Source of the DNA: Gammaproteobacteria bacterium
GTDB taxonomy: Bacteria > Pseudomonadota > Gammaproteobacteria > UBA4575
Assembly (NCBI GenBank): GCA_965243395.1
Contig: CBDEUS010000002.1
Span: 96,001 to 160,000, forward strand
Direction: 5' to 3'
Length of the DNA stretch: 64,000 bases
Shown here: positions 1-64,000 of the stretch, in pieces
How the letters are laid out: every line of letters begins with the position of its first letter
How positions within the stretch are numbered: position 1 is the stretch's first letter
The notes under the pieces: model-generated
The model's database searches: none
Seen by the model: only the letters and a program-made list of their open reading frames with translations
Told to the model about the DNA's origin: nothing
Translations under genes and position numbers: made by a program

Positions 1-32
1 TAGGCAACATCAAGATTACTTACTTCCAACAT
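1..32 (-). CDS. urtE: N-terminus of urea/amide ABC transporter ATP-binding subunit (runs off window)
   Basis: GGAG RBS then ATG TTG GAA GTA AGT AAT CTT GAT GTT GCC (MLEVSNLDVA) directly after urtD. Confidence 0.7.
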   Translation of the reverse strand, partial: MLEVSNLDVA

Positions 33-58
33 TATTAGTATTCTCCAAAACTTTGATG

Positions 59-808
59 TTAATGACCTAAATAAACTTCAATTACTTTTTCATTTTTCTG
101 TATTTCTGCCATATTTCCCTCGGCTAACACACTGCCTTGATGCAGCACAGTTACCTTACTTGCAATTTTTTCAACAAAATCCATGTCATGTTCTATGACA
201 ATTACACTACGGCCTTTACAAATACGTTTTAATAATTCACCAGTTTGCTCGCGTTCCTTTACACTCATTCCGGCAACAGGTTCGTCTAACATTAACAACT
301 CCGGATCTTGAATTAATAGCATTCCAATCTCTAACCATTGCTTTTGTCCATGACTAAGCAGAGATGCTTCCATATCAAGATATTCATCAAGATATATTTC
401 AACAGCTATTCGTCGAATTTCATGATCTACTTCAGGAGTAGTTTTGAAAAACAGCGCGGGCAGCACTTTATGTGCGGCTGGATAGGATACTTCTAAATTT
501 TCGTATACGGTCAAGTTCTCATAAATACTCGGAGTCTGAAATTTTCTACCTACACCCAAAGCAACAATTTTGTGTTCGGCTAATCCCCGTAACTCTTTTT
601 GATTAAACTTAATTGAACCTGTACTTGCTGCAGTTTTTCCACAAATTAGATCCAGTAATGTTGTTTTCCCGGCACCATTTGGCCCAATAACGACCCGCAA
701 TTCATCGGTGTCTACATACATTGTGACATTATCTACAGCTTTAAAGCCGTCAAACGATACGGTTAGGTCCTCTATAGAAAGTAGATAATCAGTATTGTTC
801 GATAACAT
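59..808 (-). CDS. urtD: Urea/amide ABC transporter ATP-binding protein (second copy)
   Basis: Walker A GPNGAGKT, LSHGQKQWLEIGM, LLMLDEP; paralogue of 12723-13508. Confidence 0.92.
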   Translation of the reverse strand: MLSNNTDYLLSIEDLTVSFDGFKAVDNVTMYVDTDELRVVIGPNGAGKTTLLDLICGKTAASTGSIKFNQKELRGLAEHKIVALGVGRKFQTPSIYENLTVYENLEVSYPAAHKVLPALFFKTTPEVDHEIRRIAVEIYLDEYLDMEASLLSHGQKQWLEIGMLLIQDPELLMLDEPVAGMSVKEREQTGELLKRICKGRSVIVIEHDMDFVEKIASKVTVLHQGSVLAEGNMAEIQKNEKVIEVYLGH

Positions 809-965
809 TTTTATAGACCTTTAATTCTTTATGCATTTCTAAATTAGGTGAATGAGTTTTGTTTTTATTTTCACTCATTGCTTCTTCATCAACTTCTTTC
901 GATTTTTTAACAGCATCAATTGTTTCTAGTATGGATATTAAATAATCTGTATTACTTGTAGACAT
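789..965 (-). CDS. Possible 58-aa ORF (MSTSNTDYLISILETIDAVKKSKE...), N-terminus resembles the UrtD N-terminus
   Basis: Open frame filling the urtC-urtD gap; SNTDYLISI vs NNTDYLLSI of UrtD. Confidence 0.35.
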   Translation of the reverse strand: MSTSNTDYLISILETIDAVKKSKEVDEEAMSENKNKTHSPNLEMHKELKVYKNVIEQY

Positions 966-970
966 TTTAT

Positions 971-2209
971 TTAAATTTTTGCTGGTTCTGGATCAGGTGG
1001 TTGTACATCATTATCTTTTTTCATATTTTTATCTTCACTAACTTCTTTATTTAACTTCGGAACTTCTTGTTCTGTTTTATTTTCATCAACAGATGCTGAC
1101 TGATCGGGCTTTTGAAAAAAGCTTTTCAGCCTGTCTCCATATTTTTCTCTAAGTTGTGTGTATACACCTGCAAGTCCATTAGGAAATGCGACGACAACAC
1201 CAATAAATAAAGCACCCATTAAAAACAACCACAGCTCTGGGAAGCTTTCTGAGAATAATGTCTTGCCATAATTCACCAATAAGGTTCCATAGACGGCACC
1301 AAATAAGGACATTCGCCCTCCAACGGCTGCATAAATTACCATCTCGATTGAAGGAACGATCCCTACAAATGAAGGCGACATGAACCCAACTTGAAGTGTG
1401 AACATTGCACCACCGATAGCGGAAAACATTGCTGCCACACAAAATATAAAAATTTTAAAATTGGAGACATCATATCCAGAAAAACGAACACGATCTTCTT
1501 TATCTTTTAAGGCTAAAAGTAATTTTCCAACGCGACCCGTTAAAATAAATCGTCCTATCAAAATACATATGACTAATAAAACGATGTTGACGTAATAAAG
1601 GATATATTTTGCAGAATCGGACGTGATATCCCAGCCTAATAGTGTACGTAAATCTGTAATTCCATTAACACCGCCAGTTAATCCTTGTTGCCCAATAATT
1701 AAGATTGTCAATATTGCAGCAATGGCTTGCGTGATAATGGCAAAATAAACACCGCCCACACGCCTTTTAAACATTGCAACACCGATGATGAATGCAAAGA
1801 TGGTTGGCACAACTAAAATTGCAATGAGTGCAAATGGAAAACTTTGAAACGGCACCCAAAACCAGGGTAATTCAGTTAATTGATTCCAGTCCATGAAATC
1901 AGGTATACCAGGTGTAGATTGAATAGCGGTTGTTTCTGGGTCTGAAGCTTCAAGCTTGAGAAACATCGCCATGCAATAGCCCCCCAATCCAAAAAACACA
2001 CCTTGACCAAGACTTAGAATTCCACCATACCCCCAACAAAGCACTAGACCAATTGCAACAAACGCATAGGTTAAGTATTTACCTACTAAGTTCAGTCTAA
2101 AGATGTCAAGAAATAAAGGTAAAACTAATGCAATAAAAGCAACTAAAACTAAAAGACCAATAAAATCTTTTTTAGCCCCAAATACTCTTTGTGAAATCGA
2201 CAATGCCAT
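971..2209 (-). CDS. urtC: Urea/amide ABC transporter permease
   Basis: GKYLTYAFVAIGLVLCWGYGGILSLGQG, LivM-like membrane protein. Confidence 0.9.
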   Translation of the reverse strand: MALSISQRVFGAKKDFIGLLVLVAFIALVLPLFLDIFRLNLVGKYLTYAFVAIGLVLCWGYGGILSLGQGVFFGLGGYCMAMFLKLEASDPETTAIQSTPGIPDFMDWNQLTELPWFWVPFQSFPFALIAILVVPTIFAFIIGVAMFKRRVGGVYFAIITQAIAAILTILIIGQQGLTGGVNGITDLRTLLGWDITSDSAKYILYYVNIVLLVICILIGRFILTGRVGKLLLALKDKEDRVRFSGYDVSNFKIFIFCVAAMFSAIGGAMFTLQVGFMSPSFVGIVPSIEMVIYAAVGGRMSLFGAVYGTLLVNYGKTLFSESFPELWLFLMGALFIGVVVAFPNGLAGVYTQLREKYGDRLKSFFQKPDQSASVDENKTEQEVPKLNKEVSEDKNMKKDNDVQPPDPEPAKI

Positions 2210-2221
2210 ATTTTTATTCCT

Positions 2222-3148
2222 TTATTTTCTGATCTTGATGGTGAATAGACCTTCTGGTTTTAACATCAGAATTCCAATTACAGTTAACAAGGTAATGACT
2301 TTCGCCATGGAGCCAGATAGGAAAAATTCTAAAATCGATTGTGCTTGTGCAATTGAGAATGCCGATGCAATAGTGCCCAACAAACTTGCTGCGCCTCCAA
2401 AGACCACTACTAAGAATGTGTCCACAATATAAAGTGAACCACTTGTTGGACCTGTAGAAGCAATAGTTGTAAATACCGCGCCTGCGACACCTGCGATTCC
2501 ACACCCTAATGCGAAGGTGTAACGATCCACTTTACTTGTATTAATTCCGGCCGCACCACTCATAACACGATTTTGTGTAGTTGCTCTTACCTTTAATCCC
2601 CAACGAGAACGATAGAGCAAATAAAAAACTACACCGGTAAGTACGGTAGTAATACTGACCACTAACAAACCATTGATAGGAATTTCGATCGTGTCAGTAA
2701 GTTGCACTGAACCTAAAAGCCAGTCCGGTAATGTTGGGCTGACTTCTCTAGCACCAAAAGAAGAACGAAATATTTGTTGCATAATTAGGCTAAGCCCCCA
2801 GGTAGCAAGCAATGTATCCAGAGGGCGCTTATATAAAAACCGAATTAACGAAAACTCGACTAAATACCCAACGATGAAAGCAATACTAAAAGCAACAAAA
2901 ATTGCTAGTAAGAAGTAATAGTCCATGAAACCGGGAAAACTTTTTTGCGTGATAGATGAAATAAAAAAAGTCGTATAAGCCCCAATAGTTAGAAATTCTC
3001 CATGAGCCATATTAATTACGCCCATTTGCCCAAAAATAATCGCGAGACCCAACGCCATCAATAGAAATACACAAAATAAGCTCAATCCGGAGAACCCTTG
3101 CATCGCAAAAATCGAACCTATTTCTGAAGCGGTATAACCCTCAAACAT
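2222..3148 (-). CDS. urtB: Urea/amide ABC transporter permease
   Basis: GVINMAHGE motif, LivH-like. Confidence 0.9.
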   Translation of the reverse strand: MFEGYTASEIGSIFAMQGFSGLSLFCVFLLMALGLAIIFGQMGVINMAHGEFLTIGAYTTFFISSITQKSFPGFMDYYFLLAIFVAFSIAFIVGYLVEFSLIRFLYKRPLDTLLATWGLSLIMQQIFRSSFGAREVSPTLPDWLLGSVQLTDTIEIPINGLLVVSITTVLTGVVFYLLYRSRWGLKVRATTQNRVMSGAAGINTSKVDRYTFALGCGIAGVAGAVFTTIASTGPTSGSLYIVDTFLVVVFGGAASLLGTIASAFSIAQAQSILEFFLSGSMAKVITLLTVIGILMLKPEGLFTIKIRK

Positions 3149-3277
3149 TTGAAATCCTTATTACTCTATTTCTAAATTTTTTTATGTTTCTAAATGAGTT
3201 TCTTAAAATGAGAGGAGACTTAAATGAATCAGGAGTGAGTTAAAAAAGCTCCTCTCGAGCGGGGGCAAACTAAATCA

Positions 3278-4516
3278 TTATTGATAACCTTCCGGGAAAG
3301 GATTGGGTTCAATCAAATCAGATTCCCAAATCACATCAAATTGGCCATCTTTCCTGGCCCTTCCAATTCTGGTTTTACTCCATAAATGGTGATTAGAATC
3401 ATGAATGCGAACATACCCTTCAGGTGCACCATCAAATTCAATCCCGTTTGATGATTCAGCAATCTTATCTATATCAAAGCTTCCTGCTTTTTCTACTGCA
3501 AGCTTCCATAACCATGGTCCGAGATAAGCTGCCTGAGTTACGTCTCCAATTACACTGTCTTCACCCCACATTTCCTTAAAGGCTTTCACGAATGCAACGT
3601 TGTTAGGGTTATCTAAAGATTGGAAGTATTTCATCGCAGCGTAGAATCCCTCTACATTTTCACCACCAATACCTAACATTTCGTCTTCCGTTACCGAGAT
3701 AGTGAGCAGTGTCCATTTATCAGATGTTATGCCAGCTGCTTTTAACTGCTTGTACCAAGAAACATTACTTCCACCAACGACAATGCTGTAGATTACATCT
3801 GGCTTCTTTAATTTAATTTTGTTAATTAGAGAGCCAAAATTTGTATGGCCAAGAGGGTAATATTCCTCACCTACTACTTTGCCACCTAAAACATTTTCAA
3901 TATGCTTACGTGCAATTTTGTTTGATGTTCTGGGCCAAATATAATCAGAACCAATCAGATAAAATGTTTTTGCATCCTTTTCTTCAGCAACCCAATCTAG
4001 GCCTGCAATAATTTGCTGAGTGGCTTCTTGGCCTGTGTAAATTACATTTTTTGATTGCTCAAGGCCTTCGTAAAAGGTTGGGTAATAAAGCATGCCATTC
4101 TCTTTTTCGAAAACGGGCAAAACAGCTTTTCTGGATGCGGAAGTCCAACAACCAAATACAGCTGCTACTTTATCGTTAACCAATAATTTTCGTGCTTTTT
4201 CAGCAAAGGTAGGCCAGTCACTCGCACCATCTTCTTGAATAACTTTAATTTGTCTGCCGAGTATTCCACCTGCCTCATTAATTTGCTTGATAGCAAGTTT
4301 TTCAGCTTCAACCGAGCCAGATTCACTAATCGCCATGGTTCCAGTTACGGAATGTAATATACCCACAGTAACTTCTGTATCTGTTACCGCTAATCCTGTG
4401 GTATTCACTTCAGCAGTAGGGAATTCCATAGAATAAACACTACTAACAGAAACTGAATATAGAATTAGTACCGAAAAATACAGTAGGTATTTTCTCATCA
4501 TTTTTTTAATTAACAT
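3278..4516 (-). CDS. urtA: Urea/short-chain amide ABC transporter substrate-binding protein (FmdD-like)
   Basis: GILHSVTGTMAISE, FGCWTSASRKAV, signal peptide; lies downstream of formamidase. Confidence 0.9.
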   Translation of the reverse strand: MLIKKMMRKYLLYFSVLILYSVSVSSVYSMEFPTAEVNTTGLAVTDTEVTVGILHSVTGTMAISESGSVEAEKLAIKQINEAGGILGRQIKVIQEDGASDWPTFAEKARKLLVNDKVAAVFGCWTSASRKAVLPVFEKENGMLYYPTFYEGLEQSKNVIYTGQEATQQIIAGLDWVAEEKDAKTFYLIGSDYIWPRTSNKIARKHIENVLGGKVVGEEYYPLGHTNFGSLINKIKLKKPDVIYSIVVGGSNVSWYKQLKAAGITSDKWTLLTISVTEDEMLGIGGENVEGFYAAMKYFQSLDNPNNVAFVKAFKEMWGEDSVIGDVTQAAYLGPWLWKLAVEKAGSFDIDKIAESSNGIEFDGAPEGYVRIHDSNHHLWSKTRIGRARKDGQFDVIWESDLIEPNPFPEGYQ

Positions 4517-4558
4517 TGTTAGCCTCTATTTATAAAAGAAAATAATCAAAACTAACAA

Positions 4559-4575
4559 TGCAATTACAGTGCCAA
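4559..4575 (-). promoter_or_regulatory. sigma54 -24/-12 promoter
   Basis: TTGGCAC-TGTAA-TTGCA on minus strand upstream of the second urtA. Confidence 0.85.
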
Positions 4576-4750
4576 TTTTTTTAGATAATGTTTTTCACAA
4601 ATTTTCAAAATAAATAAAAATAATAAAAATTTTATGCACTAAAAGATTACGGTGCGCACAAAAAAATGATTTTGTGAGAAAAACTAATTAATAATGAATA
4701 GACACTCACGCAATTCACGCAAATATCTTTTTAATACTATTAAATTAAAT

Positions 4751-5023
4751 TTAGAGATTAATCTGAGGAAGTGAACTTTTATTTGTGGAAACAATTTTCT
4801 TTATTGTTCCACAATGCCAAGAAGATTTACGTGGACTTTCTAATTTCTGTTCTTCTAATGTGTATTTTATTTTTTCAAGACTATAGCCACTTCTTCGCAT
4901 AACAAGAATTTTCATTATTGTTTTACGAGCAGAGCTGTCTACCATATGATAACCCGCTTTAGAAATTCTCCATCCATAACGAATTCGATTCGGATTTTGA
5001 TGCGTCTGTTTATATTTACGCAT
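4751..5023 (-). CDS. Small basic protein resembling a serine-recombinase DNA-binding domain
   Basis: YGW ... SGYSLEKIKYTL ... SPRKSSWHCGTIKKIV pattern; no catalytic domain. Confidence 0.55.
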   Translation of the reverse strand: MRKYKQTHQNPNRIRYGWRISKAGYHMVDSSARKTIMKILVMRRSGYSLEKIKYTLEEQKLESPRKSSWHCGTIKKIVSTNKSSLPQINL

Positions 5024-5040
5024 AGTGGATTTTAAACCGG

Positions 5041-5358
5041 TTAATGGCCTAACATCCAGGGACGAGAGTTTTTCCTAGCCGTTTTATATTTAGTTTGCGC
5101 TTCAGCTGATGCATGATGACTGTGTGAACATGTATGCGAATGTGAATGTGAAACATGTTTAGGTTCATGCATGCTCTTCTCATTACGTTGCCATGCCTTC
5201 CGGTTGGTATCCGTCATGATGCTTAAATTAGGCGCAGTAATACATCTATTGGCGAGTCCATTGCATTGCGGACAATTCGTTCGTTCATTCCTTTTTGTAA
5301 TTGGCTTTAATTCAACAAACTCGCCGTGAGTATCACAGGTATATGTATAGATTGGCAT
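5041..5358 (-). CDS. fmdB: FmdB-family zinc-ribbon protein
   Basis: MPIYTYTC..HG..CPQC, His-rich tail, ends RPWMLGH; follows formamidase. Confidence 0.88.
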   Translation of the reverse strand: MPIYTYTCDTHGEFVELKPITKRNERTNCPQCNGLANRCITAPNLSIMTDTNRKAWQRNEKSMHEPKHVSHSHSHTCSHSHHASAEAQTKYKTARKNSRPWMLGH

Positions 5359-5367
5359 TTCTCATCC

Positions 5368-6594
5368 TTAAGAACAAACGGCCAAATCTTCACTACCCGT
5401 TACAAATTTTGTAGGGCCATCAGCGTTGATACTAATATCAAAATCAAAGATTCCTGTTGGTAACCACAAAGTGGAACAAGCGTTAGGAATATCTACAATT
5501 CCACTAATGTGCCCCTCAACAGGCGCTGTGCCTAAAATTGCATAACCCTGCGCACCTGTGAAGCCAAAGTTCTTCATGTATTCAATCGCGTTTAGACAAG
5601 CTCTTCGGTATGCAACATGAGGATCTAAGTAATACTGCTTACCATCTTCATCAACTGAAATTCCTTCAAAAATTAAATAATCAGAATAATCAGGATCAAT
5701 TTTGCTCGGCTTAAAAATCGGGTTAATTACAGAATACTTCTCCATTCCACCTTTGATGACATTTACACGGATATCAAGATAACCTGCCATTTCAATTGCA
5801 CCGCAAAATGTAATTTCACCATCACCTTGTGAGAAATGAATATCACCCATCGACAGACCCGCACCATCAACATAAACAGGAAAGTAAACTGTGGAGCCAC
5901 GCGATAAGTTTTTAATATCACAGTTACCTCCGTGCTCTCTAGGTGGAACTGTACGTGCAGCTTCCGCAGCCGCTTTATCACGTGCAGCACCTTCAAGTGT
6001 TCCCATTACTGCTGTATCGGCATAGGGCAAAGCGGCCAGAGGAGGAACACGATCAGGATCGGTATTCACTAATTCGGTTTCACGCGCGTTCCATTCGCTT
6101 AGTAATTCAGCAGACGGTAAACATCCTATTAGTCCTGGATGCATTGTTCCCGGGAATTTAACTTGGGGAATATGTCGACTCGATGCCCACACACCACTGA
6201 AGTCCCAACATGCTTTTCTTGCTTCAGGAAAATGTTCAGTTAAAAAACCACCACCATTTTCACGCGCAAAAAATCCAGTAAAACCCCACGCAGATTCTGG
6301 TAACACACCGACATCTAAAATATCTACAACTAATAGATCTCCAGCTTTTGCACCTTCCACTTTAATAGGGCCACTCAGATAGTGAACCTTCGTTAAGTCA
6401 ACATCGCGAACATCATTTGCACTGTTATCATTTTCAATTTGTCCACCCGTCCAGTCGATACATTCCACTCTAAATTCGTCCCCCGGTTTTACTACACGAG
6501 AAAATGGAATATCCGGATGCCAACGATTGTGCAAAACGTCAGATTGCTCTTCAGGAGTTTTATTAAAATCTACTTCTATGAGGGTTTCGATCAT
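5368..6594 (-). CDS. fmdA: Formamidase (FmdA/AmdA family)
   Basis: HNRWHPDIP, PPREHGGNCDIKNL, GDIHFSQGDGEITFCGAIE. Confidence 0.95.
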   Translation of the reverse strand: MIETLIEVDFNKTPEEQSDVLHNRWHPDIPFSRVVKPGDEFRVECIDWTGGQIENDNSANDVRDVDLTKVHYLSGPIKVEGAKAGDLLVVDILDVGVLPESAWGFTGFFARENGGGFLTEHFPEARKACWDFSGVWASSRHIPQVKFPGTMHPGLIGCLPSAELLSEWNARETELVNTDPDRVPPLAALPYADTAVMGTLEGAARDKAAAEAARTVPPREHGGNCDIKNLSRGSTVYFPVYVDGAGLSMGDIHFSQGDGEITFCGAIEMAGYLDIRVNVIKGGMEKYSVINPIFKPSKIDPDYSDYLIFEGISVDEDGKQYYLDPHVAYRRACLNAIEYMKNFGFTGAQGYAILGTAPVEGHISGIVDIPNACSTLWLPTGIFDFDISINADGPTKFVTGSEDLAVCS

Positions 6595-6678
6595 GCGAGG
6601 AATCTCCTTGTGTAATTATTCTTATCACTGTTCTGCTGCTGTTACTAACAAGAACAATGAGTAGTTTTAATTACTAGG

Positions 6679-6720
6679 AGCACGATTCGTGCCAAGATTT
6701 ATGCACTAAAAAAACGTGCA
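6679..6720 (-). promoter_or_regulatory. sigma54 promoter of fmdA with adjacent NtrC-like TGCAC...GTGCA site
   Basis: TTGGCAC-GAATC-GTGCT (6679-6695, minus); TGCAC-N9-GTGCA at 6702-6720 (spacing non-canonical). Confidence 0.7.
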
Positions 6721-6825
6721 ATATAAGAGAAAAATCACGAATAATTTAGTTTTAAACCAGTTTTATGCACTAAAAAATATTTCACGCACCGAAATTTAAC
6801 AGGTAACTTAACAATGCTATTGAAT

Positions 6826-7434
6826 TTAATTTAACATCCCATGTGATTTTATAAACTGTATTACTTCATCCAATCCGTCTTGTGATTTGAGATTGGTAAA
6901 CACAAATGGCCTCTCTCCACGCATCTTTTTTGCATCACGATCCATCACTTCTAATGAAGCACCCACCATGGGTGCTAAATCAGTTTTATTAATCACAAGT
7001 AAATCAGATTTCGTTATTCCCGGTCCGCCTTTTCGAGGGATCTTATCTCCAGCAGCTACATCTATGACATAAATCGTTAGATCAGAGAGCTCGGGGCTAA
7101 ATGTCGCGCTTAAGTTGTCACCACCACTCTCTACTAATACAAAATCCAATTTAGGGAACTCATTACATAATTCCTCAACGGCTGCTAAGTTAATAGAAGC
7201 ATCTTCTCTAATCGCAGTATGAGGACAGCCACCTGTTTCTACACCTTTGATTCGTTCTTTAGACAAGGCTTCGTGTTTAATTAAAAATTCGGCATCTTCA
7301 CGTGTATAAATATCATTCGTAACTACGCCAATTTCATAATCTTCACGCATTGCCATACACAGTGCATTGAGTAATGCGGTTTTCCCAGAACCAACAGGAC
7401 CGCCCACCCCAACTCTAAGAACTTGTTTCGACAT
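6826..7434 (-). CDS. ureG: Urease accessory GTPase
   Basis: [23 protein letters not shown]. Confidence 0.97.
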
Positions 7435-7448
7435 AACTACCTCTAATC

Positions 7449-8135
7449 TTACGATCTAAATAATCGACTATATTGTGTTTCATGGTTTGCACTGGCAATT
7501 CCTAATCCTACTGCCGTACTTCCTATATCTTCATCTTCAAGTGCATCTGCTATTTCAATTGCTTTTGGAATCTCACTTATTAGAGAAGACAGCATTCTTT
7601 GCCCTGATGTTTGACCCAGTGGAATTAATTTGATGGCTGCATTGACCTGATTTTCACACCAAGCCCAACAAAAACCGGTGCAGCAATCGAATTTAGAAAC
7701 ATTCCATTCTACTGATGCCAGAGAAAACGCAGTTGCATAGGTTGTATGCGGCTTATCAAGTATTTCACTTGCTTGCTGAATATTTAAATCAATGAGTAGT
7801 TTGGATAATGCTTTACCCAAGTATTGATCTTCATCGCGTAGTTCCTGTGATTCTCTGCATGCAAGTAAAAATTTACCCCAGCTAATTACATTGCCCATTG
7901 AATGATTCTGCCAGGCATCATACAAGCGCAATAACACAGGTAAATCTAAATAGGCTAAGGAATTTCGCATTAAGCCTGAAATCCAATCTAATGCGGTATC
8001 CTCATCTTTAATCCACTCCTGATCACAGGCAAATTCTAATCCTTGCGAATAGGCAAATGCACCAATGGGTAGTGATGGGCTCGTAAGCCTCATTAAATTT
8101 AATAACGCAGTATTATTTGAAATTGTATCCAGCAT
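7449..8135 (-). CDS. ureF: Urease accessory protein
   Basis: [16 protein letters not shown], ends [11 protein letters not shown]. Confidence 0.96.
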
Positions 8136-8137
8136 AA

Positions 8138-8575
8138 TTAATGTGAATGCTTATGGTTGTGATACGCTCCAGACTCAGGTTCAAAAGGTTTCATTTCATG
8201 TGCCACAGTCAAACCCAGACTTATTATCATTTCATCCAGCACGTGGTCTTTTTGATAGACCAATAATGATTCTTCAACTTGCAATGCCACATGACGATTT
8301 CCTAAATGATATGCGGCTTTCATCAACAGCAATTTATCATCCGAACTTACAACCGAAACTTCTTCAGGCGCTGCAATAATTTTCGCAATCTCTCCATCAT
8401 CACTCTTTAAGCAATCGCCACCACGTAAAATTTCACCTCTTGATAACATTAACCCGACTTCTTCACCACTATCTGATTTTGTTTTCAAGCGTGCTTTTTG
8501 TCTTAGCTCATACGCTAGGGTTAATGTATGACTGTGTTCATGTGTGTGACTGACACGTTCAGTAAATATACGCAT
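8138..8575 (-). CDS. ureE: Urease nickel chaperone
   Basis: AYHLGNRH, FEPESGAY, His tail. Confidence 0.96.
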   Translation of the reverse strand: MRIFTERVSHTHEHSHTLTLAYELRQKARLKTKSDSGEEVGLMLSRGEILRGGDCLKSDDGEIAKIIAAPEEVSVVSSDDKLLLMKAAYHLGNRHVALQVEESLLVYQKDHVLDEMIISLGLTVAHEMKPFEPESGAYHNHKHSH

Positions 8576-10278
8576 TAGAATAGAAAATATTTTTGCGCCA
8601 TTGGAAGAACTGTTGCAGGCTCACAAGTTAACAATTCGCCATCCGCACGCACTTCATACGTTTGTGGATTAACTTCCATGTTTGGTTGGTAAGTATTTAA
8701 GTGCAGATCTTTCTTTCTAACATTTCGAGTATTACTAACAGGTGCCACAATCTTATCTAAACGCAACTTATCTTTAATTCCTTCATTCATTGCAGCTTGT
8801 GAAACAAATGTGATGGATGTTGAAGCATTAGCTTTGCTTTGTGCACCAAACATGTATCGGTAATGAGTTGGCTGTGGAGTTGGAATAGAAGCATTAGGAT
8901 CCCCCATTGGGGCTGCAACAATAAACCCACCTTTTATGATTAGCGATGGTTTCACACCAAAAAACGGCGGTTTCCAAAGAACCAAATCGGCCAGCTTACC
9001 TACTTCTATTGAACCCACTTCATTTGCAATGCCATGAGTAATTGCAGGATTGATGGTGTATTTAGCAACATATCGTTTAATTCTAAAATTATCATTTTGA
9101 CTATTGTCTTCAGGTAACGCACCTCGTTGTACTTTCATTTTATTAGCCGTCTGCCAAGTACGAGTGACGACTTCGCCGACGCGACCCATTGCTTGCGAAT
9201 CGGATGCAATCATGCTGAACGCACCCATGTCATGCAGAATGTCTTCAGCAGCAATGGTTTCTTTTCTAATTCTGGATTCAGCAAAAGCAACGTCTTCTGG
9301 TATGTTTGGGTCTAAATGGTGACAAACCATTAACATATCCAGGTGTTCATCAATGGTATTTACTGTAAAAGGTCTTGTTGGATTTGTGCTGGAAGGTAAT
9401 ACATTCGATTGACCGCAAACACGAATAATGTCCGGTGCGTGCCCACCACCTGCACCTTCAGTATGGTAAGTATGAATAGCGCGGTCTTTAAACGCTGCAA
9501 TCGTGTCTTCTACAAACCCAGATTCATTTAATGTATCCGTATGTATGGCTACTTGAATATCAAATTTTTCAGCCACATTTAAGCAGCTATCAATAGCTGC
9601 GGGTGTAGTCCCCCAGTCTTCATGAAGTTTAAGCCCCATTGCACCGGCTTCAATTTGTTCATCTAGCGCTGCAGACAAACTTGAATTGCCCTTACCGAGA
9701 AAACCAAGATTCATTGGTAAACTATCTGCCGCTTCTAACATACGGTGTATGTTCCAGGGACCCGGTGTGCAAGTCGTTGCATTCGTGCCAGTTGCAGGTC
9801 CGGTTCCACCACCCAGCATCGTTGTAACGCCAGACATCAGTGCATCTTCAATTTGTTGCGGACATATGAAATGTATATGCGCATCAATACCCCCCGCCGT
9901 AAGAATTTGACCCTCACCCGCTATCGCTTCTGTCCCCGGACCAATTACAATATCAACATCAGGTTGAACATCCGGATTGCCGGCTTTACCAATTGCAGCA
10001 ATGCGACCATCTTTAATTCCTACGTCTGCTTTTACTATTCCCCAATAATCAACAATGGTTGCATTAGTAATGACGGTGTCTACCGCTTCTTTAGATGTAG
10101 CCTGGCTTTGACCCATACCATCTCTAATTACTTTACCCCCACCAAACTTTACTTCTTCTCCGTAAGTTGCAAAGTCTTTTTCTACTTCTAGTAATAACTC
10201 CGTATCGGCAAGACGTAAACGATCACCTACTGTAGGCCCATACATTTCCGCATAGGCTTGTCTTGAAATTTTACTCAT
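8575..10278 (-). CDS. ureC: Urease alpha subunit
   Basis: [31 protein letters not shown]. Confidence 0.98.
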
Positions 10279-10301
10279 CGTTCTAATTACTCATATGTAA
10301 A

Positions 10302-10610
10302 TTATTTAACTGCACCCATTACTTTGGCATTAAAACCATACACTTCGCGCTTACCCACATATTCCACCAACGCGACATCCCGTTTTTGTCCAGGCTCAAA
10401 CCGAACAGCGGTTCCGGCAGGTATATCCAGGCGTTTACCTTTAGTAGCCTCACGATCAAACTCTAAGGCAGAATTGGTTTCATAAAAATGGTAATGCGAA
10501 CCTACTTGAATCGGCCTGTCACCAGTATTTGCAACCGTTATATTAGTTACATTACGTCCTACATTTAGTTCTAGCTCACCATCTGCTGCTAATAATTCTC
10601 CTGGTTTCAT
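10302..10610 (-). CDS. ureB: Urease beta subunit
   Basis: [24 protein letters not shown]. Confidence 0.97.
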
Positions 10611-10620
10611 ATTAATTCCT

Positions 10621-10923
10621 TTAGGTAATTGGGTTGTGTACGGTTACAAGCTTTGTACCATCGGGAAAGGTTGCTTCTACTTGGACTTCATGAATCATTT
10701 CTGAAATCCCTTCCATAACATCTTCAATCGTTAACAATGTTCGCCCATATTCCATACACTCGGCAACGGTTTTACCTTCACGCGCAGCTTCTAATATCGC
10801 ACTAGAAATAAAAGCGACTGCTTCTGGGTAATTCAACTTTATACCTTTGGCTTTTCTGCGTTCAGCAAGCATGCCAGCCGTAAAAAGTAATAACTTATCT
10901 TTTTCTCTTGGTGAAAGTTCCAT
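10621..10923 (-). CDS. ureA: Urease gamma subunit
   Basis: [26 protein letters not shown]. Confidence 0.97.
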
Positions 10924-10944
10924 AAGAATTCCTTAGTAATAATT

Positions 10945-11805
10945 TCACGTTGCCCAGATTCTTGGTTCACATGGTTTTTTATCTAATGTTATTTGCCTTA
11001 TTGTTTTCCAAATATCAATGAACTTATCCCGAATTGTCATTGAGTTCGTGTCCAGACATCTACAGACCAAAACATTTCCCATTACTGTTACGCTCAAACT
11101 TCTCACGTCATCAATCATTTTTTGTATGAGAAATTTTGCTTGTTGTAATTTTTCTACATCACTGTTAACCACTGTCATCAAACCCATTACAGGTTGGCCT
11201 TGCAATCCCCATAGTCCGTTAAATACTTCTGATCGATTTTGAATGGATACACGATCAATCAAAATCGGATCATCACCAATCCATAATTCATAATTTTGTT
11301 TAAATAAACCTTGGGTAAATTCCTCTTTGCATGCGGGACGACCAAAGCTGACAATCTCCCAGCCTAAAAATTTGCTGTCATTTGAAAGTTCAATTTTAGT
11401 ATTGGAATGCACCTTTGATGTATTAAATAAAATAGTATCCTGTGGAAGCCATTCCATCGTTGCATTTTCTTTGACGACAATATTTTGATTTTGAAATGCA
11501 GTATGCCCATTTGATTGATAAAATTTATTTGCTGCAGGTGTTGTAATAAGTGTAGAAGTATTTTTCTTGCAGCTTACATCTATATTTAAGCTATCTCCTC
11601 CGACGACTCCTCCAGGAGGATGTAATATATATAAGTGACATGTTTCTGCTTCAGGATAAAAAGCGCGCTGAATTCTCAAAGGCCCTTCATGTCGAAGCTT
11701 GTCCAGAACGGTTCTATCGTGTTTTTTTTGCAAGCTCAACTGTAATCTTGCTTCCCAGTTACTAGACGGGACTTCATCAACACGATTTTTAGCTACAGCA
11801 AGCAC
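10945..11805 (-). CDS. ureD: Urease accessory protein
   Basis: LHPPGGVVGGD, EWLPQ, ends PRIWAT. Confidence 0.95.
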   Translation of the reverse strand: MLAVAKNRVDEVPSSNWEARLQLSLQKKHDRTVLDKLRHEGPLRIQRAFYPEAETCHLYILHPPGGVVGGDSLNIDVSCKKNTSTLITTPAANKFYQSNGHTAFQNQNIVVKENATMEWLPQDTILFNTSKVHSNTKIELSNDSKFLGWEIVSFGRPACKEEFTQGLFKQNYELWIGDDPILIDRVSIQNRSEVFNGLWGLQGQPVMGLMTVVNSDVEKLQQAKFLIQKMIDDVRSLSVTVMGNVLVCRCLDTNSMTIRDKFIDIWKTIRQITLDKKPCEPRIWAT

Positions 11806-11809
11806 AAGG

Positions 11810-12016
11810 TTATTTTTTGCGAGTTTTATTATTTAAAAATGCCTTACAAATACCAACACCTACGAACAACAAAACTAACGCAATAACTGTATATGCAAGC
11901 AAGTTTTGTGAATTAGCCAACGCATCATGAGGCCAATGCCCGGGATGTGCGAATAAGCTTATTGGCACTATTATTCCGGCAATAATTGATAAAATTATAA
12001 TATAGGGTTTAATCAC
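11810..12016 (-). CDS. Small membrane protein with HupE/UreJ-like AHPGH N-terminus
   Basis: Signal peptide, AHPGH, then one TM helix; GGAG RBS; sits inside the urt-ure operon. Confidence 0.6.
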   Translation of the reverse strand: MIKPYIIILSIIAGIIVPISLFAHPGHWPHDALANSQNLLAYTVIALVLLFVGVGICKAFLNNKTRKK

Positions 12017-12042
12017 ATTTACTCCTTATTAAGAATAGACAA

Positions 12043-12726
12043 TTATACTTTTAAATAGCGATCGATAAGATCATCGTTTAGTTCGTTTATCTTTCCTCCC
12101 GCCATCATGGAGCCTTTTTCCATAATGCTGAAATCACTTGCTACTTTTCTGGCGAAAGGTAATTTTTGTTCTACTAATAATACAGTCAAGCCAAGATCTT
12201 TATTCAGTTTGTTTATGATATCGCCTATTTCTGAAACAATATTAGGCTGAATACCTTCCGTGGGTTCATCCAGAATTAAGAGCTCAGGCTCTATTGCCAA
12301 TGCCCTGCCAATTGCCAACTGCTGCTGTTGCCCTCCTGACAAATCTCCGCCTCTACGATTTAACATTTCTTTTAATACTGGAAATAGCTCATATATTAAT
12401 GTGGGTAATTTTTTACCTGATGCAATTAATCCTGTTGCTAAATTTTCCTCAACGGTTAACTGTGAAAATATTTCTCTACCTTGAGGAACATATGCAATTT
12501 TGTGACGAGCTCGTTGCTCTGAGGGTTTGGATGAAAACTCAATTCCATTAAATTTAATTTCTCCATTTTTAACTGGCTCTAGACCCATAATACATTTAAG
12601 AAGTGTTGTCTTACCGACTCCATTTCTTCCCATTAAACACATGCACGCCCCTTTCTCGATTTCCATATCGATATTCCAAAGCGTATGACTTTCACCATAA
12701 TAATGATCAAGATTGCTAATTTTCAC
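12043..12726 (-). CDS. urtE: Urea ABC transporter ATP-binding protein
   Basis: GRNGVGKT, LSGGQQQQLAIGRAL, DEPTEGIQP. Confidence 0.93.
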   Translation of the reverse strand: MKISNLDHYYGESHTLWNIDMEIEKGACMCLMGRNGVGKTTLLKCIMGLEPVKNGEIKFNGIEFSSKPSEQRARHKIAYVPQGREIFSQLTVEENLATGLIASGKKLPTLIYELFPVLKEMLNRRGGDLSGGQQQQLAIGRALAIEPELLILDEPTEGIQPNIVSEIGDIINKLNKDLGLTVLLVEQKLPFARKVASDFSIMEKGSMMAGGKINELNDDLIDRYLKV

Positions 12727-13508
12727 TGTTCACCCAAATATACTTCGATCACTTTTTGATTATTTTGCACGCTGTCCATAGAACCCTCCGCCAATACACT
12801 GCCTTGATGTAGCACAGTTACTCGGTTAGCTAGTGAGCGTACAAATTCCATATCATGTTCCACCACTACTACAGAATGTTTTTCAGCAAGCTTTGTTAAC
12901 AGCTCCGCAGTATGTTCTGACTCTTGTTTAGTCATTCCTGCAACAGGCTCATCCACCAACAGTAGTTTAGGGTTTTGCATAAGCAACATGCCTATTTCTA
13001 ACCATTGCTTTTGTCCATGCGAAAGTTCGCCTGCTTCACGAGATAAATAATCTTGCAAGGCAATAATTTCGAGTACCTCATGAATTCTATCGTTGTCTTC
13101 AGCTGTTAATTTGAAAAATAAATTTTCAAATACTTTTCTTCTACCTTCCAAAGCGAGTTTTAAATTTTCAAAAACGGTATGATTTTCAAATACAGTGGGC
13201 TTTTGAAATTTACGACCAATCCCTAAATTAGCAATATCCGCTTCACTGGTTACGGTAAGATCTGTCATGTCATCGAAAATGACTCTTCCCTCATCCGGTC
13301 GTGTTTTGCCTGTGATGATATCCATCATGGTTGTTTTACCGGCACCATTGGGTCCGATAATACTTCTTAACTCATTTTTATTTACATAAAGGCTCAAATT
13401 GTTTATTGCTTTAAAGCCATCAAAACTTACTGTCACACCATCCAGATATAGAATACTTTCATCAGGCAAATGTAATGCAGAGGGTTCTTGAACACTTGGA
13501 ATAGTCAT
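12723..13508 (-). CDS. urtD: Urea ABC transporter ATP-binding protein
   Basis: GPNGAGKT, LSHGQKQWLEIGM. Confidence 0.93.
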   Translation of the reverse strand: MTIPSVQEPSALHLPDESILYLDGVTVSFDGFKAINNLSLYVNKNELRSIIGPNGAGKTTMMDIITGKTRPDEGRVIFDDMTDLTVTSEADIANLGIGRKFQKPTVFENHTVFENLKLALEGRRKVFENLFFKLTAEDNDRIHEVLEIIALQDYLSREAGELSHGQKQWLEIGMLLMQNPKLLLVDEPVAGMTKQESEHTAELLTKLAEKHSVVVVEHDMEFVRSLANRVTVLHQGSVLAEGSMDSVQNNQKVIEVYLGEQ

Positions 13509-13512
13509 AACA

Positions 13513-14655
13513 TTAACCTACATTTACTTTTTTTGTGTCGGGTTCAATAGGTTTACTAGACTTTGTCGCAAAGTTTTTAACTGCTCCTACAATTCCTTTT
13601 GGCAAAAACAGCGTCACAAAAACAAACAGGCCGCCTAACATGAACAACCAAACCTCGGGAGCAGCCGCAGTGAAATATGTTTTAGCGAAATTAACCACTA
13701 CTGCACCTAAGGCAGCACCATACAGTGTGCCTCTTCCCCCAATGGCCACCCAAATCACCATTTCGATTGAATTGATTGGTGAAAATTCACCTGGGTTAAT
13801 AATGCCAACCTGCGGAACATAAAGCGCGCCTGCAAGGCCTGCTAACATGGCAGCTACTACAAAGACGAATAATTTGATGTATTCATCTCTATAACCTAAA
13901 GCGCGCACCCTACCTTCCGAGTCACGTATAGCGGTTACCAGACTTCCAAGTCTTGATTGCACAATAAACTTACAAATCAGGTAACCAAAAATTACCGCAA
14001 GACCTGAACAAATGAATAGCACAACTCGTGTTGCATCAGACTGAAGATCAAATCCTAAAATATCTTTAAAGTCTGTGAGTCCGTTGTTACCGCCAAAACC
14101 AAAATTATTTCTAAAAAATGCAAGCATGAGTGCATACGTTAACGCTTGAGTAATGATGGATAAATAAACTCCCGTTACCCTGGAGCGAAATGCAAGCCAC
14201 CCAAATACAAAAGCAAGCAAACCGGGTACAAAGAAAATCATAATGAAAGCAAACCAAAACATATCAAAGCCATACCAGAACCATGGCAACTCTTTATAAT
14301 TCAAGAAAACCATAAAATCCGGTAATACTGGGTGGCCATAAACACCGCGATCACCAATTTGCCTCATGAGATACATCCCCATTGCGTACCCACCTAATCC
14401 AAAAAATGCTCCATGTCCTAAACTCAAAATTCCCAAATACCCCCAAACGAGATCTAAAGAAATTGCGAGTAATGCGTAGGTTAAATATTTGCCAACCAAG
14501 GTAACAACGTAAGTAGACATGTGAAATACAGATGTCTCTGGCACAACTAAATTGCAGAAAGGGACTATCACCATAAGAGCTAAAATAACTGCTAGAAAGT
14601 AGCGACCTCCTTTATCGATTTCTAATAAACGAAAAATGATGGGCTTGTATTTCAT
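13513..14655 (-). CDS. urtC: Urea ABC transporter permease
   Basis: DLVWGYLGILSLGHG, LPDFMVFL. Confidence 0.93.
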   Translation of the reverse strand: MKYKPIIFRLLEIDKGGRYFLAVILALMVIVPFCNLVVPETSVFHMSTYVVTLVGKYLTYALLAISLDLVWGYLGILSLGHGAFFGLGGYAMGMYLMRQIGDRGVYGHPVLPDFMVFLNYKELPWFWYGFDMFWFAFIMIFFVPGLLAFVFGWLAFRSRVTGVYLSIITQALTYALMLAFFRNNFGFGGNNGLTDFKDILGFDLQSDATRVVLFICSGLAVIFGYLICKFIVQSRLGSLVTAIRDSEGRVRALGYRDEYIKLFVFVVAAMLAGLAGALYVPQVGIINPGEFSPINSIEMVIWVAIGGRGTLYGAALGAVVVNFAKTYFTAAAPEVWLFMLGGLFVFVTLFLPKGIVGAVKNFATKSSKPIEPDTKKVNVG

Positions 14656-14657
14656 TT

Positions 14658-16289
14658 TTAACTTTCTGCCGCTCTACCCTTAAGTGCAAACATGCCTCTT
14701 GGATACTTTTGTATAAATAAAATAATAAAAATAAGCACGAGAATTTTTGCAAACACAGCGCCCGTAAAGGGTTCCATAAATTTGTTAGCGATTCCTAATG
14801 TCATGGCGCCAAAGAATGTTCCCCATAAATTTCCAACACCACCAAAGACAACAACCATGAATGAATCAACAATGTAAGCCTGTCCTAAATTTGGCCCCAC
14901 GTTTGTAAGCTGGCTAAGTGCCACACCACCAACACCTGCAATTCCAGAACCCAAACCAAAAGTTAGTGAGTCAACCCAGTTGGTTCGGATGCCCATTGCT
15001 TTAGCCATGTTGCGATTCTGGGTTACCGCGCGCATTTGTAACCCAAATGAAGTTTTCTTAAGTAACCACAGCAACGCAAATAAAACCAATAAGGCAAACA
15101 AAACAATGTACATTCTGTTATAGGTAAGAGATAAAGCCGGATTGAATTCATATGACCCGCTCATCCAATCCGGTGTAATCACAGAACGATTAAGCGGTGA
15201 AAAGATTGATCGAACCGCCTGTTGCAGAATTAAACTTAAACCAAATGTCGCCAATAAAGTTTCAAGAGGTCTGCCATATAAATATCGAATGATCCCACGC
15301 TCTATACCTATCCCTACTAAACCTGTAAATATAAATGCAGCCGGAATAGCGATGAATAATGAATATTCAATCGAATTTGGCATGAGTTGCTGAATGACAA
15401 ACGTCGTATAGGCACCCAGCATTAACATTTCTCCATGAGCCATATTAATTACACCCATTACACCAAACGTTATCGCCAAGCCCACTGCCGCAAGCAGTAA
15501 GACTGATCCTAAACTCAAGCCAAAAAAGATATTTTCGATTTGTTTATAAAATCCCTTCTTAAGTTTCGTGGACTGTATGGACTCATCTAATGCTTCTAGA
15601 AGTTCTGTATCTTTTTCAGGTTTTGCAAGTTGTTCAGCATTTAATTTATCAAGCAAAATACCAATCTCTGGATAAAGAGATCCTGACAATGATTTTATGG
15701 CATGAACTTGTGTGTCTCGATCATCAGATTGCGCATCCACTGCGTGGATACAAATTTGCATAAGCTGTCTAACGTCTTCATCAGATTCCTGCTTGACTGC
15801 GTTTCTTATTATTTCGATTGACGATGGATTAAGATTTTTTAAGATATTTCTTGTTGCTTGTAAGCGAGTTTCTTTATTTTCGCTATAAATAGTTAGCGCT
15901 GCTATTTTTTCATTTAACAAGCCGCGTAATTTATTATTTATTCCTACTTTTCTAAGCTCTTTCTTTTTCTTTTCACCTAACGCTTCATTATTTATTGGAT
16001 CAAATGTTTTAAAATTTTTTGAATTAATCTTTTCAATTTTGACAACTTGTTTGTCTTTTTTTCCGTAATACAACTTCCCATCTAATAAGTTAGATAAGAT
16101 ACTCAGCGCAGACGGATGCCCAGAATCAGAAATAGCATCAATTGCTTTTGTTTTATCTGAAAAGCTTTTGGAAGTTAAAAGCTCAAAACTGCCTTCAAGT
16201 GAGTTGATATTTTCAGAAGACTCACTTGCAAATAAATTGTGTGTCGAGAACACAAAAAGCAACAGCATTACAGAGTAAAGCTTCATCAT
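14658..16289 (-). CDS. urtB: Urea ABC transporter permease with large periplasmic N-domain
   Basis: GVINMAHGE, ends KGRAAES. Confidence 0.93.
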   Translation of the reverse strand: MMKLYSVMLLLFVFSTHNLFASESSENINSLEGSFELLTSKSFSDKTKAIDAISDSGHPSALSILSNLLDGKLYYGKKDKQVVKIEKINSKNFKTFDPINNEALGEKKKKELRKVGINNKLRGLLNEKIAALTIYSENKETRLQATRNILKNLNPSSIEIIRNAVKQESDEDVRQLMQICIHAVDAQSDDRDTQVHAIKSLSGSLYPEIGILLDKLNAEQLAKPEKDTELLEALDESIQSTKLKKGFYKQIENIFFGLSLGSVLLLAAVGLAITFGVMGVINMAHGEMLMLGAYTTFVIQQLMPNSIEYSLFIAIPAAFIFTGLVGIGIERGIIRYLYGRPLETLLATFGLSLILQQAVRSIFSPLNRSVITPDWMSGSYEFNPALSLTYNRMYIVLFALLVLFALLWLLKKTSFGLQMRAVTQNRNMAKAMGIRTNWVDSLTFGLGSGIAGVGGVALSQLTNVGPNLGQAYIVDSFMVVVFGGVGNLWGTFFGAMTLGIANKFMEPFTGAVFAKILVLIFIILFIQKYPRGMFALKGRAAES

Positions 16290-16319
16290 TTGAGCCTGGA
16301 TTTGTTATTATTTTAATTG

Positions 16320-16347
16320 GCGCCACCCCCTCAGTAGAGGATGGCGC
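16320..16347. terminator. Stem-loop between urtA and urtB (mRNA-stabilising or partial terminator)
   Basis: GCGCCA..CCTC AGTA GAGG..TGGCGC inverted repeat. Confidence 0.5.
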
Positions 16348-16397
16348 AAGTTTGATTATAGTTTAAGAACAACTATATTTTTAGGGGGATACTGTGT

Positions 16398-17687
16398 TTA
16401 GTAATTCTGACCTGAGCATTTTTTAGTCTCAGTATTGTAATTACCGCAGTTAATGGGATCAGTCCAGTCTGCAACAATAATCTTGCTTTCTGGTAACCAA
16501 TCCGTCCAAGCATCTCCTTCAACTTCACCATCAGTCGACCAAACAATATCAAATTGACCGTCATCTTGAATCTCACCGATTAAGACTGGCTTTGATAAGT
16601 GATGGTTGGGGTGCATGATAGCCGTTCCACCCGTTAGATTAGGTACTTCAATTCCGTATAACGCGGGGCGCACGGTATCAACATCGGTAGAACCTACTTT
16701 CTCAACCGCTTTTGCCCACATCTTGAAACCGATATAGGTCGCTTCCATTGGATCATTTGTTACACGATCTTCATCACCAATAAATCCGTGCCATGCTTCA
16801 ATGAATTCGTCGTTTACTTCAGACTCAGCACTCATGAAGTAATTCCAGGCTGCTAAGTGTCCAACCAAAGGACCAGTATCAATACCAGATAGTTCTTCTT
16901 CACCTACTGAAAATGCAACAACTGGAATGTCCTCTGCAGACAAGCCCTGGTTACCAAGTTCTTTGTAGAACGGAACATTTGCATCACCATTAATGGTCGA
17001 AACCACAGCAGTTTTCTTTCCTGCTGATCCAAAAGATTTAATGTCTGAAACAATGGTTTGCCAGTCAGAATGTCCGAATGGCGTGTAGTTAATCATGATG
17101 TCTTCTTCAGCAACACCTTTTTGCTTTAAGTAAGACTCCAGAATTTTGTTAGTCGTACGTGGATATACATAATCCGTACCCGCTAATACCCAACGTTCTG
17201 CACCTACTTCATTCATTAAATAGTCAACAGCTGGAATTGCCTGTTGGTTTGGTGCAGCACCTGTATAGAAAACATTTTTAGAAGACTCTTCACCTTCATA
17301 CTGAACTGGATAAAAAAGCAATCCATTCAACTCTTCTACAACGGGTAATACGGATTTACGTGATACTGAAGTCCAGCAGCCGAATATCACATCGACTTTA
17401 TGTACTTCGATTAATTCACGCATTTTTTCCGCAAATAATGGCCAGTCTGATGCCGGATCAACAACAACCGCTTCGAGTTCCTTTCCTAGTAATCCACCGG
17501 CTTTATTCTGTTCTTCTACCATCATTAAAACCGTATCTTTAAGTGTGGTTTCACTAATTGCCATGGTCCCTGATAACGAATGCAAAACCCCAACTTTAAT
17601 TATATCGGCAGACAAACCAATCTGAGGTATAAACATGATTAGTACTGCCATGAGTATTGTTTTAAACAAGGGCACTTCTTTCCTCAT
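16398..17687 (-). CDS. urtA: Urea ABC transporter substrate-binding protein
   Basis: GVLHSLSGTMAISE, FGCWTSVSRKSV, NDPMEA. Confidence 0.95.
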   Translation of the reverse strand: MRKEVPLFKTILMAVLIMFIPQIGLSADIIKVGVLHSLSGTMAISETTLKDTVLMMVEEQNKAGGLLGKELEAVVVDPASDWPLFAEKMRELIEVHKVDVIFGCWTSVSRKSVLPVVEELNGLLFYPVQYEGEESSKNVFYTGAAPNQQAIPAVDYLMNEVGAERWVLAGTDYVYPRTTNKILESYLKQKGVAEEDIMINYTPFGHSDWQTIVSDIKSFGSAGKKTAVVSTINGDANVPFYKELGNQGLSAEDIPVVAFSVGEEELSGIDTGPLVGHLAAWNYFMSAESEVNDEFIEAWHGFIGDEDRVTNDPMEATYIGFKMWAKAVEKVGSTDVDTVRPALYGIEVPNLTGGTAIMHPNHHLSKPVLIGEIQDDGQFDIVWSTDGEVEGDAWTDWLPESKIIVADWTDPINCGNYNTETKKCSGQNY

Positions 17688-17800
17688 TTTACTTCTCCTG
17701 AGTTTTTTAAATTTTTAATGCTTCATGAAAGTAAAATCTCATTAATTACTACTCTCACAAACTCACACTTGTACAAATTTGCACAATTGCTCTACATTGG

Positions 17801-17817
17801 AGCAATATGTATGCCAA
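17801..17817 (-). promoter_or_regulatory. sigma54 -24/-12 promoter of the urt-ure operon
   Basis: TTGGCAT-ACATA-TTGCT. Confidence 0.88.
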
Positions 17818-17911
17818 GTAATAGAATTGACTGAATACAATAAGAAGATCAGTCGCTTACCGAAATTTTTAAGGTTTTATCGTTGACCTGAATTTCTGAT
17901 ATCGAATGAAT

Positions 17912-17928
17912 TGCACAGATATAGTGCA
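17912..17928. promoter_or_regulatory. NtrC-type enhancer site
   Basis: TGCAC-AGATATA-GTGCA, about 100 bp upstream of the sigma54 site. Confidence 0.8.
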
Positions 17929-18023
17929 TAGATGTGCAGTATTAGAGCATTGGGGTTAAGTAAGATACGAGTTAGGTTGGAAGTAGAATGTTTATACAAA
18001 CATCCGCAAATAAAGACAAATAT

Positions 18024-18611
18024 TTAATCAACCGTTATATATATATTTTTAAATTCATAATACGAATTTTCATGTGCATGAACTATGGTTTCTCCAGATT
18101 CTATTTCTAGATACCACACTAAAGTATTCCATATATCTTCACACTTAATTTCGAGCGTATTGTATTTTCCCCGAATGGTTTCGACCTGATAACTCAACCC
18201 AACTTTACATGTTCTAACTAAAACCTGATCGCCTAAATTTATTTTAAAATAAAATTTCCTATCCTTTTCCAACGGCCATATTCTCCCGCCATACTCAACA
18301 GTAACAGCATTGTCTTGAAAGGGCTTACAGTTTTTCCACAAGCTCGGAAATGAAAATTGAAAAAGTCTTTTAATAATGCAACCTTCGTTATCAATCCATG
18401 TGAGGCCGCTCTTATCTATCGCTGTGAGGGTTGATTTATAGGGTTTGCCATTTAGTAATGCTGAATATGTATCACCGATTTCAACTTTCTCCGGATGAAG
18501 AATTGTAAAAGTTTCATCAAGTTCAATTATTATCGGCTCATCAGCAAAGATATTTGCACTGAAAGTAATACTAGCCAGCAGCAAGAAATACTTTATACAT
18601 CTCGTCAACAT
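18024..18611 (-). CDS. Exported hypothetical protein
   Basis: Signal peptide, 195-aa ORF, RBS. Confidence 0.7.
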   Translation of the reverse strand: MLTRCIKYFLLLASITFSANIFADEPIIIELDETFTILHPEKVEIGDTYSALLNGKPYKSTLTAIDKSGLTWIDNEGCIIKRLFQFSFPSLWKNCKPFQDNAVTVEYGGRIWPLEKDRKFYFKINLGDQVLVRTCKVGLSYQVETIRGKYNTLEIKCEDIWNTLVWYLEIESGETIVHAHENSYYEFKNIYITVD

Positions 18612-19001
18612 AAGTTATCCAACTCCTAACAAGAAACATTTTTATCTAAATTTATTTTTTCAAGCAGGTTGACTCATTCGATCTTATCCAAGGATTTATA
18701 TACTTAGTGAGTCTCACAAGTTTTGTGATACATCAGTGTAAATTTAAAAATAACTTTATTCTATTGTTTTGGAGTAACAAAAGAATATTTTGATTATCCT
18801 AATTAAGAAAATTTCTAACTTATAGTAAATTTCTTAAGTTATTCATAGGTTTGGCAAAAAGTAATTTGCAAATGAGAATATCTAATTTGTATAAAATTTT
18901 TTTTAATAAATATTTAAATCAATTTCATAACTGATAAACAATTATCAATAGCCTTGAAACTCCAATTAATTTATTCGTATTTAATGCATACGAAGTAGGT
19001 T

Positions 19002-20402
19002 TTAAACGTGAACTTTAATCCACCTATTTTGACGAAAAATTATCAATGAAATAACAGCCATAAGGCTTTCCGCAATAAAGATGGCCCAGAAAACACCATC
19101 GGGATGCTCAAGAACCTTCAATGAAAACCAGTATGCAAATGGGATCTGAATTATCCAAAAACAAATAATATTTATCCAAGTGGGTGTATAGGTGTCACCC
19201 GCACCGTTAAAGGCTTGTATCATTGCCAATCCCAACCCATACAACCCAAAACCGTAACTTAAAATACGCAAACATTTAGCACCAATATCAATGACATCTG
19301 CTTCATGAGTAAACAACCCGATAATAAATTCAGGAATTACAATAAATACAAAAGAAATTAAAATCATTAAAGCAACGTTGTATTTAGTAACTTGATAGAC
19401 CGCCTGTTTTGCTCTTTCTGTATTTTTTGCACCCAAATTTTGGCCGACTAATGTTGATACCGAATTACTCAAACCCCATACGGGCATAATAATAAAATCG
19501 ATAACACGTATAGCAATGGTGTAACCCGCAAGTGCTGTACTGCCAAATTCCGCGATTATTTTCATTAAAAAAATCCAACTCGATGTGGCAATAAAAAATT
19601 GCAAAATTCCACCTATGGATACTTTTACCAATAACACGAGTTCATCAATAACGAGGGTCAAATCTTTAAATGCTAATTGAATTCTTGAAGAACCTTTATA
19701 CAAACTGTAAGCCACATACACTATTCCAATACCGCGCCCAAAAGTTGTGGCAATCGCAGCACCTTCTATACCCAACTTTGGAAAAGGACCTATGCCAAAA
19801 ATCAAACACGGGTCTAAAAAAATGTTAATGATGCTTGCTATCCAAATTGCTTTCATAGCAATAACAGGATTCCCTGCGCCCCTGCATATTCCATTTAAAA
19901 TAAATAACAACAGAATGGTTGCAGACCCGCCGAGCATAATAGCGGTATAACCATAATACTCATTTATGATTGTTTCAGAGGCGCCTACAAACGATAAAAT
20001 ATCTTTTGCAAATACGAAGCCACAAACTCCTATCACAATAGAAAGCACGATGCCTAACAATATTGATTGTCCGGCTAGTACTTTCGCACGTTGTATTTCA
20101 TTTTCACCAATTCTTCTTGCCACTAGTGCTGTTACAGAAATGCTCAATCCAATTCCAATGGCATACAACAATGTAATCACGGCTTCCGTGATTCCCACCG
20201 TAGCCACAGCTTCGGTTCCAAGTTTGGCAACAAAGAAAATATCCGTGATCGCAAACAGGGCCTCTATAGAAGTTTCCAACATCATCGGAATCGCAAGAAG
20301 CACAACTGCTTTATTCAAAGGAATACGTGTATAGTCATACTCATCACCCTGCAACGCAGACTTAACGAGCGCCCACCAATTCATTTGTTCAATCGTTTTC
20401 AT
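19002..20402 (-). CDS. MATE family efflux transporter
   Basis: 12-TM pattern, DIFFVAKLG, LGIEGAAIAT, GQNLGA. Confidence 0.93.
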   Translation of the reverse strand: MKTIEQMNWWALVKSALQGDEYDYTRIPLNKAVVLLAIPMMLETSIEALFAITDIFFVAKLGTEAVATVGITEAVITLLYAIGIGLSISVTALVARRIGENEIQRAKVLAGQSILLGIVLSIVIGVCGFVFAKDILSFVGASETIINEYYGYTAIMLGGSATILLLFILNGICRGAGNPVIAMKAIWIASIINIFLDPCLIFGIGPFPKLGIEGAAIATTFGRGIGIVYVAYSLYKGSSRIQLAFKDLTLVIDELVLLVKVSIGGILQFFIATSSWIFLMKIIAEFGSTALAGYTIAIRVIDFIIMPVWGLSNSVSTLVGQNLGAKNTERAKQAVYQVTKYNVALMILISFVFIVIPEFIIGLFTHEADVIDIGAKCLRILSYGFGLYGLGLAMIQAFNGAGDTYTPTWINIICFWIIQIPFAYWFSLKVLEHPDGVFWAIFIAESLMAVISLIIFRQNRWIKVHV

Positions 20403-21310
20403 GATGCTTTACAACTTTTACAATTAAGTTCATTGCCTGCACATAGTTTTGAAGATGACTTATTTGCAGGTAATTCAAAAAGAGCTAATCCAAACAAAAT
20501 GAGCCCTCCACCAACAAAGATGGAAACCGATAGAGGCTCATTATTTAAATAAGAACCCAGTAGTAAGGCACACACCGGTGTTATTAATGCTATGAGTGAA
20601 ACTTTCACTGCATTTAACTTATTCAATATGTAGTAATACATTGAAAAACCGGCCGCAGTCGCGATAGCCCCTAAATACAAAATCGAGAGAACAGGTCGAG
20701 TAGTAAAATTGCCAACGGACTCACCCGATAATAAAAAAGTCACCATGATTAATGGTACGGCTACAAGCAAACCTCCAAACGTAGATTGTGTTCCTGTAAT
20801 AGGTGCATTGATTTTCTTCAGAATCACAGCACTTGTAGCATGCGCAACTGTACTCATTAGCATGGCAAGCACACCAAATATTGAATGGATACCCATAGCA
20901 GCACTGGTATGAAAAATTACAATTAACCCAATAATTCCTAAAACCATTCCAAGTGTTTTATATTTTGTGAAATGGTTTTCATCTAATAAGACAATCGAAG
21001 CAACACCCGTGAAAATGGGGGATAAACCAAAAATCACAGAGATCCATCCAGATGGAATGTATTGAGCACTCCAATATACAAGTGACATCGCAAAATAAAT
21101 TCCCAAACCAGCAGCCAGATAGGCAACACAAGCTTGCATATTGAAAATTAGCTTTTGTCTGGAAACAGCAAATAATACGCCCAGCACAACAAGACCGAGA
21201 CTCATACGAGACATCAGTCCAAATAACATTCCAGATTCAATGCTCCACTGGATAGCAAGAGGAGTAGTACTCCAAATCAGCATGACAGATATATAAGTTG
21301 TTTTAACCAT
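20399..21310 (-). CDS. DMT/EamA family transporter
   Basis: IWSTTPLAI, 10 TM; ATG at 21310 preferred over the TTG inside the terminator U-tract. Confidence 0.88.
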   Translation of the reverse strand: MVKTTYISVMLIWSTTPLAIQWSIESGMLFGLMSRMSLGLVVLGVLFAVSRQKLIFNMQACVAYLAAGLGIYFAMSLVYWSAQYIPSGWISVIFGLSPIFTGVASIVLLDENHFTKYKTLGMVLGIIGLIVIFHTSAAMGIHSIFGVLAMLMSTVAHATSAVILKKINAPITGTQSTFGGLLVAVPLIMVTFLLSGESVGNFTTRPVLSILYLGAIATAAGFSMYYYILNKLNAVKVSLIALITPVCALLLGSYLNNEPLSVSIFVGGGLILFGLALFELPANKSSSKLCAGNELNCKSCKAS

Positions 21311-21329
21311 TAGTAATTTTTCATAAGGC

Positions 21330-21363
21330 AAAAAAAAGGCCGCTAGTTTTACCTGCGGCCTTT
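21330..21363 (-). terminator. Intrinsic terminator/attenuator upstream of EamA
   Basis: AAAGGCCGC-loop-GCGGCC followed by T8. Confidence 0.85.
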
Positions 21364-21386
21364 CGAAACGAATTCTTTGATTCAGC

Positions 21387-21470
21387 TCAACATAAACACA
21401 CAGGCAAGGAATTATCTGGACGCACTACCAGATCCCAAGTGATTTTTAGTTTTGTGGCTGAAATATTCAT
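21387..21470 (-). CDS. Putative leader peptide MNISATKLKITWDLVVRPDNSLPVCLC
   Basis: Short ORF between promoter and terminator; its 3' end is complementary to the terminator 5' arm. Confidence 0.65.
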   Translation of the reverse strand: MNISATKLKITWDLVVRPDNSLPVCLC

Positions 21471-21477
21471 GGCGCGA

Positions 21478-21505
21478 ATTCTACATTTACATAATGCCAA
21501 GTCAA
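21478..21505 (-). promoter_or_regulatory. sigma70-like promoter with GC-rich discriminator
   Basis: TTGACT-N16-TAGAAT-TCGCGCC-ATG. Confidence 0.7.
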
Positions 21506-21590
21506 TAGGATTTTCAAAATATTTAAATAAATATGGACGAGTGGTTAGTCAATTTTGACAGTAGAGTTACATATAAAAGTAATTGGTGTT

Positions 21591-21715
21591 TTAAACGATG
21601 TGAAAAATTTCGGATCTATATGTGTGATCCCCATCAACTTTAACATCTTCCAATGCTCCCTTAGCCAAATCTATATCCGCTTGGCTATTTTCTATTAAAT
21701 TATTCTTTCTGATAG
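21591..21715 (-). pseudogene. Possible remnant of a response-regulator receiver domain
   Basis: Startless frame LIENSQADIDLAKGALEDVKV resembles a receiver N-terminus; follows the kinase gene. Confidence 0.3.
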
Positions 21716-21763
21716 ATAGCCCATATCAATATCAGTTATATATTAGGTTTTTTTAAGTTATTG

Positions 21764-23743
21764 TTAGGCAGCAATACTATTAATATTTTCTACAGTATAT
21801 CGATCATCAATTGGCAAAGTAAAAATAAATGTAGATCCTTCGTTTGGTTTTGATTCTAATGTGATTTTTCCCCCATGTCGCTCAACTATTTTCTTACAAA
21901 TAGACAATCCAATCCCTGTGCCAGGATATTTATCTCGTGTGTGTAATCGCTCAAATATTAAGAATATTTTTTCATGATGTTTTTCTTCTATACCAACACC
22001 ATTGTCTGTTATATAAAACTTCCAATATTCAGATTCTTTGCATGCTTTTATGTGGATTTTTGGTGGCTTACTGAGATTATACTTAATGGCATTACTTATA
22101 ATATTTTGAAAAACAGTTTTTATTTGCACTGGATCAGCGTAAATAGTTGGCATTTCATCCCATGAAATCAAAGAATATGTTTCATTAATTTTAATTTTCA
22201 GATCATTTTTAATCTGACGCAAAATTTTCTCAATCCATATGGATTCCTTTGGTGTATTTTGTGTATCTACACGAGAAAACTTTAATAACCCGTCAATTAG
22301 TGATTCCATTCTTGAGCAACCTGATAGAACATAATCAATGAATTTATCCGCATCTTTATCTAATTCATTTGAATATCGTTTTGATAATAACTTTGAATAA
22401 CTGCTTATAGCTCGTAATGGTTCTTGCAAGTCATGAGAGGCTACATAAGCAAATAAACTAAGATCTTCATTTGACCTTTTCAGCAATATTGATTGTTTTC
22501 TTAACTTCTCGTTTATAACTTTTCGTTCTGAAATTTGATTTTTTAATGTATCTAGTGCAAGAGATAACTTCGAAAATTCATCATTACCCGAGGTGTCGAT
22601 CTCAAAGTTTAAATTTTCTTTAGATAACATGTTTGTCACATCAGATAAATTTGAGAGTCTCAATACAATATCTTTATAAACAAATTTAACTATAATGAAT
22701 ATGAAAATAATAATTGATAAAAGAGCAATTAAATAAAAAATATACTTGCTAGTTAAAATTGTATTACTTAAAGTATTTGCTGAATTTTCAGTACTATCTT
22801 TTACAGATTCACTCAATTGATTTACATTTTCATTTATTTTTTTTGTCAATAAGAAATTTTCTCCGTGAATTTCGTATACTTTTTTATGTGTATTAATTAA
22901 ATTTAGTTTTAATTCAAATATGTCAGGTGTATCTTGCCCATATTTAATTAATGTTAAGATGTGTTTGCCTAATACATCTTGTAGCTGAAGCTCTTTATTG
23001 CTCACAACTTCTCTGGTAATCGCCCTCAGCGAATGATCAAATTCCTGCTCAATTCCTAAAACACTATTCCGAGTACTAGCCTCGTCAATCACTATCAAGT
23101 CTTTACGCAATTCAGCAGATCTGGCTATTAAATCAGAAATAACTTCAAGATTTAAAATGCTAGTCGTTGTATATTTCTCATATTCCTTTTTATTACGTAT
23201 TTCCTTTGTATGCTCAGAAATATCTGCTTTTACATTAATTTTCTTTAGTGATATTAATTGAGTTAATTTTTCTAATGCTTCACGCATCAAAATTGTTTCA
23301 TTATTATAATTAATTTGACGTTGTAAATTACTAGCTAACGCATTGTATTCAAGATTCAAATTAACTTCCAAGATAAGTAGCGTAGATTTTACATTTTTAA
23401 TTATTTCACTATATTGCAAATTATTTTTTAAGCCCTCAAGTTCGATATGCATATTATGAATAGATTCAAAAGATTCATCTGTTCTTGTATTTAATTCATA
23501 TATTGTTTTTGATTCACTCATTTTGATAGTTGACTGTGCAAGATCATGTGCATACGTAGACATGGTATTTACACTAACAAGCGCGGGGATAGAAGAATCA
23601 GTTAATGCATATTTAGATTCTTCAATTTTACGCAATATTACACTTGAAATAATTACAGTAATAATAACTAAAAATAATCCTATTGAAAAAAATAGGATTA
23701 GCTTTTGACTAATCTCAAAAGAATTAAACTTATTTAAAAGCAT
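21764..23743 (-). CDS. Membrane sensor histidine kinase (periplasmic sensor, HAMP, HisKA, HATPase)
   Basis: ASHDLQEPLR H-box, NAIKY, DNGVG, GTGIGL; 2 TM. Confidence 0.92.
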   Translation of the reverse strand: MLLNKFNSFEISQKLILFFSIGLFLVIITVIISSVILRKIEESKYALTDSSIPALVSVNTMSTYAHDLAQSTIKMSESKTIYELNTRTDESFESIHNMHIELEGLKNNLQYSEIIKNVKSTLLILEVNLNLEYNALASNLQRQINYNNETILMREALEKLTQLISLKKINVKADISEHTKEIRNKKEYEKYTTTSILNLEVISDLIARSAELRKDLIVIDEASTRNSVLGIEQEFDHSLRAITREVVSNKELQLQDVLGKHILTLIKYGQDTPDIFELKLNLINTHKKVYEIHGENFLLTKKINENVNQLSESVKDSTENSANTLSNTILTSKYIFYLIALLSIIIFIFIIVKFVYKDIVLRLSNLSDVTNMLSKENLNFEIDTSGNDEFSKLSLALDTLKNQISERKVINEKLRKQSILLKRSNEDLSLFAYVASHDLQEPLRAISSYSKLLSKRYSNELDKDADKFIDYVLSGCSRMESLIDGLLKFSRVDTQNTPKESIWIEKILRQIKNDLKIKINETYSLISWDEMPTIYADPVQIKTVFQNIISNAIKYNLSKPPKIHIKACKESEYWKFYITDNGVGIEEKHHEKIFLIFERLHTRDKYPGTGIGLSICKKIVERHGGKITLESKPNEGSTFIFTLPIDDRYTVENINSIAA

Positions 23744-23950
23744 ATTAAAGAAAATACGAAAAGTGCCGACATACAGTGTACTTGCTTATAACTAAATTAC
23801 ATTGCTGCAAACCGATCGCGGAATAATGAAACAAAGTGTTTTCAAACTTGCACACAAATCCCTTGTATAAATATTTGAGTAGAAATTAAATTAGCCTTAA
23901 AAACTATAGACTATATAACGGCAATGAGTGTGAAAAATTGAGGTGGGAAA

Positions 23951-25426
23951 ATGAAATATAGCTTTTCAAAAAGTCGTCGAAATTTGATCAAAAATACTGT
24001 CTACGCAACAATAGCTTCGCAATTTTCATCTAATGCACTATTTGCAAGGTCTAACCAAGCTAAATTCATGCTTGAGAATTTAGATTCACAAATAGTAGAA
24101 CGGGTTAAAAAGATGACAAACGGTAAAGCGTTATCTTTATCAATTTTACAACCTAAAGGCTCGCTAGGAAATGTTAAACCTGTTGGGGATAAATTTTCAC
24201 AACTAACAGGAGTAAAGGTAAATTATATTGAAGCATCACTTGATGAAATAAATGTAAAGATACTATCTCAATCACTCTCTAATGAAACATATTTTGACAT
24301 ATCTCTTCCTGCTACTTTTGGATTACCTGATTTAATAGAAGCAGGTTCAATACGAGAATTAGATGAATTCGTTGAGAAATATGAACCGACTAATTTTGAT
24401 AGTGAAATGCTTTATCCTATTGGGGATTCCTATAAAGGTAAATTTTATGGATACCAAACTGATGGTGATACCTATTTAATGTTTTATAACAAAGTTTGGT
24501 TAGAAGATGAAACAGAACAAAATAATTTCTATGAAAAATATGGTTACCCGCTAGACACCCCTCAGACATGGGAACAACTTGATCAAATGATCGAATTTTT
24601 CCATCGGCCAGAGAAAAATATGTATGGTGGTGCTTTATATCGAAATAAAGATTACATTGCATGGGAATGGTGGACACGTTTTCACGCAAAAGGATATTAT
24701 CCTTTTAATAATTTGCTACAACCACAAATTAACACACAAGAAGGTGTTGACGCTCTTTCAGAATTAATTAAAACAACAAAATACTTATACCCTCAATCTA
24801 AAACGAATGGACTCTTTGAAAATTGGGAAGCATTTGCAGAAGGAAATATGTTTTGCAACATTGGCTGGGGAGGAACTCAAAAGTACTTAAATGGACCTAA
24901 ATCTAAAATTAAAGGTAAATTAGCTTTTGGACCTACTCCGGGTGGGATCGTAAATCATAAATTGCTGCATACCCCTTATTTCAACTGGGGATGGAATTAC
25001 ACAGTATCCAATTTTTCAAGACATCCTGAGATTGCATATTTATTTACGCTTTATGCATGCAGCCCGAATATGTCTACAGAGGCTGTTAAATTTGCGGATG
25101 GTTATTTTGACCCATTTCGCAGCGAACATTACGTTAACAAAGAAATTATCAAAACCTACTCTGAGCCATTTTTAGCTGCACATAAATTTAGTATGGAGAA
25201 TAGCATTCCTGATTTATATCTCTCAGGACAAGGAGAATATTGGGACATACTAAAAGAAAACATTGATCTAGCAGACCGTGGCACTCTTAGTCCCGAAATA
25301 GCATTAAATACAACGGCTAAAGCATGGAATCAAATTACTTCACGATATGGTAAACAAGAACAGTTAGAACAGTGGCGTTTCTTAAAAAGTAAGTATCCAG
25401 AAAATATAAGAACTAAACTAATTTAG
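23951..25426 (+). CDS. Extracellular solute-binding protein, Tat-like signal
   Basis: SRRNLIK twin-arginine, TPQTWEQL, sugar-SBP-like motifs. Confidence 0.82.
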   Translation: MKYSFSKSRRNLIKNTVYATIASQFSSNALFARSNQAKFMLENLDSQIVERVKKMTNGKALSLSILQPKGSLGNVKPVGDKFSQLTGVKVNYIEASLDEINVKILSQSLSNETYFDISLPATFGLPDLIEAGSIRELDEFVEKYEPTNFDSEMLYPIGDSYKGKFYGYQTDGDTYLMFYNKVWLEDETEQNNFYEKYGYPLDTPQTWEQLDQMIEFFHRPEKNMYGGALYRNKDYIAWEWWTRFHAKGYYPFNNLLQPQINTQEGVDALSELIKTTKYLYPQSKTNGLFENWEAFAEGNMFCNIGWGGTQKYLNGPKSKIKGKLAFGPTPGGIVNHKLLHTPYFNWGWNYTVSNFSRHPEIAYLFTLYACSPNMSTEAVKFADGYFDPFRSEHYVNKEIIKTYSEPFLAAHKFSMENSIPDLYLSGQGEYWDILKENIDLADRGTLSPEIALNTTAKAWNQITSRYGKQEQLEQWRFLKSKYPENIRTKLI

Positions 25427-25447
25427 TCCAGTAACTTTCAAATTTAA

Positions 25448-25492
25448 TGGTAGCCAGCGGCAGAATCGAACTGCCGACATGAGGATTTTCAG
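25448..25492 (-). repeat. Degenerate 3' half of tRNA-Phe (att-site remnant)
   Basis: 42/45 identical to 58860-58904; runs from anticodon loop CTGAAAA to CCA. Confidence 0.85.
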
Positions 25493-25953
25493 AATCACCC
25501 GAAATTATTCTCATCTAATAATACCAGTTTCCTCAATCTCAATTATGTGGATAAGAGTATCACCAAACAGCTTTGCACTTTGTCAGTACATGTGTATGCG
25601 CGTGTTAGATGTCACTATTAACAATGGTATATAACAGAGAAGCAACAGCCACGTACAACTAAGCAGTAGCTATCACATTTGAGTAAAAAGCTCTTTTGGA
25701 AGTTTTATCGTTCTCTGCTTTTGCATGCTTAGTACCCATATGAGCTGTAAGAGCTAGATCATATGCTCTTATATTACTTTACAAATTTTATTTACGTAAA
25801 AGTATGTTCATCGTTAAAAAATGTCCGTTTATTTCTAAAACGATGCCATATAACTCTATTTGGCTGGTGAATTATGACTCTACAAGAAGAATAAATTTTT
25901 ATTCGTTCCTGCCGATAAATTCTTAATTCAATTTACTTTCTAGCAACAACACA

Positions 25954-27423
25954 ATGAATACAATCAAACTTATTGCTTTATCACTTTTTTCTTTATTTAT
26001 TCTATTTCCTTTTAATGCGTACGCAGCAACTGCATCACATGAAATACAAAATTTTACGACGCACTGGGCTGGAATTCTTGCATTAGTTATATTTGCAATT
26101 TCTTATTCTCTGGTAATTTTTGAAGAGCAATTACACTTAAGAAAATCCAAACCAGTACTTGTTTCTGCCGGTATAGTTTGGCTAATAGTTGCACTTGTAT
26201 ACATATCACATGGAGACACTCATACAGCTGAAGTATTAGTTCGTCATAATATTCTTGAGTTTGCAGAGTTGTTTTTATTCTTACTCGCTGCAATGACATT
26301 TATTAATACAATGTACGAGCGGGGGATATTTGACTGGCTGCGTGCATGGATGTTGAAAAAAGGATTTAGTCTACGAGGTGTGTTTTGGGCAACAGGTGTT
26401 GTTTCATTTTTCCTTTCACCCATAGCGGATAACCTTACAACAGCTTTACTTATGGCCACCGTCGCCATGGCTGTGGGTGGCACCAATATCAAGTTCACAA
26501 GTATCGCTTGTGTCAATATTGTCGTTGCCGCAAATGCCGGTGGTGCATTCAGCCCATTTGGTGATATCACCACATTAATGGTTTGGCAAAAAGGAATCGT
26601 TGAGTTCCAAGAGTTCTTTGTATTATTCATTCCATCAGTGGTGAATTGGATAATACCTGCAGTAATTTTAAGTTTCTTCATTTCTAACTCAAAACCAGAA
26701 AGTGTTCATAAAGAAGTCGTACTACGACAAGGTGCATGGATTGTAGTAATTTTATTTTTACTAACGATTGCAATGGCTGTATGCACACATAACTTCTTAC
26801 ACCTCCCTCCTGTCCTCGGCATGATGACAGGCTTAGGAATACTCAAGTTTTTTGGGTATTACTTAAAAATGACAGACAAAGACTCATTTGAAGGAGAAGG
26901 AATTGATGAGATTGAAGACGAAGCACTAGATATTGAAGATGATGCGACACCAGTAGAATATGAACAAAAAAGACTGCATGAAAAATTTGATATATTCAAA
27001 TCGATAGAACGTGCCGAGTGGGACACCCTCATGTTTTTTTACGGTGTTATTTTAAGCGTAGGTGGATTGGGTGCACTGGGTTACATGGCGCTAGGATCCG
27101 AATTAATGTATGAAGGGTTAGGTGCTACGAATGCAAATATTCTTGTAGGTTTCCTTTCTGCATTATTCGACAACATCCCAGTGATGTTTGCGGTACTCGC
27201 CATGGAACCGGCAATGAGCCATGGTCAATGGCTGCTTGTAACTTTAACCGCCGGTGTCGGTGGCTCTATGCTTTCTATTGGGTCGGCTGCAGGCGTTGCC
27301 GTAATGGGACAAGCACGCGGAATTTATACATTCTTTGCACATTTGAAATGGTCTTGGGCCATAGCACTCGGTTATGCCGCAAGTATATGGACACATTTTC
27401 TAGTGAATGGAAATTTATTTTAG
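25954..27423 (+). CDS. nhaD: Na+/H+ antiporter NhaD family
   Basis: LRKSKPV, SPIADNLTTALL, ANAGGAFSPFGDITT. Confidence 0.92.
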   Translation: MNTIKLIALSLFSLFILFPFNAYAATASHEIQNFTTHWAGILALVIFAISYSLVIFEEQLHLRKSKPVLVSAGIVWLIVALVYISHGDTHTAEVLVRHNILEFAELFLFLLAAMTFINTMYERGIFDWLRAWMLKKGFSLRGVFWATGVVSFFLSPIADNLTTALLMATVAMAVGGTNIKFTSIACVNIVVAANAGGAFSPFGDITTLMVWQKGIVEFQEFFVLFIPSVVNWIIPAVILSFFISNSKPESVHKEVVLRQGAWIVVILFLLTIAMAVCTHNFLHLPPVLGMMTGLGILKFFGYYLKMTDKDSFEGEGIDEIEDEALDIEDDATPVEYEQKRLHEKFDIFKSIERAEWDTLMFFYGVILSVGGLGALGYMALGSELMYEGLGATNANILVGFLSALFDNIPVMFAVLAMEPAMSHGQWLLVTLTAGVGGSMLSIGSAAGVAVMGQARGIYTFFAHLKWSWAIALGYAASIWTHFLVNGNLF

Positions 27424-27441
27424 CGATTAAAATTAATACTA

Positions 27442-28248
27442 ATGGTTAATCTAGATAATAATATTAAGAAAAAGAAGCTGAGTAAAAAATACTACCAAAA
27501 AGAATTACTACACTTACAAAAAGAACTCATCAAATTACAAGAATGGGTAAAACAAGAAAAATTACGTGTAGTAGTAGTATTTGAAGGACGCGATGCTGCG
27601 GGTAAAGGCGGTGTAATTAAACGCATTATGCAACACCTAAACCCACGTATATGTCATATTGTTGCACTCGGCACCCCTAGCGATCGTGAACGCAGTCAGT
27701 GGTATTTTCAACGCTATGTTGCGCATCTTCCTGCTGCCGGAGAAATCATGCTATTTGATCGCAGCTGGTACAACCGTGCAGGTGTGGAACGCGTAATGGA
27801 GTTTTGTAATGATGATGAATATTGGCAGTTTTTACGCGACTGTCCTCAGTTTGAAAGAATGTTAATTCAATCTGGCATCATTCTTCGAAAATATTGGTTC
27901 TCGGTCAGCAACGAAGAACAAGAACGTCGTTTTCAAGCAAGAAATAATGAGCCAACTAAACGCTGGAAACTCAGCCCAATGGATATTGAAGCACGCAACC
28001 GGTGGAATGACTATTCACGCGCCAAAGACATTATGTTCGATCATACAGATATTCGTGAAGCACCTTGGCATATTGTTGATGCAGATAATAAAAAACGTGC
28101 ACGTCTAAATTGTATAAGCCATCTACTTAGTTCAATTGACTACAAAGATCTAACACCAAAAGTGTCTAAGCTACCGACACGCGTTATAAAGAACAACTAT
28201 GTCCGTGCACCTATAAATAAAAATAATCTTGTTGACCAAGGTTATTAA
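27442..28248 (+). CDS. ppk2: Polyphosphate kinase 2
   Basis: FEGRDAAGKGG, FDRSWYNRAGVERVM. Confidence 0.95.
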   Translation: MVNLDNNIKKKKLSKKYYQKELLHLQKELIKLQEWVKQEKLRVVVVFEGRDAAGKGGVIKRIMQHLNPRICHIVALGTPSDRERSQWYFQRYVAHLPAAGEIMLFDRSWYNRAGVERVMEFCNDDEYWQFLRDCPQFERMLIQSGIILRKYWFSVSNEEQERRFQARNNEPTKRWKLSPMDIEARNRWNDYSRAKDIMFDHTDIREAPWHIVDADNKKRARLNCISHLLSSIDYKDLTPKVSKLPTRVIKNNYVRAPINKNNLVDQGY

Positions 28249-28481
28249 CTTTTTTAGATCAAACTTTTGGATGTCAGTGTTTAAGCTGAAATGTTAACTC
28301 TTCTTTTAATTGCGAATAGAAGATCTTCTATCCTCTATTCCTGAGTATATTGATAAGGGGAACACCAATCCTCATAGCTCTATGTGCTAAAAGATGACAC
28401 ATAGAGCTTATTGAATAGTAGCATTTGAATCTTACATAAAATGTATAAGCAGTAAGCTGCATAAGACTAAATAAAAATTAT

Positions 28482-30251
28482 TTAATCGCTATGGTTTTCG
28501 CCATTAGTTACTTTTTGTTTTCTTGCTAGCGATTGCGTAAGTCCATTTAGACTTTCACCATCAATACCAATTTCACTTAACAAGGAATCAACAATTGGGG
28601 ACTGCACTTTATATTTAAGCGCACTGTTTACGACTTGGTCTGCAAGATTGGAGTCATCACCTTTACCTGTCCCAGATGACCCATTCCCATTTCCACCACT
28701 ACCGATAGAATTTAAACCATCAATTTGCATGATTTTAATTCCATCAATTTGTTCCATTGGTTTAACACTTTCACGAATGATGTCTGGCATATGTTTAACA
28801 ATTGCCATTTTCACCTGCATTTCAATTTGCTCTGCAGATAAAATATTACTTGCTTCATTGATAGAACGCTTACCTTCTGCATCGACCATATAGCGCATTT
28901 TGGCGGCATCAGCAGCAAGCTTTTCAGCATCTGCTGCACCTTGTGCCTCTATTCTTGCGCTATCTGAATCACCGACTGCTAGAGTTCGTACTGCCTCTGC
29001 CTTATCTTCGGCAGCTTGCTTTTCCGCCTCAGCAGCAACTGTGACAGTAATTGCTTCACGTTCTGCAATCTTTCTAGCTTCAATTAATTCGATTTGTTTT
29101 TGTCGATCTGCAATTTCCTGTTCTTGTGCTGTAACTACTCGCTCTTCTTCTTTTACGGCTTCTGCCCGTGCAATAGAGGCAGCAGCTTCGGCTTCAGATG
29201 TTTCCCTGGATTTCTCAGCAATCACAATAGCCCGATCTTGCTCGGCAAGTTCAACAGTTTTTATCTTATCGATGTCAGTAGTTTCAATTGCTTTGGCTTT
29301 TTGAATATCTTTTTCTTTGATTTGTCTATCTTTCTCGATTCTTTCTTCTTCAACAGCTCGTTCAGCAAGAATATTTGCTAAGTCTATTTTTTGTTGGGCA
29401 GTAATTTGTGCTTCTTCAGCTTCACGTTTTTTTCTAGCTTGTTCTGAAGCAATTTCCGCAGACTGGGCGGCTCTTTGTATTTCAATTTCACGCTGTTGTT
29501 CTAATCTTGCATATTCTTCTTCTTTACCAATTTCAAGCTTTTGTCTTTCAGCCTCAAGATCCTTAGTTTTTATAGCAACCATAGTATCTTGCTCTATTTC
29601 GTTCCTGCGCTTTTTACGTACTTCAATTTCTTCTGTAAGTTTTGTGAGACCCTCTGCATCAAATGCATTGTTAGGATTAAAATACTCTTTGCTTGTTTGG
29701 TCTAATCCAGTCAATGAGACAGCCTCTAATTCTAAACCGTTTTTAAGTAAGTCTTCTGATACTACTTGTTGCACTTTTTGAACAAAGTCCACACGTTGTT
29801 CATGTAACTCTGTCATCGCCATTTCGGCCGCAACAGCTCGCAATGCATCAACAAACTTACCTTCTACTAAATCTCTCAATGAGTCTGGCTTCATCGTGCG
29901 TAAACCAAGAGTTTGTGCAGCATAAGCTATAGATTCTTGATTTGGCTTAACACGAACATAGAACTCTGCTAACACGTCTACTCTCATTCTATCTCTTGTA
30001 ATCAATGCTTGTTCATTTGCGCGTCTTACTTCTAAGCGCAAAGTATTCATGTTAACGGGAATGATTTCATGGAGAACTGGAAACACTAATGCACCTCCAT
30101 TCATTACAACCTTTTGGCCGCCAAAACCTGTTCGCACAAAAGATACTTCTTTTGATGATCTTTTATATAAGCGCGCAAAAATTAAACCAATTGCAAAAAA
30201 AGCAAAAAGAATTATTCCCGCATAAATAACAATGTCATATAGTTGATACAT
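28482..30251 (-). CDS. Flotillin-like SPFH protein (YqiK family)
   Basis: N-terminal TM, SPFH domain, long AEA-rich coiled coil. Confidence 0.9.
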   Translation of the reverse strand: MYQLYDIVIYAGIILFAFFAIGLIFARLYKRSSKEVSFVRTGFGGQKVVMNGGALVFPVLHEIIPVNMNTLRLEVRRANEQALITRDRMRVDVLAEFYVRVKPNQESIAYAAQTLGLRTMKPDSLRDLVEGKFVDALRAVAAEMAMTELHEQRVDFVQKVQQVVSEDLLKNGLELEAVSLTGLDQTSKEYFNPNNAFDAEGLTKLTEEIEVRKKRRNEIEQDTMVAIKTKDLEAERQKLEIGKEEEYARLEQQREIEIQRAAQSAEIASEQARKKREAEEAQITAQQKIDLANILAERAVEEERIEKDRQIKEKDIQKAKAIETTDIDKIKTVELAEQDRAIVIAEKSRETSEAEAAASIARAEAVKEEERVVTAQEQEIADRQKQIELIEARKIAEREAITVTVAAEAEKQAAEDKAEAVRTLAVGDSDSARIEAQGAADAEKLAADAAKMRYMVDAEGKRSINEASNILSAEQIEMQVKMAIVKHMPDIIRESVKPMEQIDGIKIMQIDGLNSIGSGGNGNGSSGTGKGDDSNLADQVVNSALKYKVQSPIVDSLLSEIGIDGESLNGLTQSLARKQKVTNGENHSD

Positions 30252-30264
30252 ATAATGCCCCTTA

Positions 30265-30921
30265 TCAATTTTCGAGAGATTTGTTCGGATTGCGAATTAC
30301 TTTAAAAACACTTCCTGATTTACTTACTATTAGTACTTTTTCACCTTGACTAATTGATTCATCACCATTGTCAGGCTCAACCATTACGTAATGTGTTTGG
30401 TTGTGAGAATCAATGAGCTTAGCCTCAGCTGGTGAACCTTTTTTTGCTGAGCCTAATGTTATTGTTGCTACTCTTCCTTTAAATGAATCTACTGATACAG
30501 CTTCAGTTTCATCTCTAGGCATAATCTTATTAATCAAACCGCCAAAAACTCTCATGCATGGTAATGCACCTAATACAGCTGGGATTGAAGCAAGTGGGCT
30601 TGGTAACAAGTGACCTGTCATTCCAATAGCACCCTTTTGAATAATTAATCCAATTAAACCAAAAGCGGTCAAAAAGACTATTAATAAAACTAAAAATGGC
30701 ACTTCTCCAATTCTTAACCATCCCAAGAAGTGTGATAACGTAGTGTTAGAATCTAAATTTGGACCATCAATATCGAAATCCATATCTGGTAACATAGATT
30801 CGAGAACGTTAGAAATCCCTAGACCAATTAATGCACCAACACCTTCTAAGGCAGCAATAAAAATCATTACTGCAATTGATACAGTAAAAGGAAGATTTTG
30901 AGCTTCTAGAAAAAAGTCCAT
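30265..30921 (-). CDS. YqiJ/NfeD-like membrane protein
   Basis: WLRIGEVPFLVLL, C-terminal OB-like HYVMVEP; upstream of flotillin. Confidence 0.85.
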   Translation of the reverse strand: MDFFLEAQNLPFTVSIAVMIFIAALEGVGALIGLGISNVLESMLPDMDFDIDGPNLDSNTTLSHFLGWLRIGEVPFLVLLIVFLTAFGLIGLIIQKGAIGMTGHLLPSPLASIPAVLGALPCMRVFGGLINKIMPRDETEAVSVDSFKGRVATITLGSAKKGSPAEAKLIDSHNQTHYVMVEPDNGDESISQGEKVLIVSKSGSVFKVIRNPNKSLEN

Positions 30922-30936
30922 TTAAACCTTCTTCTC

Positions 30937-31623
30937 TTAGCCTTTTTTCTCAGCCTTAATTTTTGCCAAACGTTCTTTTATTCGATTTTGATGACTTAAT
31001 TTATCAAGCTCTGCTATTTGTGCTGCAGTCTTTGTATCGGTAGTGCTTGATGAAGATGGTCCAATCCCGGTTCCTTTTTCCATAATTCGATCAAACGCTT
31101 CTTGAGCCTTCTCAACTTTTGCAACTACATCAGAGGAGCCGCTAATAGTTTTTCCATCTTCTTGCTTGGTTACAGTTTGCTTTCTACTTTCAACAAAGCT
31201 TCGAAGCTCTTCCCTCATCTCACGCTTTTTAGCTTTCAAAGCAACAATATATCCTTCAAGCTCTTTTTCGCTTTCTGTTGCTTCAGTAATGCTTTTTTCT
31301 AATACTGGAATTTGTGCTTCAATATTTATCTGTTGTGCAATAGCTGCTTCTGCAAGATCATCACGCCCTTCATTAACAGCAAATTCAATTTTTTCAGATA
31401 AATCTTCATATTTTTTGTTTTCTTCCATCATTCTTTTATTCGCTAAATGACGGTTGGCTACTACAGTTCCTAATTCAGAGCGCACATCATATATTGCGCT
31501 GTCTATTTCTCTAATCGCTTCTTCCATCACTAGGTCTGGTGCAGAATTCTCTATAGAGTCAATGATTGCATTGATCCCACCACTCAAAATTCGCCCAACA
31601 CGTGAACTAATACTTTCGCTCAT
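30937..31623 (-). CDS. PspA/IM30 family protein
   Basis: Coiled coil, GRDDLAEAAI. Confidence 0.85.
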   Translation of the reverse strand: MSESISSRVGRILSGGINAIIDSIENSAPDLVMEEAIREIDSAIYDVRSELGTVVANRHLANKRMMEENKKYEDLSEKIEFAVNEGRDDLAEAAIAQQINIEAQIPVLEKSITEATESEKELEGYIVALKAKKREMREELRSFVESRKQTVTKQEDGKTISGSSDVVAKVEKAQEAFDRIMEKGTGIGPSSSSTTDTKTAAQIAELDKLSHQNRIKERLAKIKAEKKG

Positions 31624-31625
31624 TA

Positions 31626-32132
31626 CTATGTCTCCTTAATTAACTTCGTTTCATTGTCTAGCAAGCGTAATAGCTGTATGTATGTATTAAGCTTGTTTCT
31701 AAATATATTCTTTCGAGTAGTATTCGTACTTTGAATAACACCAAGATGAATCGTCCTCTCGAATAATCTTGATACCCGCTCCATCAATTCATTTTCAAAT
31801 TCTTGACAACTTAATATGTTTTCCACATTTCTACCTGATGAAATGAAGTAAGCTAATATTTCTGCTATTGAATCTCGAATAGGCTCTATAACTTGTGAGT
31901 AAGTGTTTTCATCATGCTGAACCTGTTTTATTTGCCTCGATATAGGTAGTAAATAGTTCTCAATATTCGTCAGCACTTCACTGTAGTCACTACCGCTCAG
32001 ATCAGATTTTCGTTTCTCTTTTATTATCGCTCGAATTTTGTCACTTGGTGTTTTAGCACCTTCGATATCCAAATTAGCAATAAACTCAGCGTCTTCATGC
32101 GAAATTCGCACGCTTAGTGGAATAGTCTTCAT
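31626..32132 (-). CDS. Putative ribbon-helix-helix-type regulator of the pspA-flotillin operon
   Basis: N-terminal LSVRISHEDAEF...PSDKIRAII; first gene of the operon. Confidence 0.55.
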   Translation of the reverse strand: MKTIPLSVRISHEDAEFIANLDIEGAKTPSDKIRAIIKEKRKSDLSGSDYSEVLTNIENYLLPISRQIKQVQHDENTYSQVIEPIRDSIAEILAYFISSGRNVENILSCQEFENELMERVSRLFERTIHLGVIQSTNTTRKNIFRNKLNTYIQLLRLLDNETKLIKET

Positions 32133-32165
32133 TTACAGTAAACATGTGTATTCAAATAAATACCT

Positions 32166-32193
32166 ATTGTATACATATGTATACATTTGTCAA
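32166..32193 (-). promoter_or_regulatory. sigma70 promoter overlapped by an 18-bp palindromic operator
   Basis: TTGACA-N16-TACAAT with perfect palindrome TGTATACATATGTATACA (32168-32185). Confidence 0.75.
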
Positions 32194-32462
32194 CAAATAT
32201 CATATGGGTACAACAAACCACAATAATACAAATAGTTACAAATTATCTAAATAGCTAAAAATGACGCTCGACTGGAATTATTAAGTCTCTATCAGTTTTT
32301 GATCACACTGCAAAGACGGATATTGAGAAATAAACATTAAAAATTTGAGTAGATTAAGGGAGATGTACTCCTCTAATCACCTCAGAATTGGCGTATTGAT
32401 AACGACTAGTTAGTGAATACCACTTATCTGGATAAGAATATCCACCTAATTTCCACCAAATT

Positions 32463-32903
32463 CTAAGCTTTGCTAATGCTCGGCGTATCTGCATGAATCA
32501 ACGATTGAGCGCTATATAGTAAGAATAATACTATTGCCGCCATCGTTAGATTTAAGCCAACCCCAAGATAAACTTCGTAATAAACACATAGTGCAGTATC
32601 AAAAACCACCCACATAAGTATCGAAACAAGTAACACATTCCATGTCCTTTGACTTGGGTTTTCAAAATATTGATTTACAACAAATGTAAATAAAACACCC
32701 CAACTGGCTAAAGTTGGACCAAATACACTTAATAAGAATATAGTGGGGTATGTAGTAGTTCCCGCACCAAATATTAATTCAATACCTTGTTGATGTACTT
32801 GTGAAAAAAACGGAAATAGCGTAAGTGCTAAACCAGCAAGCACATGAATTGGTCCTATTATTTTTAGTAGTCGATAAATTTTCATATGTAATAATCTCTG
32901 CAA
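32463..32903 (-). CDS. Hypothetical membrane protein (4 TM)
   Basis: Hydrophobic ORF, last gene of operon. Confidence 0.7.
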   Translation of the reverse strand: MQRLLHMKIYRLLKIIGPIHVLAGLALTLFPFFSQVHQQGIELIFGAGTTTYPTIFLLSVFGPTLASWGVLFTFVVNQYFENPSQRTWNVLLVSILMWVVFDTALCVYYEVYLGVGLNLTMAAIVLFLLYSAQSLIHADTPSISKA

Positions 32904-33368
32904 TTATAAAAAAGGTTTGGATACCATCAACCAATACAAAACTAGAACGGAGAAAAATGCGGGAAATCCAAGGCTAAACCAAGTTTTGTAAATCCTATGG
33001 TATGAGTCTGGTAACGATTCCCAATTAGCTGTCGCGTATGCAATATCTCTCAACCTTGTTTGCATAACTACTACCGGTATCCAGCAAACACCAATCAAAA
33101 TATACAACCCTATTACAAGATAAAACCATATTGAGTCGAAAGGATAATTCAATAAATGCATTAAATGGAATCCAGTAACAGGTTGTATGATTACTGCAGG
33201 TGTCGTGAAAATCCAATCTGCAAATACGACAGAGCTAGAAGTGCTTCTTAATGTATTAATGTCATTGCTTAAATTTGCTCTTACCATGAAGAACGCTGTT
33301 CCAAGTCCAGTGCCAAACAATATTGTCGAACTTACTATATGTAAAAGTTTAAGTATTAAATATTCCAT
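32904..33368 (-). CDS. DUF2269-family membrane protein
   Basis: LHIVSSTILFGTGLGTAF, ADWIFT, WLMVSKP. Confidence 0.85.
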   Translation of the reverse strand: MEYLILKLLHIVSSTILFGTGLGTAFFMVRANLSNDINTLRSTSSSVVFADWIFTTPAVIIQPVTGFHLMHLLNYPFDSIWFYLVIGLYILIGVCWIPVVVMQTRLRDIAYATANWESLPDSYHRIYKTWFSLGFPAFFSVLVLYWLMVSKPFL

Positions 33369-33369
33369 T

Positions 33370-34479
33370 TTAATGCCTCACAATTTCCCAACTGATATCA
33401 AGATGTGCCACTGCATCATCAAATTCATTTAAACTAATCAGCTCAAAACAAGGCATTGCACCTGTGTGTGCAATATCTTTATTTGCTAATTTTTTTGCGA
33501 GAATAATGGCTGGTATTATAGGTATTTCAGGGCCATGTCCATTTAATGCAGTTAAATACCATGTTAGTTCCTTCAACTTATTATCCTGATCTTTTCCAAT
33601 TAGATTTATAAACATTCCACCATCCGGTGTTCCCATAAAATTGAGCACATCGCCAATCTTCTTTATAAGTTTTGCATGTCTATCAGGATTTTTAATTATT
33701 CCTAGACGTGATAAGGAAGCTATCAACCAAAATCCGAATTGGGACGTTTTCGTTTCAAGAGCAGCATGAAATAAAACCGTCTTTGTATTTGTATACCGCT
33801 CAGGGAAAAGACTTAAGTCCGGCACATCGCAAATGCCTAGCCATCTTTTTCCTAATTTTGGAAAATCATGTGCATGGATATCTTGCCAACCAAACAACGT
33901 TTTCCATTCACCATTAACCCAACATAAAATTGGTTTGCCGCAATACGAAAGTACTGCTGCTATCGTTGACTCACCTCTTGGCGCTTTATTCCCGGGAGTG
34001 ATACAAGTTTTTATTGATTCAATTGAATTAAACTCATGTTTGAAATGCTTTATAACGGCTGATGACAAACCAGGCAACGTACTGGCGCCCGTAACAAGCA
34101 GTACATCTTTATCTTTAGCTTCGTTATTAAAATTCGTAAATCCTTCTACGAATGATCTTCCATCTGCAAGGTCAATATAGTGGGTTTTAGTTTGGATGCA
34201 TGCCTCAGCTACTGAATAATCTTGTCCTTGATACGGCCCACTCGTATGGATCAAACAATCAACATTTAATGACTCAAGCCTTTTAATAAATTCACTGGAA
34301 TTTTGATCTATGCTTATTGCGACATGGTTGTCTCTATTTTCCAGCCTTCTTAATAAGGTATTCGCTCTATCTAGACTTCTACCAGCTACGAATAGTTGTA
34401 TATTCGGATCTCCCGACAAAGCATTACAAATGCGTGTGCCGAAATTTCCATATCCACCAAGGACCAAAATCCTATACAT
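33370..34479 (-). CDS. Saccharopine dehydrogenase-like NAD(P)-binding oxidoreductase
   Basis: GGYGNFG, AGRS, HYIDLAD. Confidence 0.88.
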   Translation of the reverse strand: MYRILVLGGYGNFGTRICNALSGDPNIQLFVAGRSLDRANTLLRRLENRDNHVAISIDQNSSEFIKRLESLNVDCLIHTSGPYQGQDYSVAEACIQTKTHYIDLADGRSFVEGFTNFNNEAKDKDVLLVTGASTLPGLSSAVIKHFKHEFNSIESIKTCITPGNKAPRGESTIAAVLSYCGKPILCWVNGEWKTLFGWQDIHAHDFPKLGKRWLGICDVPDLSLFPERYTNTKTVLFHAALETKTSQFGFWLIASLSRLGIIKNPDRHAKLIKKIGDVLNFMGTPDGGMFINLIGKDQDNKLKELTWYLTALNGHGPEIPIIPAIILAKKLANKDIAHTGAMPCFELISLNEFDDAVAHLDISWEIVRH

Positions 34480-34499
34480 ATCTCAGTGTCACTTCTTTA

Positions 34500-34919
34500 T
34501 TAAAATCGATCATTACCTTTAATCTCTAGGTTGTTTATTTTTGTTTTACCTAAAATTTTTAGTAATAAGTTTCGACAAGAACGTAATACTGGATATAAAA
34601 AATATGATCGAGCTTTGGATTTGAATATCCAATAATTTAATCTATTGAAAATGCCGGACTTGCTGCTAATTAAAGCCAGCGCATGTATTGCATCTGAGCC
34701 ATAGAAAATTTTATCATTCATCTTCAGTACCATCCCTTGGTCAATGTCTAACCCCATCTTGGTAATTTCCTCACGCACATCACTTTCCTCGCGTGCATCA
34801 ACTATTTTTAGATTTCCAATATCTTCACGAATGCGAACAACTTGGCAGTAGTTATTACACGCCGGGCATTCCTTGTCGTACACAAGTAAAATTTCTTCTT
34901 TATCCATGATCATTAACAA
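34500..34919 (-). CDS. DCC1-like thiol-disulfide oxidoreductase (DUF393)
   Basis: VYDKECPAC motif. Confidence 0.85.
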   Translation of the reverse strand: MLMIMDKEEILLVYDKECPACNNYCQVVRIREDIGNLKIVDAREESDVREEITKMGLDIDQGMVLKMNDKIFYGSDAIHALALISSKSGIFNRLNYWIFKSKARSYFLYPVLRSCRNLLLKILGKTKINNLEIKGNDRF

Positions 34920-35829
34920 TTATTTCTGACACGAGAAACTCTGCCATCTTTTTAACACCATATCTTTCCAAAGGCTCGAAGTACCACGAAGGATCTAATT
35001 TTCGGTCAAACATAATATTCAGCCTGACACGTGTCTCATTTTCTGAAATTTTTTCAAGTTCAACATGCGTGCCTTTAAAATCAATATAGTTTGATATGTA
35101 ACTCGTGTCTTTCAAAATTTCTGTCTTTAGGTAGTCATCTCCCACATCTGCAATTTTTAATTCTGTATGACCTTCATGAATATTTGTGAAAAACCATTTC
35201 TTGTATCGATAGTAAATTTTGTGAACTGCACCTTTGTCTATATTTCCGGCCTCTACTTTGTACGGCATTGGGAACATTCTTAGAAACCAATGCCTCTCTT
35301 TTTGCAAGTCAATTGGTCTAACCATCCTTTCTTTTATTGTTTCAATATCAAATGAAACTACTGTTTCAAAACTTACTGTATTATCCCTATCAAAGCTTAA
35401 ATCTTCATGTGTACCTTCAAACGCAGAAATAAGAACTATTAAGGGAAGCAAATGCACATATAAACTTCCTTTTCCTTTACCTTTTACTTTTCTCCAAATA
35501 AGTTCATAAATAAACCCTAATGTCATCACACCAAAATAAATTGGCATAAACATCACTACACATAAAAATCCTTCAAATAAAAGGACTGAGCTTCCCAGCA
35601 TCACAATCAATGAACCTCTTGCAACATTCCAATAACCAGTCCACCAATTTTTCTTAGGCTCTTGTCTACTTGTCATCACAGCAAGTATCACTGCAATTAA
35701 GAAAGGAGCAGCAACATATAACAATGCAGAGTTATGAAAGTTGTACCCAATTAATAAACGTACCGCTAGCGATCCAATTGCAGCTAGAAATAATAAAAAT
35801 AAAATTGTTTTAGTATTCATTTTTCTCAA
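34900..35829 (-). CDS. Membrane protein with C-terminal SRPBCC/START-like domain
   Basis: N-terminal TMs with EGFLCVVM, C-terminal LDPSWYFEP. Confidence 0.65.
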   Translation of the reverse strand: MRKMNTKTILFLLFLAAIGSLAVRLLIGYNFHNSALLYVAAPFLIAVILAVMTSRQEPKKNWWTGYWNVARGSLIVMLGSSVLLFEGFLCVVMFMPIYFGVMTLGFIYELIWRKVKGKGKGSLYVHLLPLIVLISAFEGTHEDLSFDRDNTVSFETVVSFDIETIKERMVRPIDLQKERHWFLRMFPMPYKVEAGNIDKGAVHKIYYRYKKWFFTNIHEGHTELKIADVGDDYLKTEILKDTSYISNYIDFKGTHVELEKISENETRVRLNIMFDRKLDPSWYFEPLERYGVKKMAEFLVSEIIVNDHG

Positions 35830-36719
35830 CCTATTAGTTGCAAATCATCTCTTAGCACTTCAGCTCTCGGGATTCCGATATTGCTTGCGAGATTTAAATG
35901 CTTAAGAATTTGGATAACTCTCCATCCTGGATCACATTGACCTTTTTCAATGCCAATTTGGGCAGATTCTGGAAATGCATGATGATTGTTGTGCCAACAT
36001 TCCCCATAGGTGGCAACGCCCAGTCCAGGAATATTAGATGCTTGAACATATGCATCTTTAACCCGCCAATTACCAGGCCCGGGATTGTGACAAAAGTACG
36101 TGATTGTCCAGTGACCAACTACGCTGACGGACACTCTTACAAATACACCCCATACAACCCAAGACCAACCTCCAAATAAATATAAAGGAACCGCTAAAAG
36201 TAGTTGGTGGAATCTCCAGGTTTTCTCCATAAATACAAACCATGGATCCTCAGCAATCTCTTTTTCAATGATTATTTTTGGAGGCTTTGCATAGTTAAAT
36301 TTAGATGTTAACTGCCACCAAATATCTAAAAAGAAATTTCTTCGATGGGAGAAAAAGTCATGACACTCATTTTGTCGTTGCGCCCAATCCCTTTGATCAT
36401 GAATACGAATAACGCCAAACGGACCTGCCATGCCAACCAAAACCCCAACATATACAAGTAGTCTTGATGCCCACTTAGGAGATTCAAACGTTCTATGAAT
36501 AAGTAAGCGATGCATTCCAACACTATGCCCAATTAGAAGAGAAAAGTAAGTTGTCACAACAAATAGTGTAAAAGCACTCCAAGTGAAAGTGATGGGGGCT
36601 AATATCACTGCTAGCAATATCATTGATAAATTCCAAGCAGCTTTTTTAGAATCGATACTAATAGTTCCCTCATTAGCTGAAGCATGTGTAGCCTTAATTC
36701 TTAAAACTGGTTTCATCAT
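35826..36719 (-). CDS. Delta-9-type acyl-CoA desaturase
   Basis: HRLLIH, GECWHNNHH His boxes. Confidence 0.88.
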   Translation of the reverse strand: MMKPVLRIKATHASANEGTISIDSKKAAWNLSMILLAVILAPITFTWSAFTLFVVTTYFSLLIGHSVGMHRLLIHRTFESPKWASRLLVYVGVLVGMAGPFGVIRIHDQRDWAQRQNECHDFFSHRRNFFLDIWWQLTSKFNYAKPPKIIIEKEIAEDPWFVFMEKTWRFHQLLLAVPLYLFGGWSWVVWGVFVRVSVSVVGHWTITYFCHNPGPGNWRVKDAYVQASNIPGLGVATYGECWHNNHHAFPESAQIGIEKGQCDPGWRVIQILKHLNLASNIGIPRAEVLRDDLQLIG

Positions 36720-36729
36720 AATCAGTACC

Positions 36730-37710
36730 TCAATTATTTGTAGCTAATGTTGTCTTGGTGTTATCCAAATCATATTGCCCAGGAAGTTTTCTTTTAGTTA
36801 TGGATTTAAGTTCTTTTCTTAATGGCATGTCTTCTGGAAGTTTTATATCCCATACAAGACCAATCTCAGATAAAAACATTAACACCCACCATCCCGGATC
36901 AACTTGATCTTCATAAATACCTAATAACGCAGAGCCGGGATAAGCATGATGATTATTGTGCCAACACTCTCCCATAGTGATCCAACCTGTATATTTAATG
37001 TTATATCCTTGAACGGCGGCACCTTCAACTTCCCAATCACGATGACCTTCGTTATGTGCAAAGTAACCAATTAACCAATGCCCAGTAACAGAAACACTAA
37101 CGCGGCAGCAGATGCCCCAAATAACCCAAGAAATACCTCCAAAATAGAAAAGTAATATTGCCCACGGTAATTGTTGCAACATCCATGTGTTCTCCATGAA
37201 TTTATAAACTTTGTCATTTGAAATTCGTGTTTCTGGCTCAAATAAAGGTGGGTTATCAAGATTCAAATCACAATGTATTTGCCACCATCCATCTTTAAGA
37301 AAACTATTTCCATGACAGAAATAATCATGGCACTCACTTTGTCGCTGTGCCCAATCTCGTATATCGTGTGTTTTAACCATTCCGATTGGCCCAGCCATTC
37401 CTACTAATGTTCCCAAGTGAACAAAAAAATATTCAATCCACTTAGGACATTCATAACTGTTATGTATTAATCTACGATGCATCCCTAATGAATGCCCTAA
37501 ACAAAGCGTTGTTGCAGTGAAAATAATAAATACGAAAAAAGCACTGAGTGAGAACGTTAAATAGCCACCAACTAATGACGAAACATACATACTTGTAATC
37601 CAAATTGATTTTTTGGGTGACCATCTCACTGTTCCATTTATTGGATTCGCGCCATTCGTATCATTAATTCTTGGCACTCCATTATTTGTATTCATCGTTA
37701 CACCCCCCAT
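36730..37710 (-). CDS. Delta-9-type acyl-CoA desaturase (paralogue)
   Basis: HRRLIH, GECWHNNHH; start may be the internal ATG (MNTNN). Confidence 0.88.
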   Translation of the reverse strand: MGGVTMNTNNGVPRINDTNGANPINGTVRWSPKKSIWITSMYVSSLVGGYLTFSLSAFFVFIIFTATTLCLGHSLGMHRRLIHNSYECPKWIEYFFVHLGTLVGMAGPIGMVKTHDIRDWAQRQSECHDYFCHGNSFLKDGWWQIHCDLNLDNPPLFEPETRISNDKVYKFMENTWMLQQLPWAILLFYFGGISWVIWGICCRVSVSVTGHWLIGYFAHNEGHRDWEVEGAAVQGYNIKYTGWITMGECWHNNHHAYPGSALLGIYEDQVDPGWWVLMFLSEIGLVWDIKLPEDMPLRKELKSITKRKLPGQYDLDNTKTTLATNN

Positions 37711-38459
37711 TCATTTGTATTAAATTCACGTTTTTTTAAAGGAAGAATCCACATTTGATAAATAGATGTGAACCACATAAAAGTCGAAGCAGCTGTGTAA
37801 CCAAAACCACCGATTAAAGTGAACCATGCAAATATTGGAATCCATTTAGTAAGCCACCATGACATGACATCTACAATTAAAAACAAGAAAGGTAGAGCGA
37901 TTGCTGATGCCTTAAGCCAATTAGGAATTCCAACCGCAAAGCTAAAAATCAATCCTACAAAGAAGAAAATAAATGAAATACCAAACAAATGAATATGTGA
38001 AACTCTTGTTAGCGAACCAATAGAAGCACCTTCATCTATTTCGCTCACAGATTTAACGTTTTCAAACTTAGTAAAGTCTGGTAGTCCAGGTTCTTCATCA
38101 TGGCAAAAGACACAATTCTTTTGAAAAATAATGTTTATGTTTTCATTCCAACCTTTTTCTGATGCACCTTCTCTTACCCATTTAATAATTTGTGCGCGAT
38201 CATGCGATGATGCTTTGTCTTTCATCGAGCCATTTAATTTATTCTCTAATTTGCTATTTTCACGATTGCCGTAGTAGCTATAGACGATGTCATCTACTGA
38301 GACACCAAGCTTTCCATCCGCCATGCCGTGAGTAAGTAAAATTTGCATTCCTGCCATCAATAACCCCAAACCTATCGCTAATAAATAACCAGTAAATAGC
38401 ACACGAACGGATAGTGCTAATGATGGTAGATTCATATACTCGCCATATTTGGTCTTCAT
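37698..38459 (-). CDS. Membrane protein with c-type heme motif
   Basis: CVFCH, SHIHLFG, 4 TM. Confidence 0.7.
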   Translation of the reverse strand: MKTKYGEYMNLPSLALSVRVLFTGYLLAIGLGLLMAGMQILLTHGMADGKLGVSVDDIVYSYYGNRENSKLENKLNGSMKDKASSHDRAQIIKWVREGASEKGWNENINIIFQKNCVFCHDEEPGLPDFTKFENVKSVSEIDEGASIGSLTRVSHIHLFGISFIFFFVGLIFSFAVGIPNWLKASAIALPFLFLIVDVMSWWLTKWIPIFAWFTLIGGFGYTAASTFMWFTSIYQMWILPLKKREFNTNEWGV

Positions 38460-38629
38460 ATTCTTCCCTTAAAAAATGAGATCTATTAGTTAATAAACTG
38501 TGTTCAGCAGGAAGATTAGGGGGCAAACAAGGAAATAACTTCCCGCTTTATAGAGAAGGAATAGAAATAAAATTTACTGTTGAAAACCAGTAAGTTAGAT
38601 AATTACTGGTTTATAAAATAGGAATGTAA

Positions 38630-39643
38630 TTAGTCAGATTCTAGGTTTTTTCTGTAGTTTCCTGGGGACATCCCAGTAATTTCACGAAATGCCGAGTAGA
38701 AGTTGGACTGGGACTTAAACCCGTTTGCTAAGCCTACAGAAAGTACTGATGCATTAGGCTCATTGGTTAGCATATTTTTAGCCTCAGTAACGCGTCTTTC
38801 TCTTATGAATCGAGGAAATCCACAGTCATATTGTGTATTGATTAATTCAGATAATTGATGACTATTAATATCGAGCATTTCTGCAAGCATGCTTAAACTT
38901 AGGTTCTCATTTTGATAAACCTTGTCATCATTCATAAGTTTTTCTAAAGAAGCACGCACAGATTCAACATTGATGCCTCCTAAAGTAGATTTTGCGTAGG
39001 CAGCTTCCGTAATTTCAACAATGTCACTTAGCAATTCAGGAAAGATAATTACCGATGCTGTAACTAATAACATTGCAATCCCTATTGAAGAGGCATATGC
39101 GCCAAAAAAGATTGTGTGGTTTATATAAGGCACAGATAAACCGAGTATCAAAGCTAACAAAGCCATCAACGCAAACAACAAACCAAAGAATATTTCAAAT
39201 TTGAAACGACTACTCTGAGGGCGTAATTGGAAAATAATTCTTGCAATCCAAAATGTATATCCTGTTCCAATTAAAAAAGCGATTACCGGAATTATTTTTA
39301 CAGGAAGAAATAAACCTATAGCGACTGGCACAAAGTGAAGAATATGATAGATGCTTAGCTTCGATTCCGGGAATAAAACTACTCGACTGAAAAAATAAAA
39401 CGTCATTGGAACAAAAAGCAATAAATATAAATATCCACGATTATTGAGTAAATCAGTATCGTTGGAAAAATATAGATAATGCCAAAATTGCAAACCAGAA
39501 AGAGAAATCAGCAATGCAACACAAGACAACTTGCTGATGAAGTTCTTCCTAATATTTGGGAGAAAAAATAAATATGAAAAAAGAAGAATAACTGCGCTGA
39601 ATATAGAAAACCCAGCTATCAATTGTACAAATGTAGATACCAT
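38630..39643 (-). CDS. Membrane-anchored AraC-family regulator
   Basis: About 7 TM followed by HTH GFKSQSNFYSAFREITGMSP. Confidence 0.88.
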   Translation of the reverse strand: MVSTFVQLIAGFSIFSAVILLFSYLFFLPNIRKNFISKLSCVALLISLSGLQFWHYLYFSNDTDLLNNRGYLYLLLFVPMTFYFFSRVVLFPESKLSIYHILHFVPVAIGLFLPVKIIPVIAFLIGTGYTFWIARIIFQLRPQSSRFKFEIFFGLLFALMALLALILGLSVPYINHTIFFGAYASSIGIAMLLVTASVIIFPELLSDIVEITEAAYAKSTLGGINVESVRASLEKLMNDDKVYQNENLSLSMLAEMLDINSHQLSELINTQYDCGFPRFIRERRVTEAKNMLTNEPNASVLSVGLANGFKSQSNFYSAFREITGMSPGNYRKNLESD

Positions 39644-39811
39644 CTTATTGTTCTTGTGCCCCAGCTAAATATACATCTACATTCTATATGTGATTAGCCG
39701 ACATGTATTCATCGGATCAATAAATTTAAGCCAAATAAAAACAGTAGATTACGATTTATATGACTCTTGTTTGAATAATATCCACCGTACTTCCACCAAA
39801 GTATTGATTAT

Positions 39812-40594
39812 CTATACCCAAGTGCTATTCAAGGTATCCCTAAAATAGTTATTTAAACCCTCAGCTTCAGCCTCAGAGCTTTTTTGAGCAAATTTTGTGT
39901 CCTCTAATCGATTTAATTCAGATTCAATAAACTCATTTAGTACTGTAATCTTTTCTGAAGTATCTTTCTCAAATCCAGATTTTTTTCGCTCTAGCAAGTT
40001 ATTTATGGCACTAAGAAGCTTATTGTCATCAACTAACTTTTCTATTAGTTTGGAAAATTCAGTGGGCACCACGCCATAATCATTTTCTATCCATTGCACT
40101 GCTAATAATGGGCGAAGAACATAAAAATATTTTTTTAAACGAACTTGTTCTTTCTGCAAATGCTCTTTATATGTTCTTTTAGCCATACTTAAATAATGAT
40201 AGGCGCATGAAACTGGTGAAAAACTTTTTGGGAGTAAGTTTTGAAACCCATCAGAAAATTTTTCCTTATCTTTATAGACAATAGGAGACCCTATCCACTC
40301 AATCAAAGGTGGATTAGATTTTCGTAACAATCCGAGTGCCTTTCTCAGATCCCAACCATTTATATCAAGCAAATCATCTATAGGTAATTCGATCACATCT
40401 CTTTTGTGTTCAAGATCAATAGATAGATACCACTCAGGTGGATGTATATAAATAAAACGTACGTCAAAATCACTATCTTTAGATGCAAACCCCCACGCTC
40501 GACTACCCGATTCACAGGCATACAAAACTTGAACATTATATTCATCTTCAATTTCATCAAGCTTTTGAAGGATCTCTTCTTTTCTTTCTATCAT
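39812..40594 (-). CDS. Pol-beta-superfamily nucleotidyltransferase (RlaP/YcgL-like, RtcB-associated)
   Basis: ESGSRAWGFASKDSDFDVRF, WDLRKAL, NPPLIEW, KKYFYVLRP. Confidence 0.88.
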   Translation of the reverse strand: MIERKEEILQKLDEIEDEYNVQVLYACESGSRAWGFASKDSDFDVRFIYIHPPEWYLSIDLEHKRDVIELPIDDLLDINGWDLRKALGLLRKSNPPLIEWIGSPIVYKDKEKFSDGFQNLLPKSFSPVSCAYHYLSMAKRTYKEHLQKEQVRLKKYFYVLRPLLAVQWIENDYGVVPTEFSKLIEKLVDDNKLLSAINNLLERKKSGFEKDTSEKITVLNEFIESELNRLEDTKFAQKSSEAEAEGLNNYFRDTLNSTWV

Positions 40595-40602
40595 AGGTAT
40601 AT

Positions 40603-40902
40603 CTAGAAAAAAGTTTTAACAGTTAAAACTATTCCTAAGATTGGTAGCAATAAAAGCCAAATAATAAATATAGTGGCAATTAATATATTAGCTAAATACG
40701 AAGACTCCACTCCTTCGTCTTCCCAATCTTCATCTGCACAAATTACAGATACAAAATCTGAATTAAACTCAACATTAGAATGTTTATTATCAATTGCGAT
40801 ATCAATCGCATCTTTTAGTAACATTAAACCATCCTTATTGCCTGCAATATTATCTTCATATCTTTCACTGTAAATTTTTACCCAAGCTGTTTCATTATAC
40901 AT
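40603..40902 (-). CDS. Hypothetical protein with C-terminal TM
   Basis: AGGAG RBS; lies between rtcB and the nucleotidyltransferase. Confidence 0.6.
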   Translation of the reverse strand: MYNETAWVKIYSERYEDNIAGNKDGLMLLKDAIDIAIDNKHSNVEFNSDFVSVICADEDWEDEGVESSYLANILIATIFIIWLLLLPILGIVLTVKTFF

Positions 40903-40916
40903 TCAACTACTCCTAA

Positions 40917-42113
40917 CTATCCTTTTACACATACAACTTGACGCAAAGTGTGTTCAACGCTTACTAAATCATTTTGGTTTTCCATCACCACATCAATATC
41001 TTTATATGCGCCAGGAATTTCATCTAACACACCTTTGTCTTTACGACATTCAACACCAGCCGTTTGCGCTTCAATATCTTCTTCATTGAAATGGCGTTTT
41101 GCTTTACCACGACTCATACGTCGACCTGCACCATGCGAACATGAACTAAATGATTCAGGGTTACCTTTGCCACGAACAATGTAAGATTTAGCGCCCATAC
41201 TACCCGGAATAATTCCAAGCTCATCCACACCAGCACGAATCGCACCTTTGCGTGTAATGTAAACATTTTCACCAAAATGGTTTTCCATAGACACATAATT
41301 ATGATGACAATTGATGGCTTCTTTAGTGATACCAAATTTCGGTAACACTTTTTTTAATGCATCAATTATCAAGCGCATCATTTCTTTGCGATTTTCCATT
41401 GCGTAATCTTGAGCCCAGTTCACTGCATTTACATAGTCATCAAAGTGCTCTGCCCCTTCAGTAAAATATGCTAAATCTTTATCTGGCAAATTATGAATAT
41501 GCTTTTGCATATCTTTTTGTGCTAATCGAATAAAGAATTGGCCAATAATATTCCCTACTCCACGGCTACCCGAATGAAGCATAATCCATACATCATTATT
41601 TTCATCTAAACAGATTTCAATAAAATGATTCCCACCACCAAGTGTGCCTAGTTGACGCACCCAAGTTTGATAAGGCTTTTTCTGCATCTTTAAAAGTTTG
41701 GGGTGTTTTTCTAGTAAGCGATCTAAACCGTCAGATAAAGGTCGTATAGTTGAATTGCGAGCTTTATCTGACTTATGCATATCAAAACCAACAGGTATTG
41801 CAACTTCAATAGCAGTACGCACTTTGCGTAAGTTATCTGGAAGATCATTAGCATTCATTGAAAGACGCAAAGCATTCATTCCACAACCAATGTCTACACC
41901 AACCGCAGCAGGAATAATTGCACCTTTACATGGAATTACCGAACCCACAGTCGCACCTTTACCAAAGTGCACATCCGGCATCGCCGCAATATGACTATGG
42001 ATAAAAGGCAACTGTGATAGGTTGCATAGTTGCTGGTAGGCTTCGTGCTCTATGTCATCAGTATAGATTTTTACTCGCACATTACCTTTGGTAATGACTT
42101 TTTTAATTGGCAT
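40917..42113 (-). CDS. rtcB: RNA ligase RtcB
   Basis: MPDVH, VGVDIGCG, GGGNHF, HSGSRG, HNY, SHGAGR, AYK. Confidence 0.96.
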   Translation of the reverse strand: MPIKKVITKGNVRVKIYTDDIEHEAYQQLCNLSQLPFIHSHIAAMPDVHFGKGATVGSVIPCKGAIIPAAVGVDIGCGMNALRLSMNANDLPDNLRKVRTAIEVAIPVGFDMHKSDKARNSTIRPLSDGLDRLLEKHPKLLKMQKKPYQTWVRQLGTLGGGNHFIEICLDENNDVWIMLHSGSRGVGNIIGQFFIRLAQKDMQKHIHNLPDKDLAYFTEGAEHFDDYVNAVNWAQDYAMENRKEMMRLIIDALKKVLPKFGITKEAINCHHNYVSMENHFGENVYITRKGAIRAGVDELGIIPGSMGAKSYIVRGKGNPESFSSCSHGAGRRMSRGKAKRHFNEEDIEAQTAGVECRKDKGVLDEIPGAYKDIDVVMENQNDLVSVEHTLRQVVCVKG

Positions 42114-42125
42114 ATGTCACCCTAA

Positions 42126-42367
42126 TTAATCTCTAAAATATTCATTTCTATTAGAACCATCATGTCGCTTTTTCTTCAAGCAACAATTCTTGAAATCTAC
42201 GCCCTGATCCACATACACATGGATCATTCCGGCCGAACTTCTCGCTAAGTTCTTTATTGCCATGAACGATTCTATTTCCTCGTTTAACGTTTGTTTCTGA
42301 TGGGAATCCTTTACGACGTTTACTCATACGCTCAAAAGGATTGATCCTTATTTTTAAATTTACACAT
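42126..42367 (-). CDS. SEC-C motif protein split over three frames (two +1 shifts)
   Basis: GAGGTG-ATG 42367; middle frame [14 protein letters not shown]; the +1 frame continues FKNCC...EYFRD*. Confidence 0.7.
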
Positions 42368-42393
42368 GTTGCACCTCACATTACTAAACTAAA

Positions 42394-42780
42394 TCAGTTG
42401 TATTTTTTGCGATAGTTACTGGTAAAAGGTTGCGCAACAATTTGATAATCATCTTGATAGCGTATCCTTCCAATTTCCTCACATTTAATCATATCTACAG
42501 CAATACCTTTATTTTGTATTACAGAAAAGAGCTTCCACATAACGCGTATATGCTCTTGTGCACTAGGTTTAAACCAACACAGGCAGCGATAGTTACCGGG
42601 TATCTTCAAAATAGGAGGCACAATTAAATTTCTATCAATCCATCTAAACACATATTGAACTTCTTCATATTCATAATCAGTGAATGAATTGTTGTATTTT
42701 AGCTTGTACGCAAGATGTATTAGGCCTTGTTCATAACGTGACCTCCTGTCTTGGCACAGCCCAATAAATCGTAAGTACAT
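42394..42780 (-). CDS. Hypothetical protein in the rtcB operon
   Basis: 128-aa ORF, CLCWFK, YQDDYQIVA. Confidence 0.7.
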   Translation of the reverse strand: MYLRFIGLCQDRRSRYEQGLIHLAYKLKYNNSFTDYEYEEVQYVFRWIDRNLIVPPILKIPGNYRCLCWFKPSAQEHIRVMWKLFSVIQNKGIAVDMIKCEEIGRIRYQDDYQIVAQPFTSNYRKKYN

Positions 42781-42869
42781 TTTTAATATCCATTTATATT
42801 ATTTCTCAAATTTAATTAAATGACGCAGGCCCTCAAATAATAGAGGGCCTTTGTCAGTTTATACTCACG

Positions 42870-44018
42870 CTACCCATCAACTTTGATTTGTACCGTGTCT
42901 TTTAGGATGCCATCCAAACCTCCGAAGACAGTTAGTTTGTCTACTTTGTCAGTGACTTTTTCCAACGTCTCCAACTCTTTCAAGCGCATCAAGGTTGGGT
43001 TGTCATCCATCAATTTCGCAGTGTTCAACAATGAACGTGTAGCTGCAGTTTCTTCACGTCTTTTAATGACATTTGCTTGCGCCACTTTTTCTGCTTGAAC
43101 TACTTGGTTCAAGATATCTTTCATGTCGCCTGGCAAAATGACATCTTTCACGCCAACGCTGCGAATTTCGATACCGTATTCAGATACGTTTGCTTTAACA
43201 GATTCGTAGACGTATTTGTCTAGTTCATCTTTAGTTACAAGCAATGCATCCAAAGTGCGTGTACCAATTACCTGACGAAGTGCAAATTGCATTTCGCGGT
43301 AAATGTATCCAGCAAGGTCTACCAATTCATGACGCGCTTTAATTGGGTCACGAATTTGATATTGAGCTGACAAGTTTGCACGTAGGCTAACTTTGTCTTT
43401 TGTCAAAACCTCTTGACCTTGCACTTCCATGCTTTGCATTCGCAAATCAACTTGTTCAACTATTACGTTGCGGTTGTATTTCCAGTATGCGTACAAGCCT
43501 GGTTGCAATGATTCTTTTAATTCACCATCCACAACCAATAGGCCAACATAGTTGTCTGCAACTTCTGCGATGTAAATTGAATTAATCAATTCACTTGGTA
43601 CTTGTTTCGCACGTGTGTGCACAAACTGACCCACTTTATTTGCAGGCAATGCAAAATCTTCTGCAATATTTTGCACTTCAACTGTCATTTCAACTGGACC
43701 TTTCCAAAATAATTGGCGTGTACCAGGTGCTACAACAGTGCTCAATTGGCCACGTTGATAAACCAATCCAACTTCATATGCGTCGGTTTCAACAACTTGG
43801 AAGTATTTTGTTACTATCTCAGGTTGTTCTTTTACCAAGACATCCACATATTTGTGGTTGAATTGCGCTTCCGTTACATCATAAATCTCGACTTGAATTC
43901 GGCCGAAAATATCGAAATATCGATATACGCCTGGTTCAAGCACTTTTACAATGCTTCGGTTTTTCAAGTAAATTCCTCGCTCATGCTGCGCAATAACAAT
44001 TCTTTTAAATCCGAACAT
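42870..44018 (-). CDS. Slipin-family SPFH/band-7 protein
   Basis: GQEVLTKDKV, RREETAATRSLLNTA, LMRLKELE. Confidence 0.92.
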   Translation of the reverse strand: MFGFKRIVIAQHERGIYLKNRSIVKVLEPGVYRYFDIFGRIQVEIYDVTEAQFNHKYVDVLVKEQPEIVTKYFQVVETDAYEVGLVYQRGQLSTVVAPGTRQLFWKGPVEMTVEVQNIAEDFALPANKVGQFVHTRAKQVPSELINSIYIAEVADNYVGLLVVDGELKESLQPGLYAYWKYNRNVIVEQVDLRMQSMEVQGQEVLTKDKVSLRANLSAQYQIRDPIKARHELVDLAGYIYREMQFALRQVIGTRTLDALLVTKDELDKYVYESVKANVSEYGIEIRSVGVKDVILPGDMKDILNQVVQAEKVAQANVIKRREETAATRSLLNTAKLMDDNPTLMRLKELETLEKVTDKVDKLTVFGGLDGILKDTVQIKVDG

Positions 44019-44044
44019 AATTACTCCTTATTAAATAAAGTTTC

Positions 44045-44515
44045 GGGAAATGCTCCACATATAAATTGCGGGTAAACTCCTGTTGTAGTAACGGGTCTAA
44101 AATCTTTCGCATGTCATTGCGATACCCCAACTATCGCTTTGAACATGTTTCAGTCTCTAGACTGGTTATCACAAGCTTGTGATCACGCAGGCAATCTACA
44201 TGTTGCGACATAAAAAACTCTCAACCGTAGTTGAGCTATTTGAAATGTCGCGGGAACATTTCCCTGGTTAGTGTTTTCACACAAAATGCGGATTCGAACC
44301 GCAGGCTTTCGCCATTACCAATGAACAACGTTTAAAGTTGTCGAAAGAACAGGAATCGAACCTGCAACATTTCCGTTATCAGCGGAATGCTCTCCCTTTG
44401 AGCTATCTTTCACTGGTGTATCGGACCACTTACAACTTTGTATACACATTGCAATCACCTTTCGGCTTAGCTTTTGTGCACAGGTCTGAATTCAAGAATC
44501 AGATCCGCTAAGTAA
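44045..44515 (-). ncRNA. Candidate highly structured ncRNA/leader upstream of slipin
   Basis: Dense hairpins, GNRA tetraloop GGC-GAAA-GCC, stand-alone T-arm TGCGG-TTCGAAT-CCGCA, nested tRNA-like domain. Confidence 0.6.
44341..44412 (-). tRNA. tRNA-Ile(GAT)-like domain lacking encoded CCA
   Basis: Full cloverleaf, TTCCG-CT-GAT-AA-CGGAA, GGTTCGATTCC. Confidence 0.65.
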
Positions 44516-44636
44516 ATAAATGTCTCTCAATACTCATGAACTCAATGTTTATAAAACATCGAATTACAATTCTTTAAATACAGGTGACCTGCCCCATTGC
44601 AGGCCACCATTTTTCACGCCCCCTTTCTCCTAAAAT

Positions 44637-45203
44637 TTAACGTCGCTCTTTAGGACATTGTGTTTTCAAGAACGCCATTTGGTCTGCCAAAATTTTGCGG
44701 TTAGATAAAATCAATCCTTCTGCATAATTTGGCTCATATGGAATTCCTAATAATGAAATTCCTATTCTTTCTGCCTCACTAGGCATTAAGCTATCTTTAC
44801 GTGCATTACATGCACGGCATGCTGTAACCACATTCATCCATGTGTTTTTCCCACCACGTGATAGTGGAATCACATGATCGCGCGTTAAGCGATTTCGAGA
44901 ATATTGATCACCGCAATACATGCACATGTAATCATCACGTCGAAACAATCTTGCATTTGTCAGTGCAGGCACTTCACGAATGTGGTCGTCTGATCGCATC
45001 ACACCATGTGTTGCAACAATACTGTTCACATCAATAAATGAACGAGTTCTTGTTCTGCGATTTACACCACCATGAATACGAAAAGAATTTGAACCCATTT
45101 CGTAAACAACTTGTTCTCGTGCATACACTAATGCTGCATATTCCCAGTTCATCCATTCAACTGGACGCCCAGCTACGTCTAAACGCAAAATTAAATTTTC
45201 CAT
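44637..45203 (-). CDS. HNH endonuclease
   Basis: RRDDYMCMYCG, TRDHVIP, NVVTACRACN. Confidence 0.92.
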   Translation of the reverse strand: MENLILRLDVAGRPVEWMNWEYAALVYAREQVVYEMGSNSFRIHGGVNRRTRTRSFIDVNSIVATHGVMRSDDHIREVPALTNARLFRRDDYMCMYCGDQYSRNRLTRDHVIPLSRGGKNTWMNVVTACRACNARKDSLMPSEAERIGISLLGIPYEPNYAEGLILSNRKILADQMAFLKTQCPKERR

Positions 45204-45231
45204 TTAACTTTTCTCTTTTATAAAGTTACTG

Positions 45232-45254
45232 TTTAACAATTTGGATGATTGAAG
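45232..45254. repeat. Trailer arm of perfect 23-bp inverted repeat enclosing the tRNA array
   Basis: TTTAACAATTTGGATGATTGAAG = reverse complement of 48565-48587. Confidence 0.95.
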
Positions 45255-45263
45255 AGTTTAATT

Positions 45264-45340
45264 TGGTACGCAGCCCCAGATTTGAACTGGGAATCAAGTA
45301 GGTTTGAGCTACTCAGGTCTTCCAATTGCCTCAGCTGCGC
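45264..45340 (-). tRNA. tRNA-Leu(CAA), short variable loop
   Basis: AGTAG-CT-CAA-AC-CTACT, CCA. Confidence 0.85.
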
Positions 45341-45352
45341 AAAAATTTAATT

Positions 45353-45429
45353 TGGTATCCCTGGCAAGATTCGAACTTGCAACATTCTGGTTTTAAGTCA
45401 GATGCGTCTTCCGGTTGCGCCACAGGGAC
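45353..45429 (-). tRNA. tRNA-Leu(TAA), short variable loop
   Basis: TCTGA-CT-TAA-AA-CCAGA, CCA. Confidence 0.85.
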
Positions 45430-45440
45430 GTAATGTAATT

Positions 45441-45518
45441 TGGTAGCCACCCTCGGATTTGAACCGAGATGCACCATGTTCTAAGCATGGTAGGTATGCC
45501 AATTCCCGTCAGATGGCC
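45441..45518 (-). tRNA. tRNA-Leu(TAG), short variable loop
   Basis: CCATG-CT-TAG-AA-CATGG, CCA. Confidence 0.85.
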
Positions 45519-45561
45519 AAAATTTTTATTTTTATAATTTAGTTATACATAAATTATGATT

Positions 45562-45637
45562 TGGTACCCCTAGTAAGATTCGAACTCACATCAACTGATT
45601 TAGAAGATCAGTGCTTTTCCAATTAAGCTATAGAGGT
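45562..45637 (-). tRNA. tRNA-Arg(TCT)
   Basis: CTGAT-CT-TCT-AA-ATCAG, CCA. Confidence 0.9.
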
Positions 45638-45659
45638 AAAAAACTAATTGAATTATTTT

Positions 45660-45756
45660 TGGTACCCCAACCAAGATTCGAACTTGGATCTACCACTAAT
45701 CTGGTGCGTGAATCACGGGATATAAATCCGCTGCTTTACCGTTAAGCTATTGGGGC
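45660..45756 (-). tRNA. tRNA-Ile(TAT) with ~27-nt extra region
   Basis: GCGGA-TT-TAT-AT-CCCGT, 97 nt, CCA. Confidence 0.75.
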
Positions 45757-45765
45757 AAAATTTTT

Positions 45766-45839
45766 TGGACACTCCGCTCAGAATTGAACTGAGTCCTCAA
45801 GGGTTGCAACCTTGCGTCTTGCCGATCGACCACGGAGTG
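45766..45839 (-). tRNA. tRNA-Cys(GCA)
   Basis: CAAGG-TT-GCA-AC-CCTTG, U73, CCA. Confidence 0.88.
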
Positions 45840-45840
45840 T

Positions 45841-45915
45841 TGGCACATCCGGAAAGATTTGAACTTTCATCTTTGGGTTTGGAGGCCAATGTTCTGCCAA
45901 TTGAACTACAGATGC
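45841..45915 (-). tRNA. tRNA-Trp(CCA)
   Basis: CT-CCA-AA loop, G73, CCA. Confidence 0.88.
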
Positions 45916-45917
45916 TC

Positions 45918-45993
45918 TGGCTGGGAGTCCTGGACTCGAACCAAGATCTCAAGAGTCAAAGTCTTGCGTCTTAACCAGTTAGACGAATTCCCA
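45918..45993 (-). tRNA. tRNA-Gln(TTG)
   Basis: CAAGA-CT-TTG-AC-TCTTG, U1-A72, G73. Confidence 0.9.
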
Positions 45994-46002
45994 TTTTTGT
46001 TT

Positions 46003-46079
46003 TGGCGCGGTTGGAAAGACTCAAACTTTCATCTTCGACTTTCGTAGAGTCGTGCTTTATCCGATTAAGCTACAACCGC
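46003..46079 (-). tRNA. tRNA-Arg(ACG)
   Basis: CGACT-CT-ACG-AA-AGTCG, CCA. Confidence 0.9.
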
Positions 46080-46087
46080 AAAAACTT

Positions 46088-46163
46088 TGGTAGCCCGAAT
46101 CCGATTCGAACGGATAACTTTCGCTTTGTAAGAACGACACTCTGCCAATTGAGTTATCGGGCT
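46088..46163 (-). tRNA. tRNA-Val(TAC)
   Basis: TCGTT-CT-TAC-AA-AGCGA, CCA. Confidence 0.9.
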
Positions 46164-46171
46164 AAAATTTT

Positions 46172-46243
46172 TGGTAGTTACGGTTAGAATCGAACTAACA
46201 AGTCCAGGGTTATGAGCCCTAGCCGAAGACCACTTCCGTAACT
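46172..46243 (-). tRNA. Initiator-like tRNA-Met(CAT) with aberrant short D-arm
   Basis: TAGGG-CT-CAT-AA-CCCTG (3 G-C pairs), 72 nt, CCA. Confidence 0.75.
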
Positions 46244-46251
46244 AAAGTATT

Positions 46252-46325
46252 TGGTGGATCCAGTAGGAGTCGAACCTACCTCTGCGGGTTAAAAGCCCGC
46301 TGCACAACCGCTATGCCATAGATCC
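46252..46325 (-). tRNA. tRNA-Lys(TTT)
   Basis: GCGGG-CT-TTT-AA-CCCGC, CCA. Confidence 0.9.
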
Positions 46326-46326
46326 T

Positions 46327-46402
46327 TGGCACGCCTGAAAGGAGTTGAACCTTTATCTCACTGGTTCGAAGCCAGTGGCTCTTCCAATTAAGCTACAGAC
46401 GT
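46327..46402 (-). tRNA. tRNA-Arg(TCG)
   Basis: ACTGG-CT-TCG-AA-CCAGT, CCA. Confidence 0.88.
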
Positions 46403-46404
46403 AT

Positions 46405-46495
46405 TGGCGGAGAAGAACAGATTCGAACTGTTGAATGAAAAATTTCCATCCCTCCTTTAGCAAAGGAGTGCTTTAAACCACTCAGCCACTTCTCC
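46405..46495 (-). tRNA. tRNA-Ser(GCT)
   Basis: CTCCT-TT-GCT-AA-AGGAG, long variable arm, G73. Confidence 0.9.
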
Positions 46496-46555
46496 AATTT
46501 ATAATTTGCAGCGCTTCGCGATATTTAATTTGCGAGTAATACCCACTCGCAAGCG

Positions 46556-46631
46556 TGGGGTGAACTACCGGACTCGAACCGGTATCTACCAGATTCACGT
46601 TCTGGGGCTTTGCCATTAAGCTAAGCTCACC
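46556..46631 (-). tRNA. tRNA-His(GTG)
   Basis: CCAGA-AC-GTG-AA-TCTGG, encoded G-1 and C73. Confidence 0.88.
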
Positions 46632-46642
46632 ATAATTATTTT

Positions 46643-46734
46643 TGGCGGAAGGCGGAGGGCACGATCCCCACCAACTAAAAAGCCAGCCACCAGTTTTCAA
46701 GACTGGGACACCCCCACTGGGTGAATCACCTTCC
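46643..46734 (-). tRNA. tRNA-Ser(TGA), non-canonical 8/4 fold
   Basis: CCAGT-CT-TGA-AA-ACTGG; 8-bp acceptor GGAAGGTG/CGCCTTCC, 4-bp T stem, long variable arm, G73. Confidence 0.8.
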
Positions 46735-46749
46735 TTATATATGTAAATT

Positions 46750-46824
46750 TGGAGCGGATAATCGGATTCGAACCGATATTTATGGTTTGGAAGACCATCA
46801 CTCTGCCAATTGAGTTATACCCGC
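46750..46824 (-). tRNA. tRNA-Gly(TCC)
   Basis: ATGGT-CT-TCC-AA-ACCAT, U73. Confidence 0.9.
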
Positions 46825-46829
46825 AGATT

Positions 46830-46907
46830 TGGTCTGAGTGGCTGGATTCGAACCAACGACCTCTCGCTTCCAAGGCGAGTACTCTGCCCAGGCTGAGCTA
46901 CACTCAG
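46830..46907 (-). tRNA. tRNA-Pro(TGG)
   Basis: CTCGC-CT-TGG-AA-GCGAG, C1-G72. Confidence 0.9.
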
Positions 46908-46934
46908 AGAATTAATTAAATATAAAAAATTATT

Positions 46935-47010
46935 TGGTGCATCGAGTTGGACTTGAACCAACGACCACACGATTATCGGTCGTGCGCTCTACCAACTGAG
47001 CTATCGATGC
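46935..47010 (-). tRNA. tRNA-Ile(GAT)
   Basis: CACGA-CC-GAT-AA-TCGTG, CCA. Confidence 0.9.
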
Positions 47011-47011
47011 T

Positions 47012-47086
47012 TGGTGTTCCTGACCAGAATTGAACTGGCATCTCGAGTTTGAAAGACTCGTGACCTCACCATTAGTCGACAGGAAC
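47012..47086 (-). tRNA. tRNA-Glu(TTC)
   Basis: CGAGT-CT-TTC-AA-ACTCG, CCA. Confidence 0.9.
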
Positions 47087-47100
47087 TAATAAAATATTTT

Positions 47101-47176
47101 TGGCGGACCCGATCGGACTCAAACCGACATCCCCTTTATCGACAGTAAAGTGCTTTATCAATTAAGCTACGAATCC
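47101..47176 (-). tRNA. tRNA-Asp(GTC)
   Basis: CTTTA-CT-GTC-GA-TAAAG, G73. Confidence 0.88.
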
Positions 47177-47184
47177 AACTTTTG

Positions 47185-48045
47185 TTTAAAGGTTGAGACT
47201 ATGCCTTTAAAAATCACTCTTTTGTTGAAGTACCTAACGCATTGCTGTGCGATAGTTGCCAACGTGTCCACATTACCCTGGTTGCTCCAGCGATTATGTT
47301 AGTGATCATGACTGCTTTTTTTAAAGTGTAGCGATTCACTTGTCGCGTTAATCTATTCAGCTATTCACTTACCGAGAACCTTGCCAGGCTCTAAACGGAG
47401 GCTATCCGAACGTGCAATGAAGTAACTAAAGTTCTTTGGCTTGCGACCGCAGAATCTTCCATGTTCCCAAGTGGGCATGGACTTAAGTCATTTTCAATTA
47501 ACACCGAGACGCGTCTTTGCGTTTCACCGTATGGTGATCTATGTGGGAGTCGAACCCACGACCTATTGATTCTAAGTCAATCGCTCTACCAATCTGAGCT
47601 AAAAGATCAGGTACTACTAAGACGTGCACGTCTCAGTTGCTTCATTATTTTTTGAATAACGAAATACAACACGCCTTTTGTCTTTCCTCTGCCGAGTACT
47701 TAACCGAATATTCGGATCATGGCTTCCACCCATTTCCCTAATAATCTGCACAACCGCACTTGTCTGCAAAACTCGTACTATGTTGTACTACCTGTTATCT
47801 CTCGTAGTACGCAATCTAGTATCACGGGTTACAGCACTACCTGTATCTTTCTCACGACCCGTATTCCCAAGTAAACCTGGTACGTCAATCGTGGTACTTC
47901 CGCGTATTGCTTGGCTACTATTGCCGATTGAATTACGACAACATGGAGACCAGGCTTGCTTGGTTTGACCTACTTTGAAAAGTGGGCGAAATACCGTAGT
48001 CGTATTCCTTTCCTATCGTTGCCGATAGTTATCGTGCCAAGCCAC
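47185..48045 (-). ncRNA. Large structured ncRNA, GOLLD-like, with nested tRNA
   Basis: ~860 nt with no credible ORF inside the tRNA array, many stems, repeated ACAGGTAGT motif, 3' hairpin TTTAAAGG-CATAGTCTCAA-CCTTTAAA; family assignment from recalled properties, not a search. Confidence 0.6.
47532..47608 (-). tRNA. Class-I-shaped tRNA with TAG (Leu) anticodon nested in the large ncRNA
   Basis: ATTGA-CT-TAG-AA-TCAAT, GGTTCGACTCC, CCA; one acceptor-stem mismatch. Confidence 0.8.
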
Positions 48046-48050
48046 ATATT

Positions 48051-48126
48051 TGGTGGAGGATCACGGATTTGAACCGTGCGCCTTCTGTTTGCAATACAGA
48101 CGCTCTGCCAACTGAGCTAATCCCCC
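48051..48126 (-). tRNA. tRNA-Ala(TGC)
   Basis: AT-TGC-AA loop, G3-U70. Confidence 0.9.
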
Positions 48127-48135
48127 AAACTTATT

Positions 48136-48210
48136 TGGCTGCGACGGTTGGACTCGAACCAACATTGCTTCGCTTAACAGACGAATGTTCTACCATTGAA
48201 CTACATCGCA
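48136..48210 (-). tRNA. tRNA-Asn(GTT)
   Basis: TTCGT-CT-GTT-AA-GCGAA, G73. Confidence 0.9.
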
Positions 48211-48218
48211 ATTATATT

Positions 48219-48295
48219 TGGTGCATCAGGATGGATTCGAACCACCATCGCGTCGGGCTTCAACCGACCGCTCTACCCATTGGAGCTACCGATGC
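48219..48295 (-). tRNA. tRNA-Phe(GAA)
   Basis: GTCGG-TT-GAA-GC-CCGAC, CCA; unrelated in sequence to the att-type Phe fragments. Confidence 0.88.
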
Positions 48296-48304
48296 AAAAA
48301 TAAT

Positions 48305-48389
48305 TGGTGGAGAGAGATGGATTCGAACCACCACGCTAATAATTAGCACTGGGTTACAGCCAGCGTGTCTCACCAATGACTGTCTCTCC
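48305..48389 (-). tRNA. tRNA-Tyr(GTA)
   Basis: CTGG-CT-GTA-AC-CCAG, variable arm GCTAAT-T-ATTAGC. Confidence 0.85.
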
Positions 48390-48401
48390 TAAAGTTAAAA
48401 C

Positions 48402-48477
48402 TGGAGCTGGTGATAGGCGTCGAACCTACAACCTACTGCTTACAAAGCAGTTGCTCTGCCATTTGAGCTACACCAGC
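48402..48477 (-). tRNA. tRNA-Thr(TGT)
   Basis: ACTGC-TT-TGT-AA-GCAGT, CCA. Confidence 0.9.
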
Positions 48478-48486
48478 AAAAAATAT

Positions 48487-48559
48487 GGGACAGTCGCACA
48501 TGCGCACAACTCAACTTAGGAGTTGGGCATAATTTAAAAATTAAATTACGCACTGCCCC
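48487..48559 (-). ncRNA. Small four-way-junction RNA element at the head of the array
   Basis: Closing stem GGGGCAGT/ACTGTCCC with three internal hairpins. Confidence 0.45.
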
Positions 48560-48564
48560 GCCTA

Positions 48565-48591
48565 CTTCAATCATCCAAATTGTTAAAGAGC
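48565..48591 (-). promoter_or_regulatory. rrn-type boxA antitermination site overlapping the leader arm of the 23-bp inverted repeat
   Basis: GCTCTTTAACAATTT matches the gammaproteobacterial rrn boxA. Confidence 0.85.
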
Positions 48592-48604
48592 TACTGCCAG
48601 GACT

Positions 48605-48639
48605 AAAAAACCCCGGAAGGCGAACCTAACCGGGGTTTT
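48605..48639 (-). terminator. Intrinsic terminator (attenuator) before the tRNA array
   Basis: AAAACCCCGGTTAGGT-TC-GCCTTCCGGGG-TTTTTT. Confidence 0.88.
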
Positions 48640-48693
48640 ATTTTGATTCCGGAAGGCTCGCAACGCGCACCCTCCGAATTAATTTGGAAGGTA

Positions 48694-48849
48694 CTACGTA
48701 ATTGGGTCCTCTAAGGTGGCCCCAATAAAATTATTTGTGCCGAGATTCGATATCTCATGCACAGCAACACACCACAAAAAACACGACGGCTTTAATAACC
48801 GCTGCATTAGTTGCGCTGAAAAACTAGTTGTATATGTACTTCTATTCAT
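48694..48849 (-). CDS. Putative 51-aa leader peptide MNRSTYTTSFSAQLMQRLLKPSCFLWCVAVHEISNLGTNNFIGATLEDPIT
   Basis: Starts 10 nt after the -10 box; stop abuts the first attenuator segment; contains all 20 amino acids. Confidence 0.7.
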   Translation of the reverse strand: MNRSTYTTSFSAQLMQRLLKPSCFLWCVAVHEISNLGTNNFIGATLEDPIT

Positions 48850-48859
48850 AGTGCGCGAA

Positions 48860-48887
48860 AGTCTAATGATATGGATTTTAAAGTCAA
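48860..48887 (-). promoter_or_regulatory. sigma70-like promoter with GC-rich discriminator
   Basis: TTGACT-N16-TAGACT-TTCGCGCACT-ATG. Confidence 0.72.
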
Positions 48888-48937
48888 GTAATATTTTACT
48901 AAGTAAAGTGTGAATTTACGCCCAATTATCGGCCAAA

Positions 48938-49591
48938 TTAATCCTCAAGGGCTGACAAAAAAGAAATCATTGCTTTACGTTGTTTTTCATTTAAAGAGAG
49001 TGATGCAGAAATTATTTCTTGAATGTCCGTTAATTGTTTTTGAAATTCTTTATTGTTCAATTCTTTAGGTGCTTCATCCAACCAACCTACTGGTTTTTTT
49101 GCTGCAACTTCAATTCCTCTTGCAAACTCATCACTCATGCTTGGAATAAATGGTGTTTTGTAATGTTGTTGAAATAATTCCCATGATACTCCTGCTGATT
49201 CACATTCTTTTTTAGAACAAACCTTATTACCAGACTTTCCACATAGGGTCTTAAAGTTTGTAAATCTAACGATTTGAAGAAATGGGTCTAAGTTTTTTAC
49301 AGGAGCAGTGCCAAATAATAACCAATTGGTGGAATATCCAGTAACTTTGCTAATACCTTCAATGATTTTTAAATTTGGGTTTTGTGGAGCCGACGTTTCG
49401 TAAAGAGAAAGAAGTTGTTTTGACACCTTTAGTCTTCTTTTTTTCAATAATTGCATCATCTCACTTGGATCAATGCCATTAACTACACGTGCAAAACGCA
49501 CCCTTGATGAAACTGTAGCTAATTCATTTTTTCGTTTTGAACTACTAGTTGATTTTTTGGAGACACGACGTTTAGATTTATTTTTTACCAT
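48938..49591 (-). CDS. XRE/Cro-like HTH protein
   Basis: VSKQLLSLYE...ISKVTGYSTNWLLFG; second HTH-like ARGIEVAAKKPVGWLD. Confidence 0.7.
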   Translation of the reverse strand: MVKNKSKRRVSKKSTSSSKRKNELATVSSRVRFARVVNGIDPSEMMQLLKKRRLKVSKQLLSLYETSAPQNPNLKIIEGISKVTGYSTNWLLFGTAPVKNLDPFLQIVRFTNFKTLCGKSGNKVCSKKECESAGVSWELFQQHYKTPFIPSMSDEFARGIEVAAKKPVGWLDEAPKELNNKEFQKQLTDIQEIISASLSLNEKQRKAMISFLSALED

Positions 49592-49642
49592 TCGTTTTTC
49601 ACTTCATGTTTTCAAGCAATAATTTTAAATTCTTATTATTTT

Positions 49643-51358
49643 CTATGGTATGACGGGTACTCGCATATGCGTAGGCGTTTCTCCTCCGAAACAAATTTTT
49701 TGCATAGCACTTATTGCCTCAGTCTCATAAGGAATGGAATCTCCAGTGTTTGGGTTTCGATCAAATCTTGGGAAACTGCTGCTTGTGATATGGACCCTAA
49801 TTTGATGTCCCTTTTTGAAAACATAACTTGTAGGCCACAGTTCAATCTCAATCTTTTTCGCATTTTTACAGCTTTGTCCTTCTAATTGATACTCCGCTCT
49901 TTTTATGCCATCAGTAACGTTATAGGAACTTCCATCTTCAAATACATCCGTAATTCTAACTACAAAATCTGTATTACTTACATTTGTTTGCACATAAAGA
50001 AATGCAGATACAGGACCAGTTATTTCAGTATCTTCATTCAGCACTTCGCTTGTATAAACAAGTACATCTTTTCTCGATTCGATTTCATTTTGCAGTGCGA
50101 TCCCAGCCCGTGGACCTAAAACTACTCCACCATTTGATGGAACTGGAATATTTGGATCATAGACATAATGATCAAACCCAAATTTTTCAGGATTAGCCCA
50201 AGTTAATTTTCCCGAATGTGCTGAAGTACCCGCAGTTCCATCACTGGAAATGTATAAATTCTTAAATTGAGTCCTCGCTAATGGCCATTCGTTTTCATAT
50301 CTCCATTCATTCTTACCAAGTACAAATAATTTAATTTTTCCCAAGCCATTTTTCTCATTGTTTTGTTCTAATAATTTTTTGTCAAACCAATTTAAGGCTT
50401 CTTTGATACTTGTCTCTCTATATGTTGGTACTTTATTTAAACTAGGTATTTTTACTTCTCTTGCATGTGACCACGGACCGACTATTATTTCTCCCTGTTT
50501 TAATTGCACGAAATCATTAATTTGAGAGGGTAAAAATGGGTCAAACCAGCCAGCAAGCATTTGCACGGGGGCACTTATTGTTTTTGCTCTATCGACACCA
50601 TCAATATTAATCCAGTAGTTATTTTTAGTATTGTTTAGTACCCAGTCGTTAAAAAACTGTATGTCTTTATCAGCGCGCTCGTCTGCTTCAATTAATGGGA
50701 ACCCATCAAATCCTTTTTCCATATCCTTAATTTTAGGTTCGATGTCTTTTTTGCCACCACTTTGAAGTGACCATCTAAGTGCGCTCTCAAGAGAGAAAGC
50801 ACCGCCTGGGTAAAACATGTCATAGAAGCTAGTACTAACAATATGCAAGTGGTAAGCACTGATACTTGGATTAATTTGATCAGAGATGGCTAGCTGTGTG
50901 TATCCAAAAGCAGAACCACCCCACATGCCAAGTTGTCCATTGAACCATGGTTGCTCGTTCAACCATTGCAATGTTTCGATTCCATCACTTCTTTCATTTA
51001 TTAATGGATAGTAATCACCTTGAGATTTATAACGCCCACGTGTTCCTTGAATAACAACATTGTATCCACGAGATGCCCAGTATCTTGCGACTGATTCTGA
51101 TTTCAAACGATTCGAGAATGTATTTGTAAAAGGTATTCTTACTAAAATCGTAGGTACCGGTTTATTAACAATTGGCCTATAGACATCAGAGACAAGAGTT
51201 ATATTGTCTGATGTAATTAAACTTTTATCTTCATGTTTTACTACTTTATATTCTCTTGATCGAACTCCTTCATTCGGAAGAAATAATTCTTGTGTAATGG
51301 TTTGACAACCATATAACAGAAAAAATAACAAAAAAGAAAGATATCTAAAAAGTTTCAT
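49643..51358 (-). CDS. CocE/NonD-family serine hydrolase, lipoprotein
   Basis: Lipobox LYGC, QGTRGRYKSQG, GMWGGSAFG, FPRFDRNPNTG. Confidence 0.9.
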   Translation of the reverse strand: MKLFRYLSFLLFFLLYGCQTITQELFLPNEGVRSREYKVVKHEDKSLITSDNITLVSDVYRPIVNKPVPTILVRIPFTNTFSNRLKSESVARYWASRGYNVVIQGTRGRYKSQGDYYPLINERSDGIETLQWLNEQPWFNGQLGMWGGSAFGYTQLAISDQINPSISAYHLHIVSTSFYDMFYPGGAFSLESALRWSLQSGGKKDIEPKIKDMEKGFDGFPLIEADERADKDIQFFNDWVLNNTKNNYWINIDGVDRAKTISAPVQMLAGWFDPFLPSQINDFVQLKQGEIIVGPWSHAREVKIPSLNKVPTYRETSIKEALNWFDKKLLEQNNEKNGLGKIKLFVLGKNEWRYENEWPLARTQFKNLYISSDGTAGTSAHSGKLTWANPEKFGFDHYVYDPNIPVPSNGGVVLGPRAGIALQNEIESRKDVLVYTSEVLNEDTEITGPVSAFLYVQTNVSNTDFVVRITDVFEDGSSYNVTDGIKRAEYQLEGQSCKNAKKIEIELWPTSYVFKKGHQIRVHITSSSFPRFDRNPNTGDSIPYETEAISAMQKICFGGETPTHMRVPVIP

Positions 51359-52101
51359 CTTGGTTTTTTTCGCTTCACACCTAGCAATTTAGCAAACCCC
51401 CATTTTCTGAAACCGAGCATCATTGCAACACCATTACGCTTATTAGCAGGTATTTTCAAATCTTCGCTAATTAACTGGTCAAAGTATCTTGCAACTTCAT
51501 CAAGCTTCTCATGCATTTTATGGATTGCCCCGTCGGTAAGCATTCCGCCAACGAAATGGAGTTTTTCATCTTGATGCAAAAATTTAGTTTTTAGAAACTC
51601 TGTTAACACTTCTTGATTGAAAAACTTTTGTACAGGCCCATTGTCAGACCATTTAAAATTTCGAGCCGTTAATACTCGAATTCGATTGAATGGTTGTAGC
51701 TCTATAAGTCCAATTTTTTCTAATTTTATAAAATGCTTGTTAAGCTCGGCTTCAGATATATCAAACGTATCTTTTATTTCATATTCTTTCCAATGATTGA
51801 GAACAAGGTAAGTGACGAGTAGTAAACGATGATTATTCACAAACTCTTTTTCTTGCTCTAGCGTAAGTTGTGTCACCAAAGGTTGTTGTTGCTCAGAATC
51901 TAAAACAATTTCTTTGATATCGATTCCAAGCCAACTGCACAAAGTTTCAAGTCGATTTAAAGATAGTCCTCCCGTGGAAAAGAGTCTTCTGATACTGGGC
52001 TCACTGAGCTGTAATACTTTTGCTGCATCGCTGTATGTTTTCCCCTGCTCCCTTATCCGTTTCTTTAGAGCAACATGAATTGATTTGCTTTGAATTGCCA
52101 T
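51355..52101 (-). CDS. XRE-family transcriptional regulator
   Basis: TYSDAAKVLQLSEPSIRRLFS HTH; divergent from the desaturase cluster. Confidence 0.85.
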   Translation of the reverse strand: MAIQSKSIHVALKKRIREQGKTYSDAAKVLQLSEPSIRRLFSTGGLSLNRLETLCSWLGIDIKEIVLDSEQQQPLVTQLTLEQEKEFVNNHRLLLVTYLVLNHWKEYEIKDTFDISEAELNKHFIKLEKIGLIELQPFNRIRVLTARNFKWSDNGPVQKFFNQEVLTEFLKTKFLHQDEKLHFVGGMLTDGAIHKMHEKLDEVARYFDQLISEDLKIPANKRNGVAMMLGFRKWGFAKLLGVKRKKPR

Positions 52102-52211
52102 AATGTATTATATATTGATACATATTGACTATATTTTGCAATTATTTAGATAAATATTGCAAATATTGAGACAAAACGGAAATATACTCTCAAATACAAG
52201 GGAGTATCAGC

Positions 52212-52943
52212 GTGAGTCCATTTGTCATAATTGTCGCTATAGGGATCAGCATGATCATAATTGAAAGATTGTGGCCAAACGCTGTGTTACCCAATACTCC
52301 ACGTTGGTGGGCAAGAGCTTTTACATTTAATTTTGCCCAAGCGTTAATCAGTTTTATTGCGGCGGTTACTTGGGACAAGTGGTTTCCATACTTCAATTTA
52401 TTTGATATCGACACACTTCCTAACGCTGTTCAAATATTTATTGGCTACATCACAATTACATTTATCTATTATTGGTGGCATCGTGCACGACATGAAATTC
52501 CTTTGCTGTGGAATGTGTTTCACCAAATTCATCATAGTCCAGCAAGACTAGAGGTAATCACAAGCTTTTATAAACATCCGCTAGAAATATTCGTAAACGG
52601 AGTACTATCAAGTTGGTTGTTACATAGCTTATTAGGTGTAACACCCACCGTTGCTGCCTCTGTTGTGATGATCACCGGTCTTGCTGAATTCTTTTATCAC
52701 TGGAATATACGCACACCTTACTGGTTAGGATACTTGTTTCAGCGCCCAGAAAGTCATCGCGTGCATCATCAGCATGGGCTTCATCATTTTAATTATTCGG
52801 ATTTACCGGTTTGGGACATGTTATTTGGAACATTCAATAATCCTAAATCAACACCCATGCAAACAGGATTTGAAATTAAAGATGAATTACAGCTTAAAAC
52901 CATGTTGCTTGGAAAGCCTGTTGTTAATAGGAAAACATCATGA
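52212..52943 (+). CDS. Sterol desaturase/fatty-acid hydroxylase family
   Basis: YWWHRARH, HQIHHS, HRVHH, NYS. Confidence 0.9.
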   Translation: MSPFVIIVAIGISMIIIERLWPNAVLPNTPRWWARAFTFNFAQALISFIAAVTWDKWFPYFNLFDIDTLPNAVQIFIGYITITFIYYWWHRARHEIPLLWNVFHQIHHSPARLEVITSFYKHPLEIFVNGVLSSWLLHSLLGVTPTVAASVVMITGLAEFFYHWNIRTPYWLGYLFQRPESHRVHHQHGLHHFNYSDLPVWDMLFGTFNNPKSTPMQTGFEIKDELQLKTMLLGKPVVNRKTS

Positions 52944-53437
52944 AGCATAAAATAATTTTTTTATTCTTAATATTCATAGGCAGTGTACGCGCAGTTGCAG
53001 ATATTGGTGGATATTCAAACGTATCTTCGTTTTTCTCATTATTTAATGCATCACCCGCTATGAAAGTTTTCACGGCACACAAAAATTATGAGACATTTTC
53101 ACCAATTTTTATGCTTGATTTTCATGGAAACAATGGTGCTTCCACATCTGTTGAATTAACACCTGAACTCTATAGAAAATTAGAAGGCCCTTACAATCGA
53201 AGAAACATATTTGGCGCTGCTATTTCCTATGGTCCTGTTCTCGTAAGCAATCAAAATACAGCAGATTTATTTTACAGTGTTGCTAGGTATAGTTTTTGTA
53301 ATCCAGGTAAGCTGATTAAAGAATTAGAAATTGATGTGCCGGATGATGTAAACAAAGTGACGGTTCGTTATCTTCATCAAGAAAATGTAAATACTGATTA
53401 TCCTGTTCAATTGGAGGTGGACTGTGAAAAATTCTAA
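52940..53437 (+). CDS. Hypothetical protein (likely HTTM partner)
   Basis: GPYNRRNIFGAAISYGP; translationally coupled. Confidence 0.7.
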   Translation: MKHKIIFLFLIFIGSVRAVADIGGYSNVSSFFSLFNASPAMKVFTAHKNYETFSPIFMLDFHGNNGASTSVELTPELYRKLEGPYNRRNIFGAAISYGPVLVSNQNTADLFYSVARYSFCNPGKLIKELEIDVPDDVNKVTVRYLHQENVNTDYPVQLEVDCEKF

Positions 53438-54662
53438 CTGGACTGCTGGTATGTTCGCAATCTTCAGAATTTTACTAGGATCGTATTTAGTAGTGCACTT
53501 TCTACATCTTGTACCATGGGGCGCAGAAGTTTTTGGTAACAATGGAACGCTACATAGTTCTTCAGTCAGTCCACTCATGGGTATCATACCGAACCCACTA
53601 AACACATTAGGTGATAGTTATTTTATAAGTGTATTACTTGTGATCGGTGCAATAAGTGGAATACTACTTGTATTAGGCAAGTGGGACCGCATAGGTGCTG
53701 CTATTTCATTGGTTGTATTAGCATGGCTCTATCAACGAAATCCTCTGATTGCGAATCCTTCGTTACCATTACTTGGTTGGATGTTGCTTGCTTATTGCTT
53801 TATACCTTTAGGAGGAATAGGCCGGGCATTTATAAATAACCGAGATACGACAAATTTTAACTGGCGATTACCAGGATCTGTATGGTGGGCAGCATGGATC
53901 GTATTAGGTGTAGCTTATACATATAGTGGCTATACAAAGTTATTAAGTCCATCATGGGTGGACGGCTCTGCAATAAGTATTGTTCTAGAAAATCCTCTAG
54001 CAAGAGACTATTTTTTAAATAGTTTCCTTTTATCTATAGATCCATGGTTTTTAAAAGGCCTTACGTGGGCAATTACATGGATTGAATTATTATTTCTACC
54101 ACTAATTGCATTTAAGTCAACGCGATTTATTGTGTGGGCGTTGATGTTGATTGTGCAGTTTGGCTTTCTTTTCTTGCTTAACTTTGCAGATTTAACGTTT
54201 CCAATGTTGCTTATCCATTTATTGCTATTCGACCCTCAATGGATCAAACCAAAGCCAAATAAAAAAGAAACGATTTTCTATGATGGAAATTGTGCATTGT
54301 GTCATTCTGTTATACGCCTTGCATTATCTGAAATGCCAAGAGGACGATACACATTTTCACCACTTCAAGGTAAATTGTTTGAAAATGCAATTCCAGAAAG
54401 TGCACGTTCACAATTACCCGATTCCTTTCTCGTTCTTACAAGTGACAATAAAGTGAAAGTCGAAGGTGATGCAGTTTTGCATGTGCTTCGTAGCTTTGGA
54501 GGACTGTGGTACTTATTAGGAACAGCTTTGAGTATTTTACCCAAAGTGATAATAAATTTCGGATATCGGGTTGTAGCAATAGTAAGATACCGATTATTTG
54601 GAACAAAAAGTAATTTGTGCCCGATAGTACCAACTGAATTCCAAAAATTATTCGTTAGTTAA
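53424..54662 (+). CDS. HTTM-like membrane domain fused to DCC1 thiol-disulfide oxidoreductase
   Basis: YTYSGYTKL..SWVDG; C-terminal FYDGNCALC. Confidence 0.82.
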   Translation: MKNSNWTAGMFAIFRILLGSYLVVHFLHLVPWGAEVFGNNGTLHSSSVSPLMGIIPNPLNTLGDSYFISVLLVIGAISGILLVLGKWDRIGAAISLVVLAWLYQRNPLIANPSLPLLGWMLLAYCFIPLGGIGRAFINNRDTTNFNWRLPGSVWWAAWIVLGVAYTYSGYTKLLSPSWVDGSAISIVLENPLARDYFLNSFLLSIDPWFLKGLTWAITWIELLFLPLIAFKSTRFIVWALMLIVQFGFLFLLNFADLTFPMLLIHLLLFDPQWIKPKPNKKETIFYDGNCALCHSVIRLALSEMPRGRYTFSPLQGKLFENAIPESARSQLPDSFLVLTSDNKVKVEGDAVLHVLRSFGGLWYLLGTALSILPKVIINFGYRVVAIVRYRLFGTKSNLCPIVPTEFQKLFVS

Positions 54663-54666
54663 AACT

Positions 54667-55101
54667 ATGAGCAAGAGTAGTAAATATGCAATTGTTCTTT
54701 GGGTATTGCTTGGACTTTTCTGTTTTCGAGTACTTGCACAACTATTTCAATTTATTTTTGATAGCCCATTTTTGCCACCGTTTGATGCTTGGTACAGCGG
54801 AGCGTTGGCCTATCCTTATTTGCTGATTTCTCAGGTGCTGATTATCAGTATTTATTCATTTATCTGCATTCAATTTACCAAAGGTGTCTTTACGCCATCT
54901 AATCGGGTAGGAGTATTTTTCTTAGCAATTGGGGGCGTTTATGTGTGCTTTATGCTAGGAAGATTGCTTATTGGTCAGCTATTTACTTCTTCTGCTTGGT
55001 TTCACGCTTACATTCCCATTTTCTTTCATTTTATTCTTGCGCTATTCCTAATTGTAGTTGGAATATTTCATATCAGAAATAAGAATATAGATGACTACTG
55101 A
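54667..55101 (+). CDS. Hypothetical 4-TM membrane protein
   Basis: Hydrophobic ORF within operon. Confidence 0.7.
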   Translation: MSKSSKYAIVLWVLLGLFCFRVLAQLFQFIFDSPFLPPFDAWYSGALAYPYLLISQVLIISIYSFICIQFTKGVFTPSNRVGVFFLAIGGVYVCFMLGRLLIGQLFTSSAWFHAYIPIFFHFILALFLIVVGIFHIRNKNIDDY

Positions 55102-57679
55102 AGCAGTAAATAGATGGTTACCATGGGTTGCATACCCGCTTGGTATTGGAATAGGGATCTATCTGCATTTAACTATGCTGTCTTGGGGTATTGATATTCA
55201 AATTAGTACTTATGTACCAGTATTCCTTGCAGCTGGAATAATTACATTGCTTGAGATTTATTTTCCATATTTACAACAATGGAAACCCAATACTCAAGAT
55301 ATAAAAAATGATGCAATGTACATGCTTGTGGTACAAACGATCTTGCCAAAAGTATTGGCATTTCTTACTGCATTAGTACTGTTACGTTATTCAAACGAAA
55401 GTGGATTATTTAATTTAAACCTTTGGCCTCATCACTTACCGGTTTGGCTTCAGGCAGTGCTAATGATTTTAGTGGCTGATTTTCTCCGTTACTGGCTTCA
55501 TGTTGCTTCTCATAAAAATCGTTTCTTATGGAGATTTCATGCAGTTCATCATTCTCCTAAAAAATTGTATTGGATAAACACCGGAAGATTTCATCCCATT
55601 GAAGAAGTTGCTCAGTTTTTACTCGATGCTTTACCTTTCATTCTATTGGGTGTCAGTGAATATGTTTTGGCATTTTATTTCGTTTTCTATGCTATCAATG
55701 GTTTTTTTCAGCACTCCAATATAAGACTTAAGTTTGGTGTATTGAATTACGTAATTAGCACAGCAGAACTACATCGTTGGCATCATTCACGTCTTGAGAA
55801 TGAATCTAATTCTAACTATGGAAATAACACAATTATCTGGGATCTAGTCTTTTGTACAAGATACCTGCCTAGTGATAGAAGCATTGAAAAAATAGGGCTC
55901 ATTAATTCTAAATATCCCATAACGTTTTTAGATCAACTTAAAACACCATTTGTTGGAGGACTGGATAAAAAGTATTTGCCATTGCCTAGCATTAAACAGC
56001 TAATTGTGAACGGTTTAATTAAGCTTCAAATGAACATTACCAAACATACTATTTGGAAACCTATGCTAAAAGCTGCCATAGACCCTATGCATACGCAATT
56101 TAGTTTCCTAAAAAAACTCATTGAAGAAAATGCTGATACTGAATTCGGCAAAGAACATCATTTTAAAAAAATTAACTCTTATGAAGATTACTGCAGGCTT
56201 GTTCCTATTCAGTCATACGAAAGCTTAAGTCCATATTTTACAAAACAAGATAAGTTAAAAGAATTTTCGATAAACAGCCAACAACCGTTTATGTATGCCG
56301 TTACAAGCGGTACTACGGGTGCATCTAAACTTATACCGATTCTTGATAAGACAGTTAAACAAAATAAAAAACACCAGAAGCTTTTTACCTATATTCAATA
56401 CAGAGACAATCCGGGAACATTCAGCGGTAAAATGCTTGGAATTGTAAGCCCTGCGATTGAAGGATATACAGAGCCAGGTACGCCATTTGGCTCAGTATCT
56501 GGTGTTCTATATAAAAACATGCCTTCGATCATGAAATCGAAATATGTGCTTCCATTTGAAATTTTTTCAATTGAAAACTATGACCTTAAATATCAGCTAA
56601 TTCTTAGGATTGCTCTATCACACAAAGATATCACCTACTTTGTTACAGCAAATCCATCAACTTTACTATTACTCAACAAAATACTAAACGAGGATATTTC
56701 TGTATTAGCAAATGAAATTGAGCAAGGAGATTTTAGAGAATACGAAACTTTACCAAAGAGCATCCAAACATTTATTACAAAGAATTTGAAGCCAAATCCT
56801 GATCGGGCAAATGAACTACGTCAGCTGATATTGAATAAAAAAGAAATTACTTTTGCGGATGTGTGGCCACAATTACAAACTGTTGTTACTTGGACGGGTG
56901 GTAGTTGTGGTATCGCAATAGATGCGGTTAAGCAAAAACTTCCAGCCATTACAAAAGTAATCGAGCTAGGTTATATGGCTACTGAAGTCAGAGGGACTAT
57001 AACAATTGATGCAGAAAAAAATCTTGGTTTACCTACAATTCAAGATAATTTCTTTGAATTTGTTGAAAGAGATGATTGGGAGAATGAAAAACATAACTTC
57101 ATAACAATTGATCAACTATCTAAAAACAAAGAATACTATATTTTCATAACAACAAACTCTGGTCTTTATCGATATTTCATCAACGACATAGTAAGAGTAA
57201 ATGGAAAAATTGAAAATACACCTACTATTCAATTCATACAAAAAGGAAAAGGTGTAACTAGTATTACTGGCGAAAAATTATATGAATGTCAGGTTATTGA
57301 ATCGATGAAACTAACGGAAAAAGAATTTAATTTCTCAAACATTTTTTACATGATGCTTGCTGATAATGTACATTCAAACTACGAATTATTCATTGAGACA
57401 CCTGAGAATTATGACCCTCCTTTGGAAGCAATAAGAGACTATATTGAGACTTGTCTATGCAAATTAAATATTGAATACCAAAGTAAGCTTGCAAGCGGGA
57501 GATTAAAACCACTTTCTTTGCATCATATAAAAAGTGGGACAAGAGAAAGTTTTAAGAAATTTTATATTGAAAAAGGTCAAAAAGAGAGTCAATTTAAAAT
57601 CGTGGCACTTCAATATAAGGATGAACTAGAGTTTGATTTTGAGAATTATATTATAGAATTATTTGAAAAGGCGAGTTAA
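55091..57679 (+). CDS. Sterol-desaturase domain fused to GH3 acyl-acid-amido synthetase-like domain
   Basis: N-terminal His boxes (YWLH, HAVHHS, HRWHHS); C-terminal TEFGKEH, TSGTTG, YMATE, GLYRY..NDIV, ITGEK. Confidence 0.85.
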   Translation: MTTEAVNRWLPWVAYPLGIGIGIYLHLTMLSWGIDIQISTYVPVFLAAGIITLLEIYFPYLQQWKPNTQDIKNDAMYMLVVQTILPKVLAFLTALVLLRYSNESGLFNLNLWPHHLPVWLQAVLMILVADFLRYWLHVASHKNRFLWRFHAVHHSPKKLYWINTGRFHPIEEVAQFLLDALPFILLGVSEYVLAFYFVFYAINGFFQHSNIRLKFGVLNYVISTAELHRWHHSRLENESNSNYGNNTIIWDLVFCTRYLPSDRSIEKIGLINSKYPITFLDQLKTPFVGGLDKKYLPLPSIKQLIVNGLIKLQMNITKHTIWKPMLKAAIDPMHTQFSFLKKLIEENADTEFGKEHHFKKINSYEDYCRLVPIQSYESLSPYFTKQDKLKEFSINSQQPFMYAVTSGTTGASKLIPILDKTVKQNKKHQKLFTYIQYRDNPGTFSGKMLGIVSPAIEGYTEPGTPFGSVSGVLYKNMPSIMKSKYVLPFEIFSIENYDLKYQLILRIALSHKDITYFVTANPSTLLLLNKILNEDISVLANEIEQGDFREYETLPKSIQTFITKNLKPNPDRANELRQLILNKKEITFADVWPQLQTVVTWTGGSCGIAIDAVKQKLPAITKVIELGYMATEVRGTITIDAEKNLGLPTIQDNFFEFVERDDWENEKHNFITIDQLSKNKEYYIFITTNSGLYRYFINDIVRVNGKIENTPTIQFIQKGKGVTSITGEKLYECQVIESMKLTEKEFNFSNIFYMMLADNVHSNYELFIETPENYDPPLEAIRDYIETCLCKLNIEYQSKLASGRLKPLSLHHIKSGTRESFKKFYIEKGQKESQFKIVALQYKDELEFDFENYIIELFEKAS

Positions 57680-57687
57680 CCGCAGTC

Positions 57688-58812
57688 ATGCTGATTGAAA
57701 ACGCCAATCTAAAAAAAATAGATATCCCCTTTGTAGTCTCTTTTAAACACTCCTCTGCCGAACGATCTAAAACGGAGAGTGTTCTCGTAGAGATGATTTC
57801 CAAAAGCAGTATATCTGGTTATGGGGAATCATGTCCAAGAGAATATGTAACATCAGAAAATATTGAGAGTGTAAAAGTATTTTTTAATAAAAATATTCTC
57901 TCTTTCAAAGATTATGTAAATGACATAGATAGCCTAAAAATTTGGTTGGGAAACAATATTGAAAGTATTGATCTTAATCCTGCAGCAATGTGTGCTATTG
58001 AAATGGCCTTTTTAGATATGTTTTCAAAAAATAAGGGTATATCAATTGAGAATTCAATAGGCATTCCTGAACTGCAAGGTCAATTTAAATATACAGCAGT
58101 AATTGGAGATAGTAGTTCAGAAATATTTTATAGCATTCTTAAAAAGTATATTGATATGGGTTTTGATGATTACAAAATTAAGCTCTCTGGTATCTTAGAG
58201 AAGGATCAAGAAAAATGTCATATATTAAATACTAAACTAACATTCCCTTTTCGCTTACGCTTCGATGCTAATAATTTATGGAATAATCATGAAACTGCGA
58301 TCAGTTACTTATCTAAACTAGATATCGATTATTTTGCAATTGAAGAACCCCTTACACCAAATGATTATCTAGGTTTAGCCAAACTCTCAAGTGAGCTAAA
58401 TAAACAAATCATATTAGATGAGAGTTTTTTGAACCTTGGTCAATTCGATAACCTCTTTGAAAATCCTGAAATGTGGATAATTAATCTTCGAGTATCAAAA
58501 ATGGGCGGTTTATTAAGATCAATGAAGATTATTGATATAGCAAAAAATCATGGGATTAAAATAATTATCGGTGCTCAGGTCGGTGAAACAAGCCTTCTTA
58601 CAAGAGCAGCTCTAACTATTGCAAATTATGCAAGAGATATTCTTATTGCCCAAGAAGGTGCGTTTGGAAATTTATTACTGAAATCAGATTTATGTGATTC
58701 ACCCATTATGTTTGGTAAATCAGGCATCCTTGATTCTTCCAAATTACAAACAACCAGCTCTGGCTTTGGGTTTGAACTTAAAAACTACGAACACTTCGAG
58801 CAGCTAAGTTAG
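57688..58812 (+). CDS. Enolase-superfamily (mandelate racemase/muconate lactonizing/dipeptide epimerase-like) enzyme
   Basis: GYGESCPR, KIK, DAN, EEP, DES, KMGG. Confidence 0.85.
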   Translation: MLIENANLKKIDIPFVVSFKHSSAERSKTESVLVEMISKSSISGYGESCPREYVTSENIESVKVFFNKNILSFKDYVNDIDSLKIWLGNNIESIDLNPAAMCAIEMAFLDMFSKNKGISIENSIGIPELQGQFKYTAVIGDSSSEIFYSILKKYIDMGFDDYKIKLSGILEKDQEKCHILNTKLTFPFRLRFDANNLWNNHETAISYLSKLDIDYFAIEEPLTPNDYLGLAKLSSELNKQIILDESFLNLGQFDNLFENPEMWIINLRVSKMGGLLRSMKIIDIAKNHGIKIIIGAQVGETSLLTRAALTIANYARDILIAQEGAFGNLLLKSDLCDSPIMFGKSGILDSSKLQTTSSGFGFELKNYEHFEQLS

Positions 58813-58859
58813 TTTGCTACTTAAAGAAATACTATCAAGTTTGTAAAAAACTGACTCAA

Positions 58860-58904
58860 TGGTGGCCAGGGGCAGAATCGAACTGCCGACACGAGGATTT
58901 TCAG
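58860..58904 (-). repeat. 3' half of tRNA-Phe(GAA): att site of the adjacent integrative element
   Basis: CTGAAAATCCTCGTGTCGGCAGTTCGATTCTGCCCCTGGCCACCA with no 5' half; next to the integrase. Confidence 0.9.
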
Positions 58905-59088
58905 CCTGCTTCATAACTGTAGATACTCGTGCACGTTTCGTGTTTAATAGTAATTAAATCTTACACTTAAAACGTTTAATTAATTTTAAACGTGTCTAAT
59001 CGTAGCACGAAATCTTCCACCAAATGGTATGAAAAAAGTGCAAGGGTGGTGCAAAGTTCGCTACGAGGATTTTTTGGAGGATGACCAT

Positions 59089-60324
59089 ATGAGTAAACAT
59101 CAAATCCACTTAACCAAACACGATGTACAAAACTATCCACGACCCGAACAAGGAATGCTTCGATTGTGGGACAGCGAGATTGAAGGTTTGTATGTTTTAA
59201 TTCCAGCTGCAGGAAAACGAACCGCATACTTTCGTTATCGCATTCAAGGACGCCAACGTGATTTTCGCATTGGTCGCATCGATCGTCTGAGCTTGAAGGC
59301 AATACGTGATGAAGCCAAAAAGTGCGCCGCGAGAGTCGAGCTTGGCCAAGACATACAAGAAGCCAGAAATGCAGCTAAGCTTGCGCTACGTGAAGCCAAA
59401 AATAATCAAGGTGCGCCCAATCTCCAATTGTTTGGAGACTTCTATCAACACTATTACATCGATTATGCAAAAGCGACACTGAAAGATTATCGAAAACGTC
59501 TACGAGCCATCGAATTTAACTTTTCACAATGGTTTGATAAACGTTTAGATGAAATCAATGTGCCGTTAGTGGCTAGTTGGCGTAATCACAAACTGGCAAC
59601 ACCTGTTACAGTAGGCAAAGGCGACAATCAAAAACAACGTGAACGTACTACCGGCGCGATCAATCGACCGGTTGGCTATTTGAAAGCGCTACTCTCCGTT
59701 GCTTATGAAGAAGCGGAGCTTTTGGATCATCACCCTCTTGATCGACTCAAACCTTTGAAAGAACCTCGACACAAGCGTGATCGGTTCTTAACCAATGAAG
59801 AATTTAAACGTTTACGTAATAGTTTGCGCGGACGTGATGATTATCTACCGGTTTTAATAGAACTGGGTATTAACACAGGTTTGCGTTTGAATGAGATGCT
59901 CACCTTAGAATGGGGATCAGTTGATTTACGTAATCAGACGCTGACGGTGGAAAGTCATTACGCCAAAAGCAAACGCAAGCGAACCGTTCCACTCAATAAT
60001 TCGATTACCGCAGTCATACGTGATTGGAAACTTCGTACTCAACGCTTTGGTCCATGGGTATTCACCAATCCGAATACCGATAATCACTACGTCTCCATTT
60101 ACCGCGCATGGAATACAGCGATGCAAGAAGCCGGCATTGAAAACTTCGTGCGTCATGATTTACGCCGTACCTTTGGCAGTTGGCTCGCCGAACGCGGTGA
60201 GAGCATTTATGTGATTAAGAATTTACTCGGACACTCCAGTGTGAAAGTCACCGAAGAAAGTTATGCGTATCTACAAGACAAATCTCAACGCGATGCGGTA
60301 GAACGCCTTGAAGCGATCGCATAG
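59089..60324 (+). CDS. Tyrosine recombinase/integrase with arm-binding domain
   Basis: WDSEIEGL, TGLRLNE, HDLRRT, LLGHS, Y; GGAGG RBS favours ATG 59089. Confidence 0.95.
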   Translation: MSKHQIHLTKHDVQNYPRPEQGMLRLWDSEIEGLYVLIPAAGKRTAYFRYRIQGRQRDFRIGRIDRLSLKAIRDEAKKCAARVELGQDIQEARNAAKLALREAKNNQGAPNLQLFGDFYQHYYIDYAKATLKDYRKRLRAIEFNFSQWFDKRLDEINVPLVASWRNHKLATPVTVGKGDNQKQRERTTGAINRPVGYLKALLSVAYEEAELLDHHPLDRLKPLKEPRHKRDRFLTNEEFKRLRNSLRGRDDYLPVLIELGINTGLRLNEMLTLEWGSVDLRNQTLTVESHYAKSKRKRTVPLNNSITAVIRDWKLRTQRFGPWVFTNPNTDNHYVSIYRAWNTAMQEAGIENFVRHDLRRTFGSWLAERGESIYVIKNLLGHSSVKVTEESYAYLQDKSQRDAVERLEAIA

Positions 60325-60637
60325 TACTGCATGGAATAGTGTCATTCATGACATTAAAAACCTCGTTGTACCCGATGCGAAAGAGCTCGCCCATTTGCTC
60401 GTATCCGAAAAAGAAATCCCTGGCATCGTACGCCTGTGGCTTGGGATGTATATTCTTAGCCATCTTAAACCGGATGGAAAACTGCTTAGAAGACACCAAC
60501 GAAATCTCGTTCGCGATATTTATCAAGAGGCAATTAAAAATAATATGAAACGTAAAGATGCAATCGAGTTTATCAGTAAACAAATCCACAAAAGCCCAAA
60601 AACCATCGAGGGTTACATCGATTCTCCACGTGAGTGA
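60308..60637 (+). CDS. Hypothetical protein with C-terminal HTH-like segment
   Basis: ISKQIHKSPKTIEGYI; start uncertain. Confidence 0.5.
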   Translation: MKRSHSTAWNSVIHDIKNLVVPDAKELAHLLVSEKEIPGIVRLWLGMYILSHLKPDGKLLRRHQRNLVRDIYQEAIKNNMKRKDAIEFISKQIHKSPKTIEGYIDSPRE

Positions 60638-60836
60638 GGTGCAGAGCCCAAATCCTCGCCTCATATAAAACAATCCACTCGGTTTCTGACAGTTACGACA
60701 AAGATTTAACGAACAGTTATTTTTTCCACTGTTGTTCCACCTAAAACACCTGAGTTTTTTCAAAAAATTCCGGTTTTAACCATTATTAACCGTCGCTATG
60801 GTGCATGCTTCATAGATCGAACACGAAGGTATCAAC

Positions 60837-61103
60837 ATGGAACAAATGAGTAAAATAATTGGTTCAATACAAAATGGTGAAATCTTCACTTCAGGAGAAG
60901 CCGCAAAGTATTTAGGCGTATCGTACGAAACTCTAAAACGTGCCCGCTATACCAGCAAACTCAATGGGCAACCTGCTCCCAAACACATGCGTCTCAACTA
61001 TCGAACTGTGGTCTATCGTAAAACCAGTTTGGATGAATGGCTGAACTCACTAGAAGAATTTGAAACTGGCGCAGAGGCCAATACGGCTCTGTATGAGAAA
61101 TAG
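60837..61103 (+). CDS. AlpA/excisionase-like HTH protein
   Basis: TSGEAAKYLGVSYETL...VVYRKTSLDEWL. Confidence 0.85.
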   Translation: MEQMSKIIGSIQNGEIFTSGEAAKYLGVSYETLKRARYTSKLNGQPAPKHMRLNYRTVVYRKTSLDEWLNSLEEFETGAEANTALYEK

Positions 61104-61566
61104 AGAAAAACCATTTCGATTTAAATGGGCAGATGCAGTACGAAATTCAGACTTACCCGCTACAACAAAACACGTGTTATTAGCGCTATCGACTTATATG
61201 AAGAATACAGGAACAGACTGTTGGCCTTCTTATCAAAGGATTGCCAAAGATACGAGTCGCAACCGAACCACAGTAATTAAGCATATACAAAATGCGGTGA
61301 ATTTAGGTTGGATAGTCAAAAAAGTCAGGCACGATGTTCATGGTGATCATACAAGTAATGTGTATCTACCCAGAATTCCTAACAGTAGTCTTACTAAACA
61401 ACTACCTGGTTGCAAACAACAACAACCTTGGTCAAAACTAAATGGGACAGTAGTAGCAGCAGCCGACTCTAACAATACAATTAACCATATAACTAACAAG
61501 ACGAATACGGTTATTAATGTAGAAGAATCAAGAAAACAAGTGCGTGAACTCGTAGGCTTAAAGTAA
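61060..61566 (+). CDS. Phage replication-initiator-like winged-helix protein
   Basis: KHVLLALS..CWPSYQRIAKDT..SNVY; start uncertain. Confidence 0.75.
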   Translation: MKLAQRPIRLCMRNREKPFRFKWADAVRNSDLPATTKHVLLALSTYMKNTGTDCWPSYQRIAKDTSRNRTTVIKHIQNAVNLGWIVKKVRHDVHGDHTSNVYLPRIPNSSLTKQLPGCKQQQPWSKLNGTVVAAADSNNTINHITNKTNTVINVEESRKQVRELVGLK

Positions 61567-61580
61567 CAGGAATTTCAAAG

Positions 61581-61808
61581 ATGGATGATGGTTATGTACA
61601 TATTTCAGTAGTTGAACATTTAGTATCGTTAGGCTTCGATGATGTGACAATGTGCAGCTTAAATGAGAAGCAGCTAAAAGCGATGGAAACATTAGCAAAA
61701 GAAGCAGGTATCAAGATACTCGATGAAAATCCAGAAGAGTATTTAAAAATTAATAATTATTCCCCACATTTCAAATTGATTAAGGGCGGCGGGAAAGGGA
61801 GACAATGA
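61581..61808 (+). CDS. Hypothetical protein
   Basis: 75-aa ORF, ends FKLIKGGG. Confidence 0.55.
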   Translation: MDDGYVHISVVEHLVSLGFDDVTMCSLNEKQLKAMETLAKEAGIKILDENPEEYLKINNYSPHFKLIKGGGKGRQ

Positions 61809-61839
61809 CTTAAATTAATTACTAAATTAGAAAGCCAAA

Positions 61840-62598
61840 TTATTCAGAAAAAAATTCTTTTATAATATATTCACTACCTGAAATTATATTTTCATATAAA
61901 GCAAATGAAAAACTTAATAAACTTAATAATAATAATATCAAAATCACTATCCTAACTGGCTTTCGTATAGTCGAGTACCTCCCAAATACCTCCCAAAATA
62001 ATTCACGCTCAACCTCTTTAGTCTGTTCTATATCAAGCTCATTATCTGAATTTAATATAGGCATGCCTAAAGAATAAATTTTACTTTTGTACTCAAAATA
62101 TAGTACTGATTGATTTTCTTGAACATTAACTAATGGTATATCAGAAGCCTTAATGCCAAAATTTGATAATTCAGACTTACTTAGCTCTTTTATATATCCT
62201 TTTGTTTTTATTCTTTCAAAAAATTTTGGGAGCTCACTTTTTGCTTTCACAATATCTAATGAAATCCATGCAATCCAGCGTGGAGCATGTTTGTGAGACT
62301 TATAATCTGAAAATGATGAGTATGTCTTGATAAATTTTGGGCAAAATATCATATAAAGTATATATGCAATGACAAAAAACAAGGATGCAGCCCAAAGATA
62401 TTGCCATGTAAATGGAAGTTGAAAATTTATAGTTAACGAAGAATTTTCATTAACTTTGAATATAACTTGCTCGGGAACATTTTCTAATATTTTTGCAATT
62501 GCAGGTACAATTGCAAACCAAGCCACAAGATAGCGAAATACAGTTATATTAAATTTTTCGTTATACCATTGCCAATGAGAATATACATTATTCAACAT
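61840..62598 (-). CDS. Hypothetical membrane protein (3 TM)
   Basis: Overlaps the radical SAM stop; AT-rich cargo. Confidence 0.7.
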   Translation of the reverse strand: MLNNVYSHWQWYNEKFNITVFRYLVAWFAIVPAIAKILENVPEQVIFKVNENSSLTINFQLPFTWQYLWAASLFFVIAYILYMIFCPKFIKTYSSFSDYKSHKHAPRWIAWISLDIVKAKSELPKFFERIKTKGYIKELSKSELSNFGIKASDIPLVNVQENQSVLYFEYKSKIYSLGMPILNSDNELDIEQTKEVERELFWEVFGRYSTIRKPVRIVILILLLLSLLSFSFALYENIISGSEYIIKEFFSE

Positions 62599-63818
62599 TT
62601 CACTTTATCCCACTTATAAATTTTCCTTCCGGATTTATCTTTATCACCATTAAAGTATACTCCATAAAAAGTTGTTGGGTTAAATGGTGAATCCAGATTT
62701 TGCCAACGATGAAGCAAATAATCCTCAACAGTATTATGTGCATTATTTCTTTTTGGTAATCGAGAATTTGAATTTAAGTGTTTATCAATTGATCCAGCTG
62801 GTTTCCAATATTTTTGGATTCGATCGTATGTAATATTTTCAAATCCAGATTTTTTAACCGCATGACTTATTTGATACTTATTCCAATTTTCAAATCCATC
62901 AAATTGATCTACTCCACTACAACAACAGTTTGTGTCTGACATATATTGAAGCTCATTATCAGCAGCACCAAATGTTATCCCAAATTTATTAGAAGCTGAT
63001 TTAACTTCTTTTAGTCGTTCAATCTTATATTCAGGAGGTAGCACATATTCTCTACCATCACGATTGGCTTTAGATAATTTATAATGATTATTTATATCAA
63101 AATCTAACTTAAGCGATAGGCGTCGCCATAACTCATTATTTTTTTCAATTGGTAGTTTCAAGTGTTCTAAACCGAGATGCTTTATCCCACTTGCAGCAAT
63201 TGCGCTTACAAACTTGCTTGGATCTTCACTTACATTTGGTATATATGGTTGCCATCTAACAGTTGTATTAATACCATTTCGCGATAGCTTACTTATTGCT
63301 TTTAATTTTTCTGAGGATGTAGGCGCATGTGGTTCAGAATAATTAGAAATCTCATTTATTGCACTAGAGAAAGAATACTGAACAACTAAATGTGGATTAG
63401 ATTTTAGAACATCTAAATATTCTTTTTCAGCAACTAGCGGTGATTTTGTACTTATTACTACAGGATAATTTATCTCACATAAATATTTTAAAATCGCTAA
63501 TGACACCCCACTTTTTTTCTCTGCAGGTTGAAATGGATCACTCATACCTCCGAAATGTAGCGGAAGTCGATGTCTTATAGCTTCTGAAACAATACCTGTG
63601 GCCGTATCCGGATGTTTTATCGCAAATTTAAATCTTTTAATAATTTTTTCAGGATCTGCAATTTTTAATTTTTTAGATGAAGTATTTCCCCCTCGAAGTC
63701 TGGCAAAACAGTAGCTACAGTTAAAATTACATCCCGAATATGTATCAAGCCTAAAAGGTAAACCACAAAAACTGAATTGGCTAGTGATTCCAATTGGCGT
63801 CGTATATTCTATTGTCAT
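62592..63818 (-). CDS. Radical SAM protein (spore-photoproduct-lyase-like)
   Basis: DTYSGCNFNCSYCFA, GGMSDPFQPAE, ISTKS, EPHAP. Confidence 0.88.
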   Translation of the reverse strand: MTIEYTTPIGITSQFSFCGLPFRLDTYSGCNFNCSYCFARLRGGNTSSKKLKIADPEKIIKRFKFAIKHPDTATGIVSEAIRHRLPLHFGGMSDPFQPAEKKSGVSLAILKYLCEINYPVVISTKSPLVAEKEYLDVLKSNPHLVVQYSFSSAINEISNYSEPHAPTSSEKLKAISKLSRNGINTTVRWQPYIPNVSEDPSKFVSAIAASGIKHLGLEHLKLPIEKNNELWRRLSLKLDFDINNHYKLSKANRDGREYVLPPEYKIERLKEVKSASNKFGITFGAADNELQYMSDTNCCCSGVDQFDGFENWNKYQISHAVKKSGFENITYDRIQKYWKPAGSIDKHLNSNSRLPKRNNAHNTVEDYLLHRWQNLDSPFNPTTFYGVYFNGDKDKSGRKIYKWDKVKC

Positions 63819-64000
63819 TCCTGTGGCTATAAATTAAGAATAAATACAGGGTTGTCACATAGTATATTCCGATCAATATCGAAAAAACTCTGGATAGTAT
63901 CTGCCTAATTCAATTTGTTAAAATTCAGAGTCGTGAATATGAGAAATCTCCCTGAGTGCAGTGAACCGCTTATCTGCCTAACTTGAAAAATTGTGAAATC

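Follow-up and report, generated by a model that had tools for sequence, protein, structure and literature searches.

The interval 47185-48045 of the 64,000-nt gammaproteobacterial stretch analysed here (the window) is very probably the gene, on the minus strand, for a GOLLD RNA of ∼860 nt. This RNA combines a structured 5′ domain with the conserved 3′ domain of the family and carries a tRNA-shaped insert in its linker, which separates the first 3′-domain hairpin from the pseudoknot strand. GOLLD RNAs are among the largest structured bacterial RNAs. The locus presents a known RNA family in a new host and a new setting, a marine gammaproteobacterial chromosome.

The Rfam GOLLD model RF02032 aligns over its entire length (positions 1-416 of 416) with 47190-47677 of the minus strand, at 153.5 bits (E 4.7e-41). 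ROOL gave no match at E ≤ 1 in 47000-48200, nor at its gathering score anywhere in the window. A sequence-only reading had called the region GOLLD-like, and this call holds, with a full-model match above the cut-off, no ROOL match and covarying homologues. The gathering score of RF02032 is 150 bits, which the copy in the window exceeds by 3.5 bits. Because this margin is so narrow and 9 of 11 metagenome homologues fall below the cut-off (93.7-140.9 bits, E ≤ 1.6e-23), the subgroup lies at the edge of the curated family. The source genome contains one copy only.

The gene occupies an 874-nt interval between tRNA-Asp (ending at 47176) and tRNA-Ala (starting at 48051), in agreement with the boundaries and the non-coding character first ascribed to it. 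The folding energy of the 874-nt RNA is -255.6 kcal/mol (z = -4.32), a value equalled by none of 20 shuffles. Only two ORFs of at least 60 aa are found in the interval, both on the plus strand. The chance that one of them, either the 96-aa frame with a TTG start (47678-47968) or the 64-aa frame (47461-47655), marks a plus-strand protein-coding region is negligible: both frames are present, but substitutions follow paired RNA columns, the 64-aa frame runs antisense across a tRNA gene, and the sequence is already accounted for by the Rfam match.

Some of the stems named in the sequence-only reading were recovered. The terminal stem TTTAAAGG/CCTTTAAA (47185-47211) corresponds to the final hairpin of the Rfam model, and the ACGGGT/ACCCGT stem is helix 10 of the 5′-domain fold, where it is backed by covariation. 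A local GTACTAC/GTAGTAC hairpin was not supported: its bases pair with distant partners in the consensus fold, and the hairpin does not form in the homologue L025.

The 5′ domain was folded with RNAalifold from six homologues. The fold comprises 95 predicted pairs, of which 46 show changes on both sides, and 92.8% of the cells are paired, compared with 36-41% when the partners are slid. In four of five measures the observed value was reached by 0 of 500 shuffles, and in the fifth by 144 of 500. Two subgroups align poorly, and RNAalifold for this reason recovered no more than a fragmentary 5′ consensus from the full set of ten full-length copies; six copies were therefore used, and four more distant, poorly aligning ones were left out.

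Contigs from four natural marine metatranscriptome libraries of one study lie on 47204-48033 with up to 99.6% identity; their strand, ends and level are not given, and DNA carry-over is possible. Two of them run through the tRNA, one of 753 nt (47260-48012, 3 differences) and one of 421 nt (47204-47621), and two others end at 47608 and 47610, at most 2 nt from the tRNA 5′ end. Contig cover is absent from the flanking tRNAs and the leader, at 46900-47175 (bar one 18-nt piece) and at 48073-48950, and these uncovered parts are uninformative.

The two domains could in principle be two separate RNAs instead of a single 860-nt molecule. They are described as separate structural domains in the solved GOLLD (PMC12286853), and only the 3′ part is covered by the Rfam model. 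Nevertheless, we consider such a split highly improbable. The 753-nt contig crosses the boundary at 47677/47678, and a region alignable with the 5′ domain immediately abuts the 3′ domain in all ten homologues with sufficient upstream sequence. Moreover, neither a promoter-like nor a terminator-like site was reported for the minus strand at this boundary.

Within the 3′ domain, the first hairpin (P14 in the cryo-EM numbering) has 21 pairs, which are 88-94% paired in 13 sequences; 11 of them have changed on both sides. Its CAAAA loop aligns with UCAAAAG of the Rfam model, and the conserved A-rich loop is thus present. Of the ten pairs of the J13/15-L20 pseudoknot, nine form in the window according to the Rfam alignment. 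In ten sequences, nine of the ten pairs have changed on both sides, with a score reached by 0 of 500 shuffles. In the solved GOLLD cage (cryo-EM of GOLLD env-38, PMC12286853), the J13/15-L20 pairing and the A-rich P14 loop are reported to bridge chains.

A conserved helix that is absent from the Rfam structure line closes the linker. Read as RNA, 5′-UGAGACGUG (47635 to 47627) pairs with 5′-CGCGUCUCG (47513 to 47505). All 13 homologues have standard pairs at the six core positions. Two outer pairs have changed on both sides, and the block GCAAAGACGCGUC at the 3′ arm is invariant in all 13 sequences. Since the 5′ arm sits in the bulge of the first hairpin, the helix forms a pseudoknot relative to that stem. 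The sequence-only reading had enclosed the tRNA in a similar helix. The outer part of that helix stands (47627-47635 with 47505-47513), whereas 47619-47624 are part of the first Rfam stem. To place the tRNA "in one of its stems" was imprecise, as it lies in a linker that is unpaired in the Rfam model.

Table 1. Features of the GOLLD gene, the tRNA array and the shared module, in window coordinates.
Feature	Position	Strand	Basis
Whole GOLLD RNA gene, ∼860 nt, tRNA-Ala/tRNA-Asp on either side	47185-48045	-	Rfam match and covarying 5′ domain; RNA-library contigs on 47204-48033
GOLLD 5′ domain, outside the Rfam model	47678-48045	-	RNAalifold covariation, 6 homologues
GOLLD conserved 3′ domain, including linker with tRNA	47190-47677	-	RF02032 match
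First hairpin of 3′ domain (P14), A-rich loop CAAAA	47619-47677	-	Rfam alignment
Linker-closing helix, 5′ arm, in bulge of first hairpin	47627-47635	-	9 pairs, 91.1% paired, 13 sequences
Internal tRNA-Leu(UAG), 77 nt, short variable loop, encoded CCA	47532-47608	-	ARAGORN (tag); Rfam tRNA 71.1 bits
Small hairpin UCACC-AUAC-GGUGA, would pair tRNA discriminator and CC with trailer	47524-47537	-	By eye in alignment
Linker-closing helix, 3′ arm, directly downstream of tRNA	47505-47513	-	Covariation, 13 sequences
J13/15 strand of GOLLD pseudoknot	47496-47505	-	Rfam structure line
L20 strand of J13/15-L20 pseudoknot	47344-47353	-	Rfam structure line and covariation
Module common to G028, ∼8.6 kb	40921-49558		Three blastn blocks, 91.8-93.4% identity
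217-aa ORF, module head, possible regulator	48938-49591	-	In G028-shared block; sub-threshold HTH_3 only, E 0.008
Terminator-like hairpin and U-run, array leader	48605-48639	-	Sequence; kept in G028 and diverged L016
Leader arm, 31-nt long-range stem	48565-48595	-	90% complementary to 45224-45254
boxA-like element GCTCTTTAACAA, array head	48580-48591	-	Unique in 2.58-Mb genome
tRNA array, 25 genes in 4.1 kb, one strand	44340-48477	-	ARAGORN
Extra tRNA within array	45663-45756		Rfam only
Trailer arm of long-range stem, right after last tRNA of main block	45224-45254	-	Complementarity to 48565-48595
HNH endonuclease gene within array	44637-45203	-	Pfam HNH_5, E 1.7e-16
SPFH/Band 7 protein gene	42870-44018	-	Pfam Band_7, E 7.9e-28
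RtcB RNA ligase gene, last of shared module	40917-42113	-	Pfam RtcB, E 6.2e-131

The tRNA originally read at 47532-47608 was found by ARAGORN at the same coordinates, as tRNA-Leu(tag) on the minus strand. In the window, the insert is a canonical tRNA with the second-best Rfam tRNA score in the array, and its CCA is encoded, as in the other 23 tRNAs of the main block. Being fully canonical and having a CCA, it could be a working tRNA here. Across relatives, the tRNA-shaped body of the insert is conserved, and its anticodon and acceptor end are variable. Pairing is 92-98% in the D, anticodon and T stems, and all five pairs of the anticodon stem covary. In the acceptor stem pairing is only 54-76%, and three homologues (L140, L143 and L147) have a truncated acceptor stem. 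Depending on the copy, the anticodon is Leu-UAG, Leu-AAG, Trp, Ile, Asn, or malformed or unrecognised. A hairpin equivalent to the small hairpin over the CCA end of the insert, with a different sequence, was seen by eye in 9 of 13 homologues.

If the insert were an ordinary working tRNA-Leu(UAG), the GOLLD flanks would serve as a large precursor, and the release of the tRNA by RNase P and 3′ trimming would leave the RNA in two pieces. The tRNA score of 71.1 bits and the encoded CCA are consistent with this scenario. So are the two contigs that end beside the tRNA 5′ end, which make some RNase P cutting possible, and the report that 23 of 26 tRNAs of the Anabaena array are charged in vivo. We still regard release of a working tRNA as unlikely, as two other contigs pass through both tRNA ends, and the inserts of close relatives carry different anticodons, have malformed anticodon loops or lack the 3′ strand of the acceptor. 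In addition, the array already contains another tRNA-Leu(tag) at 45441-45518 (ARAGORN), and the insert, with its 77 nt and 5-nt variable loop, differs from the 85-88-nt tRNA-Leu genes of the host itself. The internal pseudo-tRNA of mycobacterial GOLLD is also described as undetected by northern blot (Behra 2019, PMC6582537).

A role in tRNA storage, protection or decoying, which had also been suggested for the RNA in the window, is not new: it has already been proposed in print. Both the cryo-EM paper (PMC12286853) and a 2026 review propose that linker tRNAs face the interior of the cage and are kept from maturation. What the inserts of the 13 copies compared here conserve is a tRNA-shaped body, which a helix closes off, and no particular decoder. 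This narrows the published storage idea.

A full-model GOLLD with a linker tRNA or tRNA-like match and flanking tRNA genes was found in L025 (154.8 bits) and in 11 of 12 metagenome loci. Its occurrence is sporadic: in the order, 2 of 56 genomes have it, and across the class, 1 of 151 genomes sampled (both counts include G000), with none in the 150 other gammaproteobacterial families sampled. Two arrays (L016 and L019) have the same RtcB and the same Ala...Asp neighbours but lack GOLLD, which means that the array does not need the RNA. The matching gaps of arrays without GOLLD (L016, L025 and L019) contained no GOLLD remnants by blastn at E ≤ 1.

A distant blastn search of a phage database gave 117 records. 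All of them matched through tRNA-sized pieces that cover no more than 9% of the query, and none reached 80% cover. The plasmid database gave no match. Two conserved-block patterns picked 77 and 12 loci from viral contigs, with no GOLLD in the 17 of these 89 loci that were run through Rfam; the other 72 were screened by nhmmer only. Three loci passed a motif filter. With an nhmmer profile of the 3′ domain, viral contigs yielded no more than weak local matches (best E 0.0058). Phage structural families were matched by none of the 47 window ORFs scanned, and the sole integrase lies at 59029-60324. There is no prophage at the locus.

This distribution poses the question whether GOLLD is a passenger, that is, a phage-derived RNA that entered the tRNA array and is carried by the mobile module while serving neither host nor module. 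The sporadic occurrence would fit, as would the sister arrays with the same RtcB and no GOLLD remnant in the matching gap, and the literature places GOLLD mainly in phages and prophages. On the other hand, compensatory changes keep both domains, the pseudoknot and the linker helix across lineages that are ∼69% identical in DNA. GOLLD contigs are found in RNA libraries, and neither block scan of the viral collection returned a copy of this subtype (17 of 89 loci by Rfam, the remainder by nhmmer). We therefore give the passenger scenario a minority share of our belief, albeit a substantial one. As passengers can be selected for their own purposes, it concerns who benefits from the RNA and not whether the RNA works.

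The sequence-only reading placed the RNA inside the array, and indeed it lies between tRNA-Ala and tRNA-Asp in a one-strand array of 25 tRNA genes. The other 36 tRNA genes of the genome are scattered. The array belongs to a module shared with G028, a genome of another genus, which comprises the 217-aa ORF, a leader with a terminator hairpin and a boxA-like element, 24 tRNAs with GOLLD, and the HNH, SPFH and RtcB genes. The GOLLD part alone is 96.0% identical to that of G028. In G028 the module occupies a different chromosomal site, and the flanks of the window map elsewhere in that genome at 81-89% identity. The module is more similar to its G028 copy than the flanks are, and by this comparison it appears to be mobile or acquired DNA. 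An RlaP gene adjoins the shared block.

Neither the window nor G028 has an integrase or transposase at the module borders, and terminal direct repeats were not conspicuous around the module. The left flank was not found in four genomes of the same genus, G001 (82%) and G028 were the only genomes in which the right flank was found, and no clean empty site emerged. Three ORFs (217, 128 and 99 aa) matched no Pfam or NCBIfam family, apart from the sub-threshold HTH_3 match of the 217-aa ORF.

The array is preceded by a promoter-like site, a short ORF and a conserved terminator hairpin. The boxA-like element is present at array heads in five lineages, and the same string occurs within a primer for E. 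coli rrnB boxA. In the rRNA leader of the host, the best boxA-like match has 12 of 15 bases, and 38 of 200 shuffles were equally good. The leader and trailer arms of the long-range stem have the same arrangement in G028 and L016, and the distal half is compensated in L016. The duplex energy over 6.5 kb in L025 is -39.2, versus a minimum of -42.5 in 30 shuffles. Shuffled leaders thus reach similar energies, which leaves position and exact complementarity as the only discriminating features. The locus had been described as being under a translation-stress attenuator. The promoter-like site, short ORF and terminator hairpin bear this out only in part, whereas the Anabaena L-array is, in the account of PMC8421152, controlled by a promoter repressor and not by an attenuator. 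The terms "attenuat" and "leader peptide" have 0 occurrences in PMC8421152.

Based on these features, we propose the following model for the RNA. GOLLD would probably be made within the long precursor of the array, to be released by the enzymes that process the tRNAs on either side. With somewhat less assurance, we expect it to assemble into an RNA-only multimeric cage like that of the solved GOLLD, with the linker insert facing inwards. The copy in the window keeps both chain bridges of the solved cage, the A-rich P14 loop and the J13/15-L20 pairing. Whether the insert mostly stays attached is an evenly balanced matter in our view. In this case, RNase P and 3′ trimming would be impeded by the linker helix and the hairpin over the CCA end, and after any cut the linker helix would keep the two halves joined.

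What GOLLD contributes is more tentative. It might serve the apparent task of the module, in which translation is kept going when tRNAs are damaged or translation is blocked; here, a tRNA-like body would be presented or shielded and no decoder supplied. We rate this about as doubtful as the passenger scenario. A more specific and clearly speculative version is that the insert is no cargo but a built-in, processing-resistant tRNA mimic. Locked by the pseudoknot helix and the CCA-end hairpin and displayed in the RNA cage, it could be a bait or decoy for nucleases that target tRNAs, or offer a handle to repair factors that bind tRNAs, for example the RtcB of the module. As bait, decoy or handle, the insert would leave the anticodon loop free to change among close relatives (Leu, Trp, Ile, Asn, malformed). 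If this were true, GOLLD would supply the RNA component of a transferable kit for sustaining translation while tRNAs are under attack.

Current views are not overturned by this locus, since earlier publications already cover the GOLLD family, its setting in tRNA arrays, the HNH neighbour, the internal pseudo-tRNA and the storage hypothesis. What is unusual is the setting, a GOLLD gene in a compact mobile module on a gammaproteobacterial chromosome.

GOLLD was reportedly found in horizontally transferred mycobacterial tRNA clusters by Morgado in 2020. The mycobacterial clusters described by Behra 2019 (PMC6582537) resemble the present array in having GOLLD flanked by tRNA genes on both sides, an array of >25 tRNAs, an HNH endonuclease in the cluster, a (pseudo-)tRNA inside GOLLD and evidence of horizontal transfer. 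They belong to another phylum, and the module described here adds RtcB, an SPFH protein and a leader with a terminator hairpin and a boxA-like element. Moreover, the internal element here is a canonical tRNA with CCA, whereas theirs is described as a pseudo-tRNA (PMC6582537).

The RNA itself shares with RF02032 and env-38 (PMC12286853) the A-rich loop of the first hairpin, the J13/15-L20 pseudoknot and a terminal hairpin with a conserved UCUCA loop. It also shares with them the size of ∼860 nt, a separate and more variable 5′ domain, the location among tRNA genes and the linker tRNA. The solved GOLLD is reported as an RNA-only 14-mer cage with the linker inside (PMC12286853). Unlike RF02032, the host here is a gammaproteobacterial chromosome with no phage genes nearby, most subgroup members score below the cut-off, and the conserved helix between the first-hairpin bulge and the post-linker strand is not in the Rfam structure line. 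ROOL RNA, a large ornate RNA from the tRNA regions of phages, occupies the same tRNA-island niche and forms cages according to the literature (PMC12286853), but the ROOL model has no match at E ≤ 1 in 47000-48200.

The closest parallel to the module as a whole is the L-array of the Anabaena trn operon. Reported features of L-arrays are a link to HNH and rtcB and induction under translational stress, with a TrcR regulon that includes rtcB, HNH and slipin (PMC8421152, PMC10272220). As defined for L-arrays, the window has at least 20 dense one-strand tRNA genes on acquired DNA, with HNH and rtcB linked. Like the array described here, that of Anabaena is a dense one-strand array of ∼25 tRNAs on acquired DNA with linked HNH and rtcB, and a slipin/SPFH gene, which in Anabaena belongs to the same regulon (PMC8421152, PMC10272220). 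The Anabaena array differs in that GOLLD is unmentioned in PMC8421152, and in its control by an RHH repressor, TrcR, at promoter repeats (PMC8421152), compared with a terminator hairpin and boxA-like element here, where no TrcR-like protein was identified. Taken together, the module genes (tRNA array, HNH, SPFH and RtcB) match the experimentally defined translational-stress regulon of Anabaena, which ties the question of what GOLLD does to a triggerable and measurable response.

The 874-nt gap between tRNA-Asp (ending at 47176) and tRNA-Ala (starting at 48051) contains a GOLLD RNA. The Rfam scan of the whole window matched RF02032 over model positions 1-416 of 416, with a score of 153.5 bits against the curated cut-off of 150 bits, and a permissive Rfam scan of 47000-48200 returned no ROOL or other large-RNA family at E <= 1. 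The sequence-only reading had described a GOLLD-like RNA at 47185-48045; both the observation and its assignment to the family hold up. Its span also fits well: the terminal hairpin has its foot at 47185, and the first helix of the 5' domain (47678-48045) starts at about 48042. The gap holds two short plus-strand ORFs only, and its RNA has a folding z of -4.32.

The Rfam model covers the conserved 3' domain only, and homologues were collected to test the part of GOLLD that lies outside it. Searching species-representative genomes with the module RtcB yielded 43 loci, seven of them with at least 6 tRNA genes; among these seven, a full GOLLD is present in L004 (the locus of G028, a genome of another genus) and in L025, and the GOLLD of L040 is cut by the contig end. 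The nearest relatives by module RtcB are Gammaproteobacteria, several of them Arenicellales MAGs. A metagenome scan with a two-block pattern added 12 loci, 11 with a GOLLD match: two above the cut-off, eight matching the full model at 115-141 bits and one truncated. Neither L139, apparently the contig of L025, nor L144, identical in score to L140, was counted twice.

In 10 of 10 copies with enough upstream sequence, the region alignable to the window's 5' domain directly abuts the 3' domain. Six well-aligning, related sequences were folded together with RNAalifold, leaving out four more distant copies, and gave 95 predicted pairs, 46 of which are maintained through two-sided changes. Pairing reached 92.8% of cells, compared with 36-41% when partners were slid by 1-3 columns. 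The covariation score was reached by 0 of 500 shuffles, as were four of five measures; the fifth, which counts further pair types, was reached by 144 of 500. On this comparative evidence, the half of GOLLD outside the Rfam model is conserved RNA too. The pseudoknot of the GOLLD family (47496-47505 with 47344-47353) shows two-sided changes in nine of ten pairs, in an alignment that blurs its register. A local GTACTAC/GTAGTAC hairpin, proposed from the sequence, is not borne out, because its bases have distant, covarying partners.

A helix had also been proposed around the tRNA, and this is real in part, as a pairing of the two arms listed in the table. Its six core pairs are standard throughout 13 homologues, with three wobble-compatible one-sided changes, and two outer pairs alternate between A-U and G-C, each in three sequences; gaps and mismatches of the outer pairs in five sequences arise from a one-column alignment shift. 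With its 5' arm inside the first stem of the 3' domain, the helix forms an H-type pseudoknot relative to that stem. It is missing from the Rfam structure line, the sole structure used for this comparison.

Features of the GOLLD RNA, its insert, the array and the module. Positions refer to the window unless a locus is named (L016, L025, L040: RtcB-search loci; L136-L147: metagenome loci; G000: source genome).
Feature	Position or locus	Strand	Remark
GOLLD (RF02032)	47190-47677	minus	Rfam whole-window scan, E 4.7e-41
First stem of 3' domain	47671-47677 with 47619-47625	minus	
Linker helix, 5' arm UGAGACGUG	47635 to 47627	minus	in bulge of first hairpin
Linker helix, 3' arm CGCGUCUCG	47513 to 47505	minus	just past insert
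Discriminator/CC-trailer hairpin	47524-47537	minus	alignment read by eye
Insert anticodon Leu-UAG	window, G028, L025		
Insert anticodon Leu-AAG	L040		
Insert anticodon Trp	L138		
Insert anticodon Ile	L137		
Insert anticodon Asn	L136		
Insert anticodon loop malformed	L145, L146		
Insert without ARAGORN call	L140/L144, L142, L143, L147		partial or weak Rfam tRNA match
Promoter-like site	48887-48860	minus	upstream of array
Short ORF	start ~48848	minus	upstream of array
Terminator-like hairpin with U-run	48605-48639	minus	kept in diverged L016
boxA-like element GCTCTTTAACAA(TTT)	48580-48591	minus	array leader
boxA-like string elsewhere	L016:3342-3353, L025:194-205, L136:1082-1093, L145:2529-2540		
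Leader/trailer complementarity, 29-32 nt	48565-48595 with 45224-45254; L004:2309-2340 with 5822-5853; L016:3342-3370 with 6403-6431		
217-aa ORF	module		sub-threshold HTH hit
Other module genes	module		array with GOLLD, HNH, extra tRNA-Ile, SPFH protein, 128-aa ORF, RtcB
Odd tRNA-like gene	G000:C2:160036-160110		just beyond window end

The insert, called by ARAGORN as tRNA-Leu(tag) at 47532-47608 on the minus strand, occupies the unpaired linker of the model, which in the Rfam alignment runs from the first 3'-domain hairpin to the pseudoknot strand. The window's copy is a canonical tRNA of 77 nt that scores 71.1 bits in Rfam and has an encoded CCA and a variable loop of 5 nt. Across the 13-sequence alignment, pairing reaches 92% in the D stem, 95% in the anticodon stem and 98% in the T stem, with covariation at all five anticodon-stem pairs. 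For the acceptor stem the figure is 54-76%, and L140, L143 and L147 lack its 3' strand. Anticodon and acceptor thus vary while the other stems stay paired, so selection maintains a tRNA-shaped body, neither a particular decoder nor a chargeable end. Read by eye, nine of the 13 copies hold a small hairpin in which the trailer pairs with the discriminator and CC; its sequence differs between copies and its loop is often GAAA or GUAA. All four array tRNAs with Leu anticodons (45264-45340, 45353-45429, 45441-45518 and 47532-47608) measure 77-78 nt and so have no long variable arm, unlike the Ser and Tyr genes of the array, which retain long arms; tRNA-Leu genes of the host itself measure 85-88 nt. 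Short 'Leu' tRNAs also occur in L040, L140 and L025.

Four marine metatranscriptome runs, all from one study, contain 16-35% of the words of 46900-48950, and their contigs fall on 47204-48033. Two contigs traverse the insert, one of 753 nt (47260-48012, 3 differences) and one of 421 nt (47204-47621), and two others terminate at 47608 and 47610, beside the tRNA 5' end. These contigs, from one study and open to DNA carry-over, give no strand, ends or abundance; their presence fits a long RNA in which the insert is retained at least in part, and some cutting by RNase P may occur there. In two of the marine runs (X5, X6), contigs of a second GOLLD relative match the linker's conserved flanks (47504-47524, 47659-47686), with 129 different letters replacing the 134-nt linker and tRNA.

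ARAGORN finds 25 tRNA genes at 44340-48477, all on the minus strand. A 94-nt tRNA at 45663-45756 (minus, 55.3 bits in Rfam) was missed by ARAGORN, and the ARAGORN calls at 45264-45340, 45441-45518 and 48305-48389 are absent from the Rfam table; the array may number 26 tRNA genes. The leader element, TTT included, is a 15-nt exact match to a published primer string for 'the boxA sequence of rrnB' of E. coli. The string occurs once in the 2.58-Mb genome, heads tRNA arrays in five lineages and is found in no other fetched locus, which suggests rRNA-type antitermination of the array. Among papers on long tRNA arrays, our literature search found none in which the word boxA appears. Complementarity between leader and trailer encloses the main tRNA block and GOLLD, an arrangement that resembles rRNA-operon processing stems. 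The distal half of the L016 stem is changed on both arms with complementarity kept, and L025 has a shorter equivalent directly past its last tRNA; a duplex-energy shuffle control of the stem did not discriminate. The leader hairpin may act as a putative translation-sensing attenuator.

The genome (2.58 Mb, two contigs, 38% GC) has its other 36 tRNA genes scattered. The window is otherwise ordinary chromosome, with urea and amino-acid transporters, urease, formamidase and membrane-stress genes; it holds no phage structural genes, and its sole integrase lies at 59029-60324. Identity to G028, which carries the same 25 tRNAs in identical order, is 91.8-93.4% over the block 40921-49558 and 96.0% for GOLLD alone. 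One flank lies on another contig of G028 (83-89%) and the other about 260 kb from the module copy (81%), which argues that the module is mobile, or has at least been exchanged, and that it is more strongly conserved than the DNA around it. An RlaP gene follows the module in the window only. The one large difference within the module is the SPFH-RtcB interval, with a 480-aa PcfJ-like gene in G028 (L003:3990-5432) and the 128-aa ORF, which matches no family, in the window (42394-42780). GOLLD is sporadic: with the source genome included each time, it occurs in 2 of 61 relatives, in 2 of 56 genomes from the order and in 1 of 151 in a sample of the class.

Further observations concern the surroundings. 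A 5_ureB_sRNA match (83.1 bits, 9846-10128, plus) lies antisense in the urease alpha-subunit gene (8575-10278, minus) and most likely reflects conservation of urease as a coding sequence rather than a small RNA. The integrase is of the tyrosine type and is followed some 3.7 kb on by an odd tRNA-like gene with a four-letter anticodon call; the two may form a separate integrated element. On a Candidatus Pacearchaeota contig (L044, 14180-15784), an RtcB relative accompanies a 15-tRNA array that encloses an archaeal RNase P RNA match (RF00373, 95.3 bits, 14481-14704).

Taken together, we infer that GOLLD would be freed from the array precursor as a cage-forming RNA, that the tRNA-like body would stay locked in its linker, and that the RNA would act within a module repairing or replacing tRNAs under stress; this is the most likely reading. 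In published accounts, GOLLD is conserved in its 3' region and variable in its 5' region, occurs near phage or prophage tRNA islands and forms a 14-chain cage, bridged by J13/15-L20 pairing and the A-rich L14 loop, in which the linker, itself not resolved, points inwards; tRNAs sometimes lie in this linker and are drawn as possible cage contents (PMC12286853). A 2026 review describes GOLLD and ROOL as frequent in tRNA arrays and proposes 'inhibited storage' of the tRNA-Phe embedded in a Mycolicibacterium GOLLD, and Behra 2019 (PMC6582537) reports GOLLD together with HNH in a 32-tRNA cluster acquired by transfer, and also describes an internal pseudo-tRNA and a weak northern signal. Santamaria-Gomez 2021 and the TrcR paper (PMC8421152, PMC10272220) define L-arrays that translational stress induces and that share their regulation with HNH, rtcB and a slipin. 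Our literature search for GOLLD with Proteobacteria found nothing specific, and Weinberg 2017 notes that GOLLD occurs outside prophages too. The window RNA is a member of this known family in an unusual host class, and it lies in a chromosomal L-array module instead of a prophage.

What the first reader, a model, noticed from the sequence alone, without database searches (positions are those of the whole stretch)
48605..48887. General translation-sensing attenuator: 51-codon leader with all 20 amino acids and five alternative pairing segments
Seen: directly after the leader stop come seg1 UACCUUCC (48686-48693), seg2 GGAGGGUG (48668-48675), seg3 GCCUUCCGG (48649-48657), seg4 CCCCGGUUAGGU (48624-48635) and seg5 GCCUUCCGGGG+U6 (48605-48621). 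Seg3 is an exact copy of part of seg5. Inference: a ribosome reaching the stop masks seg1, so 2:3 and the 4:5 terminator form (OFF). A ribosome stalled earlier allows 1:2 and the 3:4 antiterminator (ON). Classical attenuators repeat one amino acid; this leader samples every amino acid, matching an array covering all 20. Full coverage in 51 codons can also occur by chance.
Basis: partly seen in the sequence, partly recalled or inferred. Interest (0 to 1): 0.9.

Follow-up and report, generated by a model that had tools for sequence, protein, structure and literature searches.

The report
Translation-sensing attenuator before a tRNA array
A short, apparently leaderless reading frame followed by five mutually exclusive RNA pairing segments and a terminator sits in front of a 27-gene tRNA array, and the same device turns out to be widespread in Proteobacteria in front of spare tRNA sets, extra EF-G genes and ABC exporters, which fits a switch that turns these genes on when translation falters.

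Summary
The 51-codon frame, all 20 amino acids, five segments and U6 terminator lie where stated.

I collected 144 distinct leaders of this build:
- 23 of 56 genomes of the window's family;
- Competibacter, Pseudomonadales, Cellvibrionales, Burkholderiales, Rhodocyclaceae and Arenicellales;
- metagenomes.

In nearly all, an ATG frame of 13-63 codons ends at or inside segment 1. In many lineages the ATG lies 7-10 nt after the -10 box, with a GC-rich discriminator and no Shine-Dalgarno, so the mRNA looks leaderless.

Swap tests and covariation support helices 1:2, 2:3 and 3:4. Folding gives 1:2 plus a 3:4 antiterminator when segment 1 is free, and 2:3 plus the terminator when it is masked.

Downstream lie tRNA arrays, single odd tRNAs, EF-G paralogues, ABC exporters or small unknown proteins.

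All-20 coverage is enriched in array-linked leaders (6 of 12 versus 0 of 51) but is not universal.

No Rfam family and no paper found describes this device. It is a new variant of ribosome-mediated attenuation. Start site, translation and read-through remain untested.

The parts
48860..48887 (-). Promoter-like site: TTGACT (48887-48882), 16 nt spacer, TAGACT (48865-48860)
   Evidence: 9 of 12 matches; such scans are not evidence of function on their own. A -10-like hexamer 7-10 nt before the leader ATG, in several lineages preceded by a -35-like box, recurs in homologous leaders: Competibacter TTGACT-17-TATACT, L047 TTGACA..TAAACT, L133 TTGACA-17-TAAATT, own family TTGCAA..TATAGT, Burkholderiales CACAAT.
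48850..48859 (-). GC-rich discriminator TTCGCGCACT between the -10 box and the ATG. No Shine-Dalgarno, so the mRNA would be leaderless or nearly so.
   Evidence: The ATG lies 7-10 nt after the -10 hexamer in the own family, Competibacter, Arenicellales, L133 and Burkholderiales. The start site itself is inferred, not mapped.
48694..48849 (-). Leader ORF: 51 codons plus TAG, containing all 20 amino acids
   Evidence: It stays open in G028 despite a 21-nt in-frame insertion. In the 61 of 85 genome leaders that have 30 codons or more, the other two frames carry a stop in 61 of 61 and 53 of 61.
48686..48694 (-). Segment 1 (G)UACCUUCC, the 5' arm of hairpin 1:2. It begins with the last base of the stop codon.
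48668..48675 (-). Segment 2 GGAGGGUG, the toggle arm. It pairs with seg1 or with seg3.
48649..48661 (-). Segment 3 with its 5' flank, GCGAGCCUUCCGG. It pairs with seg2 (anti-antiterminator) or with seg4 and the terminator loop (antiterminator).
48620..48635 (-). Segment 4 CCCCGGUUAGGU plus the loop UUCG(C). This is the 5' arm of the terminator and the partner of seg3 in the antiterminator.
48605..48621 (-). Segment 5 GCCUUCCGGGG plus U6, the 3' arm and U-tract of the intrinsic terminator
   Evidence: terminator hairpin alone -18.8 kcal/mol.
48580..48591 (-). boxA-like GCTCTTTAACAA, 14 nt after the U-tract
   Evidence: only exact copy in the genome. The 15 nt GCTCTTTAACAATTT are identical to the rrnB boxA stretch in a primer printed in PMC2176067 (passage read). 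Related copies follow the leaders of L047 and L133.
48565..48595 (-). 5' arm of a 31-nt inverted repeat (holds the boxA-like stretch) that brackets the array
   Evidence: arms 45224-45254 and 48565-48595, 90% complementary. The same pair is present in G028.
45224..45254 (-). 3' arm of that inverted repeat. It lies just after the last tRNA of the main array and before the HNH gene.
45264..48477 (-). Main tRNA array (24 of the 25 ARAGORN tRNAs, the 25th lying at 44340-44412, plus 2-3 more by Rfam), the presumed regulated cargo
47190..47677 (-). GOLLD RNA (Rfam RF02032) inside the array, with tRNA-Leu(tag) embedded in it
   Evidence: 153.5 bits against a gathering score of 150, E = 4.4e-42.
39812..45203 (-). 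Same-strand genes after the array: HNH nuclease (44637-45203), SPFH/Band 7 (42870-44018), a 128-aa ORF, RtcB RNA ligase family (40917-42113) and RlaP (39812-40594)
   Evidence: Co-transcription with the array is not shown.

Best explanation
This is a ribosome-mediated transcription attenuator that reports whether the first ribosome keeps up with RNA polymerase.

Proposed sequence of events:
1. Transcription starts a few bases before, or at, the AUG of a 51-codon frame that has no Shine-Dalgarno.
2. If a ribosome translates the frame and reaches the UAG while polymerase is still within the next 90 nt, it unwinds seg1. seg2 then pairs with seg3, seg4 stays free, the 4:5 hairpin with its U6 tract forms, and transcription ends. 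This is the OFF state.
3. If the ribosome is late, stalled or absent, hairpin 1:2 forms first. seg3 with its flank then pairs with seg4 and the terminator loop, and polymerase reads through. This is the ON state.
4. Read-through polymerase meets a boxA-like element and goes on into the tRNA array with its GOLLD RNA, and possibly into the RNA-repair genes.

What is shown and what is inferred:
- Shown by sequence and comparison: the parts, their conservation, the co-variation of the alternative helices, and the position of the stop codon.
- Inferred: the start site, translation of the frame, which state terminates in vivo, and the inducing condition.

The all-20 composition of array-linked leaders suggests that shortage of any one tRNA could be sensed. 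That step is the least secure.
For: 1. Anatomy confirmed.

2. Distribution. Covariance model R1 finds a native copy at E <= 7e-12 in 23 of 56 genomes of the family. These include all 15 of the genus counting G000. G000 and G028 also hold the divergent array copy.

3. Wider scans. 77 of them have the seg2 motif and 85 distinct leaders were kept. It returned 118 metagenome loci with 59 further distinct leaders.

4. The frame.
- It ends between -13 and +4 nt of the first paired base of seg1 in 82 of 85; one further leader is an outlier at -18 and two have no ORF.
- Frame lengths vary from 13 to 63 codons.
- In the 61 of these 85 leaders that have 30 codons or more, the other frames are closed in 61 of 61 and 53 of 61.
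- G028 keeps the frame across a 21-nt insertion.

5. The ATG lies 7-10 nt after a -10 hexamer with a GC-rich discriminator in five lineages.

6. Helix 2:3. 95.2% of cells are paired against 33-58% when slid. Covariation is 0.207 against 0.139 in shuffles (0 of 500 reach it). Flank pair 64/79 reads UA 37, CG 25, UG 17, other 2.

7. Swap test, n = 144, cognate against non-cognate duplex energy:
- 1:2: -15.8 vs -11.8 (133 of 144 better).
- 3:4: -17.3 vs -14.9 (117 of 144).
- 2:3: -17.3 vs -16.1 (106 of 144).
- control 1:4: -10.70 vs -10.74 (66 of 144).

8. Folding. The prefix without a mask gives 1:2 plus 3:4. The full length with seg1 masked gives 2:3 plus the terminator in 7 of 7 leaders shown. 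For the window, the unmasked full-length optimum lacks the terminator.

9. Cargo fits translation stress: tRNAs in 24 of 77; EF-G above the TIGR00484 cut-off and ABC exporters; an RtcB family ligase and RlaP behind this array.

10. Precedent. An Anabaena tRNA array is induced 100-1000 fold by ribosome-targeting antibiotics together with rtcB (PMC8421152, passages read).
Against: - No experimental datum. The start site is unmapped, and the laid runs did not cover the leader.
- A frame without a Shine-Dalgarno depends on leaderless initiation, which is assumed.
- In Pseudomonadales and Cellvibrionales the ATG lies 15-30 nt after the putative -10, with no clear ribosome site.
- Thermodynamics alone do not give the switch. 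In 78 of 85 leaders the unmasked full-length optimum still contains all six outer terminator pairs. With seg1 masked, the prefix optimum keeps 3:4 rather than 2:3 in 3 of 7 leaders shown. Both states must therefore be kinetically selected.
- The six core pairs of 2:3 were fixed by my search pattern and carry no information.
- Inside the ORF, window and L047 keep hairpins through compensatory and wobble changes that alter the peptide. So part of the 'ORF conservation' is RNA-level constraint.
- All-20 coverage fails in 6 of 12 array-linked leaders. It does not track which tRNAs the arrays hold.
Confidence: 0.7

Rival explanations
1. The unit from promoter to terminator is a free-standing small gene. 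It would be a roughly 245-nt RNA, perhaps dual-function, that encodes a small protein and carries C/U-rich CCUUCC motifs able to pair with ribosome-binding sites in trans. The array would then be made by unregulated leak-through or from its own promoter.
For: - A strong promoter-like site and a strong terminator bracket the unit.
- CCUUCC occurs three times and is nearly invariant in the family.
- Attenuator-derived RNAs that act in trans are known in Sinorhizobium (abstracts listed).
- In most leaders the terminator is the thermodynamic optimum.
Against: - The scan found no promoter-like site between the U-tract (48605) and the first tRNA (48477). The boxA-like element starts 14 nt after the U-tract.
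- The three alternative helices co-vary with each other, which an sRNA seed would not need.
- The peptides are not conserved between lineages.
- This reading does not exclude the attenuator. The two could coexist.
Confidence: 0.12
2. The leader is an untranslated riboregulator. The structured 'ORF' region would bind a protein, a tRNA or a small ligand that sets the 1:2 versus 2:3 choice, and the open frame would be incidental.
For: - The region is unusually structured (z = -4.47).
- Hairpins inside the frame are kept between window and L047 by compensatory changes that alter amino acids.
- No Shine-Dalgarno is present.
Against: - Open frames of very different length and sequence all run from a promoter-proximal ATG to a stop at seg1, in 140 of 144 leaders. 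The other frames are closed.
- The 21-nt insertion in G028 is in frame.
- No Rfam family matches, including T-box, at E <= 1 or at gathering scores in the 18 other distinct loci scanned.
- No sequence block in the ORF region is shared across lineages.
Confidence: 0.08
3. The hairpin with U6 is a processing or Nus-factor loading structure of an rRNA-operon-like leader (the boxB-boxA arrangement). Control would then lie at the promoter, through a stringent-type GC-rich discriminator, and not at termination.
For: - The boxA-like stretch is identical over 15 nt to the rrnB boxA stretch in PMC2176067.
- There is a GC-rich discriminator.
- A 31-nt inverted repeat brackets the array, like the processing stems of rRNA operons (the comparison is from general knowledge).
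Against: - The same five-segment leader stands before protein genes that have no boxA-like stretch: EF-G, ABC exporters and small ORFs.
- The hairpin has the full form of an intrinsic terminator, including a U-tract of 4 or more in all leaders, although the pattern itself required four U.
- This reading does not explain the frame or the 1:2, 2:3 and 3:4 alternatives.
Confidence: 0.05

Closest known systems
Classical amino-acid operon attenuators of Enterobacteria (trp, his, leu, thr, phe, ilv leaders)
   Same: A short leader frame, overlapping alternative hairpins that end in an intrinsic terminator, and the position of the leading ribosome deciding which hairpins form.
   Different: - Here there is no run of codons for one amino acid.
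- There are five segments instead of four, so the parity is inverted: no translation gives read-through.
- The stop codon sits in seg1.
- The frame appears leaderless.
- The cargo is tRNAs, EF-G or exporters, not biosynthetic enzymes.

The comparison rests on general knowledge and on abstracts listed.
Antibiotic-responsive ribosome-mediated attenuators (for example BmrB-bmrCD of Bacillus subtilis, PMC4191407; mef/mel, PMC4335068)
   Same: A general reading of translation, rather than of one amino acid, controls a terminator in front of an ABC transporter or a protection factor. The logic is the same: impaired translation of the leader gives read-through.
   Different: Those are Gram-positive, have ribosome-binding sites, and share no sequence or segment plan with this family. 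I saw only the search listing and abstracts. No induction data exist for the present family.
Leaderless short ORFs acting as attenuators in mycobacteria (poly-cysteine sORFs, bioRxiv 10.1101/834739)
   Same: A leaderless short frame as the first cistron, whose translation sets expression of the genes behind it.
   Different: Those sense cysteine through runs of Cys codons. I saw only the abstract, so their terminator mechanism was not compared.
Stress-induced tRNA L-array (trn operon) of Anabaena PCC 7120 and its repressor TrcR (PMC8421152, PMC10272220)
   Same: A spare, near-complete tRNA set is kept silent and switched on when translation is impaired, and it is linked with rtcB.
   Different: Control there is by a DNA-binding repressor at the -10 box. 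The words 'attenuat', 'leader' (PMC8421152) or 'leader peptide' (PMC10272220), and 'terminator' occur 0 times in either paper (passages read). Here the control element is an RNA switch.
rrn-operon boxA antitermination leaders
   Same: A boxA-like stretch directly before a long untranslated, highly structured transcript, with flanking complementary sequences.
   Different: boxA here lies after a conditional terminator, and it is found only in some array-linked members (window, G028, L047, L133). Binding of Nus factors was not tested.

Membership tests
Amino-acid-specific leader-peptide attenuators (trp/his/leu type) | Leader frame with clustered codons for the regulating amino acid | tested here: not met
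   The window leader has no run of any codon and holds all 20 amino acids. Other family leaders are equally mixed.
Amino-acid-specific leader-peptide attenuators (trp/his/leu type) | Overlapping alternative hairpins ending in an intrinsic terminator, with the leader stop close to the first hairpin | tested here: met
   There is one extra segment: five rather than four.
Amino-acid-specific leader-peptide attenuators (trp/his/leu type) | Downstream amino-acid biosynthesis genes | tested here: not met
   The cargo is tRNAs, EF-G, ABC exporters or small ORFs.
General translation-stress (antibiotic-type) ribosome-mediated attenuators | A translated leader whose impaired translation favours an antiterminator | tested here: inconclusive
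   The structure logic fits and the frame is conserved. Translation and the direction of the switch in vivo were not tested.
General translation-stress (antibiotic-type) ribosome-mediated attenuators | Induction of the downstream genes by translation inhibitors or tRNA shortage | not testable with these tools
   The public runs laid did not cover the leader.
T-box riboswitch | Match to the T-box covariance model (specifier loop, T-box sequence) | tested here: not met
   Only tRNA-type models, GOLLD and sub-threshold matches to three other models (two plastid UTR families and YrlA) appear at E <= 1 in 44000-50000, all inside the array, none of them T-box and none in the leader. There were no non-tRNA hits in the 18 other distinct leader loci scanned.
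Any Rfam 15 family | Score at or above the gathering threshold over 48605-48887 | tested here: not met
rrn-type boxA element | boxA core sequence directly upstream of a long structured non-coding transcript | tested here: met
   There is 15-nt identity with the rrnB boxA stretch printed in PMC2176067. NusB/NusE binding is not testable here.
GOLLD RNA (RF02032), the cargo and not the finding itself | Score above Rfam's gathering threshold | tested here: met
   153.5 bits against 150 over the full model 1-416.

The most novel reading that the evidence does not exclude
The family is a general 'coupling meter' that Proteobacteria place before back-up translation hardware. In the array-linked branch, the leader has been selected to contain every amino acid. 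Loss of any single tRNA species, for instance to an anticodon nuclease, a toxin or a phage, would then stall the lead ribosome. That stall would switch on a complete spare tRNA set, together with GOLLD RNA and the HNH, SPFH, RtcB and RlaP genes.

This would give GOLLD, an RNA of unknown function, a defined inducing condition. It would also make tRNA arrays an inducible repair or counter-defence module controlled by the very process they restore.
Probability: 0.35. Interest if true: 0.92.

Novelty: new variant of a known kind. Interest (0 to 1): 0.8.

Why it matters
Why bacteria keep silent, near-complete tRNA arrays, and how those arrays are switched on, is known only for one cyanobacterium, where a repressor does it. 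Here an RNA device would do the job directly from the state of translation.

The same device recurs before extra EF-G genes and ABC exporters in several orders of Proteobacteria. That makes it a candidate widespread regulon marker for translation stress.

It also offers three further things:
- a compact natural sensor of transcription-translation coupling;
- a rare case of a conserved leaderless regulatory frame in Gram-negative bacteria;
- a concrete condition under which to look for GOLLD RNA function.

Tried and rejected

**Phage origin.** A distant search of the phage collection matched only the tRNA-Thr part of the query. The window lies in a 2.58 Mb bacterial genome.

**ArfA idea.** By eye, the third small ORF of the native operon looked like a ribosome-rescue factor.
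- No Pfam or NCBIfam family matched.
- The Atlas gave only unnamed clusters below 0.9.
- The idea was dropped.

**Sequencing runs.**
- Four runs of one sample hold the stretch, and the RNA runs hold 5-7% of its words.
- Of the four runs laid, none covered the leader. X2, X3 and X22 laid nothing.
- So there is no information on start, end or expression of the leader.

**Other scans.**
- The boxA-type pattern found nothing in metagenomes.
- The generic pattern gave one viral contig, L159, which lacks the seg2 motif.

**GOLLD elsewhere.** It was not found at gathering score in the held parts of ten other leader loci (nine tRNA-linked, plus L057, where the leader is followed by the HNH gene).

**Leader versus array content.** No relation was seen between the amino acids missing from a leader and the tRNAs missing from its array. 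Most arrays are cut by the stretch limits.

**Alignment problems.**
- The CM-based alignment of distant leaders (A6) and the MAFFT alignment (A7) place seg1 in different registers.
- I therefore did not run the pair-count tool on 1:2 or 3:4, and used per-sequence folding and a swap test instead.

**Stop-codon idea.** UAG dominates in the own family, which suggested sensing specific to release factor 1. Other lineages use UGA or UAA, so the idea was rejected.

**Supplements.** Supplementary files of papers were not consulted. Those of PMC8421152 may list proteobacterial arrays and their neighbourhoods.

Full report
**What is at the site**

On the minus strand the 217-aa ORF ends at 48938. After it come, in order:
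- a promoter-like site, TTGACT-16-TAGACT, at 48887-48860;
- ten GC-rich bases;
- an ATG at 48849 with no Shine-Dalgarno;
- a 51-codon frame that ends in TAG at 48696-48694.

The peptide holds all 20 amino acids. The chance of that for 51 random residues is 0.02-0.03. The 266-nt stretch folds far better than its shuffles (z = -4.47).

Fourteen bases after the U6 tract comes GCTCTTTAACAATTT. This is identical to the rrnB boxA stretch printed in PMC2176067. The array then begins at 48477. It has 25 tRNAs by ARAGORN, two more tRNA matches by Rfam, and a GOLLD RNA at 47190-47677. Behind it on the same strand lie an HNH nuclease, an SPFH protein, an RtcB-family ligase and RlaP.

The scan saw no promoter-like site between the terminator and the first tRNA. 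The array therefore probably depends on read-through.

**Where else it occurs**

The window belongs to a 2.58 Mb, two-contig bacterial genome.

*In the genome's own family.*
- A 94% identical copy, with the same array, stands in a genome of another genus of the same family (G028).
- Weaker hits to the seg1-5 part alone led to a second, 'native' copy. I built a covariance model from five of those hits. It finds this copy at E <= 7e-12 in 23 of 56 genomes of the family, including all 15 of the window's genus.
- The window's own genome has exactly two copies.
- The native copy precedes three small ORFs of unknown function.

*In other bacteria and in metagenomes.*
77 of them also have the seg2 motif.
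- The same pattern returned 118 metagenome loci with 59 further distinct leaders.
- The named hosts are Competibacter and Contendobacter, several Pseudomonadales and Cellvibrionales, Burkholderiales (Roseateles, Pelomonas, Ideonella, Variovorax, Rhizobacter), Rhodocyclaceae, Arenicellales and unclassified Gammaproteobacteria.
- The members of the window's own family are labelled only as uncultured Gammaproteobacteria or Thiotrichales.

**The frame**

- In 83 of 85 distinct leaders from genomes, an ATG frame ends at or just before seg1. In 82 of them the stop ends between -13 and +4 nt of the first paired base of seg1. One is an outlier at -18. L061 and L121 have no such frame.
- 57 of 59 metagenome leaders also have the frame.
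- Frame length runs from 13 codons (Burkholderiales) through 33 (Competibacter) to 41-63.
- Peptides are alike within a lineage and unrelated between lineages.
- In the 61 genome leaders (of the 85) with 30 or more codons, the +1 frame holds a stop in 61 of 61 and the +2 frame in 53 of 61.
- G028 carries a 21-nt insertion that keeps the frame.
- In the window's family, Competibacter, Arenicellales, L133 and Burkholderiales, the ATG stands 7-10 nt after a -10 hexamer, behind a GC-rich discriminator. That is the layout of a leaderless mRNA.
- In Pseudomonadales and Cellvibrionales the distance is 15-30 nt and no ribosome site is evident. That is a weak point.

**The helices**

*Helix 2:3, on the 85-row alignment.*
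- 95.2% of cells pair, against 33-58% when the partner is slid.
- The covariation score is 0.207, against 0.139 in shuffles (0 of 500 reach it).
- The six core pairs were fixed by my pattern. The information lies in the flanking pairs: UA 37, CG 25, UG 17, other 2.

*Swap test, for all three alternatives (n = 144).* I paired each leader's segment with its own partner and with partners from 40 other leaders, and compared duplex energies, own against other.
- 1:2: -15.8 vs -11.8, own partner better in 133 of 144.
- 3:4: -17.3 vs -14.9, 117 of 144.
- 2:3: -17.3 vs -16.1, 106 of 144.
- control 1:4: -10.70 vs -10.74, 66 of 144.

- In the window, GCGAGCCU-U-CCGG (48661-48649) pairs with CCGG-UU-AGGUUCGC (48633-48620).
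- In the native type, the flank GCUCAC pairs with the terminator loop and inner arm GUGAGC.
- In several lineages seg3 resembles seg5, as in the window.

**The two states**

- Folding the transcript up to just before seg5 gives 1:2 plus 3:4.
- Folding the full length with seg1 masked gives 2:3 plus the terminator, in all seven leaders shown.
- For the window, the unmasked full-length optimum has 1:2 plus 3:4 and no terminator.

Results that count against a purely thermodynamic switch:
- in 78 of 85 leaders the unmasked optimum still holds the terminator;
- in 3 of the 7 leaders shown, the masked prefix still prefers 3:4.

The order of synthesis must therefore decide.

Mean hairpin energies over the 85 leaders are -15.0 (1:2), -16.0 (2:3), -13.9 (3:4 prefix) and -20.3 (terminator).

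**Cargo**

- tRNAs follow on the same strand in 24 of 77 genome loci.
- Multi-tRNA arrays follow in L047, L052, L133 and L137 (and two spaced tRNAs in L116), and a single tRNA follows at +158-172 in the Competibacter group.
- Further arrays in metagenomes have up to 18 tRNAs in the held part and begin Thr-Tyr-Phe-Asn, like the window.
- In Burkholderiales and Rhodocyclaceae the next gene is an EF-G (865-889 bits against a cut-off of 659).
- In Pseudomonadales it is an ABC permease-ATPase.
- In Teredinibacter it is the HNH gene that follows the array here.

This set fits a response to impaired translation. In Anabaena a tRNA array is induced 100-1000 fold by ribosome-targeting antibiotics, together with rtcB, but through the repressor TrcR. 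Neither paper mentions an attenuator (PMC8421152 and PMC10272220, passages read).

**All twenty amino acids**

Among leaders of 40-70 residues:
- the 12 that precede arrays hold 19.33 kinds on average, against 17.73 expected, and 6 have all 20;
- the 51 others hold 17.43 kinds, against 17.14 expected, and none has all 20;
- the permutation test gives p = 0.00025.

The 12 fall into about four peptide groups and the test ignores relatedness, so I treat this as suggestive. The 13-codon and 33-codon leaders cannot sample all amino acids, or do not. This feature therefore belongs to one branch of the family, not to the family as a whole.

**RNA constraint inside the frame**

Window and L047 share hairpins in the frame that are kept by compensatory or wobble changes which alter the peptide. 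They may time polymerase and ribosome, but their role is open.

**Novelty**

- No Rfam family matches.
- Six full-text searches found no paper that joins tRNA arrays with a leader peptide or attenuator, or that describes this leader before EF-G or ABC genes.
- Subscription journals are largely outside that library, and supplements were closed.

**Verdict**

My confidence is about 0.7. The device is a new, widespread variant of ribosome-mediated attenuation. All functional steps still need an experiment.

Noticed in passing
window 47190-47677 (-), perhaps up to about 48050: There is a GOLLD RNA (RF02032, 153.5 bits against a gathering score of 150) inside the tRNA array, with tRNA-Leu(tag) embedded at 47532-47608. 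The 440-nt gap up to tRNA-Ala may be its variable 5' part. Contigs of one marine metatranscriptome run (X18, at least 99% alike) cover 47287-47494 and 47746-48033. An RNA library can hold DNA, so this is only a hint of expression. GOLLD was not found in the held parts of ten other leader loci (nine of them tRNA-linked).
   Followed up: partly
window 45224-45254 and 48565-48595: A 31-nt inverted repeat, 90% complementary, brackets the main array. Its 5' arm holds the boxA-like stretch. In the RNA it would form a long-range stem, like the processing stems that flank rRNAs. The same pair is present in G028.
   Followed up: partly
L045, L046, L056, L060, L072, L081, L103, L104, L118-L120, L125, L147, L148, L151 and metagenome loci L196, L198, L207, L216, L229, L234, L244, L254, L274: In the Competibacter and Contendobacter leaders, a conserved roughly 158-nt spacer is followed by one tRNA. 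Its anticodon differs from strain to strain: Met, Thr, Ile(gat), Ile(aat), His(atg), Leu(cag), Pro(tgg), Pro(agg), Pro(cgg), and one with a four-base anticodon call. Several start with A34, which is unusual for bacteria (general knowledge).
   Followed up: no
window 39812-45203 (-): An RNA-repair-like gene set lies behind the array: HNH nuclease, SPFH/Band 7, a 128-aa ORF, an RtcB-family ligase (below the NCBIfam equivalog cut-offs) and RlaP (322 bits). There is also a lone tRNA-Ile and a tRNA 3' fragment at 44287-44412.
   Followed up: partly
G000:C2:739700-740620 (L010 and L014): The native copy of the leader in the same genome precedes three small ORFs of 75, 76 and 74-82 aa. None has a Pfam, NCBIfam or named Atlas family. 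The operon is conserved across the family.
   Followed up: partly
L047:2567-3880 (-): An IS1380-family transposase (406 bits) is inserted in the middle of the Arenicellales tRNA array.
   Followed up: no
window 48938-49591 (-): The 217-aa ORF just upstream of the leader has only a sub-threshold helix-turn-helix match (HTH_3, 16.6 bits against a cut-off of 23). It might be a regulator of the island.
   Followed up: no
window 48694-48849 (-) versus L047 leader: Two hairpins inside the leader frame are kept between the window and L047: CGGUU..AGCCG, and GUGC-AU-GAGAU..AUCUC-G-GCAC. The changes between the two are compensatory or wobble changes that alter the amino acids. The 21-nt insertion of G028 lies in the loop of the second hairpin.
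   Followed up: partly
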